A stretch of 61,976 bases of DNA from a virus (taxonomy: Duplodnaviria > Caudoviricetes): positions 1 through 61,976 of the IMG/VR virus record IMGVR_UViG_3300047300_000894. The stretch is one strand, 5' to 3'. The position numbers and the translations under genes were made by a program. The first letter of the stretch is position 1; each line of letters begins with the position of its first letter. The notes below the pieces were generated by a model. That model was not told the DNA's origin and made no database searches. It saw only the letters and a program-made list of their open reading frames with translations. Below are positions 1-61,976 of this stretch, in pieces.

Positions 1-127
1 TTGTGTAAGTCATCTACGAACGACTCTTGGCTAACAACCTTGCTAACTTCTTTAAATGTGTGAGAATTTTCAAGAAGATATGCTATGATATCCTTCTCTA
101 ATAATGTGTCCACTAATGTGGGAAATT
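1..127. repeat. Terminal direct repeat, copy 1 (circular assembly overlap)
   Basis: Bases 1-127 are identical to 61850-61976, and the start of dnaB lies inside the overlap. 127 is a common assembler k-mer. Confidence 0.95.
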
Positions 128-130
128 TAA

Positions 131-823
131 TTACCATTTGTCTGGGATTTGAATTTCAAAACTTGTTTGGTTTACTTGTGCTGTAGTAGGCTGATTAGAT
201 GATGTTGGTATTTCATCCTCCCAAACCCGATGACCGATGTACCTCTCAGGGTCTTTCCGATAGGTAGGGTCTGGTCTTAACTCTTTGTACTTCGGAATGG
301 CTATTAAGATGGCATCTTTTTCAGACTCTTTTAATTTCATCCATTTAGCCTTCGCCTTCTCTTTGCCTACCTTCTTTCCGTACAAATCCCAAAACTCTTC
401 GAATCGGTCATTAATTACTTTTTTATTCTCTTTAATATTAACTTTATTATATGGTGATTGTATAGCATCACCCCCCTGATTGCCCGCAATCACCCCCCCT
501 GATTGTATAGCATCACCCCTTTTGGCTTCGCTTTCCTCTTTTAGTAGGGATAAATCAACTATTTTAATCATTCTGCTACCAAAATCGCCCGAACTTTTTA
601 GTGATGCTTCTCGTGTAATTAAATTCTTTTCTTCCAACTCTTTTATTAGTGATCGTACATACGGAATAGACATCCCTAATGTATCAGCGATATACTGATT
701 CGAAGCAAAGCAATAGCCATTCTTATTAGACAAACTAATGAGAACTCCAACCAATAACTTTGCACTCGAAGACAACTCCTTACTCGAAAGAACTTCCGTA
801 GGAATTATTGCATACCACTTCAT
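131..823 (-). CDS. Phage replication initiator (N-terminal winged HTH, lambda O-like layout)
   Basis: N-terminus YAIIP...LSSSAKLL..L..LSNKNGYCFASNQYIA is HTH_36-like. It has an internal iteron linker and a C-terminal FEEFWDLYGKKVGK..A...W domain, and it lies directly upstream of dnaB across the junction. Confidence 0.85.
   Translation of the reverse strand: MKWYAIIPTEVLSSKELSSSAKLLVGVLISLSNKNGYCFASNQYIADTLGMSIPYVRSLIKELEEKNLITREASLKSSGDFGSRMIKIVDLSLLKEESEAKRGDAIQSGGVIAGNQGGDAIQSPYNKVNIKENKKVINDRFEEFWDLYGKKVGKEKAKAKWMKLKESEKDAILIAIPKYKELRPDPTYRKDPERYIGHRVWEDEIPTSSNQPTTAQVNQTSFEIQIPDKW
421..519. promoter_or_regulatory. Putative replication origin: 3 iterons plus AT-rich tract inside the initiator gene
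   Basis: 16-bp pseudo-palindromes TGATTGTATAGCATCA (455-470, 500-515) and TGATTGCCCGCAATCA (477-492) are separated by C6/C7 spacers, with an AT-rich tract at 421-452. Confidence 0.75.
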
Positions 824-1026
824 TATAAACTATTTTGTTCGGCTTCTAAAAATTTAATTTCTCCAACTAACTCTTCAATTTTATTGAGAATAATATCGAA
901 CGCTGACATTTCTGGAGATGCATATTGCATAACCTTCTCCCATTGTGCTAAATCAATCTTGATATGTGCAATCTTTACCTTGCATATAACCCTAAATGCT
1001 TGCTTTTCTATTTCTTCTAAATCCAT
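823..1026 (-). CDS. Hypothetical protein (likely start MDLEEIEKQ)
   Basis: Coupled to the initiator start. The upstream extension of the ORF runs through a terminator-like hairpin. Confidence 0.55.
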   Translation of the reverse strand: MDLEEIEKQAFRVICKVKIAHIKIDLAQWEKVMQYASPEMSAFDIILNKIEELVGEIKFLEAEQNSL

Positions 1027-1030
1027 AGCG

Positions 1031-1070
1031 AAAAAAAACCCCAAGACCTTTGAGGGAAAGAATCTTGGGG
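1031..1070 (-). terminator. Terminator/attenuator-like hairpin in the leader of the replication operon
   Basis: Minus strand reads CCCCAAGA...TCTTGGGG followed by T8. Confidence 0.6.
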
Positions 1071-1130
1071 ATAGGATTTTACCTATTTGTTTCGAGTACA
1101 ATCCCTCAATTGAACTCCAAACTTGGTTTA

Positions 1131-1138
1131 CAAATATA
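1131..1138 (-). promoter_or_regulatory. Bacteroidota -7 promoter element TATATTTG
   Basis: Matches TAnnTTTG and lies intergenic, upstream of the replication genes. Confidence 0.55.
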
Positions 1139-1144
1139 ATACAA

Positions 1145-1438
1145 TTAATTTATTCTTTCACAACTAATTACATTCATAATTGGAATTCCTATCGTTCGTG
1201 TTGAATCAGTAGGATTAGAAAAGATTAATGTTCTATAGTCATCTGTTGCCTCAAGGTACATAGAAACGATTTCTGCATCCCTGTTACCCAATTTATACAC
1301 GACTCTGAACTTATTAATTCGCAACTTCGATTCCGTAGTTAGTTCACGAATGTTTACATTGTGATTCTTGATAGCGTAGATTGGTTTCAATACACCACTA
1401 ACTGATAAATAATTTTGAGCAATTGTTCTGTTTGACAT
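1145..1438 (-). CDS. Hypothetical protein
   Basis: ORF in the tightly packed minus-strand operon. Confidence 0.6.
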   Translation of the reverse strand: MSNRTIAQNYLSVSGVLKPIYAIKNHNVNIRELTTESKLRINKFRVVYKLGNRDAEIVSMYLEATDDYRTLIFSNPTDSTRTIGIPIMNVISCERIN

Positions 1439-1442
1439 AATA

Positions 1443-1934
1443 TTAATTTTTTTTAAGTTTTAAAAGTAAATCTTGTGGATTATCCTTTTCGGTAAATCCG
1501 TACACCCTACCATTTAAATCCCAATGGTAGCACTCATTTGTTCCCTCCCTAAAGGATAGCCATCCAATAATCTGATGACCTTTAGATGCATCGGGATTAA
1601 TTCCACCTATAACTACGGGTTTTAACTCCTTTGTAATTACATCGTAGTATCCCATATCGTACTTCTCTTTGGTGAACTTATACAACCCATTCTTTTTGCT
1701 AACTCCCTTCTCAATGTTCCGTAGTAGCCTCAATCTATCAGATTGATAGGCTGATAAAAACCCCATCACCGATTGAGAGATAGTTAAAGGTAGTTCGCAT
1801 TTCTCGCAAGGCATACTCATCTTCTTGCGATTACTATTAGTAAACAACTTCACTAATTCTTCAGCATTCTGATCGTGTCCACACCATCCACACTTTAATT
1901 TGTGCCTCCGTAAAATATTACTGAATTCTGCCAT
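1443..1934 (-). CDS. Zn-ribbon-containing hypothetical protein
   Basis: CGWC and CEKC cysteine pairs. Confidence 0.65.
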   Translation of the reverse strand: MAEFSNILRRHKLKCGWCGHDQNAEELVKLFTNSNRKKMSMPCEKCELPLTISQSVMGFLSAYQSDRLRLLRNIEKGVSKKNGLYKFTKEKYDMGYYDVITKELKPVVIGGINPDASKGHQIIGWLSFREGTNECYHWDLNGRVYGFTEKDNPQDLLLKLKKN

Positions 1935-2172
1935 ACTTTGTTGTGCTTTTATGTGTTAATGTTAAACAACCTGTTGTTGCATCTACATAGCTGGAATCAA
2001 AATTATCTACCCATTCATCTGCTGAAGGATTTAGTACAATTGCCCTTGAATTGCTGTACCTAATCAAGCTAATTGGCTGTGACTTCAATGATATCCCAAA
2101 CCAAATCATAATTGTAGCGACCAATGTAATAACAAATGCTACTGCCTTAAAAACCCCTTCCTTATCTTTCAT
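1918..2172 (-). CDS. Small membrane protein
   Basis: N-terminal hydrophobic helix. Confidence 0.6.
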   Translation of the reverse strand: MKDKEGVFKAVAFVITLVATIMIWFGISLKSQPISLIRYSNSRAIVLNPSADEWVDNFDSSYVDATTGCLTLTHKSTTKYGRIQ

Positions 2173-2371
2173 TTTTCTTTCCCGTTATGTGTGCTGCGAA
2201 TAAAAATGTCGGCAAACAAACTATTATTGATGCCAATAAATTCTCCTTATCAAATTGATTGTCCGTAAATGGTATCAAACAAAATGCTACGGCAGTTATA
2301 CTACCCGATATAATTTTTAAGTCTTTCATAAAATTGTTCCTTAATGCCATATGATTGTTCGTTAATTTCAT
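2162..2371 (-). CDS. Small two-TM membrane protein with three alternative in-frame starts
   Basis: Two hydrophobic segments. ATGs at 2371, 2350 and 2329. Confidence 0.55.
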   Translation of the reverse strand: MKLTNNHMALRNNFMKDLKIISGSITAVAFCLIPFTDNQFDKENLLASIIVCLPTFLFAAHITGKKNER

Positions 2372-2389
2372 ATGATTGTTCCTTAATAG
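2327..2389. repeat. 3 x 21-bp imperfect tandem repeat
   Basis: CATAAAATTGTTCCTTAATGC / CATATGATTGTTCGTTAATTT / CATATGATTGTTCCTTAATAG. Confidence 0.85.
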
Positions 2390-2475
2390 ATTACTAATAA
2401 AAAATAGGCAACTGCGACAAAAATTAATCCCAATCCCAATTCCAAATAGTCACTCGTAGTTACTTGCTTTTTCAT
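2383..2475 (-). CDS. 30-aa single-TM microprotein (not in ORF track)
   Basis: MKKQVTTSDYLELGLGLIFVAVAYFLLVIY. Its start overlaps the upstream stop codon. Confidence 0.5.
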   Translation of the reverse strand: MKKQVTTSDYLELGLGLIFVAVAYFLLVIY

Positions 2476-2759
2476 TATTTTTTTGTGATTTCAAATTTAA
2501 CTGCTTGTGCTGATCCATCTTCAGCATCCTCAATTTCAACTAAAAGTTCTCCATCATATGTAAATCTGATGTCAAACACTCGATGACCTAAAGAGAATGG
2601 ATACCATACCACTCCGAAATCATATGGAGAGAATACAACTTCTGTTCTCTCCTCTTTGCCTTCAATCCTTGCTGATATTTTAGCAACCATAGTGAACGGA
2701 TTCACCGATACATTAATCTTTGTCATTTCCTTGAAATTTAATTTTTGAATTTGGTTCAT
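2475..2759 (-). CDS. Hypothetical protein
   Basis: ORF in the operon; start position uncertain. Confidence 0.6.
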   Translation of the reverse strand: MNQIQKLNFKEMTKINVSVNPFTMVAKISARIEGKEERTEVVFSPYDFGVVWYPFSLGHRVFDIRFTYDGELLVEIEDAEDGSAQAVKFEITKK

Positions 2760-3129
2760 CTACGATAAATCCAGTTATAAGATTTTGAATTAACATCTGT
2801 TCTGCTATTTGATGTGCTTGTTGTAATGGCATCTTGATTGAACGACAACCCTTCTGTACCATCTCTGTCATAACATTCACATCATTGTAGTATACATCTA
2901 CCCAATCGGCTAAATATCGATTACTTCTTGACAGATTAAACCAATAATCGAATCCCTTTTCCGACAAATCAAACACAAAAGATTGTGCCATAAAATGCTG
3001 AAATGATGTAGCCTTTGTTTCAAGAAATCTCTCTAATGAAAATCCTACATTTTGCTTATGGTACTCTGCTTCCCATAATGCTCGTTCCTCGTAAGTTAAG
3101 AGGTCATAAAAATCTTTTTTCGTACTCAT
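2713..3129 (-). CDS. Hypothetical protein
   Basis: ORF preceded by the AACCAAAC leader motif. Confidence 0.7.
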   Translation of the reverse strand: MSTKKDFYDLLTYEERALWEAEYHKQNVGFSLERFLETKATSFQHFMAQSFVFDLSEKGFDYWFNLSRSNRYLADWVDVYYNDVNVMTEMVQKGCRSIKMPLQQAHQIAEQMLIQNLITGFIVDEPNSKIKFQGNDKD

Positions 3130-3219
3130 TTTATTGTTTGGTTAAATTTAAAATTAAAAAATTGCGTTTGGGATCAGTCTATTGCGTAGACGAAATGACC
3201 AATTTTGTAGACGAATAAG

Positions 3220-3867
3220 CTACAATACAGCTCCCCATTGTTCTGCCATAGCATCAGCTATGCCTTGAAATGTCTTGCTCCTTAATCCTCTCCGTTCTTC
3301 GGGAGACTTCGCTTTCTGCAATGCTTCGTAATACCACATCGCTTGCCTTTTAGGTTTCCCTGTTTTGCCATCTATCCATTCCTTGAACTCGCCTTTATCT
3401 ACCATATTTGTTGGCTCTAACTTCGGTAAGTTCTTTAACCACAAACAAGTAGACTTGCTCGCTGAATCGCCAAACCAATATGGCTGAACGATTTGGTCGG
3501 GTTTCCGTAGCTTGGATGAAATAACGCTTATGGGGTTCTCAATAGCTATTCGTGGAATGTCTGCCATCATCAGCTTGTAGACAAACAATAACGCTTGTCG
3601 CTGATTCTCATACCTCTCCTCGTTAGGACTCCCATCTTTATTGTACAGATGCCTTGCTCCACTTACGGACAGATATGTACAAGGGGGATGTGCAATCATT
3701 AAATCCCAACCTTTGTCGATAACTTCGAACACATCTTGTTGGTAATGCCATTCGGGATGCCCCCCACTACAAGGTAGGATGTCGCAACTAAATGCCTCAA
3801 ATCCCAATTTTCTAAATGCTAATGTTACAGCTTGACTCTCTTCGCAAGCAACTAATACTCTCTTCAT
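3220..3867 (-). CDS. DNA cytosine-5 methyltransferase-like protein (short phage type)
   Basis: HPPCT catalytic motif IV and ENP motif VI, with a divergent SAM-binding motif VLVACEES. Confidence 0.75.
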   Translation of the reverse strand: MKRVLVACEESQAVTLAFRKLGFEAFSCDILPCSGGHPEWHYQQDVFEVIDKGWDLMIAHPPCTYLSVSGARHLYNKDGSPNEERYENQRQALLFVYKLMMADIPRIAIENPISVISSKLRKPDQIVQPYWFGDSASKSTCLWLKNLPKLEPTNMVDKGEFKEWIDGKTGKPKRQAMWYYEALQKAKSPEERRGLRSKTFQGIADAMAEQWGAVL

Positions 3868-3885
3868 AATATTTTTTAGGTTAGT

Positions 3886-4179
3886 CTAAATTTTAAATAA
3901 ATCGCCCAGTGGCTGATCGTGAACTGCTTCAATAATTTTATCGTGAACCTCCTTGATAGCTTGTTGCTCGCCAACAATTCTGTTACGATTGGCATACTTG
4001 ATTAGCCATTCCATCTGCTTTTCGGAAACTTCGCCCATCCAAAAATGGATATCGCAAATAGTTACGATAGCCTTGTCCTCTTGATTTGCATTACGATTCT
4101 TTGCGAACTTCTTAATCGTTTGTACATAACTGCTCTTTAATGAGGAATCTTTGCCCTCTAAAATCTCTCGTACATTCAT
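3886..4179 (-). CDS. Hypothetical protein
   Basis: ORF in the operon. Confidence 0.6.
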   Translation of the reverse strand: MNVREILEGKDSSLKSSYVQTIKKFAKNRNANQEDKAIVTICDIHFWMGEVSEKQMEWLIKYANRNRIVGEQQAIKEVHDKIIEAVHDQPLGDLFKI

Positions 4180-4181
4180 AG

Positions 4182-4535
4182 TTATATAAATCTGATTGTG
4201 TAATTACTTATAAATAAATCTCCACTATTATGCTCTCGCTGAAAGCCCTCTAAAGACCATACATTTCCATCTTCTTCGGACATAGCGATAAACTCCTCAT
4301 CCGAATACAAGCTATGATGCTTTGTAAACATACCATCATCTACTGCATACACCCGTACTTCTTTAGGACTCTCAATCCCTTGTGCAACTTGCTCGATAGC
4401 ATCAATCATATCTACGATATGCTTATCGACTGATTCTTCCTCATCGTATTCAGATACTTGAGTAATCCATTCTTGTGCCTCGTATAAATGCACAAGCAAT
4501 TCTTCTCTGCTAAATTTTTCTGTTGAATTTTCCAT
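4182..4535 (-). CDS. Acidic hypothetical protein
   Basis: D/E-rich ORF in the operon. Confidence 0.65.
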   Translation of the reverse strand: MENSTEKFSREELLVHLYEAQEWITQVSEYDEEESVDKHIVDMIDAIEQVAQGIESPKEVRVYAVDDGMFTKHHSLYSDEEFIAMSEEDGNVWSLEGFQREHNSGDLFISNYTIRFI

Positions 4536-4547
4536 TTTGATTATTAA

Positions 4548-4928
4548 TTAAGAATATGAACTATAAGATTTAGTAATTAAAATATCATTAAAAAAGTTTT
4601 CTAATGTTACGATATCCATTTCATAGATATACTTGCCATCAGCTTGGTCTCCATCTAAATATTCAAGATAAAAATAGATTGTCTTTCCTTCCCCTTCGTT
4701 ATGGAAATCTAACCATTCGACTTCGAATGCAGTAACCATATAAACATCTTCAACTTCAAATGGCTGATTAATCAAATATTCTCCAAACAGATTATTGTAA
4801 TTTACACACGACATAATATCCTCATTAAGCTCCTTCCTAATTTGTGATATTTTCATTTTGTACAAATCTTTCTTTGTAAGCAAATTCTCGTTTTCCATTC
4901 TATTATGGTTTAAAAGTTTACAATACAA
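4548..4928 (-). CDS. Acidic hypothetical protein
   Basis: ORF; the true start is probably the internal MENENL. Confidence 0.6.
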   Translation of the reverse strand: MYCKLLNHNRMENENLLTKKDLYKMKISQIRKELNEDIMSCVNYNNLFGEYLINQPFEVEDVYMVTAFEVEWLDFHNEGEGKTIYFYLEYLDGDQADGKYIYEMDIVTLENFFNDILITKSYSSYS

Positions 4929-5161
4929 TACCCTATGAATTGCGAATCGACAAACAAAAACTCATCGTTTACATTTGTGCAAAAATCCCCAACCTATTCG
5001 TAGCCTAACTTATGTAGGCAACAGAAATCAGAAAATTGATTTGGTGTGAACTCTTTGCCTTGTGCATCATCAAGGATTTTTCTATCCACATTACTTGGGT
5101 TTCCGATAATAATCATTGTCTTTTTCATTTCGTTTATTTCGTTTATAGGTTAAAATCTGTG

Positions 5162-5398
5162 TTAGTTAAATTTTAATGTAACATTTGATGTATCTACATC
5201 TCCGTAGCTATCCAATTCATACTGCTGTCCCTCCACTAATACTTCTTCGGGAATGTAACCTACATTATCTAATAGGTCTTCCAACTTAATCGTATATACC
5301 TTATCGATTATTAGGGATTCTATAACTAATGATGTGAAATCGATATCATCGTTATACCAATTCAAGAATTTTACTCGGTCAATAATTAAAGTTTTCAT
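5162..5398 (-). CDS. Small acidic hypothetical protein
   Basis: D/E-rich, with an A-rich leader. Confidence 0.65.
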   Translation of the reverse strand: MKTLIIDRVKFLNWYNDDIDFTSLVIESLIIDKVYTIKLEDLLDNVGYIPEEVLVEGQQYELDSYGDVDTSNVTLKFN

Positions 5399-5424
5399 TT
5401 TGATAAAAATTTAAGGGTTAAAAA

Positions 5425-5835
5425 TTAGAATCTACTTCCGTAATTGGAATCTACTTCTGTGAATTGTATTGAGATATTATCTGATGATGCATCTGCTCCA
5501 ACTACCTCACATATATCTTCCCAATATGTATCTCTCCTAAAATCATCTGCATACAGATTTAGAATATTTACCTTCTTTGGGGATTGAGGAACAAACATCT
5601 TATACTCCTCATTCAAGAATTCATATGCTTCAATCTTCTCATCGGTAGACATCGCAAACCATTCGAATCTTAAATCGGTAATAATCTCCTCGATTTCCTC
5701 ATCTGTGCGATTAGACATAAGAGATAACACATCCTCTTGATGTATCTTACTTAACGCTCCGTACGGCATACATCCGTACCACTCGTTTAACTTTGTGTTT
5801 AAATCCTCGTAGGACTGGTGAATTGAACTTTTCAT
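5425..5835 (-). CDS. Acidic hypothetical protein
   Basis: First ORF after the promoter at about 5890. Confidence 0.7.
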   Translation of the reverse strand: MKSSIHQSYEDLNTKLNEWYGCMPYGALSKIHQEDVLSLMSNRTDEEIEEIITDLRFEWFAMSTDEKIEAYEFLNEEYKMFVPQSPKKVNILNLYADDFRRDTYWEDICEVVGADASSDNISIQFTEVDSNYGSRF

Positions 5836-5889
5836 AACTTTTAAATTTTGATTGTTTTGTTTATGACTGGTGTCTGGTTAAATGACATA

Positions 5890-5920
5890 CAATATTAAAA
5901 CATTAGATTTAAAATTGCAA
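5890..5920 (-). promoter_or_regulatory. Putative promoter TTG-N20-TAATATTG
   Basis: One mismatch to TAnnTTTG, with correct spacing to TTG. Confidence 0.5.
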
Positions 5921-5994
5921 CAATATATTAGGAAAAACTTTAATATCTGTGACTTTTCTCGCATAAAATCCATTCATACTTCACGCAATACGCA

Positions 5995-6645
5995 TTTGGG
6001 ATCTGATATTTTATGTAAATTTTAGTGACAAAATTTTTAACCTGTACCAGAGAAATTCATCCAGCCAGCTCGCCTGCACCAGCCCTGCAGGAGTCAATAA
6101 AAATTTTTAGACTCGCCTAAAAAAGTCTTTTCAACTTGGTCGGTTCACCAGCTCTGTACCAGTGAGTAACTTACATTTCACCTACATTTTACCTACTTAA
6201 TCAAATTTTGCATTCGGGTTCGGTCGTTGTTGATAGTGGTTTTGGTTTTTTGGCGATTTCCCCTGTTTCACCAGAAAAAATTTGGGATCTGTGACCTGTA
6301 TCTTGCAGAAATAATTTTAGACTCGCCTAAAAAACTTTATTGATTTAACCTGTATTTGCACCAGATGGGATCTTTTGTGATCATGAACTTCGCCAGCTGG
6401 GGTGCCTGTACCAGAGTAAAAGAAATTTTTAGACTCGCCTAAAAAATCTTTTGATGGGATCCGTTTTGCCCAGAGGGATCAGACCTGTAAAAATCAAATT
6501 TAACCTGTAGCCAGAAATTTTAAGAAATTTTTAGACTAACCTAAAAAATCCTTGAAATCTAACCTGTATCCACCAGAAGAAAACCTGTGTGATCAGAATC
6601 CTTGCAAAAAAATCTGTGGGATCAGAATCCTTGCAAAAAAAAAAC
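5995..6645. repeat. Non-coding repeat array: 4 x TTTTAGACT(CG/AA)CCTAAAA plus dense CCTG, CCAG and GATC words
   Basis: Copies at 6105, 6315, 6427 and 6529. A 22-bp direct repeat GATCAGAATCCTTGCAAAAAAA occurs at 6591 and 6620. No ORF of 60 aa or more in any frame. Confidence 0.9.
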
Positions 6646-6844
6646 AAATGATTAATCAGATTATCAGCAATTAATGACATCTAATCCCTTGAGAATCGAT
6701 TATATGGATAGAATGTGATGTTGGATGCTGATATCTTGATTCTAAACGATTGTAGGATGCAGTAGAACGATTATGATGCTACAGAAGAATGATTGTGATG
6801 TCGTAGCAGATTTGTTGTTGATAGTGGAAACGATTGCATAGGGC

Positions 6845-6876
6845 AAAAAAAATCCCCCACATTTCTGTAGGGGATT
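6845..6876 (-). terminator. Rho-independent terminator after the GATase gene
   Basis: Minus strand AATCCCCTACA-GAAA-TGTGGGGGATT followed by a T run. Confidence 0.85.
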
Positions 6877-6896
6877 CTGTAATCAATGAGATGGTA

Positions 6897-7751
6897 TTAG
6901 ATGCAATACCATTTTAGATTCTCCATCTCTTCCCATTCGGAATCAGTCAATGATGCTACATCTTTAGACTTGAGATAGTCGTATCTCTCTTGCCATTCAT
7001 CATAGATAGCATCATCCTCATCTTGGCTATAGTATTCGTACCATTTCTTATCATTAGCCTTAAGGTCATCCTTAAATGGGATTGTAGGATTATTCTCTAC
7101 CTTCGGATAATGCACGATGGTTTGTATAGCTTGTTTGGTGTATGTCGGTTTGACATTGTTGTATACCTTCTTGCCACCATAATCAATATAGTTAACCTTC
7201 TTGTATGTAGCATTAGAAAACCAACATCCTTCGAATTCATCATCTCTTTGACCTAACTGCTCATTGACAATCGTGTATTCATTATAGGCATTCAAGAAGA
7301 TTAGCTTACTGCTACCAATGAACTTTTTGATAAGACCAATGATTGCATCATTGTAAAGGAAATCAGATGGTAGCTTACGAAGATAGATTTCATTGAACAA
7401 GTTCGTATCTGACTTCTTTGCATCAATCCCATTCAGTTCACCAATCACTCCATTGTGAACGAATGCAATATCCTTGTTAACTTGGAATGGATGGCAGTTC
7501 GTTTCGTTTACTCCACCACTTGTGCTGATACGGAAATGTAGTACGACATTGGATTTCGGGAAATCTCTTCTGACCTCAACATATTTGTTGTAGAATGCCT
7601 CAAAGGATTTGACCTCTTTGAAGATATGTAATTGATTGTTTGAAACATCTGTCCAAATCATCCCTCCACCATCTCTGTTGTTATCCCAACAATTTTTGAT
7701 AAGAGATTTTTCGAATGTAACATTTGGGGAATTTAAAATTGCGATACACAT
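6897..7751 (-). CDS. Class II (Ntn) glutamine amidotransferase
   Basis: N-terminal Met-Cys nucleophile and the motifs HFRISTSG, NCHPF, HNG and SDT. Confidence 0.9.
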   Translation of the reverse strand: MCIAILNSPNVTFEKSLIKNCWDNNRDGGGMIWTDVSNNQLHIFKEVKSFEAFYNKYVEVRRDFPKSNVVLHFRISTSGGVNETNCHPFQVNKDIAFVHNGVIGELNGIDAKKSDTNLFNEIYLRKLPSDFLYNDAIIGLIKKFIGSSKLIFLNAYNEYTIVNEQLGQRDDEFEGCWFSNATYKKVNYIDYGGKKVYNNVKPTYTKQAIQTIVHYPKVENNPTIPFKDDLKANDKKWYEYYSQDEDDAIYDEWQERYDYLKSKDVASLTDSEWEEMENLKWYCI

Positions 7752-7793
7752 AATATTAATTGTTTTGATTGTTTAAAAAATTGATTTGTTAAT

Positions 7794-7816
7794 GGGGAGA
7801 TTGCTCTCCCCTTTTT
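7794..7816. terminator. Intergenic hairpin (GCAA tetraloop on the minus strand, T run on the plus strand)
   Basis: GGGGAGA-TTGC-TCTCCCC-TTTTT. Confidence 0.6.
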
Positions 7817-7819
7817 GGT

Positions 7820-9514
7820 TTATAATGAACGAATTGCTGAACGAAGATTTGTGAAATCATATGTTGCACAATCTCTGTCGAAATCAAGTGCCATATCGAT
7901 TGAATCTAACATTCTTCTCTTCAGTTTATCAAGAGTAAAAATCTTGAGCATATGCTTGTGTAAATCAGATGAAGAATCACATAACATATTCGCCACTTCG
8001 ATGAATGAATCTGTTGGATTGTTTGCCATAATTCGTAACAATCCGATTCGCCATTCCAATGTCTTGATATTCTCTACCAATGGAAAGATTCTGAATTCGA
8101 TTCTCTTGTCCATAATCTTAACTGCTTGGTATTTTGTGTTTACAGAACTCTTCATTCTGTACTTCTCTTTTGCCTCACAATATGTGATGTTAATTCTCTT
8201 CTTGTAGATGGCATAGAACAATGGCATATATCCACTAATCATCTCAAATGTATCTTGTCCACTTGTGTAACTTCTGCTGAAATGGATGTGACCACCACAA
8301 GCTTCCTTGAATCTGCCCAAGTTTGCCTTGTCCTCATTTGAGTCAATCAAGTTAGGGAATCTTGTCTCAATTGCTTTTGCCTCATTGATAAGGTCATCAG
8401 TAAACAATGGATAACAAGGTGATACCAATTCGTATCCGATTGTATCATCAAGACTGCCATCTCTTTCCTTCTTCCATCCGAATTCGTGATAGATTTCATT
8501 TGCTCCATTAACTGCTCCCAATCGTGATTGTTTTTCAATCTCTACACCAATCTTGAATACAACATTCATTGGCATATTGATTGTCTTCACTTGTTGCGAT
8601 GAATGATAACCGAAACGCTCATTTCTAAAGTTACGAGATGCACAATCTACCATATCGTGCGATGCATCTACATCTCTTCTGCAATGTGAACAAAAGACTT
8701 GTGTATATCCATTTGCCACAGCAGATTCTCTGTCGAAATATCTTTTGCCATTGTGCATTGTATTGCGAAATTCTCTGTTGATATTCACCAATTCTGCAGT
8801 TACTTGCAATGGTACAATTTCACCTTCATTGAATCTCCACAATCTTCTTGATTCCATATAGAAATTAACCAATACACCATCCAACATTGTATGAAATTCT
8901 GTCGCAGAATCGATGTGAATTAATCTGTCGCTGTAGGCATCCACTACCAATGAACGATGTGTATTCTGATAGTAAATTGGCAAAGAGAATGAACTAACTT
9001 GTGCCATTCTGATGTAGTCATTTGCATCAACATATGATGGCGAATTGTAGCTACCATTTCTGCTGTATACATATTTCCAATCAGATTCATTCGTACGAAC
9101 TAATCTCAAATCTCCCCACATATTTCTATCAGCTACCTTAAGGTCAATCCATCTGAATTCATCCATTGACCAAACAAATCCCGCATTAAATCGCTGAACT
9201 TCCGAACGGAATGTGTATGTCTTCCCATTGTATTCGATTTGAACTACGGGACTATTACTTGCAGTCAAGGATGCTTTTGAGATGTAATCCCCTCCACCAT
9301 TTGGTGAACGATGGATTCTCAATGCATCTGTCTTCAACACATATGTTGTTTCCCAATCCAAGCCATTCCAATTGGAACAAGCTACGATTTTCTTTTGCTC
9401 ATTTGAATCAGCGACATACACATAATTGTATCTGCTGAAGATTCTGCCATCCATCAATTGCGATGATTCATTTGCATTGATTACTTCCCCGAAGATTGTT
9501 GTTACTTGTGACAT
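7820..9514 (-). CDS. Putative amidoligase (COOH-NH2 ligase fold) with a long N-terminal extension
   Basis: Motifs IGVEIE, DGSL, GYELVSP, CGGHIH, KYQAV and IEFR; adjacent to the GATase-II gene. Confidence 0.85.
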   Translation of the reverse strand: MSQVTTIFGEVINANESSQLMDGRIFSRYNYVYVADSNEQKKIVACSNWNGLDWETTYVLKTDALRIHRSPNGGGDYISKASLTASNSPVVQIEYNGKTYTFRSEVQRFNAGFVWSMDEFRWIDLKVADRNMWGDLRLVRTNESDWKYVYSRNGSYNSPSYVDANDYIRMAQVSSFSLPIYYQNTHRSLVVDAYSDRLIHIDSATEFHTMLDGVLVNFYMESRRLWRFNEGEIVPLQVTAELVNINREFRNTMHNGKRYFDRESAVANGYTQVFCSHCRRDVDASHDMVDCASRNFRNERFGYHSSQQVKTINMPMNVVFKIGVEIEKQSRLGAVNGANEIYHEFGWKKERDGSLDDTIGYELVSPCYPLFTDDLINEAKAIETRFPNLIDSNEDKANLGRFKEACGGHIHFSRSYTSGQDTFEMISGYMPLFYAIYKKRINITYCEAKEKYRMKSSVNTKYQAVKIMDKRIEFRIFPLVENIKTLEWRIGLLRIMANNPTDSFIEVANMLCDSSSDLHKHMLKIFTLDKLKRRMLDSIDMALDFDRDCATYDFTNLRSAIRSL

Positions 9515-9554
9515 AGTTTTAAAATTTTGATTGTTTATGGATTAGTTTAGCTTA

Positions 9555-9839
9555 TCAGTTTTGAGATGCATTATCGATGAAATAATCGAATTCGAATTCT
9601 TCTCTCCATTCGTGAATGGTTTGTTCATCCTTGAATTCTTGCCCATTGTATGTGGCAGTCATTGGTACATCTTCTGCCTTGTCGGATGACAACATCAACA
9701 AGGTGATTCCGTTCATTGTAACCCATCCAATTACACAGATGATTGCTTCAGCGAATGCATTGTGATAGATGCTGAAGAATGACATTGGTAGAAAGATTTG
9801 AGATGCTACCAAGATTGCGATTGTTTCTAACTTTTTCAT
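9555..9839 (-). CDS. Two-TM membrane protein, first gene of the early operon
   Basis: Likely start MKKLETIAIL at 9839, two hydrophobic helices and an acidic tail. Confidence 0.65.
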   Translation of the reverse strand: MKKLETIAILVASQIFLPMSFFSIYHNAFAEAIICVIGWVTMNGITLLMLSSDKAEDVPMTATYNGQEFKDEQTIHEWREEFEFDYFIDNASQN

Positions 9840-9956
9840 TTTGTTTGAATTTAAATTGTTTATGATTTGATTGATTTTGCCATTCGGGATGCTACACTGG
9901 AAATTGTCATTTGGTGAATCTGTTGACCTTGCAGTTTTGCCATCTCTTACGACATT

Positions 9957-9986
9957 CAAATATAACACAAATGATTTAATTTACAA
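9957..9986 (-). promoter_or_regulatory. Bacteroidota sigma70-type promoter TTG-N19-TATATTTG
   Basis: Consensus -33 and -7 elements with 19-bp spacing. Confidence 0.75.
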
Positions 9987-10527
9987 GGGATGTTTGCAGA
10001 TAAATTTTACCTATGCTATAGGTGATTTGTGGTGGCAGATTTTGGTGGGAAAAAATTTTGCTTTCTTGTACCTATGTGATATCGGATTGATGTGGTTATG
10101 GTCTTTTGTTTTATCGGTTATGTTCGAACGGATTGTTCGTTCTCTCCTTGTGTACGATGGGGCAAAAAATTTGAGACATTGTAGGGATCAGACACAAACC
10201 AGTGTTAAAACATTTGTATGAGATCGCAGTAAAATGTGGCTTCAGACATTGGAAATTAGGTTTTTGGATTGCAAAAGCGAAACCCACTCACTTCGGAATT
10301 CTGATTTCGCGAATTTGGTTGACCGGATCCCAATAATATATATAACCCTAAGAGCATAAGCCTACGCTACAAAAAAATAAACACATAGCAAACATAAGCA
10401 CTCGTTACTCGCTACACTTAATCCTTGCCACTACAGACAACTTAAATACATATGCCGACACAACATATCATTTAAGACAAAAATCTTTGCTTACAATCAA
10501 ATGCTATGAAAATTGCTAATAATGCTA

Positions 10528-10535
10528 TAACTTTG
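10528..10535 (+). promoter_or_regulatory. -7 element TAACTTTG at the head of the late block
   Basis: TAnnTTTG 26 bp before the ATG at 10562. Confidence 0.6.
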
Positions 10536-10561
10536 GATTTATATAACCAAACAGAATAATT

Positions 10562-11209
10562 ATGCTATCATACGAGCTTACTCAAGCATCGCCCAACTCT
10601 TTGATTGTAGAGATTGGTGCACAGTACGATGACACAGTTCAATATGGGTCATTGCAAATATTTATAGACCCTTTATTTAAACCCACACACAACGCAAGGA
10701 TATATGGAATTGTTAAAGCAGTACCTAAAGGAAAGTGCTATAATGAGGATGGTTTTGAAATTGAAACAGATGTACGGGTGGGTGACAAAGTATACTTCCA
10801 CTACCTTGCTACATTCGATGAGAATGCTTGTGTATATGGTAACTATTATCGCATTCCTTACTGCTGGATTTTTTGCGTTGTCAGGGACTCTGATATTATA
10901 CCTATTGGTGGGTGGACGTTCTGCGAGAAGATTGTTGAAAATGAAGATGAATTTGAGGAGGTAGAGGTTGATGGAATAAAGATTTCAGCGGTCAAAAATT
11001 CTTTTGGTCTCATTACATCTGTCGCAAAAAAAGACTCGATTAAGAAGGCAAGATTAGCACATATTGGGAAACCATTAAAAAATGTTGATGCACTTGATGT
11101 GAAAGCAGGTGAAATTGTTGTAATAGATAAGAATACAAACTTTGAAAATGTGATTGAAGGAAAAACCTACTATACGATACGCCAAGGTGATATTTTATGT
11201 AAAAACTAA
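10562..11209 (+). CDS. GroES/Cpn10-like co-chaperonin with two tandem domains
   Basis: Domain 1 GIVKAVPKG...VRVGDKVYF; domain 2 ARLAHIG...VKAGEIVV...IEGKTYYTIRQGDIL. Confidence 0.75.
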   Translation: MLSYELTQASPNSLIVEIGAQYDDTVQYGSLQIFIDPLFKPTHNARIYGIVKAVPKGKCYNEDGFEIETDVRVGDKVYFHYLATFDENACVYGNYYRIPYCWIFCVVRDSDIIPIGGWTFCEKIVENEDEFEEVEVDGIKISAVKNSFGLITSVAKKDSIKKARLAHIGKPLKNVDALDVKAGEIVVIDKNTNFENVIEGKTYYTIRQGDILCKN

Positions 11210-11390
11210 AACATTTGTAGATGCTTCTATACAATCACTAAAACATTTGTAGATGCTTCTATAGCATCAGGGGGGTGATTGCCCGCCATCAGGGGGGTGA
11301 TTCTATAGCATCACCATAATATTAAATATAATATAAGACTTAATATAAAAAAGTATATGCTCAATTTTTTTTTGAGATAAGAAAAAAAGG
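11205..11390. repeat. 27-bp tandem repeat, second iteron cluster and AT-rich tract
   Basis: ACTAAAACATTTGTAGATGCTTCTATA at 11205 and 11237. 16-bp units at 11222, 11254, 11276 and 11298, with G6 spacers at 11270 and 11292. Confidence 0.9.
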
Positions 11391-11476
11391 GTTTATCCCT
11401 AAAAGATGAAAAAGAAAAAAGGTTAAGTTTCGCCGCTCGCCTGCCGACCTGACCTCCGCCCAAACAAGATATAGAT

Positions 11477-12040
11477 ATGGCATTATTTTTAGATACTGAC
11501 TTTGATGATTTAACACTTAATGTGTTGGATAAAAACCTTAATAAGAATCCACTTGTTAAGCAGATATTTGGTGAAGGAGTTTCATCGATGGATTTGAATA
11601 TTATTAAGTACATAGTTTTGCTATACGATGTCAAGTCTCCATTAAGATTGAAGATACCTGATATTATTAACAGAAAGGAGGAGTGTGCAGAGATGGTTGG
11701 GTTGAAGTCGGGTCGTGAAGAATTATTTGATTTAAGCCACCCAAAAGTATTGGGGTATATAAACCAGTACCTACGATATCAATCGTCGAAGGTGTGGTCA
11801 GTATTGATGGCTAACGAGGAGGTACTGTGGCAGTATCAGAACGAACTGTTAACTCCGATTACACAGTTCAAGACCGACAAAGATAAACTACAAGCACTTG
11901 AGATTAAGTCAAAGTTGATGGCTGAATGCGATGCTATTATTAAACGCATTGAGTCGTATGAGGAGAAGTTATTTGGCGACAACAAGGAGAAGAAGGATCA
12001 GATATTAAATATGACCCCCGAAGCAATAGCAAATGTATAG
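11477..12040 (+). CDS. Probable terminase small subunit
   Basis: Helical 187-aa protein overlapping the TerL start; call is positional. Confidence 0.5.
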   Translation: MALFLDTDFDDLTLNVLDKNLNKNPLVKQIFGEGVSSMDLNIIKYIVLLYDVKSPLRLKIPDIINRKEECAEMVGLKSGREELFDLSHPKVLGYINQYLRYQSSKVWSVLMANEEVLWQYQNELLTPITQFKTDKDKLQALEIKSKLMAECDAIIKRIESYEEKLFGDNKEKKDQILNMTPEAIANV

Positions 12041-14042
12041 AGAGCATAAGAATTGTAAGAAGTTAGAAATCAATGGGATTACAGTTAATATACCTCCTAT
12101 TGGTATGGTATATAATGTCCTAACGAATGCGTGGGAGAAGAGAGAACCTATTAAGCGTTCGATGCGTAAGGAGAATCAATATTGGGAACGACAACAACCT
12201 CCAAAAGATTATGAACAAAAACGAAAGAAAGAAATTTCTACACAAAAGCAGAACCCAGACTACTACAACCCCGAACTGCAAAACTACCGTAACCAAGAGT
12301 GGGATAGAAGACTTAATGGTTTTTGGTTTTATAATAATGGTCACGCTACTTATATTACTGGTCTGCATTACTTTTATTTAACACATTGGAAGCTTGATGT
12401 TGGATACCCAGAATTTAGGATGACCGATGTTCACTTTTTTTACTTTTTGGAATACTGTATCCAAGACCCACGCAGTTTGGGGATGATTGAGGTGACAAAG
12501 CGTCGCCAAGGTAAGACTATGCGGGCGGGGGCTTTTTTATTTGAGCTCACATCCAGAAGTAAGAATAAAAATGCGGGTATCCAATCAAAGACATTTGAAG
12601 ATGCAAAAGAGCAAGTCTTTCAAAAGGGGGTGATTATGCCATTTAAATACCTGCCCGATTTTTTTGTACCAATTTACGATACAGAAAAGGGTATGACACC
12701 CAAAGGTGAGCTTCGTTTCTTCAAGACAAATAAGCGTGGTGCTGTAGAAGACAACTTTGATAAGAAAATTGAATTAGAATCAACTATAACTTTTAAATCT
12801 TCTGATAAATTTTCTTACGATGGAACGAAACTGCACCGATACCTTGCCGATGAGGCGGGTAAGACTAAAAATGTCGATGTATACGAAAGACACCAAGTTG
12901 TTCAATTCTGTTTACAACAGGAAGAACATATTATTGGCAAAGCGTTATACACGACAACAGTCGAGGAGATGGAAGATGGTGGTGCTGCGTTTAAACGACT
13001 TTGGATGGCATCTGACCAGCAACAGCGAGATAAGAATGGAAGAACTATGTCTGGTCTTTATCAATATTTTATGCCAGCATATAAAACGCTTTATTATGAC
13101 AAGTATGGGTTTGCTGACGAAGAAAGAGCGAAGGAACACTATATGAATGCCCGTGAAGCGTTGATGAGTGACCCAAGAGCTTTGGCTTCATATATCCGTA
13201 AGAATCCATTTACTATTGAGGAGGCGTTCTTCAGCGAAGGGGAGACTTGTTTGTATGATGCAATGGCAATTAACAGACAACTTGAATCGATATCGTGGAT
13301 TGACAAAAAAGAACTATATTTGCGTGGAGAATTTATTTGGGATGGAGGAGTTCGGGATTCCAAAGTTGTGTTTAAAGAGTCGTCTAATGGGAAGTTTCTT
13401 GTTTTAAAAGAAGCAAAGCCATTTGATACGGATGCTTACAACCAAGTAGAGGAGTTTGGGACTAAAAAGATTCCCAAGGCAAAGACTAAGTACGCAATCG
13501 GAGTTGACCCCTTCGACCATTCAATCACAACAAGTAATGAACGCTCTGATGGAGCAGCATACGTCTATAGGCGTTTTGATGCAACAGATGAGTTGAGCGA
13601 AACATTCTTGGTGGAATATTTGAACAGACCTGACAAGGCAGAAATATTTTACGAGGATATGATTAAGCTCTGCCATTTCTTTGGTTGTGATATTTTATCG
13701 GAGGATCAAAAGATTGGATTGATTAAGTATTTTGAGTACCGTGGGTATGAGAAATTTTTAGTTAAAATGCCGAATTCGACAAAGTACGGTATTTCTGCAA
13801 GCACAAAGGTGCATCAGCAGATAGCAGAGGAGACAGAAAGCTATGTGATGGATAACTTACATAAAGTAAAATTTCCAAATCTTTTAGAGGACTGGTTGCA
13901 CTTTGATATAAAAAATACTACTAAATTTGATGCGGCAATGGCAAGTGGTTACACTTTAATTTCTGCGAGTAAATCAAAGTTTGCCCAAAAGATTGAACAA
14001 CAACAAAAACTATATGAAATACGAGATGTATTTCCGTTTTAA
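12033..14042 (+). CDS. terL: Terminase large subunit
   Basis: Walker A KRRQGKT, Walker B YLADEAGK, nuclease motif IGVDP and a C-terminal FDAAMA. Confidence 0.9.
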   Translation: MYREHKNCKKLEINGITVNIPPIGMVYNVLTNAWEKREPIKRSMRKENQYWERQQPPKDYEQKRKKEISTQKQNPDYYNPELQNYRNQEWDRRLNGFWFYNNGHATYITGLHYFYLTHWKLDVGYPEFRMTDVHFFYFLEYCIQDPRSLGMIEVTKRRQGKTMRAGAFLFELTSRSKNKNAGIQSKTFEDAKEQVFQKGVIMPFKYLPDFFVPIYDTEKGMTPKGELRFFKTNKRGAVEDNFDKKIELESTITFKSSDKFSYDGTKLHRYLADEAGKTKNVDVYERHQVVQFCLQQEEHIIGKALYTTTVEEMEDGGAAFKRLWMASDQQQRDKNGRTMSGLYQYFMPAYKTLYYDKYGFADEERAKEHYMNAREALMSDPRALASYIRKNPFTIEEAFFSEGETCLYDAMAINRQLESISWIDKKELYLRGEFIWDGGVRDSKVVFKESSNGKFLVLKEAKPFDTDAYNQVEEFGTKKIPKAKTKYAIGVDPFDHSITTSNERSDGAAYVYRRFDATDELSETFLVEYLNRPDKAEIFYEDMIKLCHFFGCDILSEDQKIGLIKYFEYRGYEKFLVKMPNSTKYGISASTKVHQQIAEETESYVMDNLHKVKFPNLLEDWLHFDIKNTTKFDAAMASGYTLISASKSKFAQKIEQQQKLYEIRDVFPF

Positions 14043-14044
14043 TT

Positions 14045-16354
14045 ATGGACAATAACGATAACCAATATCTTGGCTTTCCCAGCCATCTAATTGATTCCTC
14101 ACAGAAGGATAAGAAATGGATAGCTCAATATCTTAAAGCTGCTTGGCGAGATTTTTCTACCTACTACCCTAACCAACTTTACAATGGTCGTGACAAGTAC
14201 CACGAAACAAAGTTGTATATGCTTGGTAAGCAGTCAGTTACGAGGTACAAAAAATTATTTCAACCAAGCCAAACCGCCAACGAAGATCAGTCGTGGATTA
14301 ATATTAACTGGGACATCCTCCCTATTATTCCAAAGTTTCGTAGAATTGCTCTTGCTACATTATTAAAATCCGACTACAGTATTTCTGTAGATGCAATTGA
14401 CCCAGCGGCTCAAGACGACAAGAAAGAGTTTTATGCAAAAAATGCCGCAGCACTAACATTAAAAGAGGAGTTTGAAAAACAAGGACTTGACCCATCGTTA
14501 GTCCCTAACCCAGAGGTTGATGCGGCAAACCTTAAGGAGCTTGATATGTATATGAACTATTCATATAAGCATAGAATGGCTATTGAAATGGAGCAAGCAC
14601 TACAACTTGTGTTCTCTCAAAACAAACTTGAGCAACAGAGAGAAAAGGTTATTGAAGATTTGGTCGATATCGGAATATCTGGGTACAAAGATTATATCGA
14701 TGCTTCGGGGAATATTAAGACTCGCCATATATCTCCATCGAATTTAGTTATGTCATACTCTATTGACCCTCAATTTGAGGATGTTCAATACTTAGGTGAG
14801 GTAATTGAAATCACAATTTCAGACTTAAAAGAAATTGCTGGGGACGAAATAACGGAAGCTCAATATGAGATGATTGCTGAAAAATACCAAAACAAACTTG
14901 GTAACCCTGTCTTATTAAAGAATGTTAACTCAAATATGAACCGTAACTACGATGGTTTCCGTATTCGGGTTTTAGATTTAGAGTTTTATTCAACAAATCA
15001 ACTTATCCTTGAGGAGCGTACAAACTCAAAAGGAAACTTGGTTGTAGGTAGAGCTGCAAAAGCAAAAGCAAATCGCTCCGACAAAAAATACAGCAAGACA
15101 GATTATAAGGTAGTTTATCAAGGAAAATGGATTATTGATTCAGAAATTTTCTTTGATTGCAAGCTTGCTACGAATATGAAGCGTTCAAAGTCAGACTTGA
15201 CTAACACGACTTTATCTTACCACGTTGTAGCTCCACAAATCTACCAAATGAATACATATTCTTTGGGCGAGCAAATGAAGCCTATTGCGGACCAGATTCA
15301 GATGGCTTGGTACAAGTTGCAGAATGTTATGCTTCGTGCAAGACCAAGAGGTATTATGATTGAGCTTGGGGCTTTAGAAAACGTACCTTTGGGTCGTGGA
15401 GGTAGAGCATTAAAGCCAATGGAGATTATTGACTTGTACAATCAAACAGGTAACCTTGTTTATCGTAGATTAAACGAAGAGGGTAACGCAAGTAACTACA
15501 AGCCAATTGAGGAATTAGATAATGGTATTGGCAGCGAGGCTGTGCAATATTTTAATATCATCACAAATAACATTCAGTTGTTGCGTGATATCCTTGGTTT
15601 TAACGAAATCACAGATGGATCAACACCTGACCCTCGTACACTAAAGGGTGTGGCTAAGTATGCATCTGAGTCAACTAACAACTCACTTGACTTTATCAAG
15701 CGAGCAGAGCGTAATTTGCTCGAAAGATTAGCGTACTCATTAACATTGCGTATCCAAGATAGTGCTTCAAACGGCACTATTGATGGGTTTATTCGTGCAT
15801 TAGGCTCAAGTACAGTACAGTTCTTTAAGTTAGACCCAAATGTTTCTGCATATGAATGTGGTTTGGTTATTCAACAAAAACCTACAGAAGCTGAACTTGA
15901 AAAGCTATCAAGAAGAATTGAGCAAGCAATTCAGTCTGGACAAATCACATTAGCAGATGCTATGATGATCGAAAACTTGGATAATTTAAAATATGCCGAG
16001 GTGATGCTTGCTTACAGAATCTCAAAGAACCAAGATGAGGCTCAAAAACGTGCAATGGAACAACAACAAATGAACGGACAGATTCAGCAACAATCTGCAA
16101 TTACTGCCGCTCAAGCACAGCAACAAACAGCACAACTTGAAGGACAAATTAAAATGGCTGTTATCCAAAAGGAGAAAGAGCTTGAAGCACAAATGCTTGC
16201 AATGAAACTTCAAATGGAAGCCCAAATTGAGCAAATGAAAGTTGAAGGAAAGATTAATATGAGTAAAATTGAGGCTGACTCAAGAGAATATATTGCACAG
16301 ATTAAAAAGTCTGGGGAGAAATCTACTCCTAAAGTTGCAGATAATGAAAAATAG
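14045..16354 (+). CDS. Portal protein (large crAss/P22-like, Gln-rich C-terminal coiled coil)
   Basis: Follows TerL, 769 aa, WDILPIIPKF motif and a coiled-coil tail. Confidence 0.85.
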   Translation: MDNNDNQYLGFPSHLIDSSQKDKKWIAQYLKAAWRDFSTYYPNQLYNGRDKYHETKLYMLGKQSVTRYKKLFQPSQTANEDQSWININWDILPIIPKFRRIALATLLKSDYSISVDAIDPAAQDDKKEFYAKNAAALTLKEEFEKQGLDPSLVPNPEVDAANLKELDMYMNYSYKHRMAIEMEQALQLVFSQNKLEQQREKVIEDLVDIGISGYKDYIDASGNIKTRHISPSNLVMSYSIDPQFEDVQYLGEVIEITISDLKEIAGDEITEAQYEMIAEKYQNKLGNPVLLKNVNSNMNRNYDGFRIRVLDLEFYSTNQLILEERTNSKGNLVVGRAAKAKANRSDKKYSKTDYKVVYQGKWIIDSEIFFDCKLATNMKRSKSDLTNTTLSYHVVAPQIYQMNTYSLGEQMKPIADQIQMAWYKLQNVMLRARPRGIMIELGALENVPLGRGGRALKPMEIIDLYNQTGNLVYRRLNEEGNASNYKPIEELDNGIGSEAVQYFNIITNNIQLLRDILGFNEITDGSTPDPRTLKGVAKYASESTNNSLDFIKRAERNLLERLAYSLTLRIQDSASNGTIDGFIRALGSSTVQFFKLDPNVSAYECGLVIQQKPTEAELEKLSRRIEQAIQSGQITLADAMMIENLDNLKYAEVMLAYRISKNQDEAQKRAMEQQQMNGQIQQQSAITAAQAQQQTAQLEGQIKMAVIQKEKELEAQMLAMKLQMEAQIEQMKVEGKINMSKIEADSREYIAQIKKSGEKSTPKVADNEK

Positions 16355-16366
16355 TTTATAGTTTTG
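16335..16366 (+). promoter_or_regulatory. Promoter TTG-N21-TAGTTTTG
   Basis: Consensus match upstream of the scaffold and capsid genes. Confidence 0.6.
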
Positions 16367-16386
16367 TGTAACCAAACAAGAAAAAT

Positions 16387-17469
16387 ATGGCAGAGCCAAT
16401 TAATTTAGATGAACTGTTAGATAAAAATGAAACAGTAATTAATGAGACAACGGAAACATCAGATATCGAATCGACTGATATCGCAGATAATTCTGCTGAA
16501 GGCGAAGGAGTTAATGATGTTGTTGAAAATAATGATTCTCAAAACGATGAGAATCTGATAGAAGAAAATGCAGAGGTAAGCGAATCTGAGGAAGAGGTAT
16601 ATGTTAAGACAGACATAAGTAGCGATGAAGCTACCGAAACTGAGACAACTGACCACGACCAAGAGGAAAAGCCTGCTTCTACAGAGTATAAATTCAAGGA
16701 TGACTTCATTAAGAAGGCAGTAGAGTATTACGAGACGTATGGGACTTTACAACCTTTCTTAGAAGCCACCCAAATGGACTACGATGCTATTGCTGACGAG
16801 GAATTATTAAGAATTAAATTTGATAAGGAAAATTCTGACCTAAGTCCTAAAGCAAGAGAGAGAATGTTCCAAAAGGAACTTGAAAAGTACAACCTTGATT
16901 CTTACGAAGAAGAAGATGTTGAGATCGGTCAAGCATTATTAAAGCGAGATGCAAACAAGCTAAGACAGAGCCTCAAAGAAGAGCAATCGCAATTCTTACA
17001 GTCTATCCAATCGCAGAACCAAGAACAAAATCAAGCTTCACAAGAAGAACTTGCTGCTCAACAAGCACAATTAAAGCAAGTTGCAGAAAGTGGAGTAAAA
17101 AGTGTACTAAAAGACAACTTTATTAAAGTATCTGCTAACGGAGAAGGTATTAACTTCCAAGTTGCAAATCCAGAAAAAGTTGTTGATTTTGCACTTGATT
17201 CAACTCAATTTTTGTCAAACTTCTCGAAAGGAGATGGTAGTATTGATTGGGATAAATGGGTTAAAGTAGTCGCATTTACTGAGAACCCAGACTTATTTGT
17301 CGGTGAACTAATTAAGCACGGCAAATCCTTGGGCAGAAAAGCGATGGAAGCTGAGTTGAAAAATGTCACACCAAGTGTGAAATCAAAAGCTGTCGTAGAA
17401 GAAGGTAGTGATAATCCTTTTGACGACAAAATTGGTTTCCTTCGTGGTATGACAGTAACAAGGAAATAA
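16387..17469 (+). CDS. Putative capsid scaffolding protein
   Basis: Very acidic N-terminus and helical body, located between portal and capsid. Confidence 0.65.
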   Translation: MAEPINLDELLDKNETVINETTETSDIESTDIADNSAEGEGVNDVVENNDSQNDENLIEENAEVSESEEEVYVKTDISSDEATETETTDHDQEEKPASTEYKFKDDFIKKAVEYYETYGTLQPFLEATQMDYDAIADEELLRIKFDKENSDLSPKARERMFQKELEKYNLDSYEEEDVEIGQALLKRDANKLRQSLKEEQSQFLQSIQSQNQEQNQASQEELAAQQAQLKQVAESGVKSVLKDNFIKVSANGEGINFQVANPEKVVDFALDSTQFLSNFSKGDGSIDWDKWVKVVAFTENPDLFVGELIKHGKSLGRKAMEAELKNVTPSVKSKAVVEEGSDNPFDDKIGFLRGMTVTRK

Positions 17470-17495
17470 ATTACTAACTACTAAAGATTACTAAA

Positions 17496-18827
17496 ATGGC
17501 TATTGGAGCAGGTAATATTGATCGTTCGTTTTTATCAACGGTCTCTTTTACAAACACGTTAGAACAACGTGAAATTTTAAAGGATGTATTGGACATTTAT
17601 GATGAAGAAGCATCTATGCTTGACGTATTAGATTGGACAGGTCGCTCAAAAGCTACTGCTCAAACTGAATACTTCACAGTACAAAATAACTTCTTGTATG
17701 CTACAGCTACAGTTAAAACTCCGGGCACTTCTGCTGGAACTGCTGGTGCTTCTGTAGATATCACTTGCGTAGGTGCAACTTCTGTTAAGCCTGTAGTTGG
17801 TGAGTTGATGTTGTTTGCTAACGGTGTTGTAGGTTATGTTTCAGCGGTTTCTGCTGCTACTGACTTTGTTATTACTGTTAAGCCAGTTAACTCTGCTGAT
17901 TCTATTCCTGCAGTTGCAACTGGTGCTAAGTTATCATTTATGTCTAACGCATATGCGGAAGGAACTGGTTCTAACCAAATGCGTAAGTCTGACTTAGTTA
18001 AGCGTTCTAACAAATTGCAAATCTTCAAAACTAAGACTTCTGTTACAGATATCGCTTACGGTTCGAAGATTGAGGTTGAATTCAAAGGCAAGCCGTACTA
18101 CTTCTTAAAGCAACAACACGATGCATATTTGAAGCACCGTATGGATATCCTTTACGCTGTATTGTTTGGTCGTGAGTCTGCTGGTTTGACTGATGCTGCT
18201 GGAAATGCAATCAACACAACTCGTGGTTTGCGTGATACAATCACTAACGCTGGTGGTATCGTATCTAACACAGCTACAGGTGGTACAATCGCTTTGTCTG
18301 ACTTAGCTGCATTGTCTCGTTTGATGGATGCTAACCGTTGCCCAATTGAGTATCAATTGTGGGCTGGTGCTGACTTTGATAACGCATTCGATACTAACAT
18401 TTCTTCTACTTCTCCTTTCTTGAACGGTGGTATCAACTATGGTTCTTACAATGGAAAGTCTGAAATTGCTATCGCTTTGGGTATTCAATCATTCAACGCT
18501 TACGGACGTACTTTCCACAAGAAGCGTCTTAACGCATTGTCTCACCCACAAATCACTTCTACTGCAACTAACATTGCTTTCACTAAAGAAGCATACTTAG
18601 TTCCTGCTGGAAAGATTAAGGTTGAGCAAGGTGGTGGTCAAGTTGATCGTATGCAATTACGTTACTTAGAGATGGCTGATGGTATCAACTCTCGTTTCCG
18701 TGAGAAAATGTTGGGTGGTCTTGCACCAGTTCCAACTTCGGATACTGATACATTAGATATCGTTTACAGCTCAATCGAAGGATTAGAGACTGTAGGTAAC
18801 GAGCATTTCGTGAAATACTCTATCTAA
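17496..18827 (+). CDS. Major capsid protein
   Basis: 443 aa, strong codon bias, position after the scaffold, followed by a terminator. Confidence 0.85.
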   Translation: MAIGAGNIDRSFLSTVSFTNTLEQREILKDVLDIYDEEASMLDVLDWTGRSKATAQTEYFTVQNNFLYATATVKTPGTSAGTAGASVDITCVGATSVKPVVGELMLFANGVVGYVSAVSAATDFVITVKPVNSADSIPAVATGAKLSFMSNAYAEGTGSNQMRKSDLVKRSNKLQIFKTKTSVTDIAYGSKIEVEFKGKPYYFLKQQHDAYLKHRMDILYAVLFGRESAGLTDAAGNAINTTRGLRDTITNAGGIVSNTATGGTIALSDLAALSRLMDANRCPIEYQLWAGADFDNAFDTNISSTSPFLNGGINYGSYNGKSEIAIALGIQSFNAYGRTFHKKRLNALSHPQITSTATNIAFTKEAYLVPAGKIKVEQGGGQVDRMQLRYLEMADGINSRFREKMLGGLAPVPTSDTDTLDIVYSSIEGLETVGNEHFVKYSI

Positions 18828-18840
18828 TTTGAGTAAACTA

Positions 18841-18871
18841 AAGGGAGGGGCTAAAAATCCTCCCTTTTTTT
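18841..18871 (+). terminator. Rho-independent terminator
   Basis: AAGGGAGG...CCTCCCTT followed by a T run. Confidence 0.85.
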
Positions 18872-18899
18872 AAAATTTAAACCAAACAAAAAAAATATT

Positions 18900-19721
18900 A
18901 TGAAACCATCTGATTTCAACAACTTTTCTCCTTCTTACAAAAGAGCTTTAAAACCTGACGAAAGAGCAACCTACAGAGTAGCTAACGTAAGACCCGACCC
19001 CGATAATTACGGTAAATTTTTAATTCCTGCTGCATATCAAATCCCATCAACTGATATTATTTATGATAAGCAAAAGCAAGAGTTTGTTAATATTGCTGCA
19101 ATTGAAAGACAAGACGAAAAAGGAGAGGCTCAATTCCTTAGTATAGTATTTACTGCAGCGAATATGGGTTATTTATTCTTGAACGGGAATAATCCTGTTC
19201 ATCAAAAAATTTATCAATTTCTTGAGTTATGCAACTTTAATGGCTCTAACAAGGACAGAAATGCCCCTAATGGAGAAGAGCCAATGTTTTTCCGTATTGA
19301 CAACAAAAAAGAGGCGATGGAAGAGCGACAAATGCGTAAAATTATTGCACAAGCTGTAACAGCGGCAATGGATTTAGACGATGTAAAAGTTAAAGAGGTT
19401 GGTCAAGCTTTAGGTATTGATGCTGAAACTATCGAAGAAATTCGTAATTTAGTGGAAGATTTTGCAGAAACCGACCCTCAAGAGTTTTTACAAATTGTAG
19501 AACGTGCGTCGCTTGCTGCAGAATTTATTCTAAAAGAAGCTGTTAAAAAAGGAATTATTAGAAACAATATCAATGCACAAGTATTTGAGTGGGTTGATAC
19601 TGAAAAAGAAATCTTTAAGTACAAGAAAGCCGCAGGCAAGAATTACTTTAAAGAGTTAGCCGATTACTTAGAAGAAAACAATCCCGATGAGCTAAATGCC
19701 ATCAAGACCCGATTAGGGTAA
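18900..19721 (+). CDS. Hypothetical protein downstream of the capsid gene
   Basis: Clean ORF with an AACCAAAC leader. Confidence 0.7.
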   Translation: MKPSDFNNFSPSYKRALKPDERATYRVANVRPDPDNYGKFLIPAAYQIPSTDIIYDKQKQEFVNIAAIERQDEKGEAQFLSIVFTAANMGYLFLNGNNPVHQKIYQFLELCNFNGSNKDRNAPNGEEPMFFRIDNKKEAMEERQMRKIIAQAVTAAMDLDDVKVKEVGQALGIDAETIEEIRNLVEDFAETDPQEFLQIVERASLAAEFILKEAVKKGIIRNNINAQVFEWVDTEKEIFKYKKAAGKNYFKELADYLEENNPDELNAIKTRLG

Positions 19722-19759
19722 ATCCGACAACAGGATTGATTGTTTGGTTTCGGTTAATT

Positions 19760-19794
19760 AGAAGGGGTCGCATATTGTGACCTCTTTCTTTTTT
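19760..19794 (+). terminator. Rho-independent terminator
   Basis: GAAGGGGTCGCA-TAT-TGTGACCTCTTT followed by a T run. Confidence 0.7.
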
Positions 19795-19845
19795 CATAGC
19801 AAATTAAATTATAGTATATTTACACAAATTATATTAGGCTTTGAA

Positions 19846-22800
19846 ATGGCAATAGGATTCAATATACAATTTAGGATCAATGAAAAAACTCAATCAAGAG
19901 TTATTCGCCTAACCGATACATCTACAGGATTCACTTTAAGCAAAGGAAACTTTTCTATTGTATTCCCTGATGGAACAGCGATTAATCACACAGACTTCTT
20001 ATCGCCCGACATTACGGGATCAGGGCAATCTTATGACTTTCAAGCCCCTACAGATATATACAATAATGTATTAACTGGTTCATATTCTGTGTCATTTGTT
20101 GCGGTAAGCAATACATCAACAACATATAATTTATCTCGTCAATTTGATTTTAATTGGGTTAAGCCAACTAATGGGATAACAAATTTGTCTGATGTATTAA
20201 TCCCAGAGGTAAAGTTTCAAGACACGACATCGTATTCTCCAATTGGGAGCTTTAGTGGAACTTTAAGCAGAACACTTTCGTGCTCTTTTCCTACTACTTC
20301 TGAGGCTTCCGCTGTATCACCTGTGTCTACAGTATCATCTTCTATCATTGATATTGTTAATTCAGGGAAATATTATGATGGAACATATTCTCCAACATCT
20401 GACATTTCAATAACTTATAATCATAGTACAAACTCTTGGCTTTCAGTCTATTATACTGAATTATTTACAAAAACGTATTTAATTAAAAAATGCCCAACTC
20501 AATTAGAGTTAGTTGTAAAAATTAATAATTATAGGTCACTAATTGACTCTTATAAAGAAAAAAACGATACTCAATTTAATACTCTAAGTGAGCAGTACGA
20601 CCTTGTAATTGCCCTATACACTCATTTAATTACACGATACGAGACATCTACTCAAGATGGTTCAGAGCCAGTATTGCGTGAGTTATTGTCAATTCTTGAG
20701 CCGTATTCTACTACATATACTCCTCAGTTAACAAGAATGCTTCCTTTTGAAATAGCCTCAACGGGCTCAAATTCATTCAGCATATCTGATGGAGCTAACA
20801 CAGATAGTGTACCACTTGGAAGCACATTACTTTTTTCTTCAGGCAATCCATCGTTTACCGTATCGGTTTCCAATAATATGGTCACTTATACGCCTACATT
20901 TGGAACTACCTCAAACACATTTGCCCAAGGTAACGACTCTCGTTTTCATAATGCTGTAACCATAGGTACAGCCAATGGTCTTTCTTTGGCATCTCAGGTA
21001 CTTTCTCTTGCTCTTGCCACATCAAGTACATCTGGTGCGTTATCAGCCGCTGACAAAGCAAAACTCGATGGTATTGCGGCAGGGGCAAATACAGGAACAG
21101 TAACAAGTATTGCAGTATCTGTGCCTTCAGCATTTTCTGTTAGCGGGTCGCCTATAACAACAAGTGGGACAATTAATATTTCTGCTACAGGCAATCCTCT
21201 TCAGTATATTACAGGGGCTGGGGCTTTGGCAACATTAAACACTGGTGTGGTTCCTGAAAGCGGAAACTTGTATTTTACAAATGCACGAGCAAGATCTGCG
21301 ATATCTGCAACGGGTAGTCTTTCTTACAACTCTTCCACTGGTGTTATTTCTTACACAGCACCTTCTGAGACAGACCCTATATTTATTGCATCTGCTGCTT
21401 ACGGAATTACTAATACTAATATTAGCAATTGGAATACAGCATACGGGTGGGGTAATCACGCTTCAGCGGGATATTTGACATCATTTAGTGAGACAGACCC
21501 TATATATACAGCAAGCTCTTGGTATACAACAACTAATAATGCATCAAATTGGAATACAGCATACGGGTGGGGTAATCACGCTTCAGCGGGATATTTAACA
21601 TCAATAAACTCATCTCAAGTTACAACTGCATTAGGATATACTCCTGAGAACGCAGCCAACAAAGGTGTTGCAAATGGATATGCAAGTTTAGATGGAGCTG
21701 GATTAGTTCCTTCTACACAATTACCTTCTTATGTTGACGATGTATTAGAGTATGCAGATTTAGCGTCACTTCCAGCAACTGGAACTACAGGAAAGATTTA
21801 TGTAACACTTGATACAAATAAAATCTATCGTTGGAGCGGAACTGTTTATGTTGAGATTAGCTCATCTGCAGGCGGAGGCGGAACTTGGGGTAGTATCATT
21901 GGGACATTATCAAATCAAACAGATTTGCAGTCAGCTTTAGATGCTAAACAGAACTTACTTGGATTTACTCCTGTTACAGACGCACGCACACTAACAATCA
22001 ATGGTGTAACTTATGATTTAACAGCAAATAGAACTTGGACTATAAGCGGATTGCTTCCATCTGGTGGTACTGCTGGGCAGATTCTTTCTAAAGTTGATGG
22101 AACAAATTACAATACCACTTGGATTGATAATTTTGCAAGCCAATTAAAACACGATGTTAAATTAGGGGCTACATTAGCCAAAGGTAAAGCTGTTTACGTT
22201 TCAAGTGCTGATGGAACAAATATGATTGTTTCTGCGGCATCAAATACATCAGAGGCAACATCATCTAAGACACTCGGATTATTAGAAACAGGGGGAGTAA
22301 CTAATGATCCCGTAAAAGTAATTACCGAAGGTTTGCTTTCTGGATTAAATACATCTACCGCAACGGCTGGAGACCCAGTTTGGTTAGGCACAGATGGAGA
22401 TTTGATTTTTGGATTAGCAAATAAACCAGTAGCTCCTGCTCATTTAGTATTCATTGGTATTGTAACTCGTGTACAATCAAATAATGGAGAAATATTTGTT
22501 AAGGTTCAAAATGGTTTTGAATTACAAGAGCTTCATAATGTATTAATAACTTCAATTGCAAATAACGAAGGGTTATTCTATGAATCAGCAACTGGATTAT
22601 GGAAGAACAAGACTATCGCTACTGTATTAGGATACACTCCATACGATGCATCGAATCCAGCAGGATATACTACAAACGTAGGAACAGTTACATCGGTAGC
22701 TGCACTAACTATTGATTCTGCGGGAAGTGATATAACATCAAGTGTTGCAGATAGTACAACGACCCCTGTAATAACACTTAGTGTCCCTGATGCCTCTACA

Positions 22801-24267
22801 ATTGCACGAGGTGTTGTGACAAATGGCACACAGACATTTGGAGGCTCTAAGACATTCTCAGGTAATCTAAGTGTAATAAATGGGTCTATTAGTGTTTCTG
22901 GAAATACTACATTAACAACGTCTACAGGTAACACGACAATAGCAATTGCAACAGGTGCTACTGTTTCTGGAGCAACAAAAACAATAAATATTGGTACATC
23001 TGGATTATCTGGAAGTACAACTACAATAACTATTGGCTCAACTACAGGAACAAACACAGTAGCAGCAAGAGGAACTTGGACATTTACTGGGAATATTACT
23101 GCGGCTTCTATTATTAGGTCGGGCGGAACATCTTCTCAATTTTTAAAAGCAGATGGCTCGGTTGACTCAAATACATATCTGACTTCATATACTGAAACAG
23201 ACCCTATTTATACAGCGAGTTCTTGGTACACAACAACCAATAATTCATCTAATTGGAACACAGCTTATGGTTGGGGTAATCACGCTTCAGCGGGATATCT
23301 GGATACAGTTACGGCTGCGGCAACTTATTTGACTATATCTTCCGCATCATCAAATTATCAGCCAAAAGATGTAGATTTAACTGCAATCGCTGGACTTGCC
23401 GATTCGAGTGGATTATTGTTTAAGGCTGGAGATGGGGTATGGAGTTTGACTAATAATTATCAACCATTAGACGCAGACTTAACTGCTATCGCAGGTCTTG
23501 CTGGCACATCTGGATTATTAAAGAAAACGGCTGCTGATACTTGGAGTTTAGATACAAGTACATATTTAACGAGTATCACATCAGGCAATGTTACAACAGC
23601 CTTAGGATATACGCCTGTAACCAATGCTCGCACATTAACTATTAATGGTACAGCATACGATTTGACAGCAGATAGAAGCTGGACAATTTCAGCAGGAACA
23701 ACACTTAATGGTACAGGTTTTGTTAAAGCGTCTGGAACTACAATATCCTACGATAATAGCACATATTTATCAACTTCTGGAGGAACTTTGACTGGCAACC
23801 TAACAATTAGCAAAGCCAGTCCGTACATATATTTAACAAATACTACAAATAGTGTAACCAGCCAAATATTTGCAAGTGGGAATGACCTATTCATTCAAAA
23901 TCCATCAACAGGTTGGTTATATTTGGGTAATAGCACAAATACTTATGTATATGGCAACTTTTATGTCAATGGAGCTATTACAGAGGCGTCAGCGTTACGA
24001 TATAAAGAAGATATCCAAGTAATTGAATCTGGCTTAGATAAAGTTTTAAAGATGCGTGGCGTATCTTACATTAAAAAAAATAATAAACAAAAAGAAATCG
24101 GCGTAATTGCTGAAGAAATGAATGAGATTATACCAGATGTAGTAAGTAAAAATAAGGAAGGGGATGTTGAGTCTGTTTCCTATAGTAGACTTACTGCAGT
24201 GCTTATCGAGGCAATTAAGGAGCAGCAACAACAGATTAACGAACTTAAAGGCTTATTAGGTAAATAA
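19846..24267 (+). CDS. Long tail fibre with a C-terminal Peptidase_S74 intramolecular chaperone
   Basis: Likely start MAIGFNIQF. Thr/Ser/Gly-rich repeats, ending SALRYKEDI...IGVIAEE...VSYSRL...AIKE. Confidence 0.85.
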   Translation: MAIGFNIQFRINEKTQSRVIRLTDTSTGFTLSKGNFSIVFPDGTAINHTDFLSPDITGSGQSYDFQAPTDIYNNVLTGSYSVSFVAVSNTSTTYNLSRQFDFNWVKPTNGITNLSDVLIPEVKFQDTTSYSPIGSFSGTLSRTLSCSFPTTSEASAVSPVSTVSSSIIDIVNSGKYYDGTYSPTSDISITYNHSTNSWLSVYYTELFTKTYLIKKCPTQLELVVKINNYRSLIDSYKEKNDTQFNTLSEQYDLVIALYTHLITRYETSTQDGSEPVLRELLSILEPYSTTYTPQLTRMLPFEIASTGSNSFSISDGANTDSVPLGSTLLFSSGNPSFTVSVSNNMVTYTPTFGTTSNTFAQGNDSRFHNAVTIGTANGLSLASQVLSLALATSSTSGALSAADKAKLDGIAAGANTGTVTSIAVSVPSAFSVSGSPITTSGTINISATGNPLQYITGAGALATLNTGVVPESGNLYFTNARARSAISATGSLSYNSSTGVISYTAPSETDPIFIASAAYGITNTNISNWNTAYGWGNHASAGYLTSFSETDPIYTASSWYTTTNNASNWNTAYGWGNHASAGYLTSINSSQVTTALGYTPENAANKGVANGYASLDGAGLVPSTQLPSYVDDVLEYADLASLPATGTTGKIYVTLDTNKIYRWSGTVYVEISSSAGGGGTWGSIIGTLSNQTDLQSALDAKQNLLGFTPVTDARTLTINGVTYDLTANRTWTISGLLPSGGTAGQILSKVDGTNYNTTWIDNFASQLKHDVKLGATLAKGKAVYVSSADGTNMIVSAASNTSEATSSKTLGLLETGGVTNDPVKVITEGLLSGLNTSTATAGDPVWLGTDGDLIFGLANKPVAPAHLVFIGIVTRVQSNNGEIFVKVQNGFELQELHNVLITSIANNEGLFYESATGLWKNKTIATVLGYTPYDASNPAGYTTNVGTVTSVAALTIDSAGSDITSSVADSTTTPVITLSVPDASTIARGVVTNGTQTFGGSKTFSGNLSVINGSISVSGNTTLTTSTGNTTIAIATGATVSGATKTINIGTSGLSGSTTTITIGSTTGTNTVAARGTWTFTGNITAASIIRSGGTSSQFLKADGSVDSNTYLTSYTETDPIYTASSWYTTTNNSSNWNTAYGWGNHASAGYLDTVTAAATYLTISSASSNYQPKDVDLTAIAGLADSSGLLFKAGDGVWSLTNNYQPLDADLTAIAGLAGTSGLLKKTAADTWSLDTSTYLTSITSGNVTTALGYTPVTNARTLTINGTAYDLTADRSWTISAGTTLNGTGFVKASGTTISYDNSTYLSTSGGTLTGNLTISKASPYIYLTNTTNSVTSQIFASGNDLFIQNPSTGWLYLGNSTNTYVYGNFYVNGAITEASALRYKEDIQVIESGLDKVLKMRGVSYIKKNNKQKEIGVIAEEMNEIIPDVVSKNKEGDVESVSYSRLTAVLIEAIKEQQQQINELKGLLGK

Positions 24268-24268
24268 T

Positions 24269-25273
24269 ATGGCATCATTAAAGAACACAACTATAAATGA
24301 TACTGGATTTTTACAGCTGCCTAACGGAACAACAGCTCAAAGACCATCTCCCGCCAATGGAATGATGCGTTTTAATGCTTCATCTGGTCAAGTTGAAGCT
24401 TATGTTAACGGCTCTTGGTTTACTGTCAGTACAGACTATACTATTGAAATGGTATTGGTGGCTGGCGGAGGCTCTGGCGGAGGAGGAAGCAATGGTGGCG
24501 GCGGAGGCGGTGGCGGTGGTGTCATTATTAATAGTGGTATATTAGTTACGCCCGGTACTGGATATTCTATTGTAATAGGTGGCGGAGGCGGTTCTGTTCC
24601 TAATAGTTCAGGAACATACGGAAACGCTGGTGGGAATAGTACGGCATTTGGTTTTACTGCTATTGGAGGAGGAGGCGGTGTCCCTAATGGATATTTAGGA
24701 GCGTGGAATACCGTATGTAATGGTGGATCAGGTGGTGGTGGAGGACGTGATACCACATCTTATGATGGATTTACGTTTGGATATGGAACTGTTGGTCAAG
24801 GCAATAATGGTGCTGGTGCTTATAAAGGTGGTTGGGGTTCTGCAGGAGGCGGAGGAGGTGCTGGTAATGGTGGTTACACAGGAGGAGATGACCTAAATGG
24901 AAGATATGATCCTGTATCCTGTGGAGGAGAAGGAGCTTTAATAAACTGGACAGGAACAAACTTTTACTATGGTCCAGGGGGTGGAGGTGCTTTCCAGAAT
25001 GGATATGGAAACGCAAATGGTCAACCACCCGGAGGTAAAGGACTTGGAGATGGAGGAGGATATGGTGGTACAGCTCAAGCAAGTGCTACATCGGGTACTG
25101 CAAATAGGGGAGCTGGAGGTGGAGGGGCTAAAGATAGTTGGTCTGGAGGAGGTGGCTCAGGTAGATGTGTTATAAGATATGCTGGACCGCAGCGAGGCTC
25201 TGGAGGAACAGTAGTTTCTTATGGAGGATATACCGTTCATACATTTGATGGGACTGGAACTTTTACAGCGTAA
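24269..25273 (+). CDS. Glycine-rich virion/adhesin protein, paralog 1
   Basis: MASLKNTTINDTGFLQLP.GTTAQRP N-module plus a GGGG-rich domain. Confidence 0.8.
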   Translation: MASLKNTTINDTGFLQLPNGTTAQRPSPANGMMRFNASSGQVEAYVNGSWFTVSTDYTIEMVLVAGGGSGGGGSNGGGGGGGGGVIINSGILVTPGTGYSIVIGGGGGSVPNSSGTYGNAGGNSTAFGFTAIGGGGGVPNGYLGAWNTVCNGGSGGGGGRDTTSYDGFTFGYGTVGQGNNGAGAYKGGWGSAGGGGGAGNGGYTGGDDLNGRYDPVSCGGEGALINWTGTNFYYGPGGGGAFQNGYGNANGQPPGGKGLGDGGGYGGTAQASATSGTANRGAGGGGAKDSWSGGGGSGRCVIRYAGPQRGSGGTVVSYGGYTVHTFDGTGTFTA

Positions 25274-25275
25274 TT

Positions 25276-26328
25276 ATGGCAAGCTTAAAGAATACAACAA
25301 TTAATGATACTGGATTTATACAGTTACCTTCGGGCACTACAGCTCAAAGACCAGCTGGAGTAAATGGTATGATGCGTTATAATACCACACTTAATGTAAT
25401 AGAAATATACAATGGTGCTACAGCTACTTGGAATACATTGGCTGCAAACTCTTATACAGTCGACGTAATGATTGCTGCAGGAGGTGGCGGAGGAGGAGCT
25501 GGTGGTACTATATGGTACGGAGGTGGCGGAGGAGGAGGAGCTGGCGGTCTTCGAGTTATTAGCAACATATCAGTAACCACTAATACAGCTTATGCTATTG
25601 TTATTGGAGCTGGTGGATGCGGCTCTCAAAGTAATAGTAGCGGTGGTATTTATTGGGGGTCTAACGGAGGAGATTCATCTGCATTTGGATATACATCTAT
25701 AGGCGGTGGTCACGGAGGTAGTTTTAATGGAGAAGGTCCATATTGGTACGGTCAAAGTGGTGGATCAGGAGGAGGATCTGGTCGTGATAAAATTGATGGC
25801 AATGGGGCTGGGACTGCTGGGCAAGGCAATAGTGGAGGGACAGCTTATACAACTTCCTATGCATCTGCAGGCGGTGGTGGTGGAGCTGGGGAGGCTGGTT
25901 GGACTGGGGGTGCTGATGGTCAAGGGCAATATGTTTCTGGCAATCAGGCGGCAGGCGGCATAGGCTTATATTACGATTGGACTGGAACGGGTTTATACTA
26001 CTGTGGAGGCGGAGGAGGATCTTGGGCATCTCCTCTTGGAGGAGTTGGAGGTCTTGGAGGAAGAGGATATAACAATGGTGGTGGTAATGGTAGTGGTGCA
26101 CAACAAATAGGAGGAACGGCGGGTTTAGCAAATAGAGGTCAAGGCGGGGGTGGGGCAACTTCCCAGAAAGGAGACAACGGAGGATATGGTTCTACTGGAT
26201 TCGCAGGAGGGTCTGGAGTTGTATTGATTAGGTATTCTGGACCTCCAAAAGCAAGTGGAGGAATTATTACACAATATAACGGATACACTTGTCATCAATT
26301 TAATGGTTCAGGAAATTTTATAGCTTAA
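25276..26328 (+). CDS. Glycine-rich virion/adhesin protein, paralog 2
   Basis: Same N-module and Gly-rich domain as paralog 1. Confidence 0.8.
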   Translation: MASLKNTTINDTGFIQLPSGTTAQRPAGVNGMMRYNTTLNVIEIYNGATATWNTLAANSYTVDVMIAAGGGGGGAGGTIWYGGGGGGGAGGLRVISNISVTTNTAYAIVIGAGGCGSQSNSSGGIYWGSNGGDSSAFGYTSIGGGHGGSFNGEGPYWYGQSGGSGGGSGRDKIDGNGAGTAGQGNSGGTAYTTSYASAGGGGGAGEAGWTGGADGQGQYVSGNQAAGGIGLYYDWTGTGLYYCGGGGGSWASPLGGVGGLGGRGYNNGGGNGSGAQQIGGTAGLANRGQGGGGATSQKGDNGGYGSTGFAGGSGVVLIRYSGPPKASGGIITQYNGYTCHQFNGSGNFIA

Positions 26329-26332
26329 TAAT

Positions 26333-26512
26333 ATGGCATCTCTAAAAAACACAGTAATCAATGATACAGGGTTCTTGCAGATACCTGCAGGTTCTAATGC
26401 TCAAAGACCAAGTGGAGCAACAGGAATGATTAGAGTGAATACAAACACAACACCATATGTACTTGAAATATATCAGTCAGGGGTATGGAGAATTTTAAAA
26501 GTATTATCATAA
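26333..26512 (+). CDS. 59-aa paralog 3 containing only the shared N-module (not in ORF track)
   Basis: MASLKNTVINDTGFLQIPAGSNAQRPSGATGMIRVNTNTTPYVLEIYQSGVWRILKVLS. Its stop overlaps the next ATG (TAATG). Confidence 0.8.
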   Translation: MASLKNTVINDTGFLQIPAGSNAQRPSGATGMIRVNTNTTPYVLEIYQSGVWRILKVLS

Positions 26513-26913
26513 TGGCACACTTTGCAGAAATAGACGAAAATAATATTGTAGTAAGAGTGGTTGTTGTATCAGATGAAAATGAATCAAGAGGAGAAGAATT
26601 CCTTTCCGTTGATTTAGGCTTAGGCGGTACTTGGTTAAAAACATCTTACAATACACGAATGGGAGAGCATATTTTAGGCGGGACTCCATTTAGAAAAAAC
26701 TTTGCATCTTCGGGTTATAAATACGATTCAGTAAGAGACGCATTTATTCCACCTCCAGCATTCCCATCTTGGGTAGATTTAGATGAGGATAAATGTATTT
26801 ATATGCCACCTGTTCCTATGCCAGAAATTCTTCCAACTGACAATTGCTACTACGATTGGAACGAGGAAATTGGTAATTGGGTAAGAACTGATTTGCCAGA
26901 AATATATCAATAA
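26512..26913 (+). CDS. Tail-fibre-associated (chaperone-like) protein
   Basis: MAHFAEID...WLKTSYN...FRKNFA..G..YD..RDAFIPP type, commonly found next to Gly-rich proteins. Start set by TAATG coupling. Confidence 0.7.
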   Translation: MAHFAEIDENNIVVRVVVVSDENESRGEEFLSVDLGLGGTWLKTSYNTRMGEHILGGTPFRKNFASSGYKYDSVRDAFIPPPAFPSWVDLDEDKCIYMPPVPMPEILPTDNCYYDWNEEIGNWVRTDLPEIYQ

Positions 26914-26921
26914 AATTGTTT

Positions 26922-26929
26922 TACCTTTG
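26922..26929 (+). promoter_or_regulatory. -7 element TACCTTTG
   Basis: Intergenic TAnnTTTG match. Confidence 0.5.
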
Positions 26930-26934
26930 TAAAT

Positions 26935-28911
26935 ATGGCACAACTACCTGATAATATAGTTTCAATAATGATGGTTGATAATGCTGGTGCAGTAGTATCT
27001 GTGCCAGTAGGAGATTTGTTTCCTAAAGCTACAAAAAAAGAAACTACACCCACATCTATTCCTGCAGCAGCGAATGTTACAAATAACTCAACTGTTGTAA
27101 CGAATACAGTAGAAAGTACAATCGCATTAGATATTTCCGCCGATGAAAACTATATACCTTTAGTTAATTCTGATGGCAATAATTTAATAAACTCCATACT
27201 ATTTCAACAAGGCACCAAAATTGGATTAAACACAGTCTTGCCTAATTATTCTTTTGATATAAAGGAGGGTTCTTTTAATGTTGATAGTGTTGATGGCACA
27301 AGTGGGTATAAAATTAATGGTAGAAATTTTGCTTACGCAAAAAATGCGGGGAACACCATTTATTTAGGCGACACAAGATATAGCTCAATAAATCTTAATA
27401 ACCTATATATATCAAGTACCATTGAAACTCCTGTACTGACTTACAATAAGTTATTACAAGTTCAGCCAGATGGCAAGGTAGTTACGGTTCCTGCGTTTAC
27501 TGCTGGTTCTATAATTTTTAGCGATGGTCAAATATTAAAACAAGATAACGCTAATTTCTTTTGGGATGACACAAATAATAGATTAGGATTAATGAACTCT
27601 GCACCATTGTATACATTAGATGTAAATGGTGTTGCAAGATTTCAAACATCTCTTATTACTCCCGTAATTGGTAATAGCGGAGGAATTACAGCGAATGATA
27701 CTTGGACGTACACATCCAACATAAATGTACCCGTAACGCCAACTGATGCAACTCACGCAGCTTCAAAGCAGTATGTAGACAACACAGCTCTTACTGGATT
27801 AAAGCTTGGTGCATCCGTAAAAACAGTAGCATTATCGAACACAGGGCTTTCTGGATTATCTGATATAACAGGATACACTCCATCAATTGGAGATCGTATT
27901 TTAGTCATTGGTCAAACAACGCAATCTGAAAACGGAGTTTATGTTGCTGCCTCTGGTGCTTGGTCAAGAGCTACAGATTCAGATACAGATGCAGAGCTTC
28001 GGGGATACCAATACTTAGTTACTGCGGGGACTAACATTAACTATAGATATGGCAACACTAATCAATCTGCCATTACAGTAGGTAGCACATCTATAACATA
28101 TCAAACTATTTCAGCAGGTGAATCAGACCCAATTTTTACGGCTTCTCCATCGTTTGGAATCACATCTACTAACATTACTAATTGGGGAACTGCTTATAAT
28201 CGGTCTGCTGTATCTCTTGCTTTTTCTGGCACATCGACAAAAACACTAACGCTAACAAAGCAAGATGGGACTACATTGTCCGACTCATTTACTTTCCCTG
28301 TGACGAGCGTTTTTGGTCGTAGTGGAGATGTAACACTTGGGTCTTCAGATGTTACGTCAGCGTTAGGATATACCCCATATAACGGTGCGACAAACCCAAA
28401 TGGATACTTATCTACTATTAACTCAAGCCAAGTCGTAGCTGCACTTGGATTTACTCCATATAATTCAACTAATCCAAATGGATACATAAGCGGTATAACA
28501 TCATCGATGGTTACTACTGCTCTTGGATTTACGCCTTTGTCATCTTATACGGAGACAGATACATTAGCTTCTGTTACAGCGAGAGGTGCTTCAACATCAA
28601 CACCCATAACATCAACAAGTACCATTTCGGCAACGGGTGGATTCTTTGAGTCATCAGATATTAGATACAAAAACATATTAGGAACTAACCCCGATATTGA
28701 TGTATCCAAAATCGACACAATTAAATATATGCGTACAACGTACGAAAAAGATAGAATTCGCTATGGATATTCAGCTCAAGATGTCTATGATATAATACCA
28801 GAGTGTGTAAATAATGATGGGGTGTCTTTGTCAATTAACTATACAGACATCCATACATTAAAGATTTTGCAATTAGAAAAGCGTATCGCAGAGTTAGAGG
28901 CTAAATTATAG
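26935..28911 (+). CDS. Second tail fibre with an S74-like C-terminus
   Basis: HAASKQYVD, GDRILV..QT...ENGVY, ALGFTPYN repeats and SDIRYKN...YGYSAQDV. Confidence 0.8.
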   Translation: MAQLPDNIVSIMMVDNAGAVVSVPVGDLFPKATKKETTPTSIPAAANVTNNSTVVTNTVESTIALDISADENYIPLVNSDGNNLINSILFQQGTKIGLNTVLPNYSFDIKEGSFNVDSVDGTSGYKINGRNFAYAKNAGNTIYLGDTRYSSINLNNLYISSTIETPVLTYNKLLQVQPDGKVVTVPAFTAGSIIFSDGQILKQDNANFFWDDTNNRLGLMNSAPLYTLDVNGVARFQTSLITPVIGNSGGITANDTWTYTSNINVPVTPTDATHAASKQYVDNTALTGLKLGASVKTVALSNTGLSGLSDITGYTPSIGDRILVIGQTTQSENGVYVAASGAWSRATDSDTDAELRGYQYLVTAGTNINYRYGNTNQSAITVGSTSITYQTISAGESDPIFTASPSFGITSTNITNWGTAYNRSAVSLAFSGTSTKTLTLTKQDGTTLSDSFTFPVTSVFGRSGDVTLGSSDVTSALGYTPYNGATNPNGYLSTINSSQVVAALGFTPYNSTNPNGYISGITSSMVTTALGFTPLSSYTETDTLASVTARGASTSTPITSTSTISATGGFFESSDIRYKNILGTNPDIDVSKIDTIKYMRTTYEKDRIRYGYSAQDVYDIIPECVNNDGVSLSINYTDIHTLKILQLEKRIAELEAKL

Positions 28912-28913
28912 AT

Positions 28914-31091
28914 ATGAGTGCTTGGACGACAATGAATGTCAATAAGATTGTTACTTACGCAGACTTAGCAGCAGCTATTTCTTCGGGTGACCTATATCAA
29001 AAAACGGCATTCACGTCTTCCGCTAAGGGTGTAAAGAAATCTGATATATCAACATACATTTATCTTGACGAAACATATTCAGAGTATACATCACGTTCGG
29101 CAAATCAATTGCTTCCGAGAAAAGCTATTGTAGCTACCACTCCTTTTTATAATCTAAATCTTACAAGTTCTGTGTCTCCAAGCACAGTAACAGCGGGGAA
29201 TAATGTAGTTTATACAATTAATGTAAGGAACGATGAGGTTTTTACTACGTCGTCTTCTGTGCCATTGTCTATATCATTTGCAAGTAACACATCTTATGTT
29301 AGCTACACAATAACATCTGGCGTAACATCTACATTTATTGGCGGTGTACTAACAATAACAAGTGCTATTGCATCGGGGGCGACTGTTGTAATAACAATAA
29401 CTTGCTCAACAACAAGACCGACAACAGGTGGTTCAGGATTAGTAGCTATTCCATTAACAGCTCAATATAGCCCAACTAACTCAACTACAGCTACTGGGTA
29501 TTTACAATTTCCTACGTTTGAGGTAGAAAAGGTTGCTAAACAAAACGATGGGACAACTGACATTGCTGCGGGGACAAATTTAGCATATAACACAACATTT
29601 ATATACTTACTTAAAGTAAGGAATGCTACAAGTAATCTTTATTCTTCAGATACCGTACTAACAGATGTATTGCCATCAAATCTTACATTTGATAGTTTTT
29701 ACACACCTTTACCTTCGGGATGGACATCTAATTACAATTCAACTACAAGAACAGTTACATTTAGTAAGTCGGGCGTATTGCACGGATCAATATTTAATAC
29801 ATTTATTTCACTTGGTATTAGGGTTATTGCTTCAACTGAGAATGTAACATTGAGCAATAATTTTACAGCATCGGGGGTAGGTATTAATAGTAAGACAAGT
29901 GCTAATTTTGATTTAACTGTAGGATACAATACATCTCCAATATTGACATCACAAGGGTATTCTACTTGCTCTTCTTGTACAACATACACCGTATATAAGG
30001 ACACAAATATTCATTCATCTACATACAATCAATATTATGTAAATGGGACTGCTGTAGGAACTACTGCCCCAAGTAATGGTGCTTGTGATTATTCATCTCA
30101 ATACGAAAACACTGGACAAATTTATTGCTCTGGATGTAACTCATATTTTGTGTATGCACATAATTATACAGCAAAACCTTGTTACACTGGTTCCCCGTAT
30201 CAAATTAATGGAGTAGGTTGGAGTTACAATCCAGCAACAGGTGCTTGCGACACAAGTGCAAATTACTCAAGTTACATTGGGGTTATGTGTGTTGGATGTG
30301 TAGAATATGCTGTTTATCAGAATACAAATGGATGTTTTACGGGGAATCAATATTATTCTAATGGAAACACTTATTCTTCAAGTCCAGTAACAGGGTCTTG
30401 TTCATCCTCTGCAAACTATGCTTTTTATGTAGGGCAAACTTGCATTGGATGTACAACTTATTCTGTATACCAAAACGTGAATGTGTGTTTCACGGGTGAT
30501 CAGTATCAAGCTGGGGGAACTACATATACAACTAATCCAACAACATCAGCTTGTAATACAACTCAAAATTTAGTTAACCAAGGCTATTCGACTTGCTCAG
30601 GCTGTTCCAATTATACTGTTTACAAAGATACTACTACTTGTAGCTCAACCTATAATCACTATTTTGTAAACGGAGTTGATGTTGGATTATCAGCTCCATC
30701 ATCTGGCTCGTGCAACTATGCACAAAATCTTGTTTTTCAAGGTTACAATACTTGCATTAGCTGCAACTCATATGGGGTGTACAAGGATACAAATACTTGC
30801 TCTTCTACTTATAATCATTATTTTGCAAATGGAACAGATTTGGGTACGTCAGCTCCTTCATCAGCAGATTGTGCTTGTTGCGAAGAAATATCTATTTCAA
30901 ACAACAGCGGTAGTGAGGTTTATATTGAATGGTTACCTTGTTCAGCAGGAAGTAATAGTAGCTATTGGTTGCAAGATGGCGAAACAATTTATTTTTGCCG
31001 TAATACTAATGCTTCTTTTAATACAGGCGGATTAGGATATTCTGTAGGAGGATCTTGTTCTTATAATGGATATACAATATACACTACATAG
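28914..31091 (+). CDS. Virion adhesin-like protein: two DUF11/Ig-like domains plus Cys-rich repeats
   Basis: VSPSTVTAGNNVVYTINVRN and VLTDVLPSNLTF motifs, and about 6 repeats of CxxC..Y.VY..TN.C. Confidence 0.7.
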   Translation: MSAWTTMNVNKIVTYADLAAAISSGDLYQKTAFTSSAKGVKKSDISTYIYLDETYSEYTSRSANQLLPRKAIVATTPFYNLNLTSSVSPSTVTAGNNVVYTINVRNDEVFTTSSSVPLSISFASNTSYVSYTITSGVTSTFIGGVLTITSAIASGATVVITITCSTTRPTTGGSGLVAIPLTAQYSPTNSTTATGYLQFPTFEVEKVAKQNDGTTDIAAGTNLAYNTTFIYLLKVRNATSNLYSSDTVLTDVLPSNLTFDSFYTPLPSGWTSNYNSTTRTVTFSKSGVLHGSIFNTFISLGIRVIASTENVTLSNNFTASGVGINSKTSANFDLTVGYNTSPILTSQGYSTCSSCTTYTVYKDTNIHSSTYNQYYVNGTAVGTTAPSNGACDYSSQYENTGQIYCSGCNSYFVYAHNYTAKPCYTGSPYQINGVGWSYNPATGACDTSANYSSYIGVMCVGCVEYAVYQNTNGCFTGNQYYSNGNTYSSSPVTGSCSSSANYAFYVGQTCIGCTTYSVYQNVNVCFTGDQYQAGGTTYTTNPTTSACNTTQNLVNQGYSTCSGCSNYTVYKDTTTCSSTYNHYFVNGVDVGLSAPSSGSCNYAQNLVFQGYNTCISCNSYGVYKDTNTCSSTYNHYFANGTDLGTSAPSSADCACCEEISISNNSGSEVYIEWLPCSAGSNSSYWLQDGETIYFCRNTNASFNTGGLGYSVGGSCSYNGYTIYTT

Positions 31092-31093
31092 TT

Positions 31094-31124
31094 TTGTAAC
31101 AAATTTTGCCTAAATTTGTTACAA
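31094..31124. promoter_or_regulatory. 13-bp perfect inverted repeat overlapping TAnnTTTG elements
   Basis: TTGTAACAAATTT-TGCCT-AAATTTGTTACAA. Confidence 0.7.
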
Positions 31125-31138
31125 CCAAACAATATGCA

Positions 31139-31402
31139 ATGAACAAATTTCTAACTATCGTTAAAGCTTGGGGAACGGCTATGTTCCATACGGAAGAGCA
31201 AAAGGCACTTGCAGATGAAAGAATGAAAGTCTGCGAACCTTGTGAAATGTTACAAGAAGTAGATGTCAAATCAATAACAGGCTCAATTGTAAACAATTAT
31301 TTTCAATGTGGTGCTTGCGGATGCCCAATTGCGGCTAAAATCTACACCTCCCCAGATGTGCCTAAAGAACAAAAATGCCCAAGAGGTAAATGGGAAAACT
31401 AA
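31139..31402 (+). CDS. Small Cys-rich metal-binding protein
   Basis: CEPC, CGACGCP and CPRGKW motifs. Confidence 0.75.
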   Translation: MNKFLTIVKAWGTAMFHTEEQKALADERMKVCEPCEMLQEVDVKSITGSIVNNYFQCGACGCPIAAKIYTSPDVPKEQKCPRGKWEN

Positions 31403-31415
31403 AATCAAATATATA

Positions 31416-31613
31416 ATGAAGAAATTTATTTTAATTACCACAAGAAAAGGCGAGGCTATCGTAAGAAGCTGGGTTGACGTAGAAAAAATTATTCAGTTTT
31501 CACAGAACTCAATTACACAGCAAGGGCAAAATGAGGGAGTTTGTGTATTTGCAGATGGAACAACTATTGATATTATCGCATTCAACGAAACTATTGATTC
31601 ACTAAATAAATAA
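31416..31613 (+). CDS. Hypothetical protein
   Basis: Likely start MKKFILITT. Confidence 0.6.
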   Translation: MKKFILITTRKGEAIVRSWVDVEKIIQFSQNSITQQGQNEGVCVFADGTTIDIIAFNETIDSLNK

Positions 31614-31622
31614 AACCAAACA

Positions 31623-32054
31623 ATGGCTCAAATTACATTAAAATTACACGAGATTCTTACGTTAGAAGCAGAGCTTAATGGCTTTGTTAATCCGCAAACG
31701 GGAGAGAAAGTATTAGATGGATTCTTAAAAGAGAAACTAAATCTAAAAACAAAATACTACTTAACAAAGTTATCCGAGGAGCTTAAGAAAGAAAAAGCTA
31801 CATTAGATGGGTTGCGGGACGAACTGATTAAGGAGTATGGAGAGGAAAAAGATGGCACAGTATCTTTGGACACATTTATTGAAAAGGGAGACAAAAAAGA
31901 AATTAATCCTAAATTTGTTGAGTTTCAGCAAAAATATACCGAACTTTTAAACGAGGATAAGGAAATTGATTACACTCCTATTTCTATTAATAATTTAGAT
32001 GCGGTAGAAAGTAACGAGAATTATTCTGTATTGTTCAAGTTAATTGAAGAGTAA
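31623..32054 (+). CDS. Hypothetical helical protein
   Basis: Clean ORF with an AACCAAAC leader. Confidence 0.7.
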   Translation: MAQITLKLHEILTLEAELNGFVNPQTGEKVLDGFLKEKLNLKTKYYLTKLSEELKKEKATLDGLRDELIKEYGEEKDGTVSLDTFIEKGDKKEINPKFVEFQQKYTELLNEDKEIDYTPISINNLDAVESNENYSVLFKLIEE

Positions 32055-32188
32055 TGACTGATAGTCAATTAATTTTATTGGGAGTAATTATAGGGGCGAT
32101 AGAGTTATGCTTCGTCGCCCTTTTAACGTATATTATTTGGGTAAAGCGAAAAGATTTAGATATTACCTATAAAAAGATTTTGCGTTAA
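32054..32188 (+). CDS. 44-aa single-TM protein (not in ORF track)
   Basis: MTDSQLILLGVIIGAIELCFVALLTYIIWVKRK..., TAATG-coupled to the previous gene. Confidence 0.55.
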   Translation: MTDSQLILLGVIIGAIELCFVALLTYIIWVKRKDLDITYKKILR

Positions 32189-32209
32189 ATTCAATATGTT
32201 TTACCTTTG
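32179..32209 (+). promoter_or_regulatory. Promoter TTTG-N19-TACCTTTG for the lysis cassette
   Basis: Full Bacteroidota consensus. Confidence 0.7.
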
Positions 32210-32228
32210 TTGGGTAATATATTAATAA

Positions 32229-32432
32229 ATGAATGATAATCACCCTTCAGTTGGAATACTAAATATTGTATTGGCATTTGCTGGTGCCGCTGCTTCTATG
32301 GCACTTGCCAATATCCAAATAGTAGTAAGCATATGTGCTGGTATAATGGGTATTATTTCAGCGGGATTCGCAATAAGATATTATTGGCACAAGACAGAGG
32401 AAGTGATTAAATCTAAAAAAGATGTTGACTAA
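32229..32432 (+). CDS. Holin-like membrane protein
   Basis: Two TM helices and a basic tail, upstream of the endolysin. Confidence 0.6.
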   Translation: MNDNHPSVGILNIVLAFAGAAASMALANIQIVVSICAGIMGIISAGFAIRYYWHKTEEVIKSKKDVD

Positions 32433-32736
32433 TTTCTTTAAGGATGGAAAAGGCAACTATTCTCATACACGACTCATTTCGATAATTGGGTCGTTTTGCG
32501 TTTTTGGGGTATTCTTATATATGCCCGACAATAAAGGGATTCAAGACTTAATGACAATATTGCTTTCAGGATCATTAATAAACGCTACAGCATCTAAATT
32601 TGCCGAAAAAACTAAACAAAAACAATATGGTAACGAGTCAGCAAGCTCTGAAGAAATATGGGACACCGAGCCAGAGCAACCCAAATCTAATCCTATGGGA
32701 CGTTCCCGCAGATCTGGAAATAGGAGTAATTCCTAA
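32422..32736 (+). CDS. Second holin-like membrane protein
   Basis: FFKD..G.YS.TR motif and two hydrophobic segments. Its C-terminal tail overlaps the endolysin gene. Confidence 0.55.
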   Translation: MLTNFFKDGKGNYSHTRLISIIGSFCVFGVFLYMPDNKGIQDLMTILLSGSLINATASKFAEKTKQKQYGNESASSEEIWDTEPEQPKSNPMGRSRRSGNRSNS

Positions 32737-33046
32737 AAGAATCTATTGCAATAAAGATATGGTAGCCCCTTTAACGGCTGCATTTAAAGCTCTTATCTCA
32801 ACTGGCTGCGTTACAGAACTAAAGACTTGGGATGGGTGTTTTAATATTAGAAAGAAGAGGGGCTTATCTTCGATGAGTCTACATTCTTGGGCTATTGCTA
32901 TTGATGTAAATGCTTTTGAGAATGGTCTTGGTCAGACTCCAAAGCTATCTAAATTGTTTGTTTCTTGCTTTACTAATAATGGATTTGATTGGGGCGGAAC
33001 TTGGACTCGCAAGGATGGAATGCATTTTCAACTGTCAAAGATATGA
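32627..33046 (+). CDS. Endolysin, M15 family Zn peptidase
   Basis: FNIRKKRG...SLHSWAIAIDVN...WGG.W...DGMHFQ. Confidence 0.88.
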   Translation: MVTSQQALKKYGTPSQSNPNLILWDVPADLEIGVIPKRIYCNKDMVAPLTAAFKALISTGCVTELKTWDGCFNIRKKRGLSSMSLHSWAIAIDVNAFENGLGQTPKLSKLFVSCFTNNGFDWGGTWTRKDGMHFQLSKI

Positions 33047-33492
33047 GATACCTAATATTCATTGCTCTACTAATTGTAGTGTCATCTTGCACTCGTAAAT
33101 CTACTACGAACATAAATAAAGAAACTGTACGGATAGATACTTTTTATCGCTACCGTGAAATAGTGAAAACTATTCCCCAAAAAGATTCTATTGTTATATT
33201 CAATCCGTGTGACAGCACAGGAATTATTAATAAGTTTTACGCACAAATATCTATACCTAATGGCAAAGTTAAAATTGAAAGCAAAGACAATCACATTATC
33301 GCATCTGTTGTGGCGGCTGAAACTACGTCGGTTGTTGATTCCACTAAAATCAAAGAAACTAACAAGAGTACTTCTACTGTGGAAAAAATCATTGTAAAGA
33401 ATGTAATTCCATCGTGGATAATTATTGTTCTATTTATTGAAACTTTAATCATTTTGCTTTATCTTTATTTCAAGTTTATATTTCCTCGATAA
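33043..33492 (+). CDS. Unimolecular spanin-like lipoprotein
   Basis: Lipoprotein signal MRYLIFIALLIVVSSC plus a C-terminal TM helix; ATGA-coupled to the endolysin. Confidence 0.7.
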   Translation: MRYLIFIALLIVVSSCTRKSTTNINKETVRIDTFYRYREIVKTIPQKDSIVIFNPCDSTGIINKFYAQISIPNGKVKIESKDNHIIASVVAAETTSVVDSTKIKETNKSTSTVEKIIVKNVIPSWIIIVLFIETLIILLYLYFKFIFPR

Positions 33493-33629
33493 TGGCAAAA
33501 GCAATTCAAGGTAGTACATTTAAGCCAAAAGCTAAAAAAAGCAACAAAGGCGTACACGCAAAAACAAAATCATCAAAGGGTAAAGCATCTAAAAACTATG
33601 TAAAACCCTATAAAGGACAAGGCAAATGA
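33492..33629 (+). CDS. 45-aa Lys-rich basic protein (not in ORF track)
   Basis: MAKAIQGSTFKPKAKKSNKGVHAKTKSSKGKASKNYVKPYKGQGK, coupled to neighbours at both ends. Confidence 0.7.
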   Translation: MAKAIQGSTFKPKAKKSNKGVHAKTKSSKGKASKNYVKPYKGQGK

Positions 33630-33826
33630 GCAGCTATCATATTCATCCTGACAACTATAGTGAAGATGAAATATTGGAGATTAAGAAAGTTGCTTTTATT
33701 GATACCAAATTATCAATATTAGAGACTACTCTTGAGTCGTTAGAGTTAATTGAAGATAAAGATTTAAGGTTTGATTTAGAGTCTAAAATTGCCGCTAAAA
33801 TTGGCAGATTATTAGATAAGATTTAA
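33626..33826 (+). CDS. Hypothetical protein
   Basis: ATGA-coupled ORF. Confidence 0.6.
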   Translation: MSSYHIHPDNYSEDEILEIKKVAFIDTKLSILETTLESLELIEDKDLRFDLESKIAAKIGRLLDKI

Positions 33827-33856
33827 TTGTGTGTTTTTCATTTTGTTTTAAAAGCA

Positions 33857-33885
33857 AATCCCTTGATTCTATGAGTCAGGGGATT
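33857..33885. terminator. Intergenic hairpin/terminator
   Basis: AATCCCTTGATTC-TAT-GAGTCAGGGGATT. Confidence 0.6.
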
Positions 33886-33908
33886 CTCGTATATAATAAA
33901 AAAATGAT

Positions 33909-33916
33909 TAACTTTG
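33909..33916 (+). promoter_or_regulatory. -7 element TAACTTTG
   Basis: TAnnTTTG upstream of the tail ring genes. Confidence 0.55.
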
Positions 33917-33940
33917 GTCTAAATTAAAAAATAAAATACG

Positions 33941-34618
33941 ATGCCAATTTCTATCGTTGATGCTCACGATTTTATTCGCAGCATCATTAAAAAAAATAAA
34001 GCTGGGTTTGTGTCCCCAAAGGATATAGATAGAGCAATCAATAGAGGTGTTGCTGATTGGATGAGTGCAGTTATCTATAAGTACCACAAGACTGGGAAAT
34101 TTGAGTACGATCACTTGCTTGTAAAGAGGGCAACGTATACAGTAGCCTCTAACACAAGTGTGCAGGACTTGCCTGCTGATTATGTAGAGGGATTAACAAT
34201 ATATCACACAAATGAAAATTCAGTTCAGGTTGAAGGAACGCTATATTCGTGGGATGAATTCCTTGAGGTTAAAAATAGTTCGATACTTGCTCCTGATAGA
34301 GCTTATCCTGCTGCGACAATATATCTTGATACGACTGGTACTCCGAAAATTGAATTTGCACCAATACCTCCATCGGGTAATTACACTTTTACATTTGTTT
34401 ATATGAGAAAGCCAGCTACTGCATTTTATAATGCTGTAGTTGTTAACGGCAATATTTCAGCTTCTAATTCGGGGAATGTTGATATCGATGTTTCTGATAG
34501 ATACTATTCAGATATTGTTACTCGTGCACTAATGTATTTAGGCATTACATTAAGAGATGGGGATGTTGCTTCAACTGAAGGTATGATGGATGCTAACCAA
34601 AAAAATGACGAACGATAA
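33941..34618 (+). CDS. Tail adaptor/ring protein
   Basis: DLPADY and YMRKP motifs typical of podovirus adaptor/ring proteins; position supports the call. Confidence 0.65.
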   Translation: MPISIVDAHDFIRSIIKKNKAGFVSPKDIDRAINRGVADWMSAVIYKYHKTGKFEYDHLLVKRATYTVASNTSVQDLPADYVEGLTIYHTNENSVQVEGTLYSWDEFLEVKNSSILAPDRAYPAATIYLDTTGTPKIEFAPIPPSGNYTFTFVYMRKPATAFYNAVVVNGNISASNSGNVDIDVSDRYYSDIVTRALMYLGITLRDGDVASTEGMMDANQKNDER

Positions 34619-35271
34619 TGGCAACTACAAAATATAAAATATCGGAACAAGTTCAGCGTATATACGCAAGGTTTCTTGACAAAGATAACCCATCAGATGT
34701 AATTGACTTGCGTGAGGTCAGGATACTTGTAGAGCAGTCGCTTAATAAAGTTCTTAAGATTCAAGTAGCTGAATCATTCAAGGCTGGAAGCATAGATGTT
34801 CCTAAGTGCAATCTTATTCAATACACAAGAACTGTTACATCTGATCCTACCAATAATAGGGCTTATATTACATTACCCGCTATCCCATTGACATTACCAA
34901 TGGATTTGGGAATTTGGAGCATTTCTGCGACGAATGCTGCCGCAACTCCATATATCCCTATTCCATCTCAAGATGTACTTGTTTTTGGGACGATTGCAAA
35001 TGGAACAAATGTAAGCTATTTAGAGGGTCAAGTTGGTTATTATTTACAAGGAACAAAAGTTTACTTTACTAAAGACATTACATTGTCTGCTAACGGAAGC
35101 ATCTCATCTGTTCTTGTTAACTTATTAGTAGCTGATTTTTCTCAATTAACAGATACAGACTTATTGCCAATTTCACCAGATGTTGAGACTGCTGTAATTA
35201 ACGAGGTTCTTTCGGTAATTAGCAATGGTCGTGTAGCACAAGCTGAAATAGCAACTCAACAACAACAATAA
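34618..35271 (+). CDS. Tail ring protein
   Basis: Size and position in a run of three ring-like genes. Confidence 0.55.
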   Translation: MATTKYKISEQVQRIYARFLDKDNPSDVIDLREVRILVEQSLNKVLKIQVAESFKAGSIDVPKCNLIQYTRTVTSDPTNNRAYITLPAIPLTLPMDLGIWSISATNAAATPYIPIPSQDVLVFGTIANGTNVSYLEGQVGYYLQGTKVYFTKDITLSANGSISSVLVNLLVADFSQLTDTDLLPISPDVETAVINEVLSVISNGRVAQAEIATQQQQ

Positions 35272-35273
35272 AA

Positions 35274-36032
35274 ATGAAGACTAAATCTATAAATATAATC
35301 GTTAGGGATGCGTTATTAGATAACGGTTTACCATTGCATTACTACACCCGTTACTTGCATCACGCTCTTCGTATTTTAGATGAGTTGTCGATGGATTATG
35401 ATATGGGTAATATTAAGAGCGTTGTATTGAGTACAACATCTTATCAAAGAGCTATATTGCCTACCGACTTTGTTGATGTAGTTGATGTATCTGCAAAACA
35501 CGGAGAGCGTTTGCTTCCAATGGAGCGTGATAGAACATTAAATAAAAATTACAATCGTGATGAGGCGGGAAATAAAATTCCATATCCTACCGATACAAAT
35601 ATCAACTACGATTCAGAGTTCAACTACAATTTAATTTCTGGTGCCAACAATTTAAATACAAGAGGGGAATTGGTTGGGCGTTACTACGGTAAGCAACGCA
35701 AGCCGTTGTTGACATTTGATATTGATACAACTAACTCTGAGCTTGTATTTTGCAATACAATGTCACTTACAGAGGTTACTTTAACTTACATTACATCATC
35801 TGTGTCTAAGTCCACAGCAAATACTGTTACGCCATACGCTGTTGATGTTATCACAAAGTATATCAAGATGATGGCTGCTGCGGCAGATGGTGCTAAGATT
35901 GGTATTTTTCAATTGGCAAAGCAAGATTTTGACAACGCTAAAAGAGTGTTTAGAGCTCGAATGAATTCTATGGATTACGCTGAGATTATTGGCTTGATTA
36001 GAAAAGGAATTCACGGTAGCATCAAGAACTAA
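35274..36032 (+). CDS. Tail ring protein
   Basis: ILPTDFVD motif and position. Confidence 0.6.
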   Translation: MKTKSINIIVRDALLDNGLPLHYYTRYLHHALRILDELSMDYDMGNIKSVVLSTTSYQRAILPTDFVDVVDVSAKHGERLLPMERDRTLNKNYNRDEAGNKIPYPTDTNINYDSEFNYNLISGANNLNTRGELVGRYYGKQRKPLLTFDIDTTNSELVFCNTMSLTEVTLTYITSSVSKSTANTVTPYAVDVITKYIKMMAAAADGAKIGIFQLAKQDFDNAKRVFRARMNSMDYAEIIGLIRKGIHGSIKN

Positions 36033-36064
36033 TATTTAACAAAGCTCATTTTAACATTTAACAA

Positions 36065-39000
36065 ATGAACAGAGTAAGTCTCACAGCATCAGGGGGTTTG
36101 AATAAAGATGTCGATCCAAATAATTTACCACAAGGGGATTATGTTTCTGCGTCTAATATAGTATTTGACTCTGGTAAGTCTGGTGGAGCTGGTGCGTTAC
36201 GCTTGCTTGAATCTATACGTTCAACTGGTGTTACTTTTTCAAATATAAAGGCTACTACGCAAGACGTTGATGGAACAATATTTGTTCTTGTTGACAATGG
36301 GTCTACAGCTACAGTATATAAAGTACCAACCACCTTAAATTCATCTACAGCACTTGTAACTTATACACACTTAGTTGCGACAACATTTACTCCAGACATA
36401 AAAGTTATTGGGGCTAATGTTGTTTGGAACTATGCCGAAGAGGGAACAGTTCTTATTTGTCCAACTGCTACAGCACTAACGGGTACAAGAACTATTTTGG
36501 ACTTGAAACTACAGAAAGATACACCTAATAATGTAGTTAGCATAAAAAAGAATATTGGGACTGGGGTTGACTTACTTGAGAGCAATGACTATCAGTTTGC
36601 AAGCAGATATCATTATTCATCTAATGAATACTCTGTATTGGGCAACTATAGCCAAATGTATAAAGGGGAAAAGGGTACAGCATCTTATACCTTGTCTTAT
36701 GACTTTACAAATAAGCCTTACTTTGCTGATTCAATTGAAGTGTATGTTCGCATAGGAAATAATGGGATTTGGAGAAGAATAGACACACAAGATGCTACAG
36801 CAACAACTACATTTACTTGGTCGGGGCAAACTTACGAGAGTTTAGATATGGTAACTACGGGTAATCCGTACGATGCGGTTCCAGTAAATGCAAAGCATAT
36901 TGAGATTGCAAAAAATAGAATTTTCTTAGCTGATGTAAAAGATGACTACGATGTTGTAGCGGCTAATTTAAATTTTACTATTTCGGCAGATTCAACAGGA
37001 TATACATTGCCAACAGGCGGGGCGGCAAATACTTATATTAGTGGAGTAGGGCTTACATCGCCTACAAGTTCTGAGACAACTTATGGTGGGACAGAATATG
37101 TTAAGCCGTTTGCCAACAACTCTGTATATGCTGCTGGTATAGCGTTTTACGATTCAGCACTAAAAACAAGAGGCGTAGAAAAGAACTATGTCAAGTTTAC
37201 AACAGGAAAGTTTGCTTATCCGTTAGTACCTACTATTACAGTTGAATTTAAGGCAGGATGGGTACGACCAAGTTGGGCAAAGTATGCACAATTAGTATAC
37301 ACTAAGAATACATCCAAGTCTTATTTCTACGAGGGTTTTGCAAGCAATATATACTTTCAGATTAATCGTACAGAAACAAACCCTACAACAAAAGAAACAA
37401 CGGTTGTTTCGGGTGTTAGTCAGTCGGTAACTACAGACCAGATAAAGGATATTCAATATTTTGTAGTAGACTTGATGGGTATGTATCGTGCTGGTCGTGT
37501 ATATTCTTTTGAAGAGGGTGATCGTATTACGATTAACACACCTGCCCCCAATGGGTTGCTTGATATGAAAGTCCATCATCAAGAAAATAACCTTGTTTAC
37601 TGCCTATACAATGGCGGGGCAATGACAAATCTTGAGACACCCGACCCAAAATTATTGTTTTTTGAGATATATTCTCCTAAACAAATTCAAGAGGATGAGT
37701 CGCTTGTATTCTACGAGTATGGGAATTTAGTTGACATTACATCTTGGGGGTCTACTACAACTCCTTTAGCATCTCCTTTAACAAAGACGTTCCAAGGAAA
37801 TGGTACATTAAATAGTTCTACTACATCTAAGCTAATTGGTGATACTGTGTTTACTACATTGGATATCCCTTCTTATCTTAATGCTCCATTCTTATATAGT
37901 ATGGAGAAACCTGTACCATCAAAAGACTATGTGGTGGAGGATAGAGTTACAGAGGTTTATTGCTCTATGGCAGATGCTGCAGAAAAAATTACATTTACAG
38001 CAGATGCGGGGTATAACCCATTTATGAACACTAAGCCTAAAACGATTGACCTTAAGTTAAGCCCTAAATGGACATCTTTTGGGACAAATCAGGATAGTGC
38101 AGTAATTGTAGATAAAGATGGAAACTCTGCTTCTTCAGGTCCCGCATTCAAATTGATGGGATACTACGAGCAAGAGGAGCAAGATGCCGATGTAAATCAA
38201 ATAAGAATTGATTATAAGTTGAAATTAACATATGCACTTACATATGATTCTGTAGATTTACCTGATGTAGCAACAGGTGGGTTGGTATTGAATATAACAA
38301 GTCAATTGTATAGAATTCCATACGATAATGCTAAAAATATATACGGCAAAGTAGAACCATTCCTTAAGCCTTTCTACGGATTAAGCACTGGAGCTGGAGA
38401 TGGCACAGCGTTAACATCTTCTGGTACTATGGAAATATCGTCATATCAGATAGCTACAATGCCTAATGATGTGAAAGAGATAAACCCTAATGATAAATTT
38501 TATGTTGAAATTGTTGCATCTCCACAATTAAACGGAGATTGTATAAACGCTGTCTTTACGCTTGAGAAGCCAGCAACAGGAGCTGCCGTTAAGTTTACTA
38601 TTAACGGTGATAGAACAACTCCTAAGACTACGACAAGCTACAATAACAATGCTAAAGTTTCAACTACAAATACAAAGGTACTAATTCGTTCAGCTTCTAA
38701 TGCTACATCTTACCCTCAATGGTATACATCAGCGGGCAAGCCATCAATTATTACCAACACGTTATCTAATCCTCGAAGAACAAATACAATTCGTTATGGG
38801 GGTAATTATGTGGCGGGAACAAGCATAAACAATGTAAACAGTTTCTACGCATCAGATAGTAATGATGTAGCTATTGAAAATGGAGCTATTACGTCACTAC
38901 AAAGAGCATCTCGTTTACAAGGAAACGGCTCAATGATGCTTGTGTTGTGCCAAAAAGAATCAGCATATATTATGCTTGGAGAGCAAGAGTTATCGCAAGG

Positions 39001-39847
39001 TAACAATTCAGCCATCCGTGCTTTGACTGCCAATATGATTGGCACTATCAGAAACTTTGGTAACAACTTAGGTATGTTGCACAAGGAGTCTGTTATGAAT
39101 TATAAAGGTATGATTTGGTGGTGGGATGACTTTAATAAAAAAATTGTTAAGTATACCACAGATGGGTTAACCATTCCGAGCGATATGTATATGCGTTCGT
39201 ATTTCTTAAATAAATCAGGTAAGGCGACATTTTCATTTGACCCTTTCTACAATATGTGTTTTGTAGGATTTGGAAGCGAAACAGTATCGGCTGGATGGTC
39301 AGATGTATTGCAGAGGTGGGTTGCTGAAAATTATAATTTCCGTTCTGACTTTGCAGAAAGCTATGGAGATAAGATGATTATATTTAAAGGAGGAGTTATG
39401 TATAAACCTGTCGATAACTCAACAACAAATGATTACGGCTATCTATTAAACGCATCATATGATGGATCAATATCATTTATATTAAATAGCAAAGTGCCTG
39501 TTATGCCATTAAATGTGGCTATAACGCACAATATGAACGTAGTAGATTGGGGGCAATCTAATGGCGTTAAATCAAATTTATTGTCAATTAACATTACAAA
39601 CGAGAATGGGCAATCGACATCAATAGTTGAATCAAATTTCTTAATGGAGGATAATCGCTTGTATGCGTATGTCCTTCGCAACGAATTATCTTACAGAGCA
39701 GGATTACTTATGTCGAATGCTATAATAGAAGGTGATTATATTGTTGGCTATCTTAATAAATTTGTTGTAACTTTAAAGGATAAAACGCAGAATATGCGTA
39801 TAAATTCTATAGATGTTGAAATTGCACCAGTATCTGGTCACTCATAA
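36065..39847 (+). CDS. Tail nozzle/stabilisation protein (P22 gp10 / crAss muzzle-like)
   Basis: N-terminal GGLNKDVDP..LP.G.Y..A.N motif, NRIFLA, beta-rich, 1260 aa. Confidence 0.75.
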   Translation: MNRVSLTASGGLNKDVDPNNLPQGDYVSASNIVFDSGKSGGAGALRLLESIRSTGVTFSNIKATTQDVDGTIFVLVDNGSTATVYKVPTTLNSSTALVTYTHLVATTFTPDIKVIGANVVWNYAEEGTVLICPTATALTGTRTILDLKLQKDTPNNVVSIKKNIGTGVDLLESNDYQFASRYHYSSNEYSVLGNYSQMYKGEKGTASYTLSYDFTNKPYFADSIEVYVRIGNNGIWRRIDTQDATATTTFTWSGQTYESLDMVTTGNPYDAVPVNAKHIEIAKNRIFLADVKDDYDVVAANLNFTISADSTGYTLPTGGAANTYISGVGLTSPTSSETTYGGTEYVKPFANNSVYAAGIAFYDSALKTRGVEKNYVKFTTGKFAYPLVPTITVEFKAGWVRPSWAKYAQLVYTKNTSKSYFYEGFASNIYFQINRTETNPTTKETTVVSGVSQSVTTDQIKDIQYFVVDLMGMYRAGRVYSFEEGDRITINTPAPNGLLDMKVHHQENNLVYCLYNGGAMTNLETPDPKLLFFEIYSPKQIQEDESLVFYEYGNLVDITSWGSTTTPLASPLTKTFQGNGTLNSSTTSKLIGDTVFTTLDIPSYLNAPFLYSMEKPVPSKDYVVEDRVTEVYCSMADAAEKITFTADAGYNPFMNTKPKTIDLKLSPKWTSFGTNQDSAVIVDKDGNSASSGPAFKLMGYYEQEEQDADVNQIRIDYKLKLTYALTYDSVDLPDVATGGLVLNITSQLYRIPYDNAKNIYGKVEPFLKPFYGLSTGAGDGTALTSSGTMEISSYQIATMPNDVKEINPNDKFYVEIVASPQLNGDCINAVFTLEKPATGAAVKFTINGDRTTPKTTTSYNNNAKVSTTNTKVLIRSASNATSYPQWYTSAGKPSIITNTLSNPRRTNTIRYGGNYVAGTSINNVNSFYASDSNDVAIENGAITSLQRASRLQGNGSMMLVLCQKESAYIMLGEQELSQGNNSAIRALTANMIGTIRNFGNNLGMLHKESVMNYKGMIWWWDDFNKKIVKYTTDGLTIPSDMYMRSYFLNKSGKATFSFDPFYNMCFVGFGSETVSAGWSDVLQRWVAENYNFRSDFAESYGDKMIIFKGGVMYKPVDNSTTNDYGYLLNASYDGSISFILNSKVPVMPLNVAITHNMNVVDWGQSNGVKSNLLSINITNENGQSTSIVESNFLMEDNRLYAYVLRNELSYRAGLLMSNAIIEGDYIVGYLNKFVVTLKDKTQNMRINSIDVEIAPVSGHS

Positions 39848-39857
39848 ATAATAAAAT

Positions 39858-40775
39858 ATGGATCCGTTAATTATCGCATCTTTAGTTGGAACAGCAGGAC
39901 AAGGAATTATGTCTATGCTTGGTGCAAGTAGTGCAGCGGAAAATGCACGAAGACAACAACAAAAGGTTAATCTATTCAATGTTAACCAAAATGCATTATT
40001 TGATACTGGGGCAAAAGACCTTGAAACTACAGCAATGGGAATGCCTACATATCAAGCTGATATGCGTGGGTACAATGCTTTAGTTGATAAGGCATCTCAG
40101 AATCTTGCACAAGCACAAGGCTCTACAAGAAATGCATTAGACCAATATCAGTTAGACCAAGCAGACCAAGGGTTCGCTAATATGGTTCAAGCATCTGGTA
40201 AATTAGGCTTATCTAAAGCAGATATGGCTGCTCAATTATTGAGCGGTCAACAGTTGGCTGGCAATCAAAAGGCAAGTACAATTTCTGCTTCACAGCAATA
40301 CTCTTTAGCAAATATTGCTCAAGCAAGACAGAGTCAATTAGCGGCTATTGGTCAAGCTGCAGCGGGAGGGGTAATGGAGAACTACAGACAATACGCAAGT
40401 CAAGCTGCAAGACAACAAGGTATTCTTGGAGTTAAACAGTCAAACCTTATGGGTAAGATGAATCTTGGTACACAAGGTATGCAGTTAGATATGTCGGCTG
40501 CTGGCATTGTGAATAAAGCTAACGATGCATATTACCTTGGAATGGGTGGAGCTTTAGGTGGAATGAGTAGTGGATTATTAGCTCTTGGAATGCAGAATAT
40601 GAAGATGACTCAATTGCAACAAATGTATGCAAATAACAATCAAGGGTTGGCGGCAAAGGATTTTTCTACAATGCAAGATTTTATTAATATTCCAACGCCT
40701 CAGACAGCACCATCTCAAGCAGCACCTTTGCTTTTACCTCTGGCAGATAAATCAAATAATGTGTATGTAGGTTAA
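39858..40775 (+). CDS. Ejection/pilot (internal virion) protein
   Basis: Ala/Gln/Gly-rich with hydrophobic Gly-rich ends, located after the nozzle gene. Confidence 0.65.
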   Translation: MDPLIIASLVGTAGQGIMSMLGASSAAENARRQQQKVNLFNVNQNALFDTGAKDLETTAMGMPTYQADMRGYNALVDKASQNLAQAQGSTRNALDQYQLDQADQGFANMVQASGKLGLSKADMAAQLLSGQQLAGNQKASTISASQQYSLANIAQARQSQLAAIGQAAAGGVMENYRQYASQAARQQGILGVKQSNLMGKMNLGTQGMQLDMSAAGIVNKANDAYYLGMGGALGGMSSGLLALGMQNMKMTQLQQMYANNNQGLAAKDFSTMQDFINIPTPQTAPSQAAPLLLPLADKSNNVYVG

Positions 40776-40798
40776 ATCATTGACAATACTATAAAATA

Positions 40799-42352
40799 AT
40801 GGCAGAATCATTTTTATACGATCCCACCGAAACGATTAACAAAGGATTTGCTCAATTTCAAGCTGGTCTTGGGAACGCATTTGCTCAAATAATCGCTCAA
40901 AAGCAGAACGACTACGTTACTGCGGAAAAAACTTTTCAGAACATCGATGCATTAACTGACAAGTTAGGTGAATATGGTCAAGAAGAGATTATTGGCAAAA
41001 CAAAAGACTTGATGGCTCAAGCATCTAAAGATATCATCAAAGATGGTAAGTTAGATTATTCGGCATTAGGTACTATTCGTAGTGGAGTTACTCAAATTAA
41101 AAATAGAAAGTCTGCTATCGAAGCGGGCACTCAGATGCTTAAGGAGTGGACTCAAACTGCTCTTGCCTCCAAAGATGATTTAACAAGTTTGACTACTACA
41201 TTAGGAGATTTAAGAGGAATCTTATTGAATCCAAATAATATGTCAGCATCGGATATGGGTAGACAAATGCAAGCTGCTTATACTAAAAACTTAAATTCAA
41301 CAAAAGTATTAGGAGACATATTCAAGCAAGTTACACCAGCTACTGAATTTACAGAGACTGTAGAGAAAGATGGGAATAGATATCAAGTTGGAGGTTTCCA
41401 AGTTTCTGGATATCAATATGATAAGGCTTCTGGCAAGTTTGTTGAAACTGGAGCTGTTCCTATGATTGGGGCTGATGGGCAACCAGTCAAAAATCCAGAT
41501 GGATCAGTTAAGATGGTATCTAAGGTGCAACAAGCTATTGAGACAGCTAAAGCACAAGGGGCTCCAGCTATTGCCGCATTGAGAATGCAAATGGGACCAG
41601 CAGCGGCTACATTAACCGATGACCAATTAGTTGCAAGCCAATTCCAAAGATACGTTGAGAATAACAACAGAGCAAATAAGGAAATTCTTATTAAGGACAA
41701 GAATGAGTTATCTATTTCTGAGAGTAATGCTAAAATATCTGAAGCTAAAGCTAAAAATATTAATACTGAAATTGAATTAGGTAACGAAAGGGATAGAGCG
41801 GCTATTGCTGCATCAAAATCTACAACCGCAAAGAATTATAAAGAGATGGCGGCAATGGATAATTTTGGTGGCGAAGTAGTAGATGTTAATGCAGCAACCA
41901 ATACTAAGACAGGATTTTTGGGTAAAAGAATACCAATAATAGGTAAGGATAGTTCAGGTAAACCAGTTAACTTTATAGCTAATAGTATTGTATGGAAGAA
42001 CGGTAAAGAATACTATCAAGGATTTAAAGCTCCTCGCTCAATGGGTTATCTTGAAGCAAATCAAACTACATTATCTGGATTTGAGCCAGTTGAGATTCCC
42101 GTAAACTCATACAATAAGGCGGCATTTAATAGTTCTAAAAATTTAATTCCTCAAAATCAAAAAATTTATGTCAACAAGGCGTTAGCTGCATATGGGAATA
42201 CTCAAATGCAAATAAAGAATTTGGGACCAGTAGCAGGAGATATTGACAGAAATTCGAGTACCATATATTTAGACCGTTCCTTTATGGCTGGCGACAAATG
42301 GAAGCAAGTAGCAGCAGATAATAAAGTTAAGCACGTCAAGTGGATTGATTAA
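40799..42352 (+). CDS. Internal virion/ejection protein
   Basis: Helical protein between the pilot and giant proteins. Confidence 0.6.
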   Translation: MAESFLYDPTETINKGFAQFQAGLGNAFAQIIAQKQNDYVTAEKTFQNIDALTDKLGEYGQEEIIGKTKDLMAQASKDIIKDGKLDYSALGTIRSGVTQIKNRKSAIEAGTQMLKEWTQTALASKDDLTSLTTTLGDLRGILLNPNNMSASDMGRQMQAAYTKNLNSTKVLGDIFKQVTPATEFTETVEKDGNRYQVGGFQVSGYQYDKASGKFVETGAVPMIGADGQPVKNPDGSVKMVSKVQQAIETAKAQGAPAIAALRMQMGPAAATLTDDQLVASQFQRYVENNNRANKEILIKDKNELSISESNAKISEAKAKNINTEIELGNERDRAAIAASKSTTAKNYKEMAAMDNFGGEVVDVNAATNTKTGFLGKRIPIIGKDSSGKPVNFIANSIVWKNGKEYYQGFKAPRSMGYLEANQTTLSGFEPVEIPVNSYNKAAFNSSKNLIPQNQKIYVNKALAAYGNTQMQIKNLGPVAGDIDRNSSTIYLDRSFMAGDKWKQVAADNKVKHVKWID

Positions 42353-42389
42353 TAATAGTGCAAATATAAATTCTAAACAACCTTAATAG

Positions 42390-45300
42390 ATGTCTAAGCA
42401 ACAATTCGAAAAAGCAGATTTATCTAAGTACAATGTTAGTTCCGAACAACCATCATCTTCAGGTTACGAACGTGCTGATTTAACAAAATACGATATCCCT
42501 CAAAAAAAAAACGATACGGCATCGTCTGGGGTAATAGGTTCTACGGCTGGGTCTTCTAAAAACGAGGGGGTAGATACAGGTAATTTATTTGCTAAATTTT
42601 TTAGAGGATTAAATCACGAAAGTGACGCTATTTTTTCAGGAGTTTATGATACGATTAGTAGTGGATTAGGTTCTACTGCTCTTGCATTAGATATTGCTAA
42701 TCCAAGAAACTGGTTTGCTGACATTAAAATTGCGGGAGCTCTGATAGGCTCTGACTTACAATCAGTTGGGAGAAAGGTTTCAGATATGCTTTCATTAGAT
42801 TCCGACGAAATCAATAAGCAATCAAAGATGTCTTGGAAAGAAAAGCAAGATTATCTTAAACAACGCTACGATTCAAGTATAGATAAAAAAGAAGATTTTG
42901 GATTTCAAACATCTAAGGCATCAGAAAGTGCGGTTCTCCCAAGTGCTGTAGGTCAAGTTTATGAGGCTGCAGGGTATTTACAAGAGATTGGAGACTTATC
43001 ATTCAGGCAAGTTTTAGAAGAATCTGGTATTAAAAAATCAGACATCGATAAGAATAAAAGTGTAATCGATTTCATCTCTGAAGGTAATTATGCTGATGCG
43101 GCAAAGGTTGCCACATTGAGTGCCGCAAGAACAATTCCTATGTCACTTGCGTTGGCTTCATCTGGAGGAACTGCAGAGATATTCGCTGGGTCAGCGGTTT
43201 TGGGTACGGGTGCTGAAGTTAACAAAGCTTACGCTGACGACCAAAGTCTTTCAGGTAGCGAAATTGTTAAATCAATTTGGAGCGGTTTAATTGAAGGTAC
43301 TACAGAATCATTATTTCAAACTAACTTAAAAGAACTAAGAAGAACGGGGCAAGCTTTAATTGGTGGGTCTCCTATTGTTACTGCTGTAGCAGAAGAAGGT
43401 GCAGAACAAGTGAAAAGACAGCTTGTAAGAGGTATGCTTCCTGCCGCTAAAAGAATATTCCGAGGTGCGGGAGAAGAAGGATTAGAAGAGATTTTATCTA
43501 CAGTAGGTAATTTTATTGTAGACAAAGCACAGTCAGGCGACCAAACAGTTACATTAGATGAGCTTGGTGGTCTTGCAAAAAATGCTGCCGATGCATTCAT
43601 TATTGGTTCATTATCTGGTGGAGCAATGTCGGGTACACTTGTGTTGGCTACATCAAACAAACTTGATGAGACACAAAAGAAGTCTATTCAGCGTTTAAAA
43701 GAGGTAGCGAATGATACTACATTATCCGATGAGACTCGTCAAATTGCAAATCAAAAGATTGATGATATAATGAAGTACCAAGAGCGAGGTGCTTACGATG
43801 ACTATACTGCAATCGCTTCTATTGAAGATGTAGAAAAGCGGTCTCAAGCTATCGATGCTCTTAATAAAATTGAGACATTAAAGCAGGATAAGAAGGCTGC
43901 CAAAGATGAATCTGTTCAAGCTGGCATTGACGAGAAGATTCAAGAGAAAACAGATTTCGTTAACAAGTTAATGGAGGAGCAATGGAACAAAGAAAGAGAT
44001 AGACATAGCGACACATTAAAATTAAGACAAGAAGAGGCTAAGGTTACTGCTGCTAATTTCTTGGCTAACAATAACGCTTATACAGTATTTCAACAAGACC
44101 ACGCTGATACAATGAAAGCGATGGAGCAAGGGAAAGATATTGAAGTGTCTGACCTAAATAAAGCGGCTGATCAGTTAAATGAGATTGAGCAAGTTATTCA
44201 CAACAGCACAGAGTTAACTCCATTAGAAAAAGACCAAGCTTTAAAGGAAGTAAATGGCAAAATTCGTGGTCTTGAAACATATATTAATGCGACTGAAAAC
44301 GGAGTTCGTTTGACAGAAGCTCAAACAGAAGGTCGTAGAGCAACTACTGGAGCTCGTGCTTTACAGAGAGCTCAACGTGTAAGAAATAACCGTTTTAAAG
44401 GGGAAATCTTTACAGCATATGACGAGAAAGGGAATCCTTTTCAAGTTACTGCTGATGTAAACGAAAAGGGGCAAATCTCTTTGATGCCAAAGCCTAAGTT
44501 TAGAGTTAATGTCGAAACAAAAGAGTCAACTCAAGTAAACAACGCTATTAAAATTAAGGGCGATTTGGAGGTAATTGACACAAATATGAATGAGGATGAC
44601 GATGTAGAACAAATCAGAGTTCGTGACACAAAAACGGGAAAAGAATTTACTACTAATTCACCTGTATTGATTCCAATGTTAATGGCTAACCAAGCCAAGA
44701 GAAATGTTAAGTTTGCCCCTGATAGAGCATATGTTGTCGATGAGAACGTAGAGGTAGCAGAAGCTAACCCAATCCTTAACAAGTTAACAAAAGAGCAAAG
44801 AGCACGTCTTAATAATCAGAATAAAGCGTTAAAGCAAATCAATCCTAATGGTCGTATTATCCTTTTTGATAATGCAACTGAGGTGGCTAAAGCATTAATG
44901 GAAAAGGGATACTCAAGAAAAGAGTCTCTTAATAAAGCTCGTGAGTCTAATGCATTAAAAGTTGGCGAAGATATTTATGTCAACAGAATGACTATGCAAG
45001 ACAATACTGTGTCTCACGAAATTTTCCACGAAGCGTTTGCTCAAATTGCAGTAGAGTTCCCAGAGGCATTTATTGCAATGCAAAAACGCATTATAATGGT
45101 TCTTCCTTCTAATGTTACAGATAAGCTACAGAAGTTTGCTAATATGTACGCTAAAGATGCTAAGAACGCTACTGACCAAGAGAAGATTGATATGGCTGAA
45201 GAGTTCTTGATGGAACTTGGTGGTATGATGGTTGTTCGTGATGCAAAGATTGAAAGAGGAACTATGCACAAGGTGATGCTTGCTATTCGTGATTTCTTAT

Positions 45301-48300
45301 CTAAGTGGGCTGGGAAATTAAAGTTGAAAGGATTGCAATCATTAATTAAAGATAAAGTATTCTCTGAGTCAGCAAGTATTGAAGATTTAGCTAAGTTCTT
45401 TGAGAATACAGCAGAAGCAATTAGAACTGGTAATAAGGCTGACTTAACTTATCTTGAAAATGAAATTGAGCAAAACAGAATGGTAGCTTATAATCCTTCT
45501 ACTACAACAGAAGCTCAAGAGCAAGAAGATATTGATGCATTAAATGAAGACTTTGTTGGCGATTTATTTGAGCCTACGAACTTGAATATCACAGGGACTT
45601 TAACAGAAGAGCCTCCTAAGTCAAAGAGAAAGCCTAAGAAGGCAGAGAAGCCCGATATTAAGCAACAACGTGGTAGCTACGAATTGATGCCACATCCTTT
45701 CATTGAAGTAGCTGATATGATTGGTAAGAGATATAGTGTAACTATGTCTGATCATACAAGAGTTGGTGAGTATAGAAACGATAAATCAGGTGTCGTAGTT
45801 AGCAACCTTATGGGTGGTGTATTCTATCCTTATATTAAAGGTATTCGTGATGCAGGTTTAGGTTGGGCATCTGTTACTCCGAAAGCAGCAAGAGAGATGG
45901 TTATAAATGCTATTAATCAAGATGCAACTCTGGTTTATCGTATGGCTCGCTCTACAGGTAGTCGTGGTAACGTAAACTTTAATGAGATTGCTCTCGCTGA
46001 ATTAATAGCCCCTGTAACAAATGGTCTAATTTCTGAGGAAGAATTTTTAAAGCAACTTAACAATAAGTTAAACTCTATTTCTGCAGGGAAACAATTAGTA
46101 TCAGGCAAGGCATTCCTCTCTAAATATGGCAAAGATTCTGGCAAAAAAAATGTAGTAAATAAAACTAAAGTTGTTAAGGTTGCTGATAAAAATGGCAATT
46201 TAATTGATAAAACTGTTCCCGTATTAGATAAAAACGGTAAACCTGCCCGCACAAAAGAACCTCGTTTAGAAATTGAATCAATAAAATCTTTATCTGAAGG
46301 ATTAAGCAAAGAATCTTTCAGTAAAAGAGGTGGTTTTTGGAGTACAATTTTAAAAGACAGTTGGAGTAAAAAATCAACTGGAGAATGGTATAAGTTTTTG
46401 GAAGCAAATCAAATTGCATCTCTTGAGGAAATTGTTAATGGGTTAGCAGAGCAAGAAACAGATGCTGCAGCAGACCACGATATTGTTGCAGCAATTAAGA
46501 TTGCGGCACCAGAATACACGGAAGATGGGGTAGTTAAAATATACACTACAAGAAAGTCTTTGGTTAACGAGAAAAAAGGAATATTTTTCATCGATGCCCC
46601 TGATCATCCGAGCTATCCTTATGTTGTAAAAGGAGAGCCCATTGGGGTATTTAATGAATTTCAAAGTGTTACTGACTATTTCCCTGTAATCAAGGAATGG
46701 ATTGTAAGCGAACGCTTAAACTCTCCATATAAGGCTGTTGAGACAATGGGTAAAGAGCTTGTTGCAAGTAGAGAAAAAATCAAAGCTCAAAAAACAACTC
46801 AAAAGCAAATGATATCCGTTTTCCACGGAGGTGAGGTAGAAGACATTACTACATTAAATGATGATCAAATATTCTTTTTTGCAACAGATAAAGATGAGGC
46901 TTCAGCTTACGCAAGAGAAAATGAAGGAAATCTTATTGAGATGAATATCGATAAGAGTAAAATTGCTTCAGAGAGCGTAATTCGTAGAATTTTAGAAGAT
47001 GAATTTGGTCTGCCTTATGAGTATATGATTCACGAACTAATCGACCCAAGATTTGAAGATACATATATTGGGGATGAATTAACAAGCGAATTATACAGCA
47101 GACTTGAAGAAGAAGGTTATGAAGGAGGAGAGTTTATGGACTCATCGGTTACGGGTAAGAGTAAAAATACTCAGAATATGTTTATCATTAACCCAGAAAA
47201 AACTCTTTCTAACAACGATTATCTTAACATTACTTTAGCAACAGAAAGCGAAGCTGAAGATTTACTTGAAGAAGGTTATCGACCATTATTAAATAATGGA
47301 GAGATGATGGATGCTGCAACTAAGGAAGATATTGAAAATTTATTTTCTACTGTTACAGACTTAGTAAACGACTCTAAGCTCCAAATGGTTAAACCTGCGG
47401 AGTTTGAGAAATACAATAATGCAAAAGAAGGTTTAACTAAGGATGAAGACAAGATATCTGCGGAGATTGAAGAAAAGGCTGTTGATGCAGACCAATTAGA
47501 ATTCAGAATTAAACCACAAAAAGTCCTTTGGCACGGGTCTCCTTGGAATTTTAATAGATTTAAAGCACAAGCTATTGGAATTGGCGAAGGACGACAAGTA
47601 TACGGTTATGGATTATATTTTAGCACAGATATAAATGTAGCTAAATCATACTCTAAAGCTAATCAAGGGAATAAGCTGCGTCAATTAGGATTACTTGATT
47701 TATTAGGTAAGGCGGATAATAATCAATTCAGCTTAAGAAATCAAGCTTACAGATTACTGCAAAATACTAATACTACTCTTGCTCAATGGAAGCAATTCCT
47801 TGAGGAAAATAAAGGGTTTATGGGTATGAGAATTTCATCTGAAAATAGGAATAAACTATATCAAGCATTTGGAGAAAGAAATTTGTATAAGGTAGCTGTT
47901 AATGATAGAGTTAATGGATTGCAAGATGGATATTGGCTTGATTGGAGTAATCCTATTGGATTTGCTAATGCAAATCAAATCTTAATGGGTATTAAGAACA
48001 CAATGTCAATGCTTTCGCAAAAAGCAAGAGCAGAAAAGAATTCTGATGAAAGAATGGTTCTTAATGATGCGTATAATATTGCTGAAGCCATTTCACGCTC
48101 AATTAATGCAAGGGATTTGTCATCAATGACAGGTGCTCAATTCTACAATGAAATAACTAATATGTTCAGAGGTTCTGTTGGGTATATGGTAAAAAAGTTT
48201 GACCCACAACAAATGACATCTATGTTATTGAGTCACGCTGGTATTGATGGCAATAGAGTAGATACATTTGCAACAACTGGTACAAGAGGCGATGGGCATA

Positions 48301-51300
48301 AGAACTACATTGTATTTGATGCTAACGCTATCACAGTTATTAACAAGTCAACCATTAAGCTACAGAAGAAATCTTATAACGTACTTTCTGCTCAAACAGA
48401 ATCTCAAGAAAGAAGAGAAGGAGCTTCAGTTAAGAAGGCTTTTAAGGGATTAATGAATGGTAGCACAGAAGAGTTGAACAAAGGTATGCACGAGCTATAT
48501 CGTGGCTTATACAAGGTGTCTTTTGACCGCATGGTTAATGTTCGCAAGGAGATGGAGGATTCAGAATTCAATCGCTCTATGTACCTTATGTTCAACAAAG
48601 CGGGGGCATCTCAATTTGGTAACTTTAAGTTTGAAAAAGCATTCAAGAAGATTTATAAGGGTTTAACTCCAGAGCAAATCAAGGCGTTAGATGCTATCAT
48701 CTTTATGCGAAGAGTTATCGCTATCGATGAGAATTTTGATACGCAACGTGCTGCACTTGAAGCTAAGTTAGAGGGTATTAAGCAAATTATTATTAATGAT
48801 CCATCTGTTGCTCAAGATTATGCGGATGAGATTCGTGTATTAAAAAGTAAGATTAAAGAAAAGGCTCGCCCATCACACGGAGGAGAAGATGCTATCGTTT
48901 GGGATGGTCGCAAGTATAAGGCTAACAAGGAATCTTCTCAATCTACATTAGATAAGATGAAGGATGATTTAGGCGAAGAAGAGTACAATGACTTAGTATC
49001 TCGCTCCGATGTATACTTTAATGAGTTCAGCAACTTGCTTAAGTATAAAATGGAGAATGGACTAATCACTAAGGCAACATACGAGCTCTTTAAGGATTAC
49101 AACTACTCTCCTCGTAAGTTTTTAGACTACGCATTTGGTATTGAAGAAAGGGATGAGAAAGGTAATCCTACGGGTCAAATACTTTTGAACTCTAATCAAT
49201 TCCATTTCAGAGGGTCTATCTTGTCATCTGAAGATATTAAAAACATCAAAGAGGGCAAGGCAGATGATTACTTAATGAATGACTCTCGTAAGCTATTGCA
49301 AGGTGCAATGATTATGACAGAGGTTAAGGTTGCGACTAATAAAATGGTTAAGGCTTTAGCTAACGAATCTCAATTGACTAATCAAGGTTGGGTTAAGCCA
49401 ATGAGATACGAACGGTACAATGATGGTACAATTAAGACTAATCCAGATGGCTCGTACAAATACTTACAAGAAGATGCTGGATTCCGTAAGATGGTGTACA
49501 AGGTTGATGGCAAAGAGTATGCTTATCAATTAAGAGAGGACTTAGCAAGGGAATTTTTAGACGAGGAATTAAAAGATTTGAAGGGAGAAAAAGGTTCATT
49601 CCGTAGAAAATTTTACGACTGGTCCACAAAATTATCTGGCTCTCAAGCAGTTAGATTCTTCGCAACAGGTATTAATACAGGGTTCTTTGTTAGTAATATC
49701 CCTGTCGATGTTATCTCTCAAGTAAATGTCACAGACATCTATGCTGGTGGTGTAGCAGGTAAGTACAAGCAAGCAATGGGTGGCACTTTAGAGTTATCTA
49801 AAAGACTACTTATGATGGAAACGGGTAAATCTGATCCATATGTAGAGAATCTATTAAAGGAATATGCTGAGTCTGGAGGTTTAATGATGAGCCAAAGTCA
49901 AGAGGGTATTGGCAAAAATTTTGGTGGAAAATTTGTTGAATACTTGGCAATGTTTGGTAACATATCTGAGGTCGCATCTAAGCTTAACTCGTACAGAACT
50001 GTTCGTGATAGATTAAAAGAAGAGCATTATCAGAGAACAAAACAAAATCCTGTAGGAGATGCTTTAGAAGCAATCAAGGAGGAGGCTGCTTATAAGGCGA
50101 GAGCCGCAATGGACTACCATCGTGGAGGTTTATATTCTAAAATGTGGGATGGTTATGTGCCTTATTTTAACGTATTTACTCAAGGTGCATTCATCTCGTG
50201 GAAATATATCAAGAACAACAAAGTTGAATTCTTTGATAAAATATACAAGGCTGGTCTTGCATTAGCTGGATTGACAGTTTACAATATGATGGTAGCTGGC
50301 GATGATTACGATAATGATGATGTTCAAATGGACTTATTGAACAAGATTGTAATCTTTATGCCATACAAGAATGAAGATGGCACAAGACCATATGTTAAGA
50401 TTTCTGTACCTTCTATTGTTAAGGGTTGGTTGAATACATTTCAGCACATTGGCGAAGGCTCATACTACAAACTTGTATCTGATGAGCCATCAAGACAAGC
50501 TAAATGGAGAGCTGGAGTTACCGATAGATGGATAAAAGGATTCACTCCTTCTCCAAGCTCCTTTGTTAGTATCCCTACTGTAAAAGCGGGACTTGAGGCT
50601 TATTTTAATTACGACATATACAGAGGTAGACCAATATTCAATAATAGTGACTCTAAACCTGTATCTCTTTTTAAAGAAGGTATGAATGACGAAAAGGTAT
50701 TAGAAGCTTACAAAAAATTAGGTATGCTTACTGGATTATCACCAATAAGAACGCAAAAATTTGTTGAAGATATTGTACCTGCCTTGAACCCTCTTGTGCA
50801 GATGGGATACGCTATTACTGATAAGGTAATCGATTCTCATAATCAAATGCTTTCTAACTCAAGCGATTACAAATTACAAGAATATCAACGCTCTAAATTT
50901 GGTAAGGGAGATATGAGTTCGGTTGCATTTTCATTCTTTTCAGGAATCAAGGACAGAGCTGTAGATAAGACTGATCCTACTATAAAATTTGCTACGGGTC
51001 AAGAAAAATACAGACAAGCAGATGAGAAGAGAGGTGATATATATTATGACTTGAAAGCTGATATGAAAAATTACTTCAAGAATAATGGTACACCAGAGGG
51101 CTTGACAGAGAAGATAAAAGATAAGCCTTTTATGGAGCAGAAATATGCTATCGATTATTACTTTATGTTAAAGAAGCGTGATTTCTTAAATAATAAAGAT
51201 AACTTTGATGATTATAGCAGAATTATGTTCTCTGCAGATGCTAAAGCTAAGGCAGAAAAACTTTACGAATATAATCCATTGACAAACTACTTAAATCCAC

Positions 51301-51425
51301 AAAACGATGAGGAGAAAAAGTTTGCTCAAGATTTGATGATGCTAAAGATTTTAGACCCAGCAACAACTATCGAATATCAAAATTATTTCAAACCAACGGG
51401 TGTGCAAACATCAGAAAATAAATAA
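42390..51425 (+). CDS. Giant polyvalent virion protein (hydrophobic region, HExxH metallopeptidase, two ART-like modules, C-terminal LPD38-like region)
   Basis: VSHEIFHE...AEEF; VFHGG...FFFATD..A..YA; LWHGSP..F..F....IG.GEG.Q.YG.GLYF...NYIVFD. Confidence 0.8.
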   Translation: MSKQQFEKADLSKYNVSSEQPSSSGYERADLTKYDIPQKKNDTASSGVIGSTAGSSKNEGVDTGNLFAKFFRGLNHESDAIFSGVYDTISSGLGSTALALDIANPRNWFADIKIAGALIGSDLQSVGRKVSDMLSLDSDEINKQSKMSWKEKQDYLKQRYDSSIDKKEDFGFQTSKASESAVLPSAVGQVYEAAGYLQEIGDLSFRQVLEESGIKKSDIDKNKSVIDFISEGNYADAAKVATLSAARTIPMSLALASSGGTAEIFAGSAVLGTGAEVNKAYADDQSLSGSEIVKSIWSGLIEGTTESLFQTNLKELRRTGQALIGGSPIVTAVAEEGAEQVKRQLVRGMLPAAKRIFRGAGEEGLEEILSTVGNFIVDKAQSGDQTVTLDELGGLAKNAADAFIIGSLSGGAMSGTLVLATSNKLDETQKKSIQRLKEVANDTTLSDETRQIANQKIDDIMKYQERGAYDDYTAIASIEDVEKRSQAIDALNKIETLKQDKKAAKDESVQAGIDEKIQEKTDFVNKLMEEQWNKERDRHSDTLKLRQEEAKVTAANFLANNNAYTVFQQDHADTMKAMEQGKDIEVSDLNKAADQLNEIEQVIHNSTELTPLEKDQALKEVNGKIRGLETYINATENGVRLTEAQTEGRRATTGARALQRAQRVRNNRFKGEIFTAYDEKGNPFQVTADVNEKGQISLMPKPKFRVNVETKESTQVNNAIKIKGDLEVIDTNMNEDDDVEQIRVRDTKTGKEFTTNSPVLIPMLMANQAKRNVKFAPDRAYVVDENVEVAEANPILNKLTKEQRARLNNQNKALKQINPNGRIILFDNATEVAKALMEKGYSRKESLNKARESNALKVGEDIYVNRMTMQDNTVSHEIFHEAFAQIAVEFPEAFIAMQKRIIMVLPSNVTDKLQKFANMYAKDAKNATDQEKIDMAEEFLMELGGMMVVRDAKIERGTMHKVMLAIRDFLSKWAGKLKLKGLQSLIKDKVFSESASIEDLAKFFENTAEAIRTGNKADLTYLENEIEQNRMVAYNPSTTTEAQEQEDIDALNEDFVGDLFEPTNLNITGTLTEEPPKSKRKPKKAEKPDIKQQRGSYELMPHPFIEVADMIGKRYSVTMSDHTRVGEYRNDKSGVVVSNLMGGVFYPYIKGIRDAGLGWASVTPKAAREMVINAINQDATLVYRMARSTGSRGNVNFNEIALAELIAPVTNGLISEEEFLKQLNNKLNSISAGKQLVSGKAFLSKYGKDSGKKNVVNKTKVVKVADKNGNLIDKTVPVLDKNGKPARTKEPRLEIESIKSLSEGLSKESFSKRGGFWSTILKDSWSKKSTGEWYKFLEANQIASLEEIVNGLAEQETDAAADHDIVAAIKIAAPEYTEDGVVKIYTTRKSLVNEKKGIFFIDAPDHPSYPYVVKGEPIGVFNEFQSVTDYFPVIKEWIVSERLNSPYKAVETMGKELVASREKIKAQKTTQKQMISVFHGGEVEDITTLNDDQIFFFATDKDEASAYARENEGNLIEMNIDKSKIASESVIRRILEDEFGLPYEYMIHELIDPRFEDTYIGDELTSELYSRLEEEGYEGGEFMDSSVTGKSKNTQNMFIINPEKTLSNNDYLNITLATESEAEDLLEEGYRPLLNNGEMMDAATKEDIENLFSTVTDLVNDSKLQMVKPAEFEKYNNAKEGLTKDEDKISAEIEEKAVDADQLEFRIKPQKVLWHGSPWNFNRFKAQAIGIGEGRQVYGYGLYFSTDINVAKSYSKANQGNKLRQLGLLDLLGKADNNQFSLRNQAYRLLQNTNTTLAQWKQFLEENKGFMGMRISSENRNKLYQAFGERNLYKVAVNDRVNGLQDGYWLDWSNPIGFANANQILMGIKNTMSMLSQKARAEKNSDERMVLNDAYNIAEAISRSINARDLSSMTGAQFYNEITNMFRGSVGYMVKKFDPQQMTSMLLSHAGIDGNRVDTFATTGTRGDGHKNYIVFDANAITVINKSTIKLQKKSYNVLSAQTESQERREGASVKKAFKGLMNGSTEELNKGMHELYRGLYKVSFDRMVNVRKEMEDSEFNRSMYLMFNKAGASQFGNFKFEKAFKKIYKGLTPEQIKALDAIIFMRRVIAIDENFDTQRAALEAKLEGIKQIIINDPSVAQDYADEIRVLKSKIKEKARPSHGGEDAIVWDGRKYKANKESSQSTLDKMKDDLGEEEYNDLVSRSDVYFNEFSNLLKYKMENGLITKATYELFKDYNYSPRKFLDYAFGIEERDEKGNPTGQILLNSNQFHFRGSILSSEDIKNIKEGKADDYLMNDSRKLLQGAMIMTEVKVATNKMVKALANESQLTNQGWVKPMRYERYNDGTIKTNPDGSYKYLQEDAGFRKMVYKVDGKEYAYQLREDLAREFLDEELKDLKGEKGSFRRKFYDWSTKLSGSQAVRFFATGINTGFFVSNIPVDVISQVNVTDIYAGGVAGKYKQAMGGTLELSKRLLMMETGKSDPYVENLLKEYAESGGLMMSQSQEGIGKNFGGKFVEYLAMFGNISEVASKLNSYRTVRDRLKEEHYQRTKQNPVGDALEAIKEEAAYKARAAMDYHRGGLYSKMWDGYVPYFNVFTQGAFISWKYIKNNKVEFFDKIYKAGLALAGLTVYNMMVAGDDYDNDDVQMDLLNKIVIFMPYKNEDGTRPYVKISVPSIVKGWLNTFQHIGEGSYYKLVSDEPSRQAKWRAGVTDRWIKGFTPSPSSFVSIPTVKAGLEAYFNYDIYRGRPIFNNSDSKPVSLFKEGMNDEKVLEAYKKLGMLTGLSPIRTQKFVEDIVPALNPLVQMGYAITDKVIDSHNQMLSNSSDYKLQEYQRSKFGKGDMSSVAFSFFSGIKDRAVDKTDPTIKFATGQEKYRQADEKRGDIYYDLKADMKNYFKNNGTPEGLTEKIKDKPFMEQKYAIDYYFMLKKRDFLNNKDNFDDYSRIMFSADAKAKAEKLYEYNPLTNYLNPQNDEEKKFAQDLMMLKILDPATTIEYQNYFKPTGVQTSENK

Positions 51426-51428
51426 GCT

Positions 51429-51569
51429 ATGATTAAGAAAATAAAAGGAGGCTACCAGTTAGTCTCCAAAACAACAGGAAGAAATCTTGGAACTGCAAAA
51501 ACAAAAGCTGGTATCATCAAACGTGAGAAACAAGTTGAAATGTTCAAGCATATGAAAAAGAAGAAATAA
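51429..51569 (+). CDS. 46-aa basic protein (not in ORF track)
   Basis: MIKKIKGGYQLVSKTTGRNLGTAKTKAGIIKREKQVEMFKHMKKKK. Confidence 0.7.
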   Translation: MIKKIKGGYQLVSKTTGRNLGTAKTKAGIIKREKQVEMFKHMKKKK

Positions 51570-51573
51570 GTAT

Positions 51574-51581
51574 TAACTTTG
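51574..51581 (+). promoter_or_regulatory. -7 element TAACTTTG
   Basis: Intergenic TAnnTTTG match. Confidence 0.55.
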
Positions 51582-51597
51582 ATAAAATAAAAATATT

Positions 51598-52065
51598 ATG
51601 GCAAGTTTAATTGAAATCCAAAAAGCCAAAAGAGCATCACAAGCTTTTGGTACACTAATGAGCGACTACTCTCAAGCATCTGGCGAGAACGAATCAGGGG
51701 AGTCTCCTCAAGAAGAATTGCTATGTGAGATGCTTGAGGCATCAGCACAAGCTAAAATATTCCATTGGCAAACAAGTTCATTCGCTGAACACGAGGCTAT
51801 GGGAGAGTTCTATGATGGATTTAATGATTTGATGGACAAATTTATTGAAGCTTATCAAGGGTGCTACGGACGCATTATGTTAGGTTGCGAGTTAGAGGTT
51901 AAGCCGTATACTATGGAAGCCCCTATTGCTTTCTTGACATCATTCAAAGAGTATATCTCAGGTGGAGCAAGAATGTTAGTATTAGGTAACACGGCTTTAT
52001 CTAATATCTTAGATGAGATTAACGGATTGGTAGAACAAACATTATACCGCTTAACTTTCAAGTAA
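51598..52065 (+). CDS. Dps/ferritin-like protein (DUF5856-like)
   Basis: FHWQT.SFAEHEA..EFYD....MDKFIEAYQG and a C-terminal YRLTFK. Confidence 0.8.
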   Translation: MASLIEIQKAKRASQAFGTLMSDYSQASGENESGESPQEELLCEMLEASAQAKIFHWQTSSFAEHEAMGEFYDGFNDLMDKFIEAYQGCYGRIMLGCELEVKPYTMEAPIAFLTSFKEYISGGARMLVLGNTALSNILDEINGLVEQTLYRLTFK

Positions 52066-52066
52066 T

Positions 52067-52216
52067 ATGAAGAATGGGCTATACGCTAATATTCACGCTA
52101 AACGGAAACGAATTGAAGCTGGTTCTGGTGAAACAATGAGAAAGGCTGGAGCTAAAGGAGCTCCGACTGCAAAGCAATTTAAAGAAGCAGCTAAAACTGC
52201 AAAAAAGAAAAAATAA
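52067..52216 (+). CDS. 49-aa basic protein (not in ORF track)
   Basis: MKNGLYANIHAKRKRIEAGSGETMRKAGAKGAPTAKQFKEAAKTAKKKK. Confidence 0.75.
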   Translation: MKNGLYANIHAKRKRIEAGSGETMRKAGAKGAPTAKQFKEAAKTAKKKK

Positions 52217-52217
52217 T

Positions 52218-52532
52218 ATGGCAAGCAGCGATTCAATAAAGGCTAAACTTGACAAGTATAACTTGCAAGGAGTGAACAAGCCGAAAAGAGATACTCATAA
52301 TGGCAAGTCACACGTCGTATTGGCTAAAGAGGGTGATCAGGTTAAGCTGATTCGTTTTGGTCAAGCTGGCGTTAAGACTAATCAAACTGTTGGACAACGG
52401 GAGGCATTTAAGTCAAGACACGCTAAGAATATTGCTAAGGGCAAAATGTCTGCTGCATATTGGGCTAACAAGGTAAAGTGGAGTCCATCGAAGACAGCTT
52501 CATCATCTAAAAAGTGGGTTAAAGGTTCTTAA
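52218..52532 (+). CDS. Basic protein, DUF6321-like
   Basis: KSHVVLAKEG.QVKLIRFGQ.G...R.AFKSRH...SAAYWA..VKW. Confidence 0.7.
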   Translation: MASSDSIKAKLDKYNLQGVNKPKRDTHNGKSHVVLAKEGDQVKLIRFGQAGVKTNQTVGQREAFKSRHAKNIAKGKMSAAYWANKVKWSPSKTASSSKKWVKGS

Positions 52533-52996
52533 TGAATCCTGAATTCAAAAAATATTGCCAATCTTGCGGAAGCGTTCAATCGTATACCACAAAAGCGGAA
52601 CTAAATAGGGCGGTAAAGAATAATACTCTTTGTCGCCCTTGTAATAACAAGTCGGGTCGAAGCCACAAGGGATATTATAAAGAAATACCTAAAAGTTGGT
52701 TTGATGAGAAAAAAAGAAAATCGGTTCAGCGTAATCGTGAGTGGGATATCACAATAGAATACATTTGGAATATCTACATTAAACAAGGCAAGGTATGTGC
52801 ATTATCGGGGTTACCTTTAGACTTTAATAAAGATTCTGATCAGGGTATGGTGTCAATCGACAGAATCAACAATGAAAAGGGTTATGTTAAAAGGAATGTG
52901 CAATTATTGCATAAAGATGTTAACTTTGCCAAGTGGACATTTAATCAAAAATACTTTATTGAGCTGTGTAAAAAGATAGCCAATAACCAAAAATAA
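52532..52996 (+). CDS. HNH/His-Me-finger endonuclease-like protein with an N-terminal Zn ribbon
   Basis: CQSC and CRPC pairs; CALSG...SIDRINN.KGY...NVQ......N.AK. Confidence 0.75.
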   Translation: MNPEFKKYCQSCGSVQSYTTKAELNRAVKNNTLCRPCNNKSGRSHKGYYKEIPKSWFDEKKRKSVQRNREWDITIEYIWNIYIKQGKVCALSGLPLDFNKDSDQGMVSIDRINNEKGYVKRNVQLLHKDVNFAKWTFNQKYFIELCKKIANNQK

Positions 52997-53008
52997 ACAC
53001 TATCAACA

Positions 53009-53287
53009 ATGGCTGCTAAATCTGCATCTGCAAAATATTACGCATCAAACCCTCAAGCTAAAGCAAAGAAGGACGCATACAATAAAGAGTTCAACAAGAA
53101 GCCTGAGCAACGGGCAAAGCGTTCTGAATTAGTTAAGGTTAATCGTGAGCGTGGAACTTATGGTAACGGAGATGGAAAGGATGCATCGCATACAAGCAAA
53201 GGTATTGTAATGAAAAAAGCCTCCGTAAACAGAGGCTCTAAATCAGATTCAGCGGGCGACAAACGAGCTCGTGGAGGTAAAAAATAA
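53009..53287 (+). CDS. Basic protein with a degenerate HNH-like segment
   Basis: K/R/A-rich, GDGKDASH...S.NR. Confidence 0.7.
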   Translation: MAAKSASAKYYASNPQAKAKKDAYNKEFNKKPEQRAKRSELVKVNRERGTYGNGDGKDASHTSKGIVMKKASVNRGSKSDSAGDKRARGGKK

Positions 53288-53914
53288 TTAACCTTTGTTC
53301 TTACAGAAATTCATTACCTCCAAGCAGAACTCGTGAGGAATTTTACTCCTATTGTAAGCCCCCTTTAATCCTTGTGTCCCTGTCTGCGAACCTCGTGGTG
53401 CAGAAACGTGGCAAGGGTCTCCGTTTTTGCAATGAGGCTTTGGAGAATATGCTTCGGCATTACTCCAAATATCCGTAGGCTTCATCCTTGTATCTCCATA
53501 TTGGCAGTAAGTAACTGTATCTCGTTTAAGATGCTCAAGCTGTGGCATCTTCCTCATTAATCCTCGTGGATTCTCAATAAAGAAAAACTTTGGATTAATC
53601 TGCTCAATTAAATTTAGCGTTGCATCAAGCAATTCCAAGCCAAGTCTCGCTGTATCAGTATATGGAACATAATTTCCTTTTGTACTACCTTTCCAATGTC
53701 TACCTATAGATGCTACAGAAAATGCTGTACAAGGCGGAGAAGCCCACACTACATCGGGTTGAAATGGTAGCTTCGATAAGTCAAACTCTCTGATATCGCA
53801 AGCATAATCTATCCCATCAAATGGCAGTAGGTCAGATGAAAATACCTCCATTCCCAACTCTTCTGCTGCCTTACCGATTGAGCGGGAACCAGCAAATAAT
53901 TCTAATACCTTCAT
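53288..53914 (-). CDS. DNA cytosine-5 methyltransferase (short)
   Basis: LELFAGS, WASPPC, IENP and KPT motifs. Confidence 0.85.
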   Translation of the reverse strand: MKVLELFAGSRSIGKAAEELGMEVFSSDLLPFDGIDYACDIREFDLSKLPFQPDVVWASPPCTAFSVASIGRHWKGSTKGNYVPYTDTARLGLELLDATLNLIEQINPKFFFIENPRGLMRKMPQLEHLKRDTVTYCQYGDTRMKPTDIWSNAEAYSPKPHCKNGDPCHVSAPRGSQTGTQGLKGAYNRSKIPHEFCLEVMNFCKNKG

Positions 53915-54444
53915 ATTTCTAACTTAATTAAATCTTCTTCGTAAATCACCTTTTTATCAAGCCCTTCTTTTCTTGGGGGCTTATATGAGCCTATTAGCTT
54001 TGATGCTAAAACAAAATATGCTTCGAACTTACTATCGGGATAGCAGATAACTAAAGCAAGGAACTCCTTATCAGATGGAGAAATGCACAACGGGTCGTTA
54101 GGTTGGAATACCCAAGAGTTAGGATATTGACTTACATCCATACAACTCTTAACGTGAATCTTTATTTCTCCCGAACTTATATCTGCATCAAAAGACTTTA
54201 GTTCTTTAGGGTAAACTCCGATGTCAGGAAATGTTGCGGACTTTTTCTGATCTATAAGCAAGTTCCATACTGCAAACTCCGCCATCTTGCCGATGTAAAT
54301 ATCTGATTCGACCTTGCTTTTGTTTGACTGATTCCTTTTGTCGTAGTGGGCTTGATTAGAAGCGTATACCTCCTTAACAAACAACTCAGCTAACTGATGC
54401 TGATACAAATTAGGAGCGATAAGCTTTACTTTCTTTGGTGGCAT
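53911..54444 (-). CDS. PD-(D/E)XK nuclease-like protein
   Basis: GKMAEFAV...FDAD...IHVKS. Confidence 0.55.
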   Translation of the reverse strand: MPPKKVKLIAPNLYQHQLAELFVKEVYASNQAHYDKRNQSNKSKVESDIYIGKMAEFAVWNLLIDQKKSATFPDIGVYPKELKSFDADISSGEIKIHVKSCMDVSQYPNSWVFQPNDPLCISPSDKEFLALVICYPDSKFEAYFVLASKLIGSYKPPRKEGLDKKVIYEEDLIKLEI

Positions 54445-54817
54445 ATGATAAAATGTGAAATACTAACTGATAATTTTTCTTACCCATTGTTTCATCGGGG
54501 TAAATTTCGATTCCCTTGCAGAACTTTTTAGAGTCATCAATAATGTAATGAGCCTTCTTCATAGTATCCTCAAGAATTTTAACCATAGGAATAGTGTTGC
54601 TCGCATCTAATCGGCTATTAAAGTAGAGGGTGATCATATACTTGTCTACTTTTTTAGTTCGTTTAGGGAGTAGCTTTAGGAATAGATTTGCCCAAAACTC
54701 TTTCTCTTTATTTCGGAAAGACCAGTGGCGATTTGCGTACCACTTATTTAAGGACAAATCTACTCCCTCCCATTCTATTGTAAAACTATCAATCGCCTCG
54801 TTCGTATTAGTTGTCAT
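54410..54817 (-). CDS. RusA-like Holliday junction resolvase
   Basis: SLNKWY...RLDASN...K..ED......IIDDS. Confidence 0.75.
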   Translation of the reverse strand: MTTNTNEAIDSFTIEWEGVDLSLNKWYANRHWSFRNKEKEFWANLFLKLLPKRTKKVDKYMITLYFNSRLDASNTIPMVKILEDTMKKAHYIIDDSKKFCKGIEIYPDETMGKKNYQLVFHILSYATKESKAYRS

Positions 54818-55007
54818 ACTTTAGTCTTGAGATAAACTCCTCTTGAACCTCCTTCCAATAGCATTCATCAGAAAAGTCTTTATGTTTGCAATTTGTAGAA
54901 AGTTCTGTTATGAAATAATCAATAATAGCCATTCTACCATATCGATTTGAATGTGTTAATATTTCATCTACCCTCTGTGATGGATTAAGATTTTTAGGGT
55001 TTGTCAT
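54807..55007 (-). CDS. Hypothetical protein
   Basis: Coupled ORF with a YWKEV..E motif. Confidence 0.55.
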   Translation of the reverse strand: MTNPKNLNPSQRVDEILTHSNRYGRMAIIDYFITELSTNCKHKDFSDECYWKEVQEEFISRLKYDN

Positions 55008-55246
55008 TTTTTTAGAAGAAATTGATTTGTTATTGACTCAGGATTTGCATCAATATAACTCACGAAATCACGAATCATCTTACGAGTATACTTGATTGGT
55101 CGTGTGTTTAAAAATGCAATTAAGCCCTTGCTCCGTATCTGTCGCATCTTGAACTTATTGAATCCAAACATCTCTTGGACTTCTTGGTCTGTGTAAACAA
55201 GTTTCTCCAAGTTGATGTCTTCAGCGATGTTAGATTTTTTTATCAT
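55004..55246 (-). CDS. Excisionase/MerR-like HTH DNA-binding protein
   Basis: VYT..EV..MFG......R..R..G.I pattern. Confidence 0.6.
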   Translation of the reverse strand: MIKKSNIAEDINLEKLVYTDQEVQEMFGFNKFKMRQIRSKGLIAFLNTRPIKYTRKMIRDFVSYIDANPESITNQFLLKK

Positions 55247-55454
55247 TGACTGTTACGGTTATGTCAAGCGAAACCAAATGTCCGTTTGATGCAAGATTAC
55301 AAATAATACGATTAAGCAATGTGAAACCAACCTTTCTTCTACCCGCCTCTAATCCAGAGACTTGCTGAAATGAATTAATTCCCGAAGCTTGAGCGAACTG
55401 ACTTTGAGTCATCCCAAGTTCAGTTCTTATTTTTTTTATTAAGTCTTTCTTCAT
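55230..55454 (-). CDS. XRE-family HTH regulator
   Basis: IKKIR.ELGMTQSQFA...G.....VS.LE.G.R. Confidence 0.85.
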   Translation of the reverse strand: MKKDLIKKIRTELGMTQSQFAQASGINSFQQVSGLEAGRRKVGFTLLNRIICNLASNGHLVSLDITVTVNDKKI

Positions 55455-55564
55455 ACTCTTTTTCTAATTTAAACTTTAGTTTAGCTTGCTCAATCTTAAT
55501 GTGATGAGCAAGCGTTAGTTGATTATGTATGTTTGACCATACTGAATTAAATGATGCATCCATA

Positions 55565-56035
55565 TTATTTAAGGGTTACACGGATTGTTGTTGAACTTGT
55601 CTTTACAGGAGGATAGAATTCTGTTACTTCGCCTGTCTGATCGTCCACAATCGTAGTCAATCCTTTGCAAGCTTTTGCAAATGCTTCAATATCCTTTAAT
55701 TTAGCTGTAGCCTTATCTACCTCTTGCTTCTGTGCTACCCAAGCGGTAGATGCAGAAAAATCGTATTTAACTCCCGTTTCAACAGCCTTTAATGTAGTGT
55801 CAGCTAATTCAGCCTCATCATTATCGTACTGCTTAAGTTCGGTCATAGCATAAGACTTCAACCCTTTCTCAAGTTCTTCTAATAAGAAGATGTACTTGCG
55901 ACATAATGCCAAATCTTTTAGAGGCTCACCTCCGTTAAACGCTAACTCCTCAAGGTAGCGATTAACCATCCCAATCATCTCTGACTTGTTTGCAGAGGCG
56001 ATTGGGGATTGCTTAAGTTGGACTAATTCACTCAT
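55565..56035 (-). CDS. Hypothetical protein (likely start MSELVQL)
   Basis: ORF directly after the SSB-like gene. Confidence 0.65.
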   Translation of the reverse strand: MSELVQLKQSPIASANKSEMIGMVNRYLEELAFNGGEPLKDLALCRKYIFLLEELEKGLKSYAMTELKQYDNDEAELADTTLKAVETGVKYDFSASTAWVAQKQEVDKATAKLKDIEAFAKACKGLTTIVDDQTGEVTEFYPPVKTSSTTIRVTLK

Positions 56036-56036
56036 A

Positions 56037-56750
56037 TTAAAAAGGAAGGTCAGATACATCTTCTTTAGACATAGCATCATCAAACTTCGGAGCAACTAAA
56101 GGCTCTGCTTCTTGTTCTGCGTGTATTAACTCCTCATTAGAACTAACTTCTTTACGAGAGGCAAAATAAGCTGTAAGCTCATCGTATATTACATCTGCCT
56201 TCTTGGAGACATCTGCTGGAATTTCTTTGCCCAAAACGAATGTAGGTACAGAATATTTAACAGAACCCTTCTTCTCATCAGAGGCTCCTGAAATACCAAC
56301 GTAGTTAGTTAAAAACTTCTTACGATTCTCTGTAGCAAAGTTTGACCAAGCTTGTAAAACTGCTCCTTTGAAAGATAAGTTAAGCAACTTACCATCAATG
56401 ATAACATACATAGATAGGTTGTAGTGACCACCAATAGATAAAATATCAGCCTTGATGTTCTGATAGATACCGCTAACTAAATCTCCTTTTGATTTGAATG
56501 AGCGTACAAAGAATTCCTCCTTGCGAGTATCTTTGATTTCGTTCGACCAAATCGAAGATTGTGTTTTGTCGTGATAACCACGAATACTTGCAAACTCTTC
56601 ACAATGAATAAACTGAAGAGGGACATTAACTTTTTTGTTAGTTTGACTTTCCTTGTCATAGTAAGTGAAACATTTGTCGTTAGAAGACCACGATAAGTAG
56701 GCTTTAACTGGACTTGGGATGGACTGCTTGTAAGCATCTGATCTTGCCAT
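56037..56750 (-). CDS. SSB/recombination-associated protein
   Basis: Acidic C-terminal tail ending SDLPF; replication-module context. Confidence 0.55.
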   Translation of the reverse strand: MARSDAYKQSIPSPVKAYLSWSSNDKCFTYYDKESQTNKKVNVPLQFIHCEEFASIRGYHDKTQSSIWSNEIKDTRKEEFFVRSFKSKGDLVSGIYQNIKADILSIGGHYNLSMYVIIDGKLLNLSFKGAVLQAWSNFATENRKKFLTNYVGISGASDEKKGSVKYSVPTFVLGKEIPADVSKKADVIYDELTAYFASRKEVSSNEELIHAEQEAEPLVAPKFDDAMSKEDVSDLPF

Positions 56751-56775
56751 TGTATTGTTTGGTTTGGTTTAAAAA

Positions 56776-56955
56776 TTAATAAATAAATTCTTCTACTGGT
56801 TTCTCAAATTGAGTTAAGAATGCTATTTTACGAGTCATTCTATCTAATTTTTTCTGTGCTGACGACCTTAATCTACCACGAATAGTTCGGTTTTTAGGGT
56901 CGCTTGCGATAGCCTCCGCCTTGCAGAGCACATCGCTGTATCGTGTTTTTCTCAT
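56776..56955 (-). CDS. Small basic hypothetical protein
   Basis: Likely start MRKTRYSD just after a promoter. Confidence 0.55.
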   Translation of the reverse strand: MRKTRYSDVLCKAEAIASDPKNRTIRGRLRSSAQKKLDRMTRKIAFLTQFEKPVEEFIY

Positions 56956-56973
56956 TTTGTTATTAATCTTTAG

Positions 56974-57004
56974 CAAATGTAACACAAAGGATTTATAATA
57001 CAAA
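56974..57004 (-). promoter_or_regulatory. Promoter TTTG-N19-TACATTTG
   Basis: Full Bacteroidota consensus. Confidence 0.7.
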
Positions 57005-57103
57005 ATATTTAATGAAATATTATTCAAAAAAAAATACCCCACATTGTAGAGTATTTTTATTGTAATAAACCATAAACAAATTAAGTAATAGACAATCAAA
57101 ATC

Positions 57104-57532
57104 TTACCGATGGAAACCGTATCGTTTACGGATAATTGGCTCCTCATCGGTGTAAGTATCGTTTGGTTTCGATATGCCTTTGTATACAATTCCCGTGCCA
57201 TTTCTTGTTCCTGTCAAGGTTAAGTCTTCCTTTTTAGGGCTCCAAGTTAGCGTATATCTTGATTTCATATCTGACATCCTATTAGCCTCTTCCCTGTGGA
57301 CTTTAATTTCCTCCTCTAAAGAAATTATATCCTTCTTTAGTCGGGTAAGGTAAACCAATCCATCCATTAATTCCTCTCGCAAATGCTGGCACCAATCAGC
57401 AACAGATAAGTCTGTTCTATCCATATCAGTTCCATATTTATCGTAACCTTTTTTAGCCCGCTCGCCGAACTCTTTGATGATATCAAATACGATACTATCA
57501 GTAAATGTTGTTGTTTCTCTATTCGACTCCAT
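57104..57532 (-). CDS. All-alpha NTP-pyrophosphatase-like (MazG-like) protein
   Basis: R...G.DKYGT.MDR.DLS..DW..H..EELMD...Y; likely start MESNRE. Confidence 0.55.
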   Translation of the reverse strand: MESNRETTTFTDSIVFDIIKEFGERAKKGYDKYGTDMDRTDLSVADWCQHLREELMDGLVYLTRLKKDIISLEEEIKVHREEANRMSDMKSRYTLTWSPKKEDLTLTGTRNGTGIVYKGISKPNDTYTDEEPIIRKRYGFHR

Positions 57533-57872
57533 AAGACTTAAATATATCAGATACTTTTGTTGCACATTCAATTTTAGTGTCGTTATCTAAACTCTCAAGC
57601 TTTAACGCTATGTCAAATAAATGGTCAGCTTGAATCGATGCATTAACGAATTGGTCAAGAACAAGACCTTTGCTATCTCCACCTTCTGCCTTCATAATAA
57701 CATCAACTTGCTTCTCAAGTTCAATTATTAACAAGCTTGTTAGCTGTTTAATTTTTTGGAAATGAAAGTTCTTTGCTACAACTTTCTCATCAATAAAATC
57801 TCGTAGTGATTGACACTTTGCGTAATAACAAATCATATCACGCATCTCTTTGTCTGTGAGTAATCTTTTCAT
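57519..57872 (-). CDS. Hypothetical protein
   Basis: Likely start MKRLLTD after a tandem AACCAAAC leader. Confidence 0.65.
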   Translation of the reverse strand: MKRLLTDKEMRDMICYYAKCQSLRDFIDEKVVAKNFHFQKIKQLTSLLIIELEKQVDVIMKAEGGDSKGLVLDQFVNASIQADHLFDIALKLESLDNDTKIECATKVSDIFKSYGVE

Positions 57873-57891
57873 TTTGTTTGGTTTGGTTTTC

Positions 57892-57920
57892 AAAAAAAGC
57901 TTGTCTTTCCAAGCTGTCAG
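57892..57920 (-). other. Structured element CTGAC-AGCTTG-GAAAGA-CAAGCT followed by a T run
   Basis: Hairpin plus T tract in a non-coding gap of about 225 bp. Confidence 0.5.
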
Positions 57921-58098
57921 CCCAGTACATCTCTATGGATTTCGGGGGACTTTTACTCTAAAAAAGCGTGTATGGACACTCCATTTCTCCACTCTAACCC
58001 TTACAAAAAAGTGGCGTTTTAATATAAACTAACACGCAAACTCTTTAACACTTAATTCGATGTAAAACTAACTCAAAGTATTTAATAAAGCAAATAAG

Positions 58099-58332
58099 TT
58101 ACTTATTCTTTTCAATAAATATTTTAAATTCACGAAGCCTTCTGTATGCCGCTTGTTTTTCTCTGCCAAAATTATGCTTGAGCCTCTCTATGCAAACGGA
58201 TACAAACTTTCTATCATCGCCCATAACCTCTCCTTTTTTATAAGAGTAAGACTTTGATTCAAGATTGTCTTCGAGGTACTTCTCGCCCCAAGCAATTGCT
58301 ATGGCATAGTAATCTACTTTTTCTTCTGCCAT
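58099..58332 (-). CDS. Hypothetical protein
   Basis: ORF in the operon. Confidence 0.6.
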   Translation of the reverse strand: MAEEKVDYYAIAIAWGEKYLEDNLESKSYSYKKGEVMGDDRKFVSVCIERLKHNFGREKQAAYRRLREFKIFIEKNK

Positions 58333-58677
58333 TACTTATTGCATTTGAATTTATTTATCATCTTTAAAATGTTATTCTTAGCGAGAAAATAATCCACGAG
58401 AATGTTATTGATGTGGGCAATTTAGAGAATCCTGATCGTATTCTAATGCTTGGTAATACTTCGATTAGCCTTTGTGTGGCTGTAAATTTTGCTTTCATAT
58501 TTATTGTTGTTTATTTCCCGTTGTATTTAAGATTTGGTAAATATTGTGGATTGAAAACGCCAGCGTGTGGCTGATGATTAATTGAGTAAGACTTTGTTAA
58601 CTTCTCAACACTTATTGGTTTTGGTATCTCCGTTGCCTCGCAAGAAGATAGTACCATTAAAATTATTATGTATCTCA

Positions 58678-58938
58678 TTATTGTCCGTTTAAATATCTTT
58701 CTACTGCACCAACTACTTGTTTATAATCAATTCCATAAGCTACCTTGATGTCAAAGTAATTACGATCATCAAACCATTTGTCTGGCATATCGTAAAACTG
58801 AATCAGCAGATAATGGTGACTGCCAACTGATTTCATTAGCAGTATATTCTCCGTGTCTTTTATCTTTATGAACGGGAGATTTGACTTTTTCATGAAAGTC
58901 TTAACCCTTGCGATTAAACTACTCTTCTTCGTATCCAT
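58678..58938 (-). CDS. Hypothetical protein
   Basis: ORF in the operon. Confidence 0.6.
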   Translation of the reverse strand: MDTKKSSLIARVKTFMKKSNLPFIKIKDTENILLMKSVGSHHYLLIQFYDMPDKWFDDRNYFDIKVAYGIDYKQVVGAVERYLNGQ

Positions 58939-59185
58939 ATCTTAAAAGGAAAAGTTTTGTGATTTCATTTATGTTAAGCAATTTGCCTTCAATCTCGTAG
59001 TACCGAATCCCATCCAAGTTTTTGTACATCTTGAATCCAACAAGGTACTCTTCAAAGTCTGAAAGTATTCTTCGTGTTTGAGGAATTTTGTCAATAGAAC
59101 TTTTCGCATTCTCGACTCCTCTTCGGTAGGCATCTCTTATCGTAATTTCTGCCTCGCCAACTAAATCTTCTACAGGGTCTGTCAT
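58919..59185 (-). CDS. Hypothetical protein
   Basis: Coupled ORF. Confidence 0.6.
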   Translation of the reverse strand: MTDPVEDLVGEAEITIRDAYRRGVENAKSSIDKIPQTRRILSDFEEYLVGFKMYKNLDGIRYYEIEGKLLNINEITKLFLLRYGYEEE

Positions 59186-59994
59186 TATTTTCTTGGTTTA
59201 AAAAGTAAACTAATTACATCTTGGTACTCCTTACATTCAATAACTTGGTACGATGGATTCTCCTCGTGCAACCAAACAAGATAGCACTTGCCAATCTTTA
59301 GGTTTGTGTTCTTTTGAATGATGTACTTGTACAAGTTTAACTGCAAGGAATAAGTCTCGTACTCACATTCCTCAATAAAGGCAATTGGAGGATTGAAACG
59401 CTTACGATATTCTGAACTCATACGAATCTTTCCGTTAGTCTTGTAATCCCATATTTGAAGCTCATTTTGTTTATCGTTCCAAAATAAACCATCAACCATA
59501 CCCGCAATTCCCGAAGAAATAAGCTCCCCATCTTCATCGTAAACAGGTAAATTCTGGTCCCCAACAACTAACTCTGATGCTATCGGGATTAGACTTGATG
59601 ATGCATCTTTGTAGAAATCCTCAAACAAACGAATACACTCCTCGTACCTTTCCCTTAAATTCAATGCACCATCTTCTCCAAACCTTTGCTTCGGCAACTC
59701 CCAATCGTAAGGGAATATCTTGTTAGACCAAAAGTTTTCTGCATAGCTGTGAACAAATGTTCCTTTCATCGCAGAGAAATCTCTCTTGTAATCCCATTCC
59801 TCAAGGATATCTTCGACTGATCGCTTGGTTTTTTTAGCTGTACCTTTCGCCATCTTTTGAGCATCAAACTTCGGCTTAAGTTTTCCAAGAAACGATGTAC
59901 CACTTAACAACTCTTGCTCTCCGATGTAATACTTGTGCGGGGCATCAAAGTATTTAATATGCTTGAACTTATTCAGCTCTTTGTATATCTCCAT
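59185..59994 (-). CDS. PD-(D/E)XK exonuclease (RecB/Cas4-like fold)
   Basis: GTFVH..AE, SE..V, AGMVD, IWDYKT and QLNLY motifs. Confidence 0.85.
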   Translation of the reverse strand: MEIYKELNKFKHIKYFDAPHKYYIGEQELLSGTSFLGKLKPKFDAQKMAKGTAKKTKRSVEDILEEWDYKRDFSAMKGTFVHSYAENFWSNKIFPYDWELPKQRFGEDGALNLRERYEECIRLFEDFYKDASSSLIPIASELVVGDQNLPVYDEDGELISSGIAGMVDGLFWNDKQNELQIWDYKTNGKIRMSSEYRKRFNPPIAFIEECEYETYSLQLNLYKYIIQKNTNLKIGKCYLVWLHEENPSYQVIECKEYQDVISLLFKPRK

Positions 59995-60165
59995 TACCGA
60001 ATAAATTTATAAGGTTTGTAATTATAGGTTCTTTTTAATTTCTTTATCAACTTAATCCTTGACTTTGGCAACCTCTTGTTGTCTCTGCAATAATCTAATC
60101 GATGCGAGCAAGACTGCAATATCATCGATATCAACAGAATGTAAATTAGGTTTCTCATCATAGCC

Positions 60166-60531
60166 TTACTTGTCTAAAAAAATCATTAAACCATTCTTTG
60201 CATTTGTGATAGCATCAGCTCGCTCCTCCATAGATTTGATTTGCATAGCGATTTCATCCCTATCATAAGAAAGATAATACCCTCTTGATGTAGCAATAAT
60301 AGGCAATATAGATTCGCTTCGGATAAAGTTTACCAACTTACGCAACTTCACTTGATTAAAGTAAACTGGTTTACCATCCTTGTCACGATGACCACTCACC
60401 CTACGGACAATTTCATCTGCCTTAATCGGATTAGAATAAGATGCAGAACTTAAAACTCGTGTCAGAGATAGGATTACTCCAACTTCTTCGGGACTCAATA
60501 CCCTTGTGATTGACTCAAAATTAGTTATCAT
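60166..60531 (-). CDS. Winged-HTH-like hypothetical protein
   Basis: LRKLVN.IR....PIIA.SRGYY. Confidence 0.6.
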   Translation of the reverse strand: MITNFESITRVLSPEEVGVILSLTRVLSSASYSNPIKADEIVRRVSGHRDKDGKPVYFNQVKLRKLVNFIRSESILPIIATSRGYYLSYDRDEIAMQIKSMEERADAITNAKNGLMIFLDK

Positions 60532-60552
60532 ATTTTTTTTGTTTGGTTTCGA

Positions 60553-61962
60553 TTAAAAAGGTGACTCTTGAACATTATCAAATACATTCTTCATTGTATT
60601 CAACACAGAATCTTTGTACAGCACTTCTGGTTTTGTGAATCTAAACAACTCTTCTTCAGTATCAGCAACTCTGTTTGTCTTCACATCAACAAATCTGTTT
60701 ACATCTCCAACTTCGCCATCCCGATTCTTAAGGATAACATACTTTAATGTATTGTCCATTGGAGCGACTGCTTGACCATTCGCCTTCGCATCAACATACT
60801 TGTAGTAATCATCACGATACAGCCCAATTACGACAATAGCATCTTGTTCGATGTTACCCGATGACCTTAAGTCAGCAAGCATAGGTGTCTTGTTAGGTCG
60901 CGACTCTACATTTCTTGACAACTGCGATAGGCAGATAATAGGTATTCTCAACTTCCTCGACAACTTCTGTATCTTGTTACTAACCGATGAAACTTGAGAG
61001 AAATCATCTTGCCCCTTGATTTGATTGTCACGAATCAACTGAAGATAGTCAATGACTACCATATCAATCTTGTTCTTGCGAACTTCGGCAGTCATCATCA
61101 TCGATAAGTAGTTAATATCTCTGTTGTCGGAATCGTAGAAATAGATAGGCAAACTTCTTAACTCTTTCGCTTGCGACTGCTTAATTTTCTTGACATCTTC
61201 GGGAGAAATTCTATTTGCTTTGAGATCAGAATAATTGTATTCGGTAATTTCGGAAGAAATATACCTGTACAACAAGGAATTTTTAGGCATCTCTAAACTT
61301 AAAAATAAAACCTTTTTCCCTGACTTTGCACACGCTTTTGTATGCTCCAATCCAACGATTGTTTTTCCCATAGATGGTCGAGCGGCTATAATAGTCATCC
61401 CCTCTTGCCAACCACCCAATGTGTAGTTAAGTTTGCGACTACCCGTATCAATTCCACTAAAAGACTTCTGTGTCCCCGCAGACTCCTCCATCTTATTTAT
61501 TACTTCATCGTATACATTCTCAATAGAGTAAACCTCTTGAGAGGATGTAGAGTCTTGCAACATCATCAAGCCTTGTTCAACTATAGATGTTAGCGTAGAC
61601 AAGTCATCTTCATTGTCCAAGCCCAACTGAATCTTGTTAGCCATATTGGACATATGTCGCTTGTTCTCCAACTCCTTTAGTTCAAATGCAACTTGCATAT
61701 GGTCAATTGCTCTCGTAGGTAACAACGACAACACAGGCGAAGCATTAATTCCTAAATCGGATTCCTTTGATTTAAGGCTACGAAATACATCGTAACGATT
61801 AAAGACACCATTAGTAGATGAAAGCTCGTTCATCGCCAAGAATGATGCCTTGTGTAAGTCATCTACGAACGACTCTTGGCTAACAACCTTGCTAACTTCT
61901 TTAAATGTGTGAGAATTTTCAAGAAGATATGCTATGATATCCTTCTCTAATAATGTGTCCAC
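60553..61962 (-). CDS. dnaB: Replicative DNA helicase
   Basis: AARPSMGKT, SLEM, IDYLQL, LSQLSR, DLRSSGNIEQDA and KNRDG motifs. Confidence 0.95.
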   Translation of the reverse strand: MDTLLEKDIIAYLLENSHTFKEVSKVVSQESFVDDLHKASFLAMNELSSTNGVFNRYDVFRSLKSKESDLGINASPVLSLLPTRAIDHMQVAFELKELENKRHMSNMANKIQLGLDNEDDLSTLTSIVEQGLMMLQDSTSSQEVYSIENVYDEVINKMEESAGTQKSFSGIDTGSRKLNYTLGGWQEGMTIIAARPSMGKTIVGLEHTKACAKSGKKVLFLSLEMPKNSLLYRYISSEITEYNYSDLKANRISPEDVKKIKQSQAKELRSLPIYFYDSDNRDINYLSMMMTAEVRKNKIDMVVIDYLQLIRDNQIKGQDDFSQVSSVSNKIQKLSRKLRIPIICLSQLSRNVESRPNKTPMLADLRSSGNIEQDAIVVIGLYRDDYYKYVDAKANGQAVAPMDNTLKYVILKNRDGEVGDVNRFVDVKTNRVADTEEELFRFTKPEVLYKDSVLNTMKNVFDNVQESPF

Positions 61963-61976
61963 TAATGTGGGAAATT
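61850..61976. repeat. Terminal direct repeat, copy 2 (circular assembly overlap)
   Basis: Identical to 1-127. Confidence 0.95.

What the first reader, a model, noticed from the sequence alone, without database searches (positions are those of the whole stretch)
5995..9990. An early operon free of CCWG, CWGG and GATC sits next to a polarised non-coding array built from those same words
Seen (manual scan): from about 6645 to 9895 (membrane protein, amidoligase, GATase) I find no CCAG, CTGG, CCTG, CAGG or GATC, although tens would be expected by chance. Immediately downstream, 6000-6625 holds about 13 CCAG, 11 CCTG and 8 GATC on the plus strand, against only one CTGG and one CAGG. It also holds one of the genome's rare CATG sites (6382). 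The words reappear on the far side (9897, 10186, 10199, 10223, 10326). Known: first-entering phage DNA often lacks restriction sites, and T5 pauses injection at a repeat-rich signal. Inference: this may be a staged-entry or anti-restriction device, with a clean leader expressed first and then an array acting as injection stop, decoy for a host site-specific protein, or methylation-sensitive switch for the two phage C5-MTases. It is my best candidate for an undescribed system.
Basis: partly seen in the sequence, partly recalled or inferred. Interest (0 to 1): 0.85.

Follow-up and report, generated by a model that had tools for sequence, protein, structure and literature searches.

The report
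Site-purged phage leader with word array
The first genes of this uncultured freshwater phage have been scrubbed of short DNA words that restriction enzymes cut, much as in phage T5, yet a gene-free stretch in their midst is packed on one strand with two of those same words, and what reads them there is still unknown.

Summary
CCWG (both strands) and GATC are absent from 6620-9897 and 3915-5815. A synonymous-codon shuffle of the 8 early genes expects 17 CCWG and 23 GATC against 3 and 1 seen, all at the edges. The 646-bp array holds 24 CCWG, 2 CWGG and 8 GATC; after AAAA these are its three most enriched 4-mers.

The clean zone is the core of nested word-free zones (ACGT, ACNGT, CTNAG, GCNGC, CCGC and others). 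All are anchored at 9.9-11.4 kb, at the head of the leftward early arm. Twenty-one of 26 relatives show the CCWG purge at the same place, and all 26 purge GCNGC. This is the known kind of site avoidance in first-entering or early DNA (T5, T7-like phages). This scan has reported it before on other DNA.

The array is the unusual part. It is itself purged of seven other word families, has no ORF, RNA fold or host promoter, and carries a palindrome that recurs 7 nt before a compact C5-methyltransferase gene exactly where the clean zone ends. Its function is inferred, not shown. I read it as a word-specific, protein-read cis element. Staged entry, decoy and methylation switch remain untested: only contigs were available, so no termini, methylome or RNA could be read.

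The parts
1..10900 (.). Near half of the nested word-free zones on the leftward (early/middle) arm. The zones continue across the assembly junction to about 56300.
   Evidence: Circular gaps: ACGT 56299->10916, ACNGT 57116->10621, CTNAG 245->10348, GCNGC 2193->11432, CCGC/GCGG 484->9181. CCWG 3906->9897 and GATC 3915->10186, both apart from the array.
56300..61976 (.). Far half of the ACGT- and ACNGT-free zone (helicase and nuclease genes of the same arm).
   Evidence: The last 127 bases repeat the first 127, an assembly overlap.
9957..9986 (-). Promoter of the first operon, of the Bacteroidota type (TTG, spacer, TAnnTTTG).
   Evidence: One of 16 full matches in the genome. A near-twin lies at 56974-57003. 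The consensus itself is recalled, not tested.
9555..9968 (-). First gene: a small protein with hydrophobic stretches. The likely true start is the ATG at 9943, downstream of the promoter.
   Evidence: Translation. No Pfam, PHROG or NCBIfam match. It holds one CCWG, at 9897.
7820..9514 (-). 564-aa protein, possibly an amidoligase.
   Evidence: No Pfam, PHROG or PDB match. Language-model neighbours include clusters where 25% of members carry Amidoligase_2 (a lead only). 0 CCWG, 0 GATC.
6897..7751 (-). Class II glutamine amidotransferase, 284 aa.
   Evidence: GATase_4, E = 3.7e-7. 0 CCWG, 0 GATC.
6841..6880 (-). Intrinsic terminator that closes the operon.
   Evidence: 13-bp stem, -19.3 kcal/mol, then eight U; z = -3.4. 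Conserved in L003 and L004. The simple scan did not list it.
5995..6640 (+). The word array: 24 CCWG, 8 GATC (6 as GGGATC), four palindrome copies, pairs of CCWG 6 bp apart, and a 29-bp tandem repeat.
   Evidence: No ORF (61), no Rfam family (16), no fold signal (42, 43), no host-type promoter (83).
6104..6124 (+). Palindrome P, copy 1 (TTTAG, six bases, CTAAA core with A/T arms).
6314..6334 (+). Palindrome P, copy 2.
6426..6446 (+). Palindrome P, copy 3.
6528..6548 (+). Palindrome P, copy 4 (centre differs by two bases).
6226..6239 (+). First copy of a 14-nt repeat (second copy at 6814-6827). Part of the non-coding skeleton shared with L003, L004 and L006.
5890..5921 (-). Inferred promoter of the next early genes (7 of 8 match to the -7 box).
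   Evidence: Read. Not found by the exact pattern.
3886..5835 (-). Second clean block: five small genes of unknown function.
   Evidence: ORFs, no families. Free of the five words from 3915 to 5815.
3875..3890 (-). Fifth copy of palindrome P, 7 nt upstream of the methyltransferase start, at the exact end of the clean zone.
   Evidence: Same position in G001 and G002.
3220..3867 (-). MT1: compact (215 aa) C5-cytosine methyltransferase-like protein.
   Evidence: Atlas neighbours named cytosine methyltransferase, scores 0.98-0.99. Paralogue of MT2, E = 4e-7, with shared PPC and ENP motifs. No Pfam hit.
53288..53914 (-). MT2: compact (208 aa) C5-cytosine methyltransferase.
   Evidence: PF00145, E = 7e-9; TIGR00675, weak.

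Best explanation
The window is a complete, circularly assembled 61.8-kb genome of an uncultured freshwater podovirus. Its host is probably a member of the Bacteroidota.

The leftward arm starts at a divergent region 1.2-2.2 kb upstream of the terminase genes. It is DNA that must work before the phage is protected from host restriction, most likely because it is the end that enters the cell first. Selection has therefore removed restriction-type words from it, in nested zones that all begin at that point. The first 6 kb is the most thoroughly cleaned and additionally lacks CCWG and GATC. It consists of a host-promoter-driven operon (small membrane protein, putative amidoligase, glutamine amidotransferase), a terminator, and five small genes.

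The 646-bp array between the two gene blocks is not a gap in that cleaning, because it is cleaned of seven other word families. It is a cis-acting DNA element whose CCWG pairs, GGGATC words and A/T palindromes are read word by word by a DNA-binding protein of phage or host. It probably serves as an operator or insulator, or as an entry-control platform, of the early arm. The words can serve as addresses there precisely because the surrounding DNA holds none.

Shown: the counts, the nesting, the clade-wide recurrence, the anatomy, and the link of the palindrome to the methyltransferase gene. Inferred: restriction as the selective agent, polar entry, and protein binding at the array.
For: Purge:
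- Codon-shuffle deficits in the early genes.
- A gradient of observed/expected for CCWG, GATC and ACGT: late genes 0.83, 0.28, 0.48; rest of the arm 0.36, 0.24, 0.19; early zone 0.17, 0.04, 0.
- No other 3.3-kb window of the genome lacks any common 4-mer.
- Both strands are depleted across relatives: sense 245 seen against 878 expected, antisense 189 against 508.
- Three of the four most depleted words of the form abNcd are palindromes (GCNGC, ACNGT, CTNAG), although only 13 of the 133 classes are palindromic.
- All the zones share a right edge at 9.9-11.4 kb.
- 21 of 26 relatives are depleted in CCWG at the same place. 26 of 26 are depleted in GCNGC (0-2 seen, 7-24 expected). In 13 of 26 the CCAG-free gap ends 1241-1781 bp before the terminase gene.
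- 13 distant marine relatives show no depletion (ratios 0.87-1.47).
- A canonical host-type promoter and a strong terminator frame the first operon.
- In print: restriction hits T5-like and T7-like phages only through sites in the first-injected DNA (PMC10644984, passages; PMC12455610, abstract and Discussion).

Array:
- Enrichment and strand bias.
- 0 of seven other purged word families against 7.7-10 expected, matched by 0 of 2000 shuffles.
- No ORF, RNA family, fold signal or host promoter.
- The palindrome folds weakly as RNA (-1.6 to -5.2 kcal/mol, no better than shuffles), so it is more likely read as DNA.
- The palindrome occurs almost only in early-arm non-coding DNA of the window and five relatives.
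- 8 of the genome's 9 GGGATC lie in early-arm intergenic DNA, all on one strand.
- The layout operon, array, clean block, palindrome, MT1 is the same in G001 and G002.
- The skeleton is kept in L003 and L006 while the filler changes.
Against: - No terminus, entry order, transcript or protein binding was observed.
- If restriction removes CCWG and GATC from the genes, 32 such sites only 3.3 kb into the same DNA should be lethal unless something covers or modifies them. That something is postulated, not found.
- No known restriction enzyme recognises bare CCWG (recalled). The genome already lacks CCWGG altogether (1 site).
- Five of 26 relatives do the opposite and load their early DNA with CCWGG (31-39 sites against 2-12 in the late DNA). 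A simple restriction reading does not explain this.
- Palindromes are not significantly over-represented among the ten most depleted words (Fisher p = 0.17 for 4-mers, 0.059 for abNcd words).
- The variable spacing of the words is unusual for a single sequence-specific protein.
- Reversed words sit beside and inside the array (5815, 5867, 5874, 6088, 6397).
Confidence: 0.42

Rival explanations
1. Methylation patch. GATC and CCWG are the targets of the two compact phage C5-methyltransferases. The array is then a densely methylated patch on virion DNA that tells parental DNA from newly replicated DNA and so switches early functions or packaging, as GATC methylation does at the pac site of phage P1 (recalled).
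For: - MT1 and MT2 occur together only in the window, G001 and G002 (2 of 10 relatives tested for each). These are the genomes with GATC in their arrays (8, 3 and 2 sites).
- 21 of 31 relatives have no GATC in 11-22 kb.
- The palindrome of the array recurs 7 nt before the MT1 start, and the GATC- and CCWG-free zone ends there.
- There are two exempt word families and two enzymes.
Against: - L006 has ten one-strand CCTG copies in the homologous spot and no MT1, MT2 or PF00145 hit. L004's genome served as the positive control.
- The CCWG purge exists in relatives without these enzymes.
- L010 and L022 carry many GATC but no MT1, MT2, PF00145 or PF01555.
- If the sites were protected by methylation, the genes would not need to avoid them.
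- The enzymes' specificities are unknown.
Confidence: 0.15
2. Injection stop or entry checkpoint. DNA entry is driven by host RNA polymerase from the promoter at 9957-9986. It stalls at the terminator (6841-6880) with the array at the entry point, as at the untranslated repeat region (iss) of T5, until products of the first operon allow the rest to enter.
For: - The order promoter, three genes, strong terminator, then a gene-free repeat region, inside the most purged DNA.
- T5 has a 1.66-kb untranslated, repeat-rich stop region among site-free pre-early genes (10.1101/866236, abstract and passages).
- For T5-like phages it is unknown whether sites in that non-coding region are exposed during the first step (PMC10644984, legend of Fig. 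6).
Against: - The genes beyond the array (3915-5815) are as clean as those before it.
- The array is itself purged of seven other word families, so it is exposed to the same selection.
- The filler is not conserved among relatives, unlike the T5 stop region.
- Many relatives have the purge without any array.
Confidence: 0.1
3. Tolerated slippage product. The reader of CCWG-type words needs two sites in opposite orientation (the logic by which T7 escapes EcoP15I). A one-strand array that grew by replication slippage is then harmless and has no function.
For: - 24:2 strand bias. ACCT and CTGT each occur with 0 reverse complements on the + strand (10:0 and 12:0).
- In L006 the array is a pure tandem hexamer run.
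- Near-identical strains differ by a 30-bp deletion at 6580 and a 36-nt insertion at 6198.
- Strand bias as an escape from Type III enzymes is in print (Kruger 1995, cited in PMC10644984; seen only in the reference list and one passage).
Against: - GATC is a palindrome and cannot be made harmless by orientation.
- Reversed words lie at 5815, 5867, 5874, 6088 and 6397.
- The genes avoid both orientations, which this logic does not require.
- The order of the words differs between the four units, so the words were not simply copied with the unit.
Confidence: 0.12
4. Non-coding RNA locus. The gene-free gap is transcribed into an abundant early RNA, as are two long early intergenic regions of the Cellulophaga crAss-like phage phi14:2.
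For: The phi14:2 intergenic regions g004-g005 and g005-g006 are transcribed above most genes from the earliest time point, function unknown (10.1101/2020.03.07.982082, passages). The terminase of this phage is distantly related to those of Flavobacterium, Cellulophaga and crAss-like phages (31% identity at best).
Against: - No host-type promoter in the array.
- No fold signal on either strand (z = 0.16 and -0.94).
- No Rfam family.
- Across relatives the purge of the words acts on both strands, pointing to DNA rather than RNA.
Confidence: 0.08
5. Repeats beside a genome end or packaging site. The physical ends lie in or next to the array, as short repeat arrays flank the terminal repeat of T7 (recalled), or the GATC words form a P1-like pac site.
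For: - One-strand short repeats and GATC-containing hexamers, including TGATCA at 6379.
- Clean DNA on both sides of the array.
Against: - The array lies 4.8 kb from the small-terminase-position gene.
- All word-free zones are anchored at 9.9-11.4 kb, not at the array.
- Contigs from four runs bridge the array without a break, which is weak evidence because contigs cannot show ends.
Confidence: 0.06
6. No selection on sites. The arm has a different composition because it was acquired from elsewhere or has a different codon usage.
For: The arm is mosaic among relatives and has its own codon usage.
Against: - The shuffle keeps each gene's protein and codon usage and still expects 17, 23 and 11 sites.
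- The same words are missing from non-homologous genes at the same place in 21 of 26 relatives.
- The zones are nested on one anchor that lies inside the first rightward gene.
Confidence: 0.04

Closest known systems
First-step-transfer (pre-early) DNA of T5-like phages with its untranslated stop region (iss)
   Same: The leading genes lack restriction sites that are tolerated elsewhere in the genome. Gene-free, repeat- and palindrome-rich regions lie among those genes. The leading genes are highly variable between relatives (10.1101/866236; PMC10644984).
   Different: - No long terminal repeat, two-step transfer or A1/A2-type genes are shown here.
- The purge is graded over about 16 kb rather than confined to one block.
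- The array is made of words its neighbours avoid and its filler is not conserved, whereas the T5 region is conserved and carries DnaA boxes.
- The genes beyond the array are equally clean.
Leading region of T7-like phages (Murciavirus versus a Type I system; T7 with Ocr)
   Same: Only motifs in the first-injected DNA decide sensitivity. Host-promoter-driven early genes sit at the leading end (PMC12455610, abstract and Discussion).
   Different: Those studies concern single long motifs. Here many 4-5-bp words are purged in nested zones, and nothing like the array is described there.
Strand bias of Type III sites (all EcoP15I sites of T7 in one orientation)
   Same: One-strand placement of an asymmetric restriction-type word.
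   Different: There the bias runs through the whole genome. Here it is confined to 646 bp, and elsewhere both orientations are absent (early genes) or both are present (late genes).
pac site of phage P1 (recalled, not read here)
   Same: A cluster of short GATC-containing repeats whose methylation state could gate a DNA transaction.
   Different: P1's site lies in its packaging gene and depends on adenine methylation. This array is 4.8 kb from the terminase genes and its methylation is untested.
Early intergenic non-coding RNAs of crAss-like phage phi14:2
   Same: Long gene-free gaps inside the early region of a podovirus that infects the Flavobacteriia.
   Different: Transcription is unknown here. 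No shared sequence was looked for.

Membership tests
T5-type first-step-transfer region | Restriction-type sites are absent from the leading DNA but present elsewhere in the genome | tested here: met
T5-type first-step-transfer region | Fixed genome end next to the purged DNA, and entry in two steps | not testable with these tools
   Only contigs were served. The record is a circular assembly with a 127-bp overlap.
T5-type first-step-transfer region | Untranslated repeat region conserved among relatives | tested here: inconclusive
   The palindrome and the 14-nt repeat skeleton are shared by L003, L004, G002 and L006. The filler is not, and blastn finds no match over 6000-6838.
T5-type first-step-transfer region | Homologues of the pre-early genes dmp, A1 and A2 | not tested
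   The early proteins had no informative Pfam or PHROG hit apart from the amidotransferase and one weak sub-threshold DUF4279 match. No search was made with T5 proteins.
T7-type transcription-coupled leading region | Host promoter at the leading end pointing inward, with an early terminator downstream | tested here: met
   Promoter 9957-9986, terminator 6841-6880. That this is the leading end is inferred.
Type III-refractory strand bias | All copies of the asymmetric site in one orientation along the exposed DNA | tested here: not met
   The ratio is 24:2 within the array, but reversed copies lie at 5815, 5867 and 5874, and the late arm holds both orientations.
P1-type methylation-gated pac site | Cluster of GATC repeats inside or beside the packaging genes | tested here: not met
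   8 GATC in 646 bp, but 4.8 kb from 11477-14042.
P1-type methylation-gated pac site | The sites are methylated and cleavage depends on that | not testable with these tools
   No raw reads or methylome.
Structured non-coding RNA or type III antitoxin-like repeat RNA | Regular tandem units or a conserved fold | tested here: not met
   Unit spacings are 210, 112 and 102 bp with shuffled content. z = 0.16 and -0.94. No Rfam hit.
C5-cytosine DNA methyltransferases (for MT1 and MT2) | Catalytic Pro-Cys motif and Glu-Asn-x motif in a SAM-dependent fold | tested here: met
   Both motifs align between MT1 and MT2. PF00145 matches MT2. MT1 rests on Atlas neighbours only. A target-recognition domain of normal size is lacking (208-215 aa).

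The most novel reading that the evidence does not exclude
The array is a purpose-built cis device made from the very words that the leading DNA must otherwise avoid. Sister phages that instead fill their whole early region with CCWGG, and carry one-strand CCTGG arrays in the divergent region, would use the same reader in another way. This would be a new class of sequence-encoded counter-defence or timing signal in phages of Bacteroidota.
Probability: 0.12. Interest if true: 0.85.

Novelty: new variant of a known kind. Interest (0 to 1): 0.55.

Why it matters
The nested word-free zones give a sequence-only way to find the leading end of an uncultured phage. They also give a way to read off which short words its hosts' defences recognise. 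Here GCNGC is purged in all 26 relatives examined, and CCWG and ACNGT in most. Because relatives show both regimes for the same word (purged, or ten-fold enriched), the clade is a natural experiment on an unknown reader of CCWG(G).

Tried and rejected
Searches that found nothing:
- blastn of 5800-10400 against cultured phages: no match.
- Exact scan of IMG/VR for the 20-nt palindrome: none.
- Related loci sought with the 564-aa protein: none.
- tRNA scan: none.
- Rfam: only chance-level hits.
- PDB sequence searches with the 564-aa protein and with the C-terminal third of the 3011-aa protein: none.

Ideas tested and dropped:
- Structured RNA: z = 0.16 and -0.94.
- Small proteins in the array: stop-to-stop frames of 20-57 aa without starts or conservation.
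- Tandem host promoters: no TTG-spacer-TAnnTTTG in the array. The sigma-70 scan found fewer sites than shuffles did (16 against 32).
- The palindrome as an RNA terminator: -1.6 to -5.2 kcal/mol, no better than shuffles.
- An RNA-level reader of the words: both strands are depleted across relatives.
- Purge caused by the array's own reader: many relatives have the purge and no array.
- One-strand 'non-coding' segments at the edges of L012, L013, L016, L021 and L024 turned out to be helicase genes cut by the locus end.
- A virion RNA polymerase: one DYDND motif in the 3011-aa protein and nothing more. Left open.
- A methyltransferase behind the CCWGG-rich relatives: no PF00145 in 5 records, 4 of them incomplete. 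No PF01555 in 5 records.

Termini and expression:
- No RNA holder was listed, and all 24 runs are kept as contigs.
- Laying four of them gave no starts or ends of molecules.
- The 'linear' record G002 ends in a 630-bp overlap of 88% identity, which I take for an assembly artefact.
- Positions where relatives' contigs end show no common point.

Not used: structure prediction, fold search, complex prediction, the search for homologous proteins, the search of protein representatives and the look-up of encoding contigs. Supplementary files of the phi14:2 preprint (coordinates of its non-coding RNAs and promoters) were closed and might bear on the RNA rival.

Full report
What the window is. The window is a whole IMG/VR virus record of 61,976 bases. 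Its last 127 bases repeat its first 127, and the repeat lies inside a helicase gene. It is therefore a circular assembly and its true ends are unknown. Genes run rightward from 10562 to 53287: terminase large subunit 12033-14042, portal 14045-16354, an SU10-type adaptor, and a 3011-aa protein. They run leftward from about 9968 through the assembly junction to 53288: an HTH initiator, a DnaB helicase, a PD-(D/E)XK nuclease and methyltransferases. The nearest cultured terminases, at 31% identity, belong to Flavobacterium phages, followed by Cellulophaga, Tenacibaculum and crAss-like phages. The runs that hold the DNA are labelled freshwater or aquatic.

The observation. The five words have 509 sites in the genome, a mean spacing of 122 bp. 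The two longest gaps are 6620-9897 and 3915-5815, so the clean DNA lies on both sides of the array. Among all 136 strand-symmetric 4-mers, CCAG/CTGG and CAGG/CCTG are the two most depleted in the zone: 0 seen against 21.5 and 17.0 expected from the rest of the genome. I shuffled synonymous codons within each of the 8 early genes, which keeps both the proteins and the codon usage. The shuffle expects 17.3 CCWG, 23.0 GATC and 11.2 ACGT; 3, 1 and 0 are seen, and none of 1000 shuffles is as low. The survivors sit at the edges (9897, 5815, 3906 and 3915). In the array, once AAAA is set aside, the three most enriched 4-mers are CCAG, CCTG and GATC. None of 2000 dinucleotide shuffles reaches the observed 24 CCWG or 8 GATC.

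The clean zone is the core of something larger. No other 3.3-kb window of the genome lacks any common 4-mer. The first three windows also lack ACGT, CGTC, CCGC or CGGC. On the circular map the largest gaps are:
- ACGT 56299->10916 (16.5 kb)
- ACNGT 57116->10621
- CTNAG 245->10348
- GCNGC 2193->11432
- CCGC/GCGG 484->9181
- CCWG 3906->9897 and GATC 3915->10186, both apart from the array.

All right-hand edges fall between 9.9 and 11.4 kb, some of them inside the first rightward gene. The left-hand edges differ, so the zones are nested on one anchor. Observed/expected values rise with distance from the anchor. For CCWG, GATC and ACGT they are 0.17, 0.04 and 0 in the early zone, 0.36, 0.24 and 0.19 in the rest of the arm, and 0.83, 0.28 and 0.48 in the late genes. 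CTAG, GCGC and GGCC are absent genome-wide. CGCG, CATG, CCGG and CCWGG have 2, 3, 4 and 1 sites. Of the four most depleted abNcd words, three are palindromes (GCNGC, ACNGT, CTNAG), although only 13 of the 133 classes are palindromic. By my own arithmetic this has a chance of about 0.003. The preset top-ten Fisher tests were not significant (p = 0.17 and 0.059). That these words are sites of known type II enzymes is recalled, not tested.

Relatives. A terminase search returned 31 close relatives (73-88% identity, genomes of 62-66 kb) and 48 distant ones (35-40%). Five close relatives (L005, L015, L022, L029, L032) had too little upstream DNA and were left out. Of the remaining 26, 21 are depleted in CCWG in the 6 kb that lies 2-8 kb upstream of the terminase gene (ratios 0.03-0.61, p no higher than 4e-4). 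Five (L008, L009, L010, L014, L031) are enriched, with 31-39 full CCWGG sites there against 2-12 in their late DNA. Both strands are depleted: sense 0.28, antisense 0.37. GCNGC is depleted in all 26 (0-2 seen, 7-24 expected). ACNGT is depleted in most. CTNAG and ACGT are depleted only in some lineages. In 13 of 26 the CCAG-free gap ends 1241-1781 bp before the terminase gene; in the window it ends at -2136 and in L004 at -2213. Most of these relatives do not share the window's early genes at the DNA level. Only L003, L004, L006, L007 and L030 carry the operon, at about 70% identity. So the purge goes with the place, not with the genes. Thirteen distant marine relatives show none of it (ratios 0.87-1.47), which also serves as a control for the measure.

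Anatomy of the early arm. A full match to the Bacteroidota promoter form lies at 9957-9986 on the minus strand. It is one of 16 in the genome, with a near-twin at 56974-57003. It implies a start at the ATG at 9943 for the first gene. Three genes follow: a small protein with hydrophobic stretches; a 564-aa protein with no family hit and only a language-model lead to amidoligases; and a class II glutamine amidotransferase. A 13-bp hairpin followed by eight U closes the operon (-19.3 kcal/mol). Then come about 200 bp without the words, the array, an inferred promoter at 5890-5921, five small genes, a fifth copy of the palindrome at 3875-3890, and, 7 nt further on, the start of a 215-aa gene.

The methyltransferases. 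That 215-aa protein (MT1) has no Pfam hit. Its nearest Atlas clusters are named cytosine methyltransferases (0.98-0.99). It is a paralogue (E = 4e-7) of the 208-aa PF00145 protein at 53288-53914 (MT2), and the two share the Pro-Cys and Glu-Asn-Pro motifs. Both are much shorter than usual for the family. MT1 and MT2 occur together in 2 of 10 relatives searched (G001 = L004, G002 = L005), at 88-93% identity, well above their surroundings. These are the relatives whose layout matches the window: clean operon, array with palindromes, clean block, palindrome, MT1. They also carry GATC (17 and 15 sites in their loci). By contrast, 21 of 31 close relatives have no GATC at all in 11-22 kb. One of the two enzymes therefore plausibly acts on GATC. 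Against this, L010 and L022 are rich in GATC and have neither enzyme, nor any PF00145 or PF01555 hit.

The array.
- It has four copies of an A/T-armed palindrome (three of them identical over 20 nt) at spacings of 210, 112 and 102 bp, pairs of CCWG 6 bp apart, six GGGATC, and a 29-bp tandem repeat.
- The order of the words differs from unit to unit, so they are not passive copies.
- It has no credible ORF, no Rfam family, no fold signal on either strand and no host-type promoter.
- The palindrome is too weak to be an RNA terminator.
- The palindrome is almost confined to early-arm non-coding DNA in the window and in five relatives, where the backward-read control gave 0-1 hits.
- Eight of the genome's nine GGGATC lie in intergenic DNA of this arm, all on one strand.
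- The homologous gap in L003, L004, L006 and G002 keeps the palindrome, a twice-repeated 14-nt block and the terminator. Its filler changes: ten tandem CCTG hexamers in L006, a short CTG run in L003, and 8 CCWG with 3 GATC in L004.
- Contigs from three other freshwater runs, about 95% identical, bridge the array and differ by a 30-bp deletion at 6580 and a 36-nt insertion at 6198.
- Most telling, the array contains none of seven other purged word families (ACGT, ACNGT, CTNAG, GCNGC, CCGC, CGTC, CGGC). Between 7.7 and 10 are expected, and none of 2000 shuffles is empty. The array is under the same prohibition as its neighbours, with a word-specific exemption for CCWG and GATC.

What it most likely is. 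For the clean DNA the best-supported reading is restriction-site avoidance concentrated on the DNA that is exposed first. The nesting on a single anchor that lies partly inside a rightward gene fits a position effect (distance from a leading end) better than a transcript-class effect. In print, T5-like phages resist Type I and II systems unless the site lies in the first-step-transfer DNA (PMC10644984, abstract and passages). Murciaviruses are restricted only through motifs in the first-injected region (PMC12455610, abstract and Discussion). I put this part at about 0.8.

For the array the evidence excludes more than it establishes. It is not neutral filler, not shielded from selection, not coding, not a folded RNA and not a set of host promoters. 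A word-specific exemption calls for a word-specific cover, which means methylation or a protein that binds those words. Methylation cannot be the general answer, because of L006. I therefore commit, at about 0.35, to a protein-read cis element (operator or insulator, or entry control). The words are usable as short addresses there because the surrounding DNA holds none. The overall figure of 0.42 reflects both parts.

What speaks against this reading.
- Thirty-two sites of words that are apparently lethal in the genes sit 3.3 kb into the same DNA.
- No enzyme is known to me that reads bare CCWG.
- Five relatives enrich CCWGG in the early DNA.
- The binding protein is hypothetical.
- The one-strand placement follows in part from the direct-repeat build, and it is broken by reversed words at 5815, 5867, 5874, 6088 and 6397.

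Comparison with earlier notes of this scan. Site-purged early cassettes with sites left in the junctions have been reported before on other phages (e1-5739397, e1-6063208, e1-6063229). So have early regions enriched in CCWGG (e1-5909904). I confirmed both patterns independently within this one clade, but I did not re-examine those other genomes.

Verdict. The clean zone is a new, unusually well-resolved example of a known kind. The array is a real oddity whose function is inferred only.

Noticed in passing
L008 5900-8500 (also L009, L010, L014, L031): Five relatives do the opposite of the window. Their early 6 kb holds 31-39 CCWGG against 2-12 in the late DNA. The divergent region of L008 carries a one-strand run of about 16 CCTGG against 1 CCAGG. 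No PF00145 methyltransferase was found in their records, which are mostly incomplete.
   Followed up: partly
window 3220-3867 and 53288-53914: Two paralogous C5-methyltransferase-like proteins of only 208-215 aa, with no room for a normal target-recognition domain. They occur together in just 3 genomes of the clade, at 88-93% identity where the flanks are about 70-83%, which suggests a recently exchanged cassette.
   Followed up: partly
L003-L033: 21 of 31 close relatives have no GATC at all in 11-22 kb, and GCNGC is purged from the early arm in all 26 that could be scored. The clade's hosts seem to impose a common core of forbidden words.
   Followed up: partly
window 3170, 5998, 6284, 6367, 6456, 6475, 6618, 10184: GGGATC occurs 9 times in the genome, 8 of them in intergenic DNA of the leftward arm and all on the + strand. 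This looks like a regulatory word.
   Followed up: partly
window 9957-9986 and 56974-57003: Two near-identical promoters of the Bacteroidota form on the leftward arm. They support a Bacteroidota host and host-polymerase transcription of this arm.
   Followed up: no
L006 2514-2573: A pure tandem run of ten hexamers (six of one kind, four of another), each holding CCTG, at the spot homologous to the window's array. It lies inside a spurious 103-aa ORF.
   Followed up: partly
In all four laid runs, contigs match only 11270-11318 and then run on into other sequence, so this is a repeated element. It is a candidate for the packaging or end region.
   Followed up: no
G002 (L082 1-629, L083 last 632 bases): This 'linear' complete record begins and ends with the same 630 bp at 88% identity. 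It is probably two strain variants joined at the circular junction, not a true terminal repeat.
   Followed up: yes
window 5146-5416 and 8762-9064: Strains from other runs lack 269 bp covering the 78-aa ORF. They also carry a diverged replacement of equal length inside the 564-aa gene.
   Followed up: no
window 42390-51425: The 3011-aa protein has one DYDND motif at residue 2639 and no PDB sequence match for its last 912 residues. Whether it holds a virion RNA polymerase module is open.
   Followed up: partly
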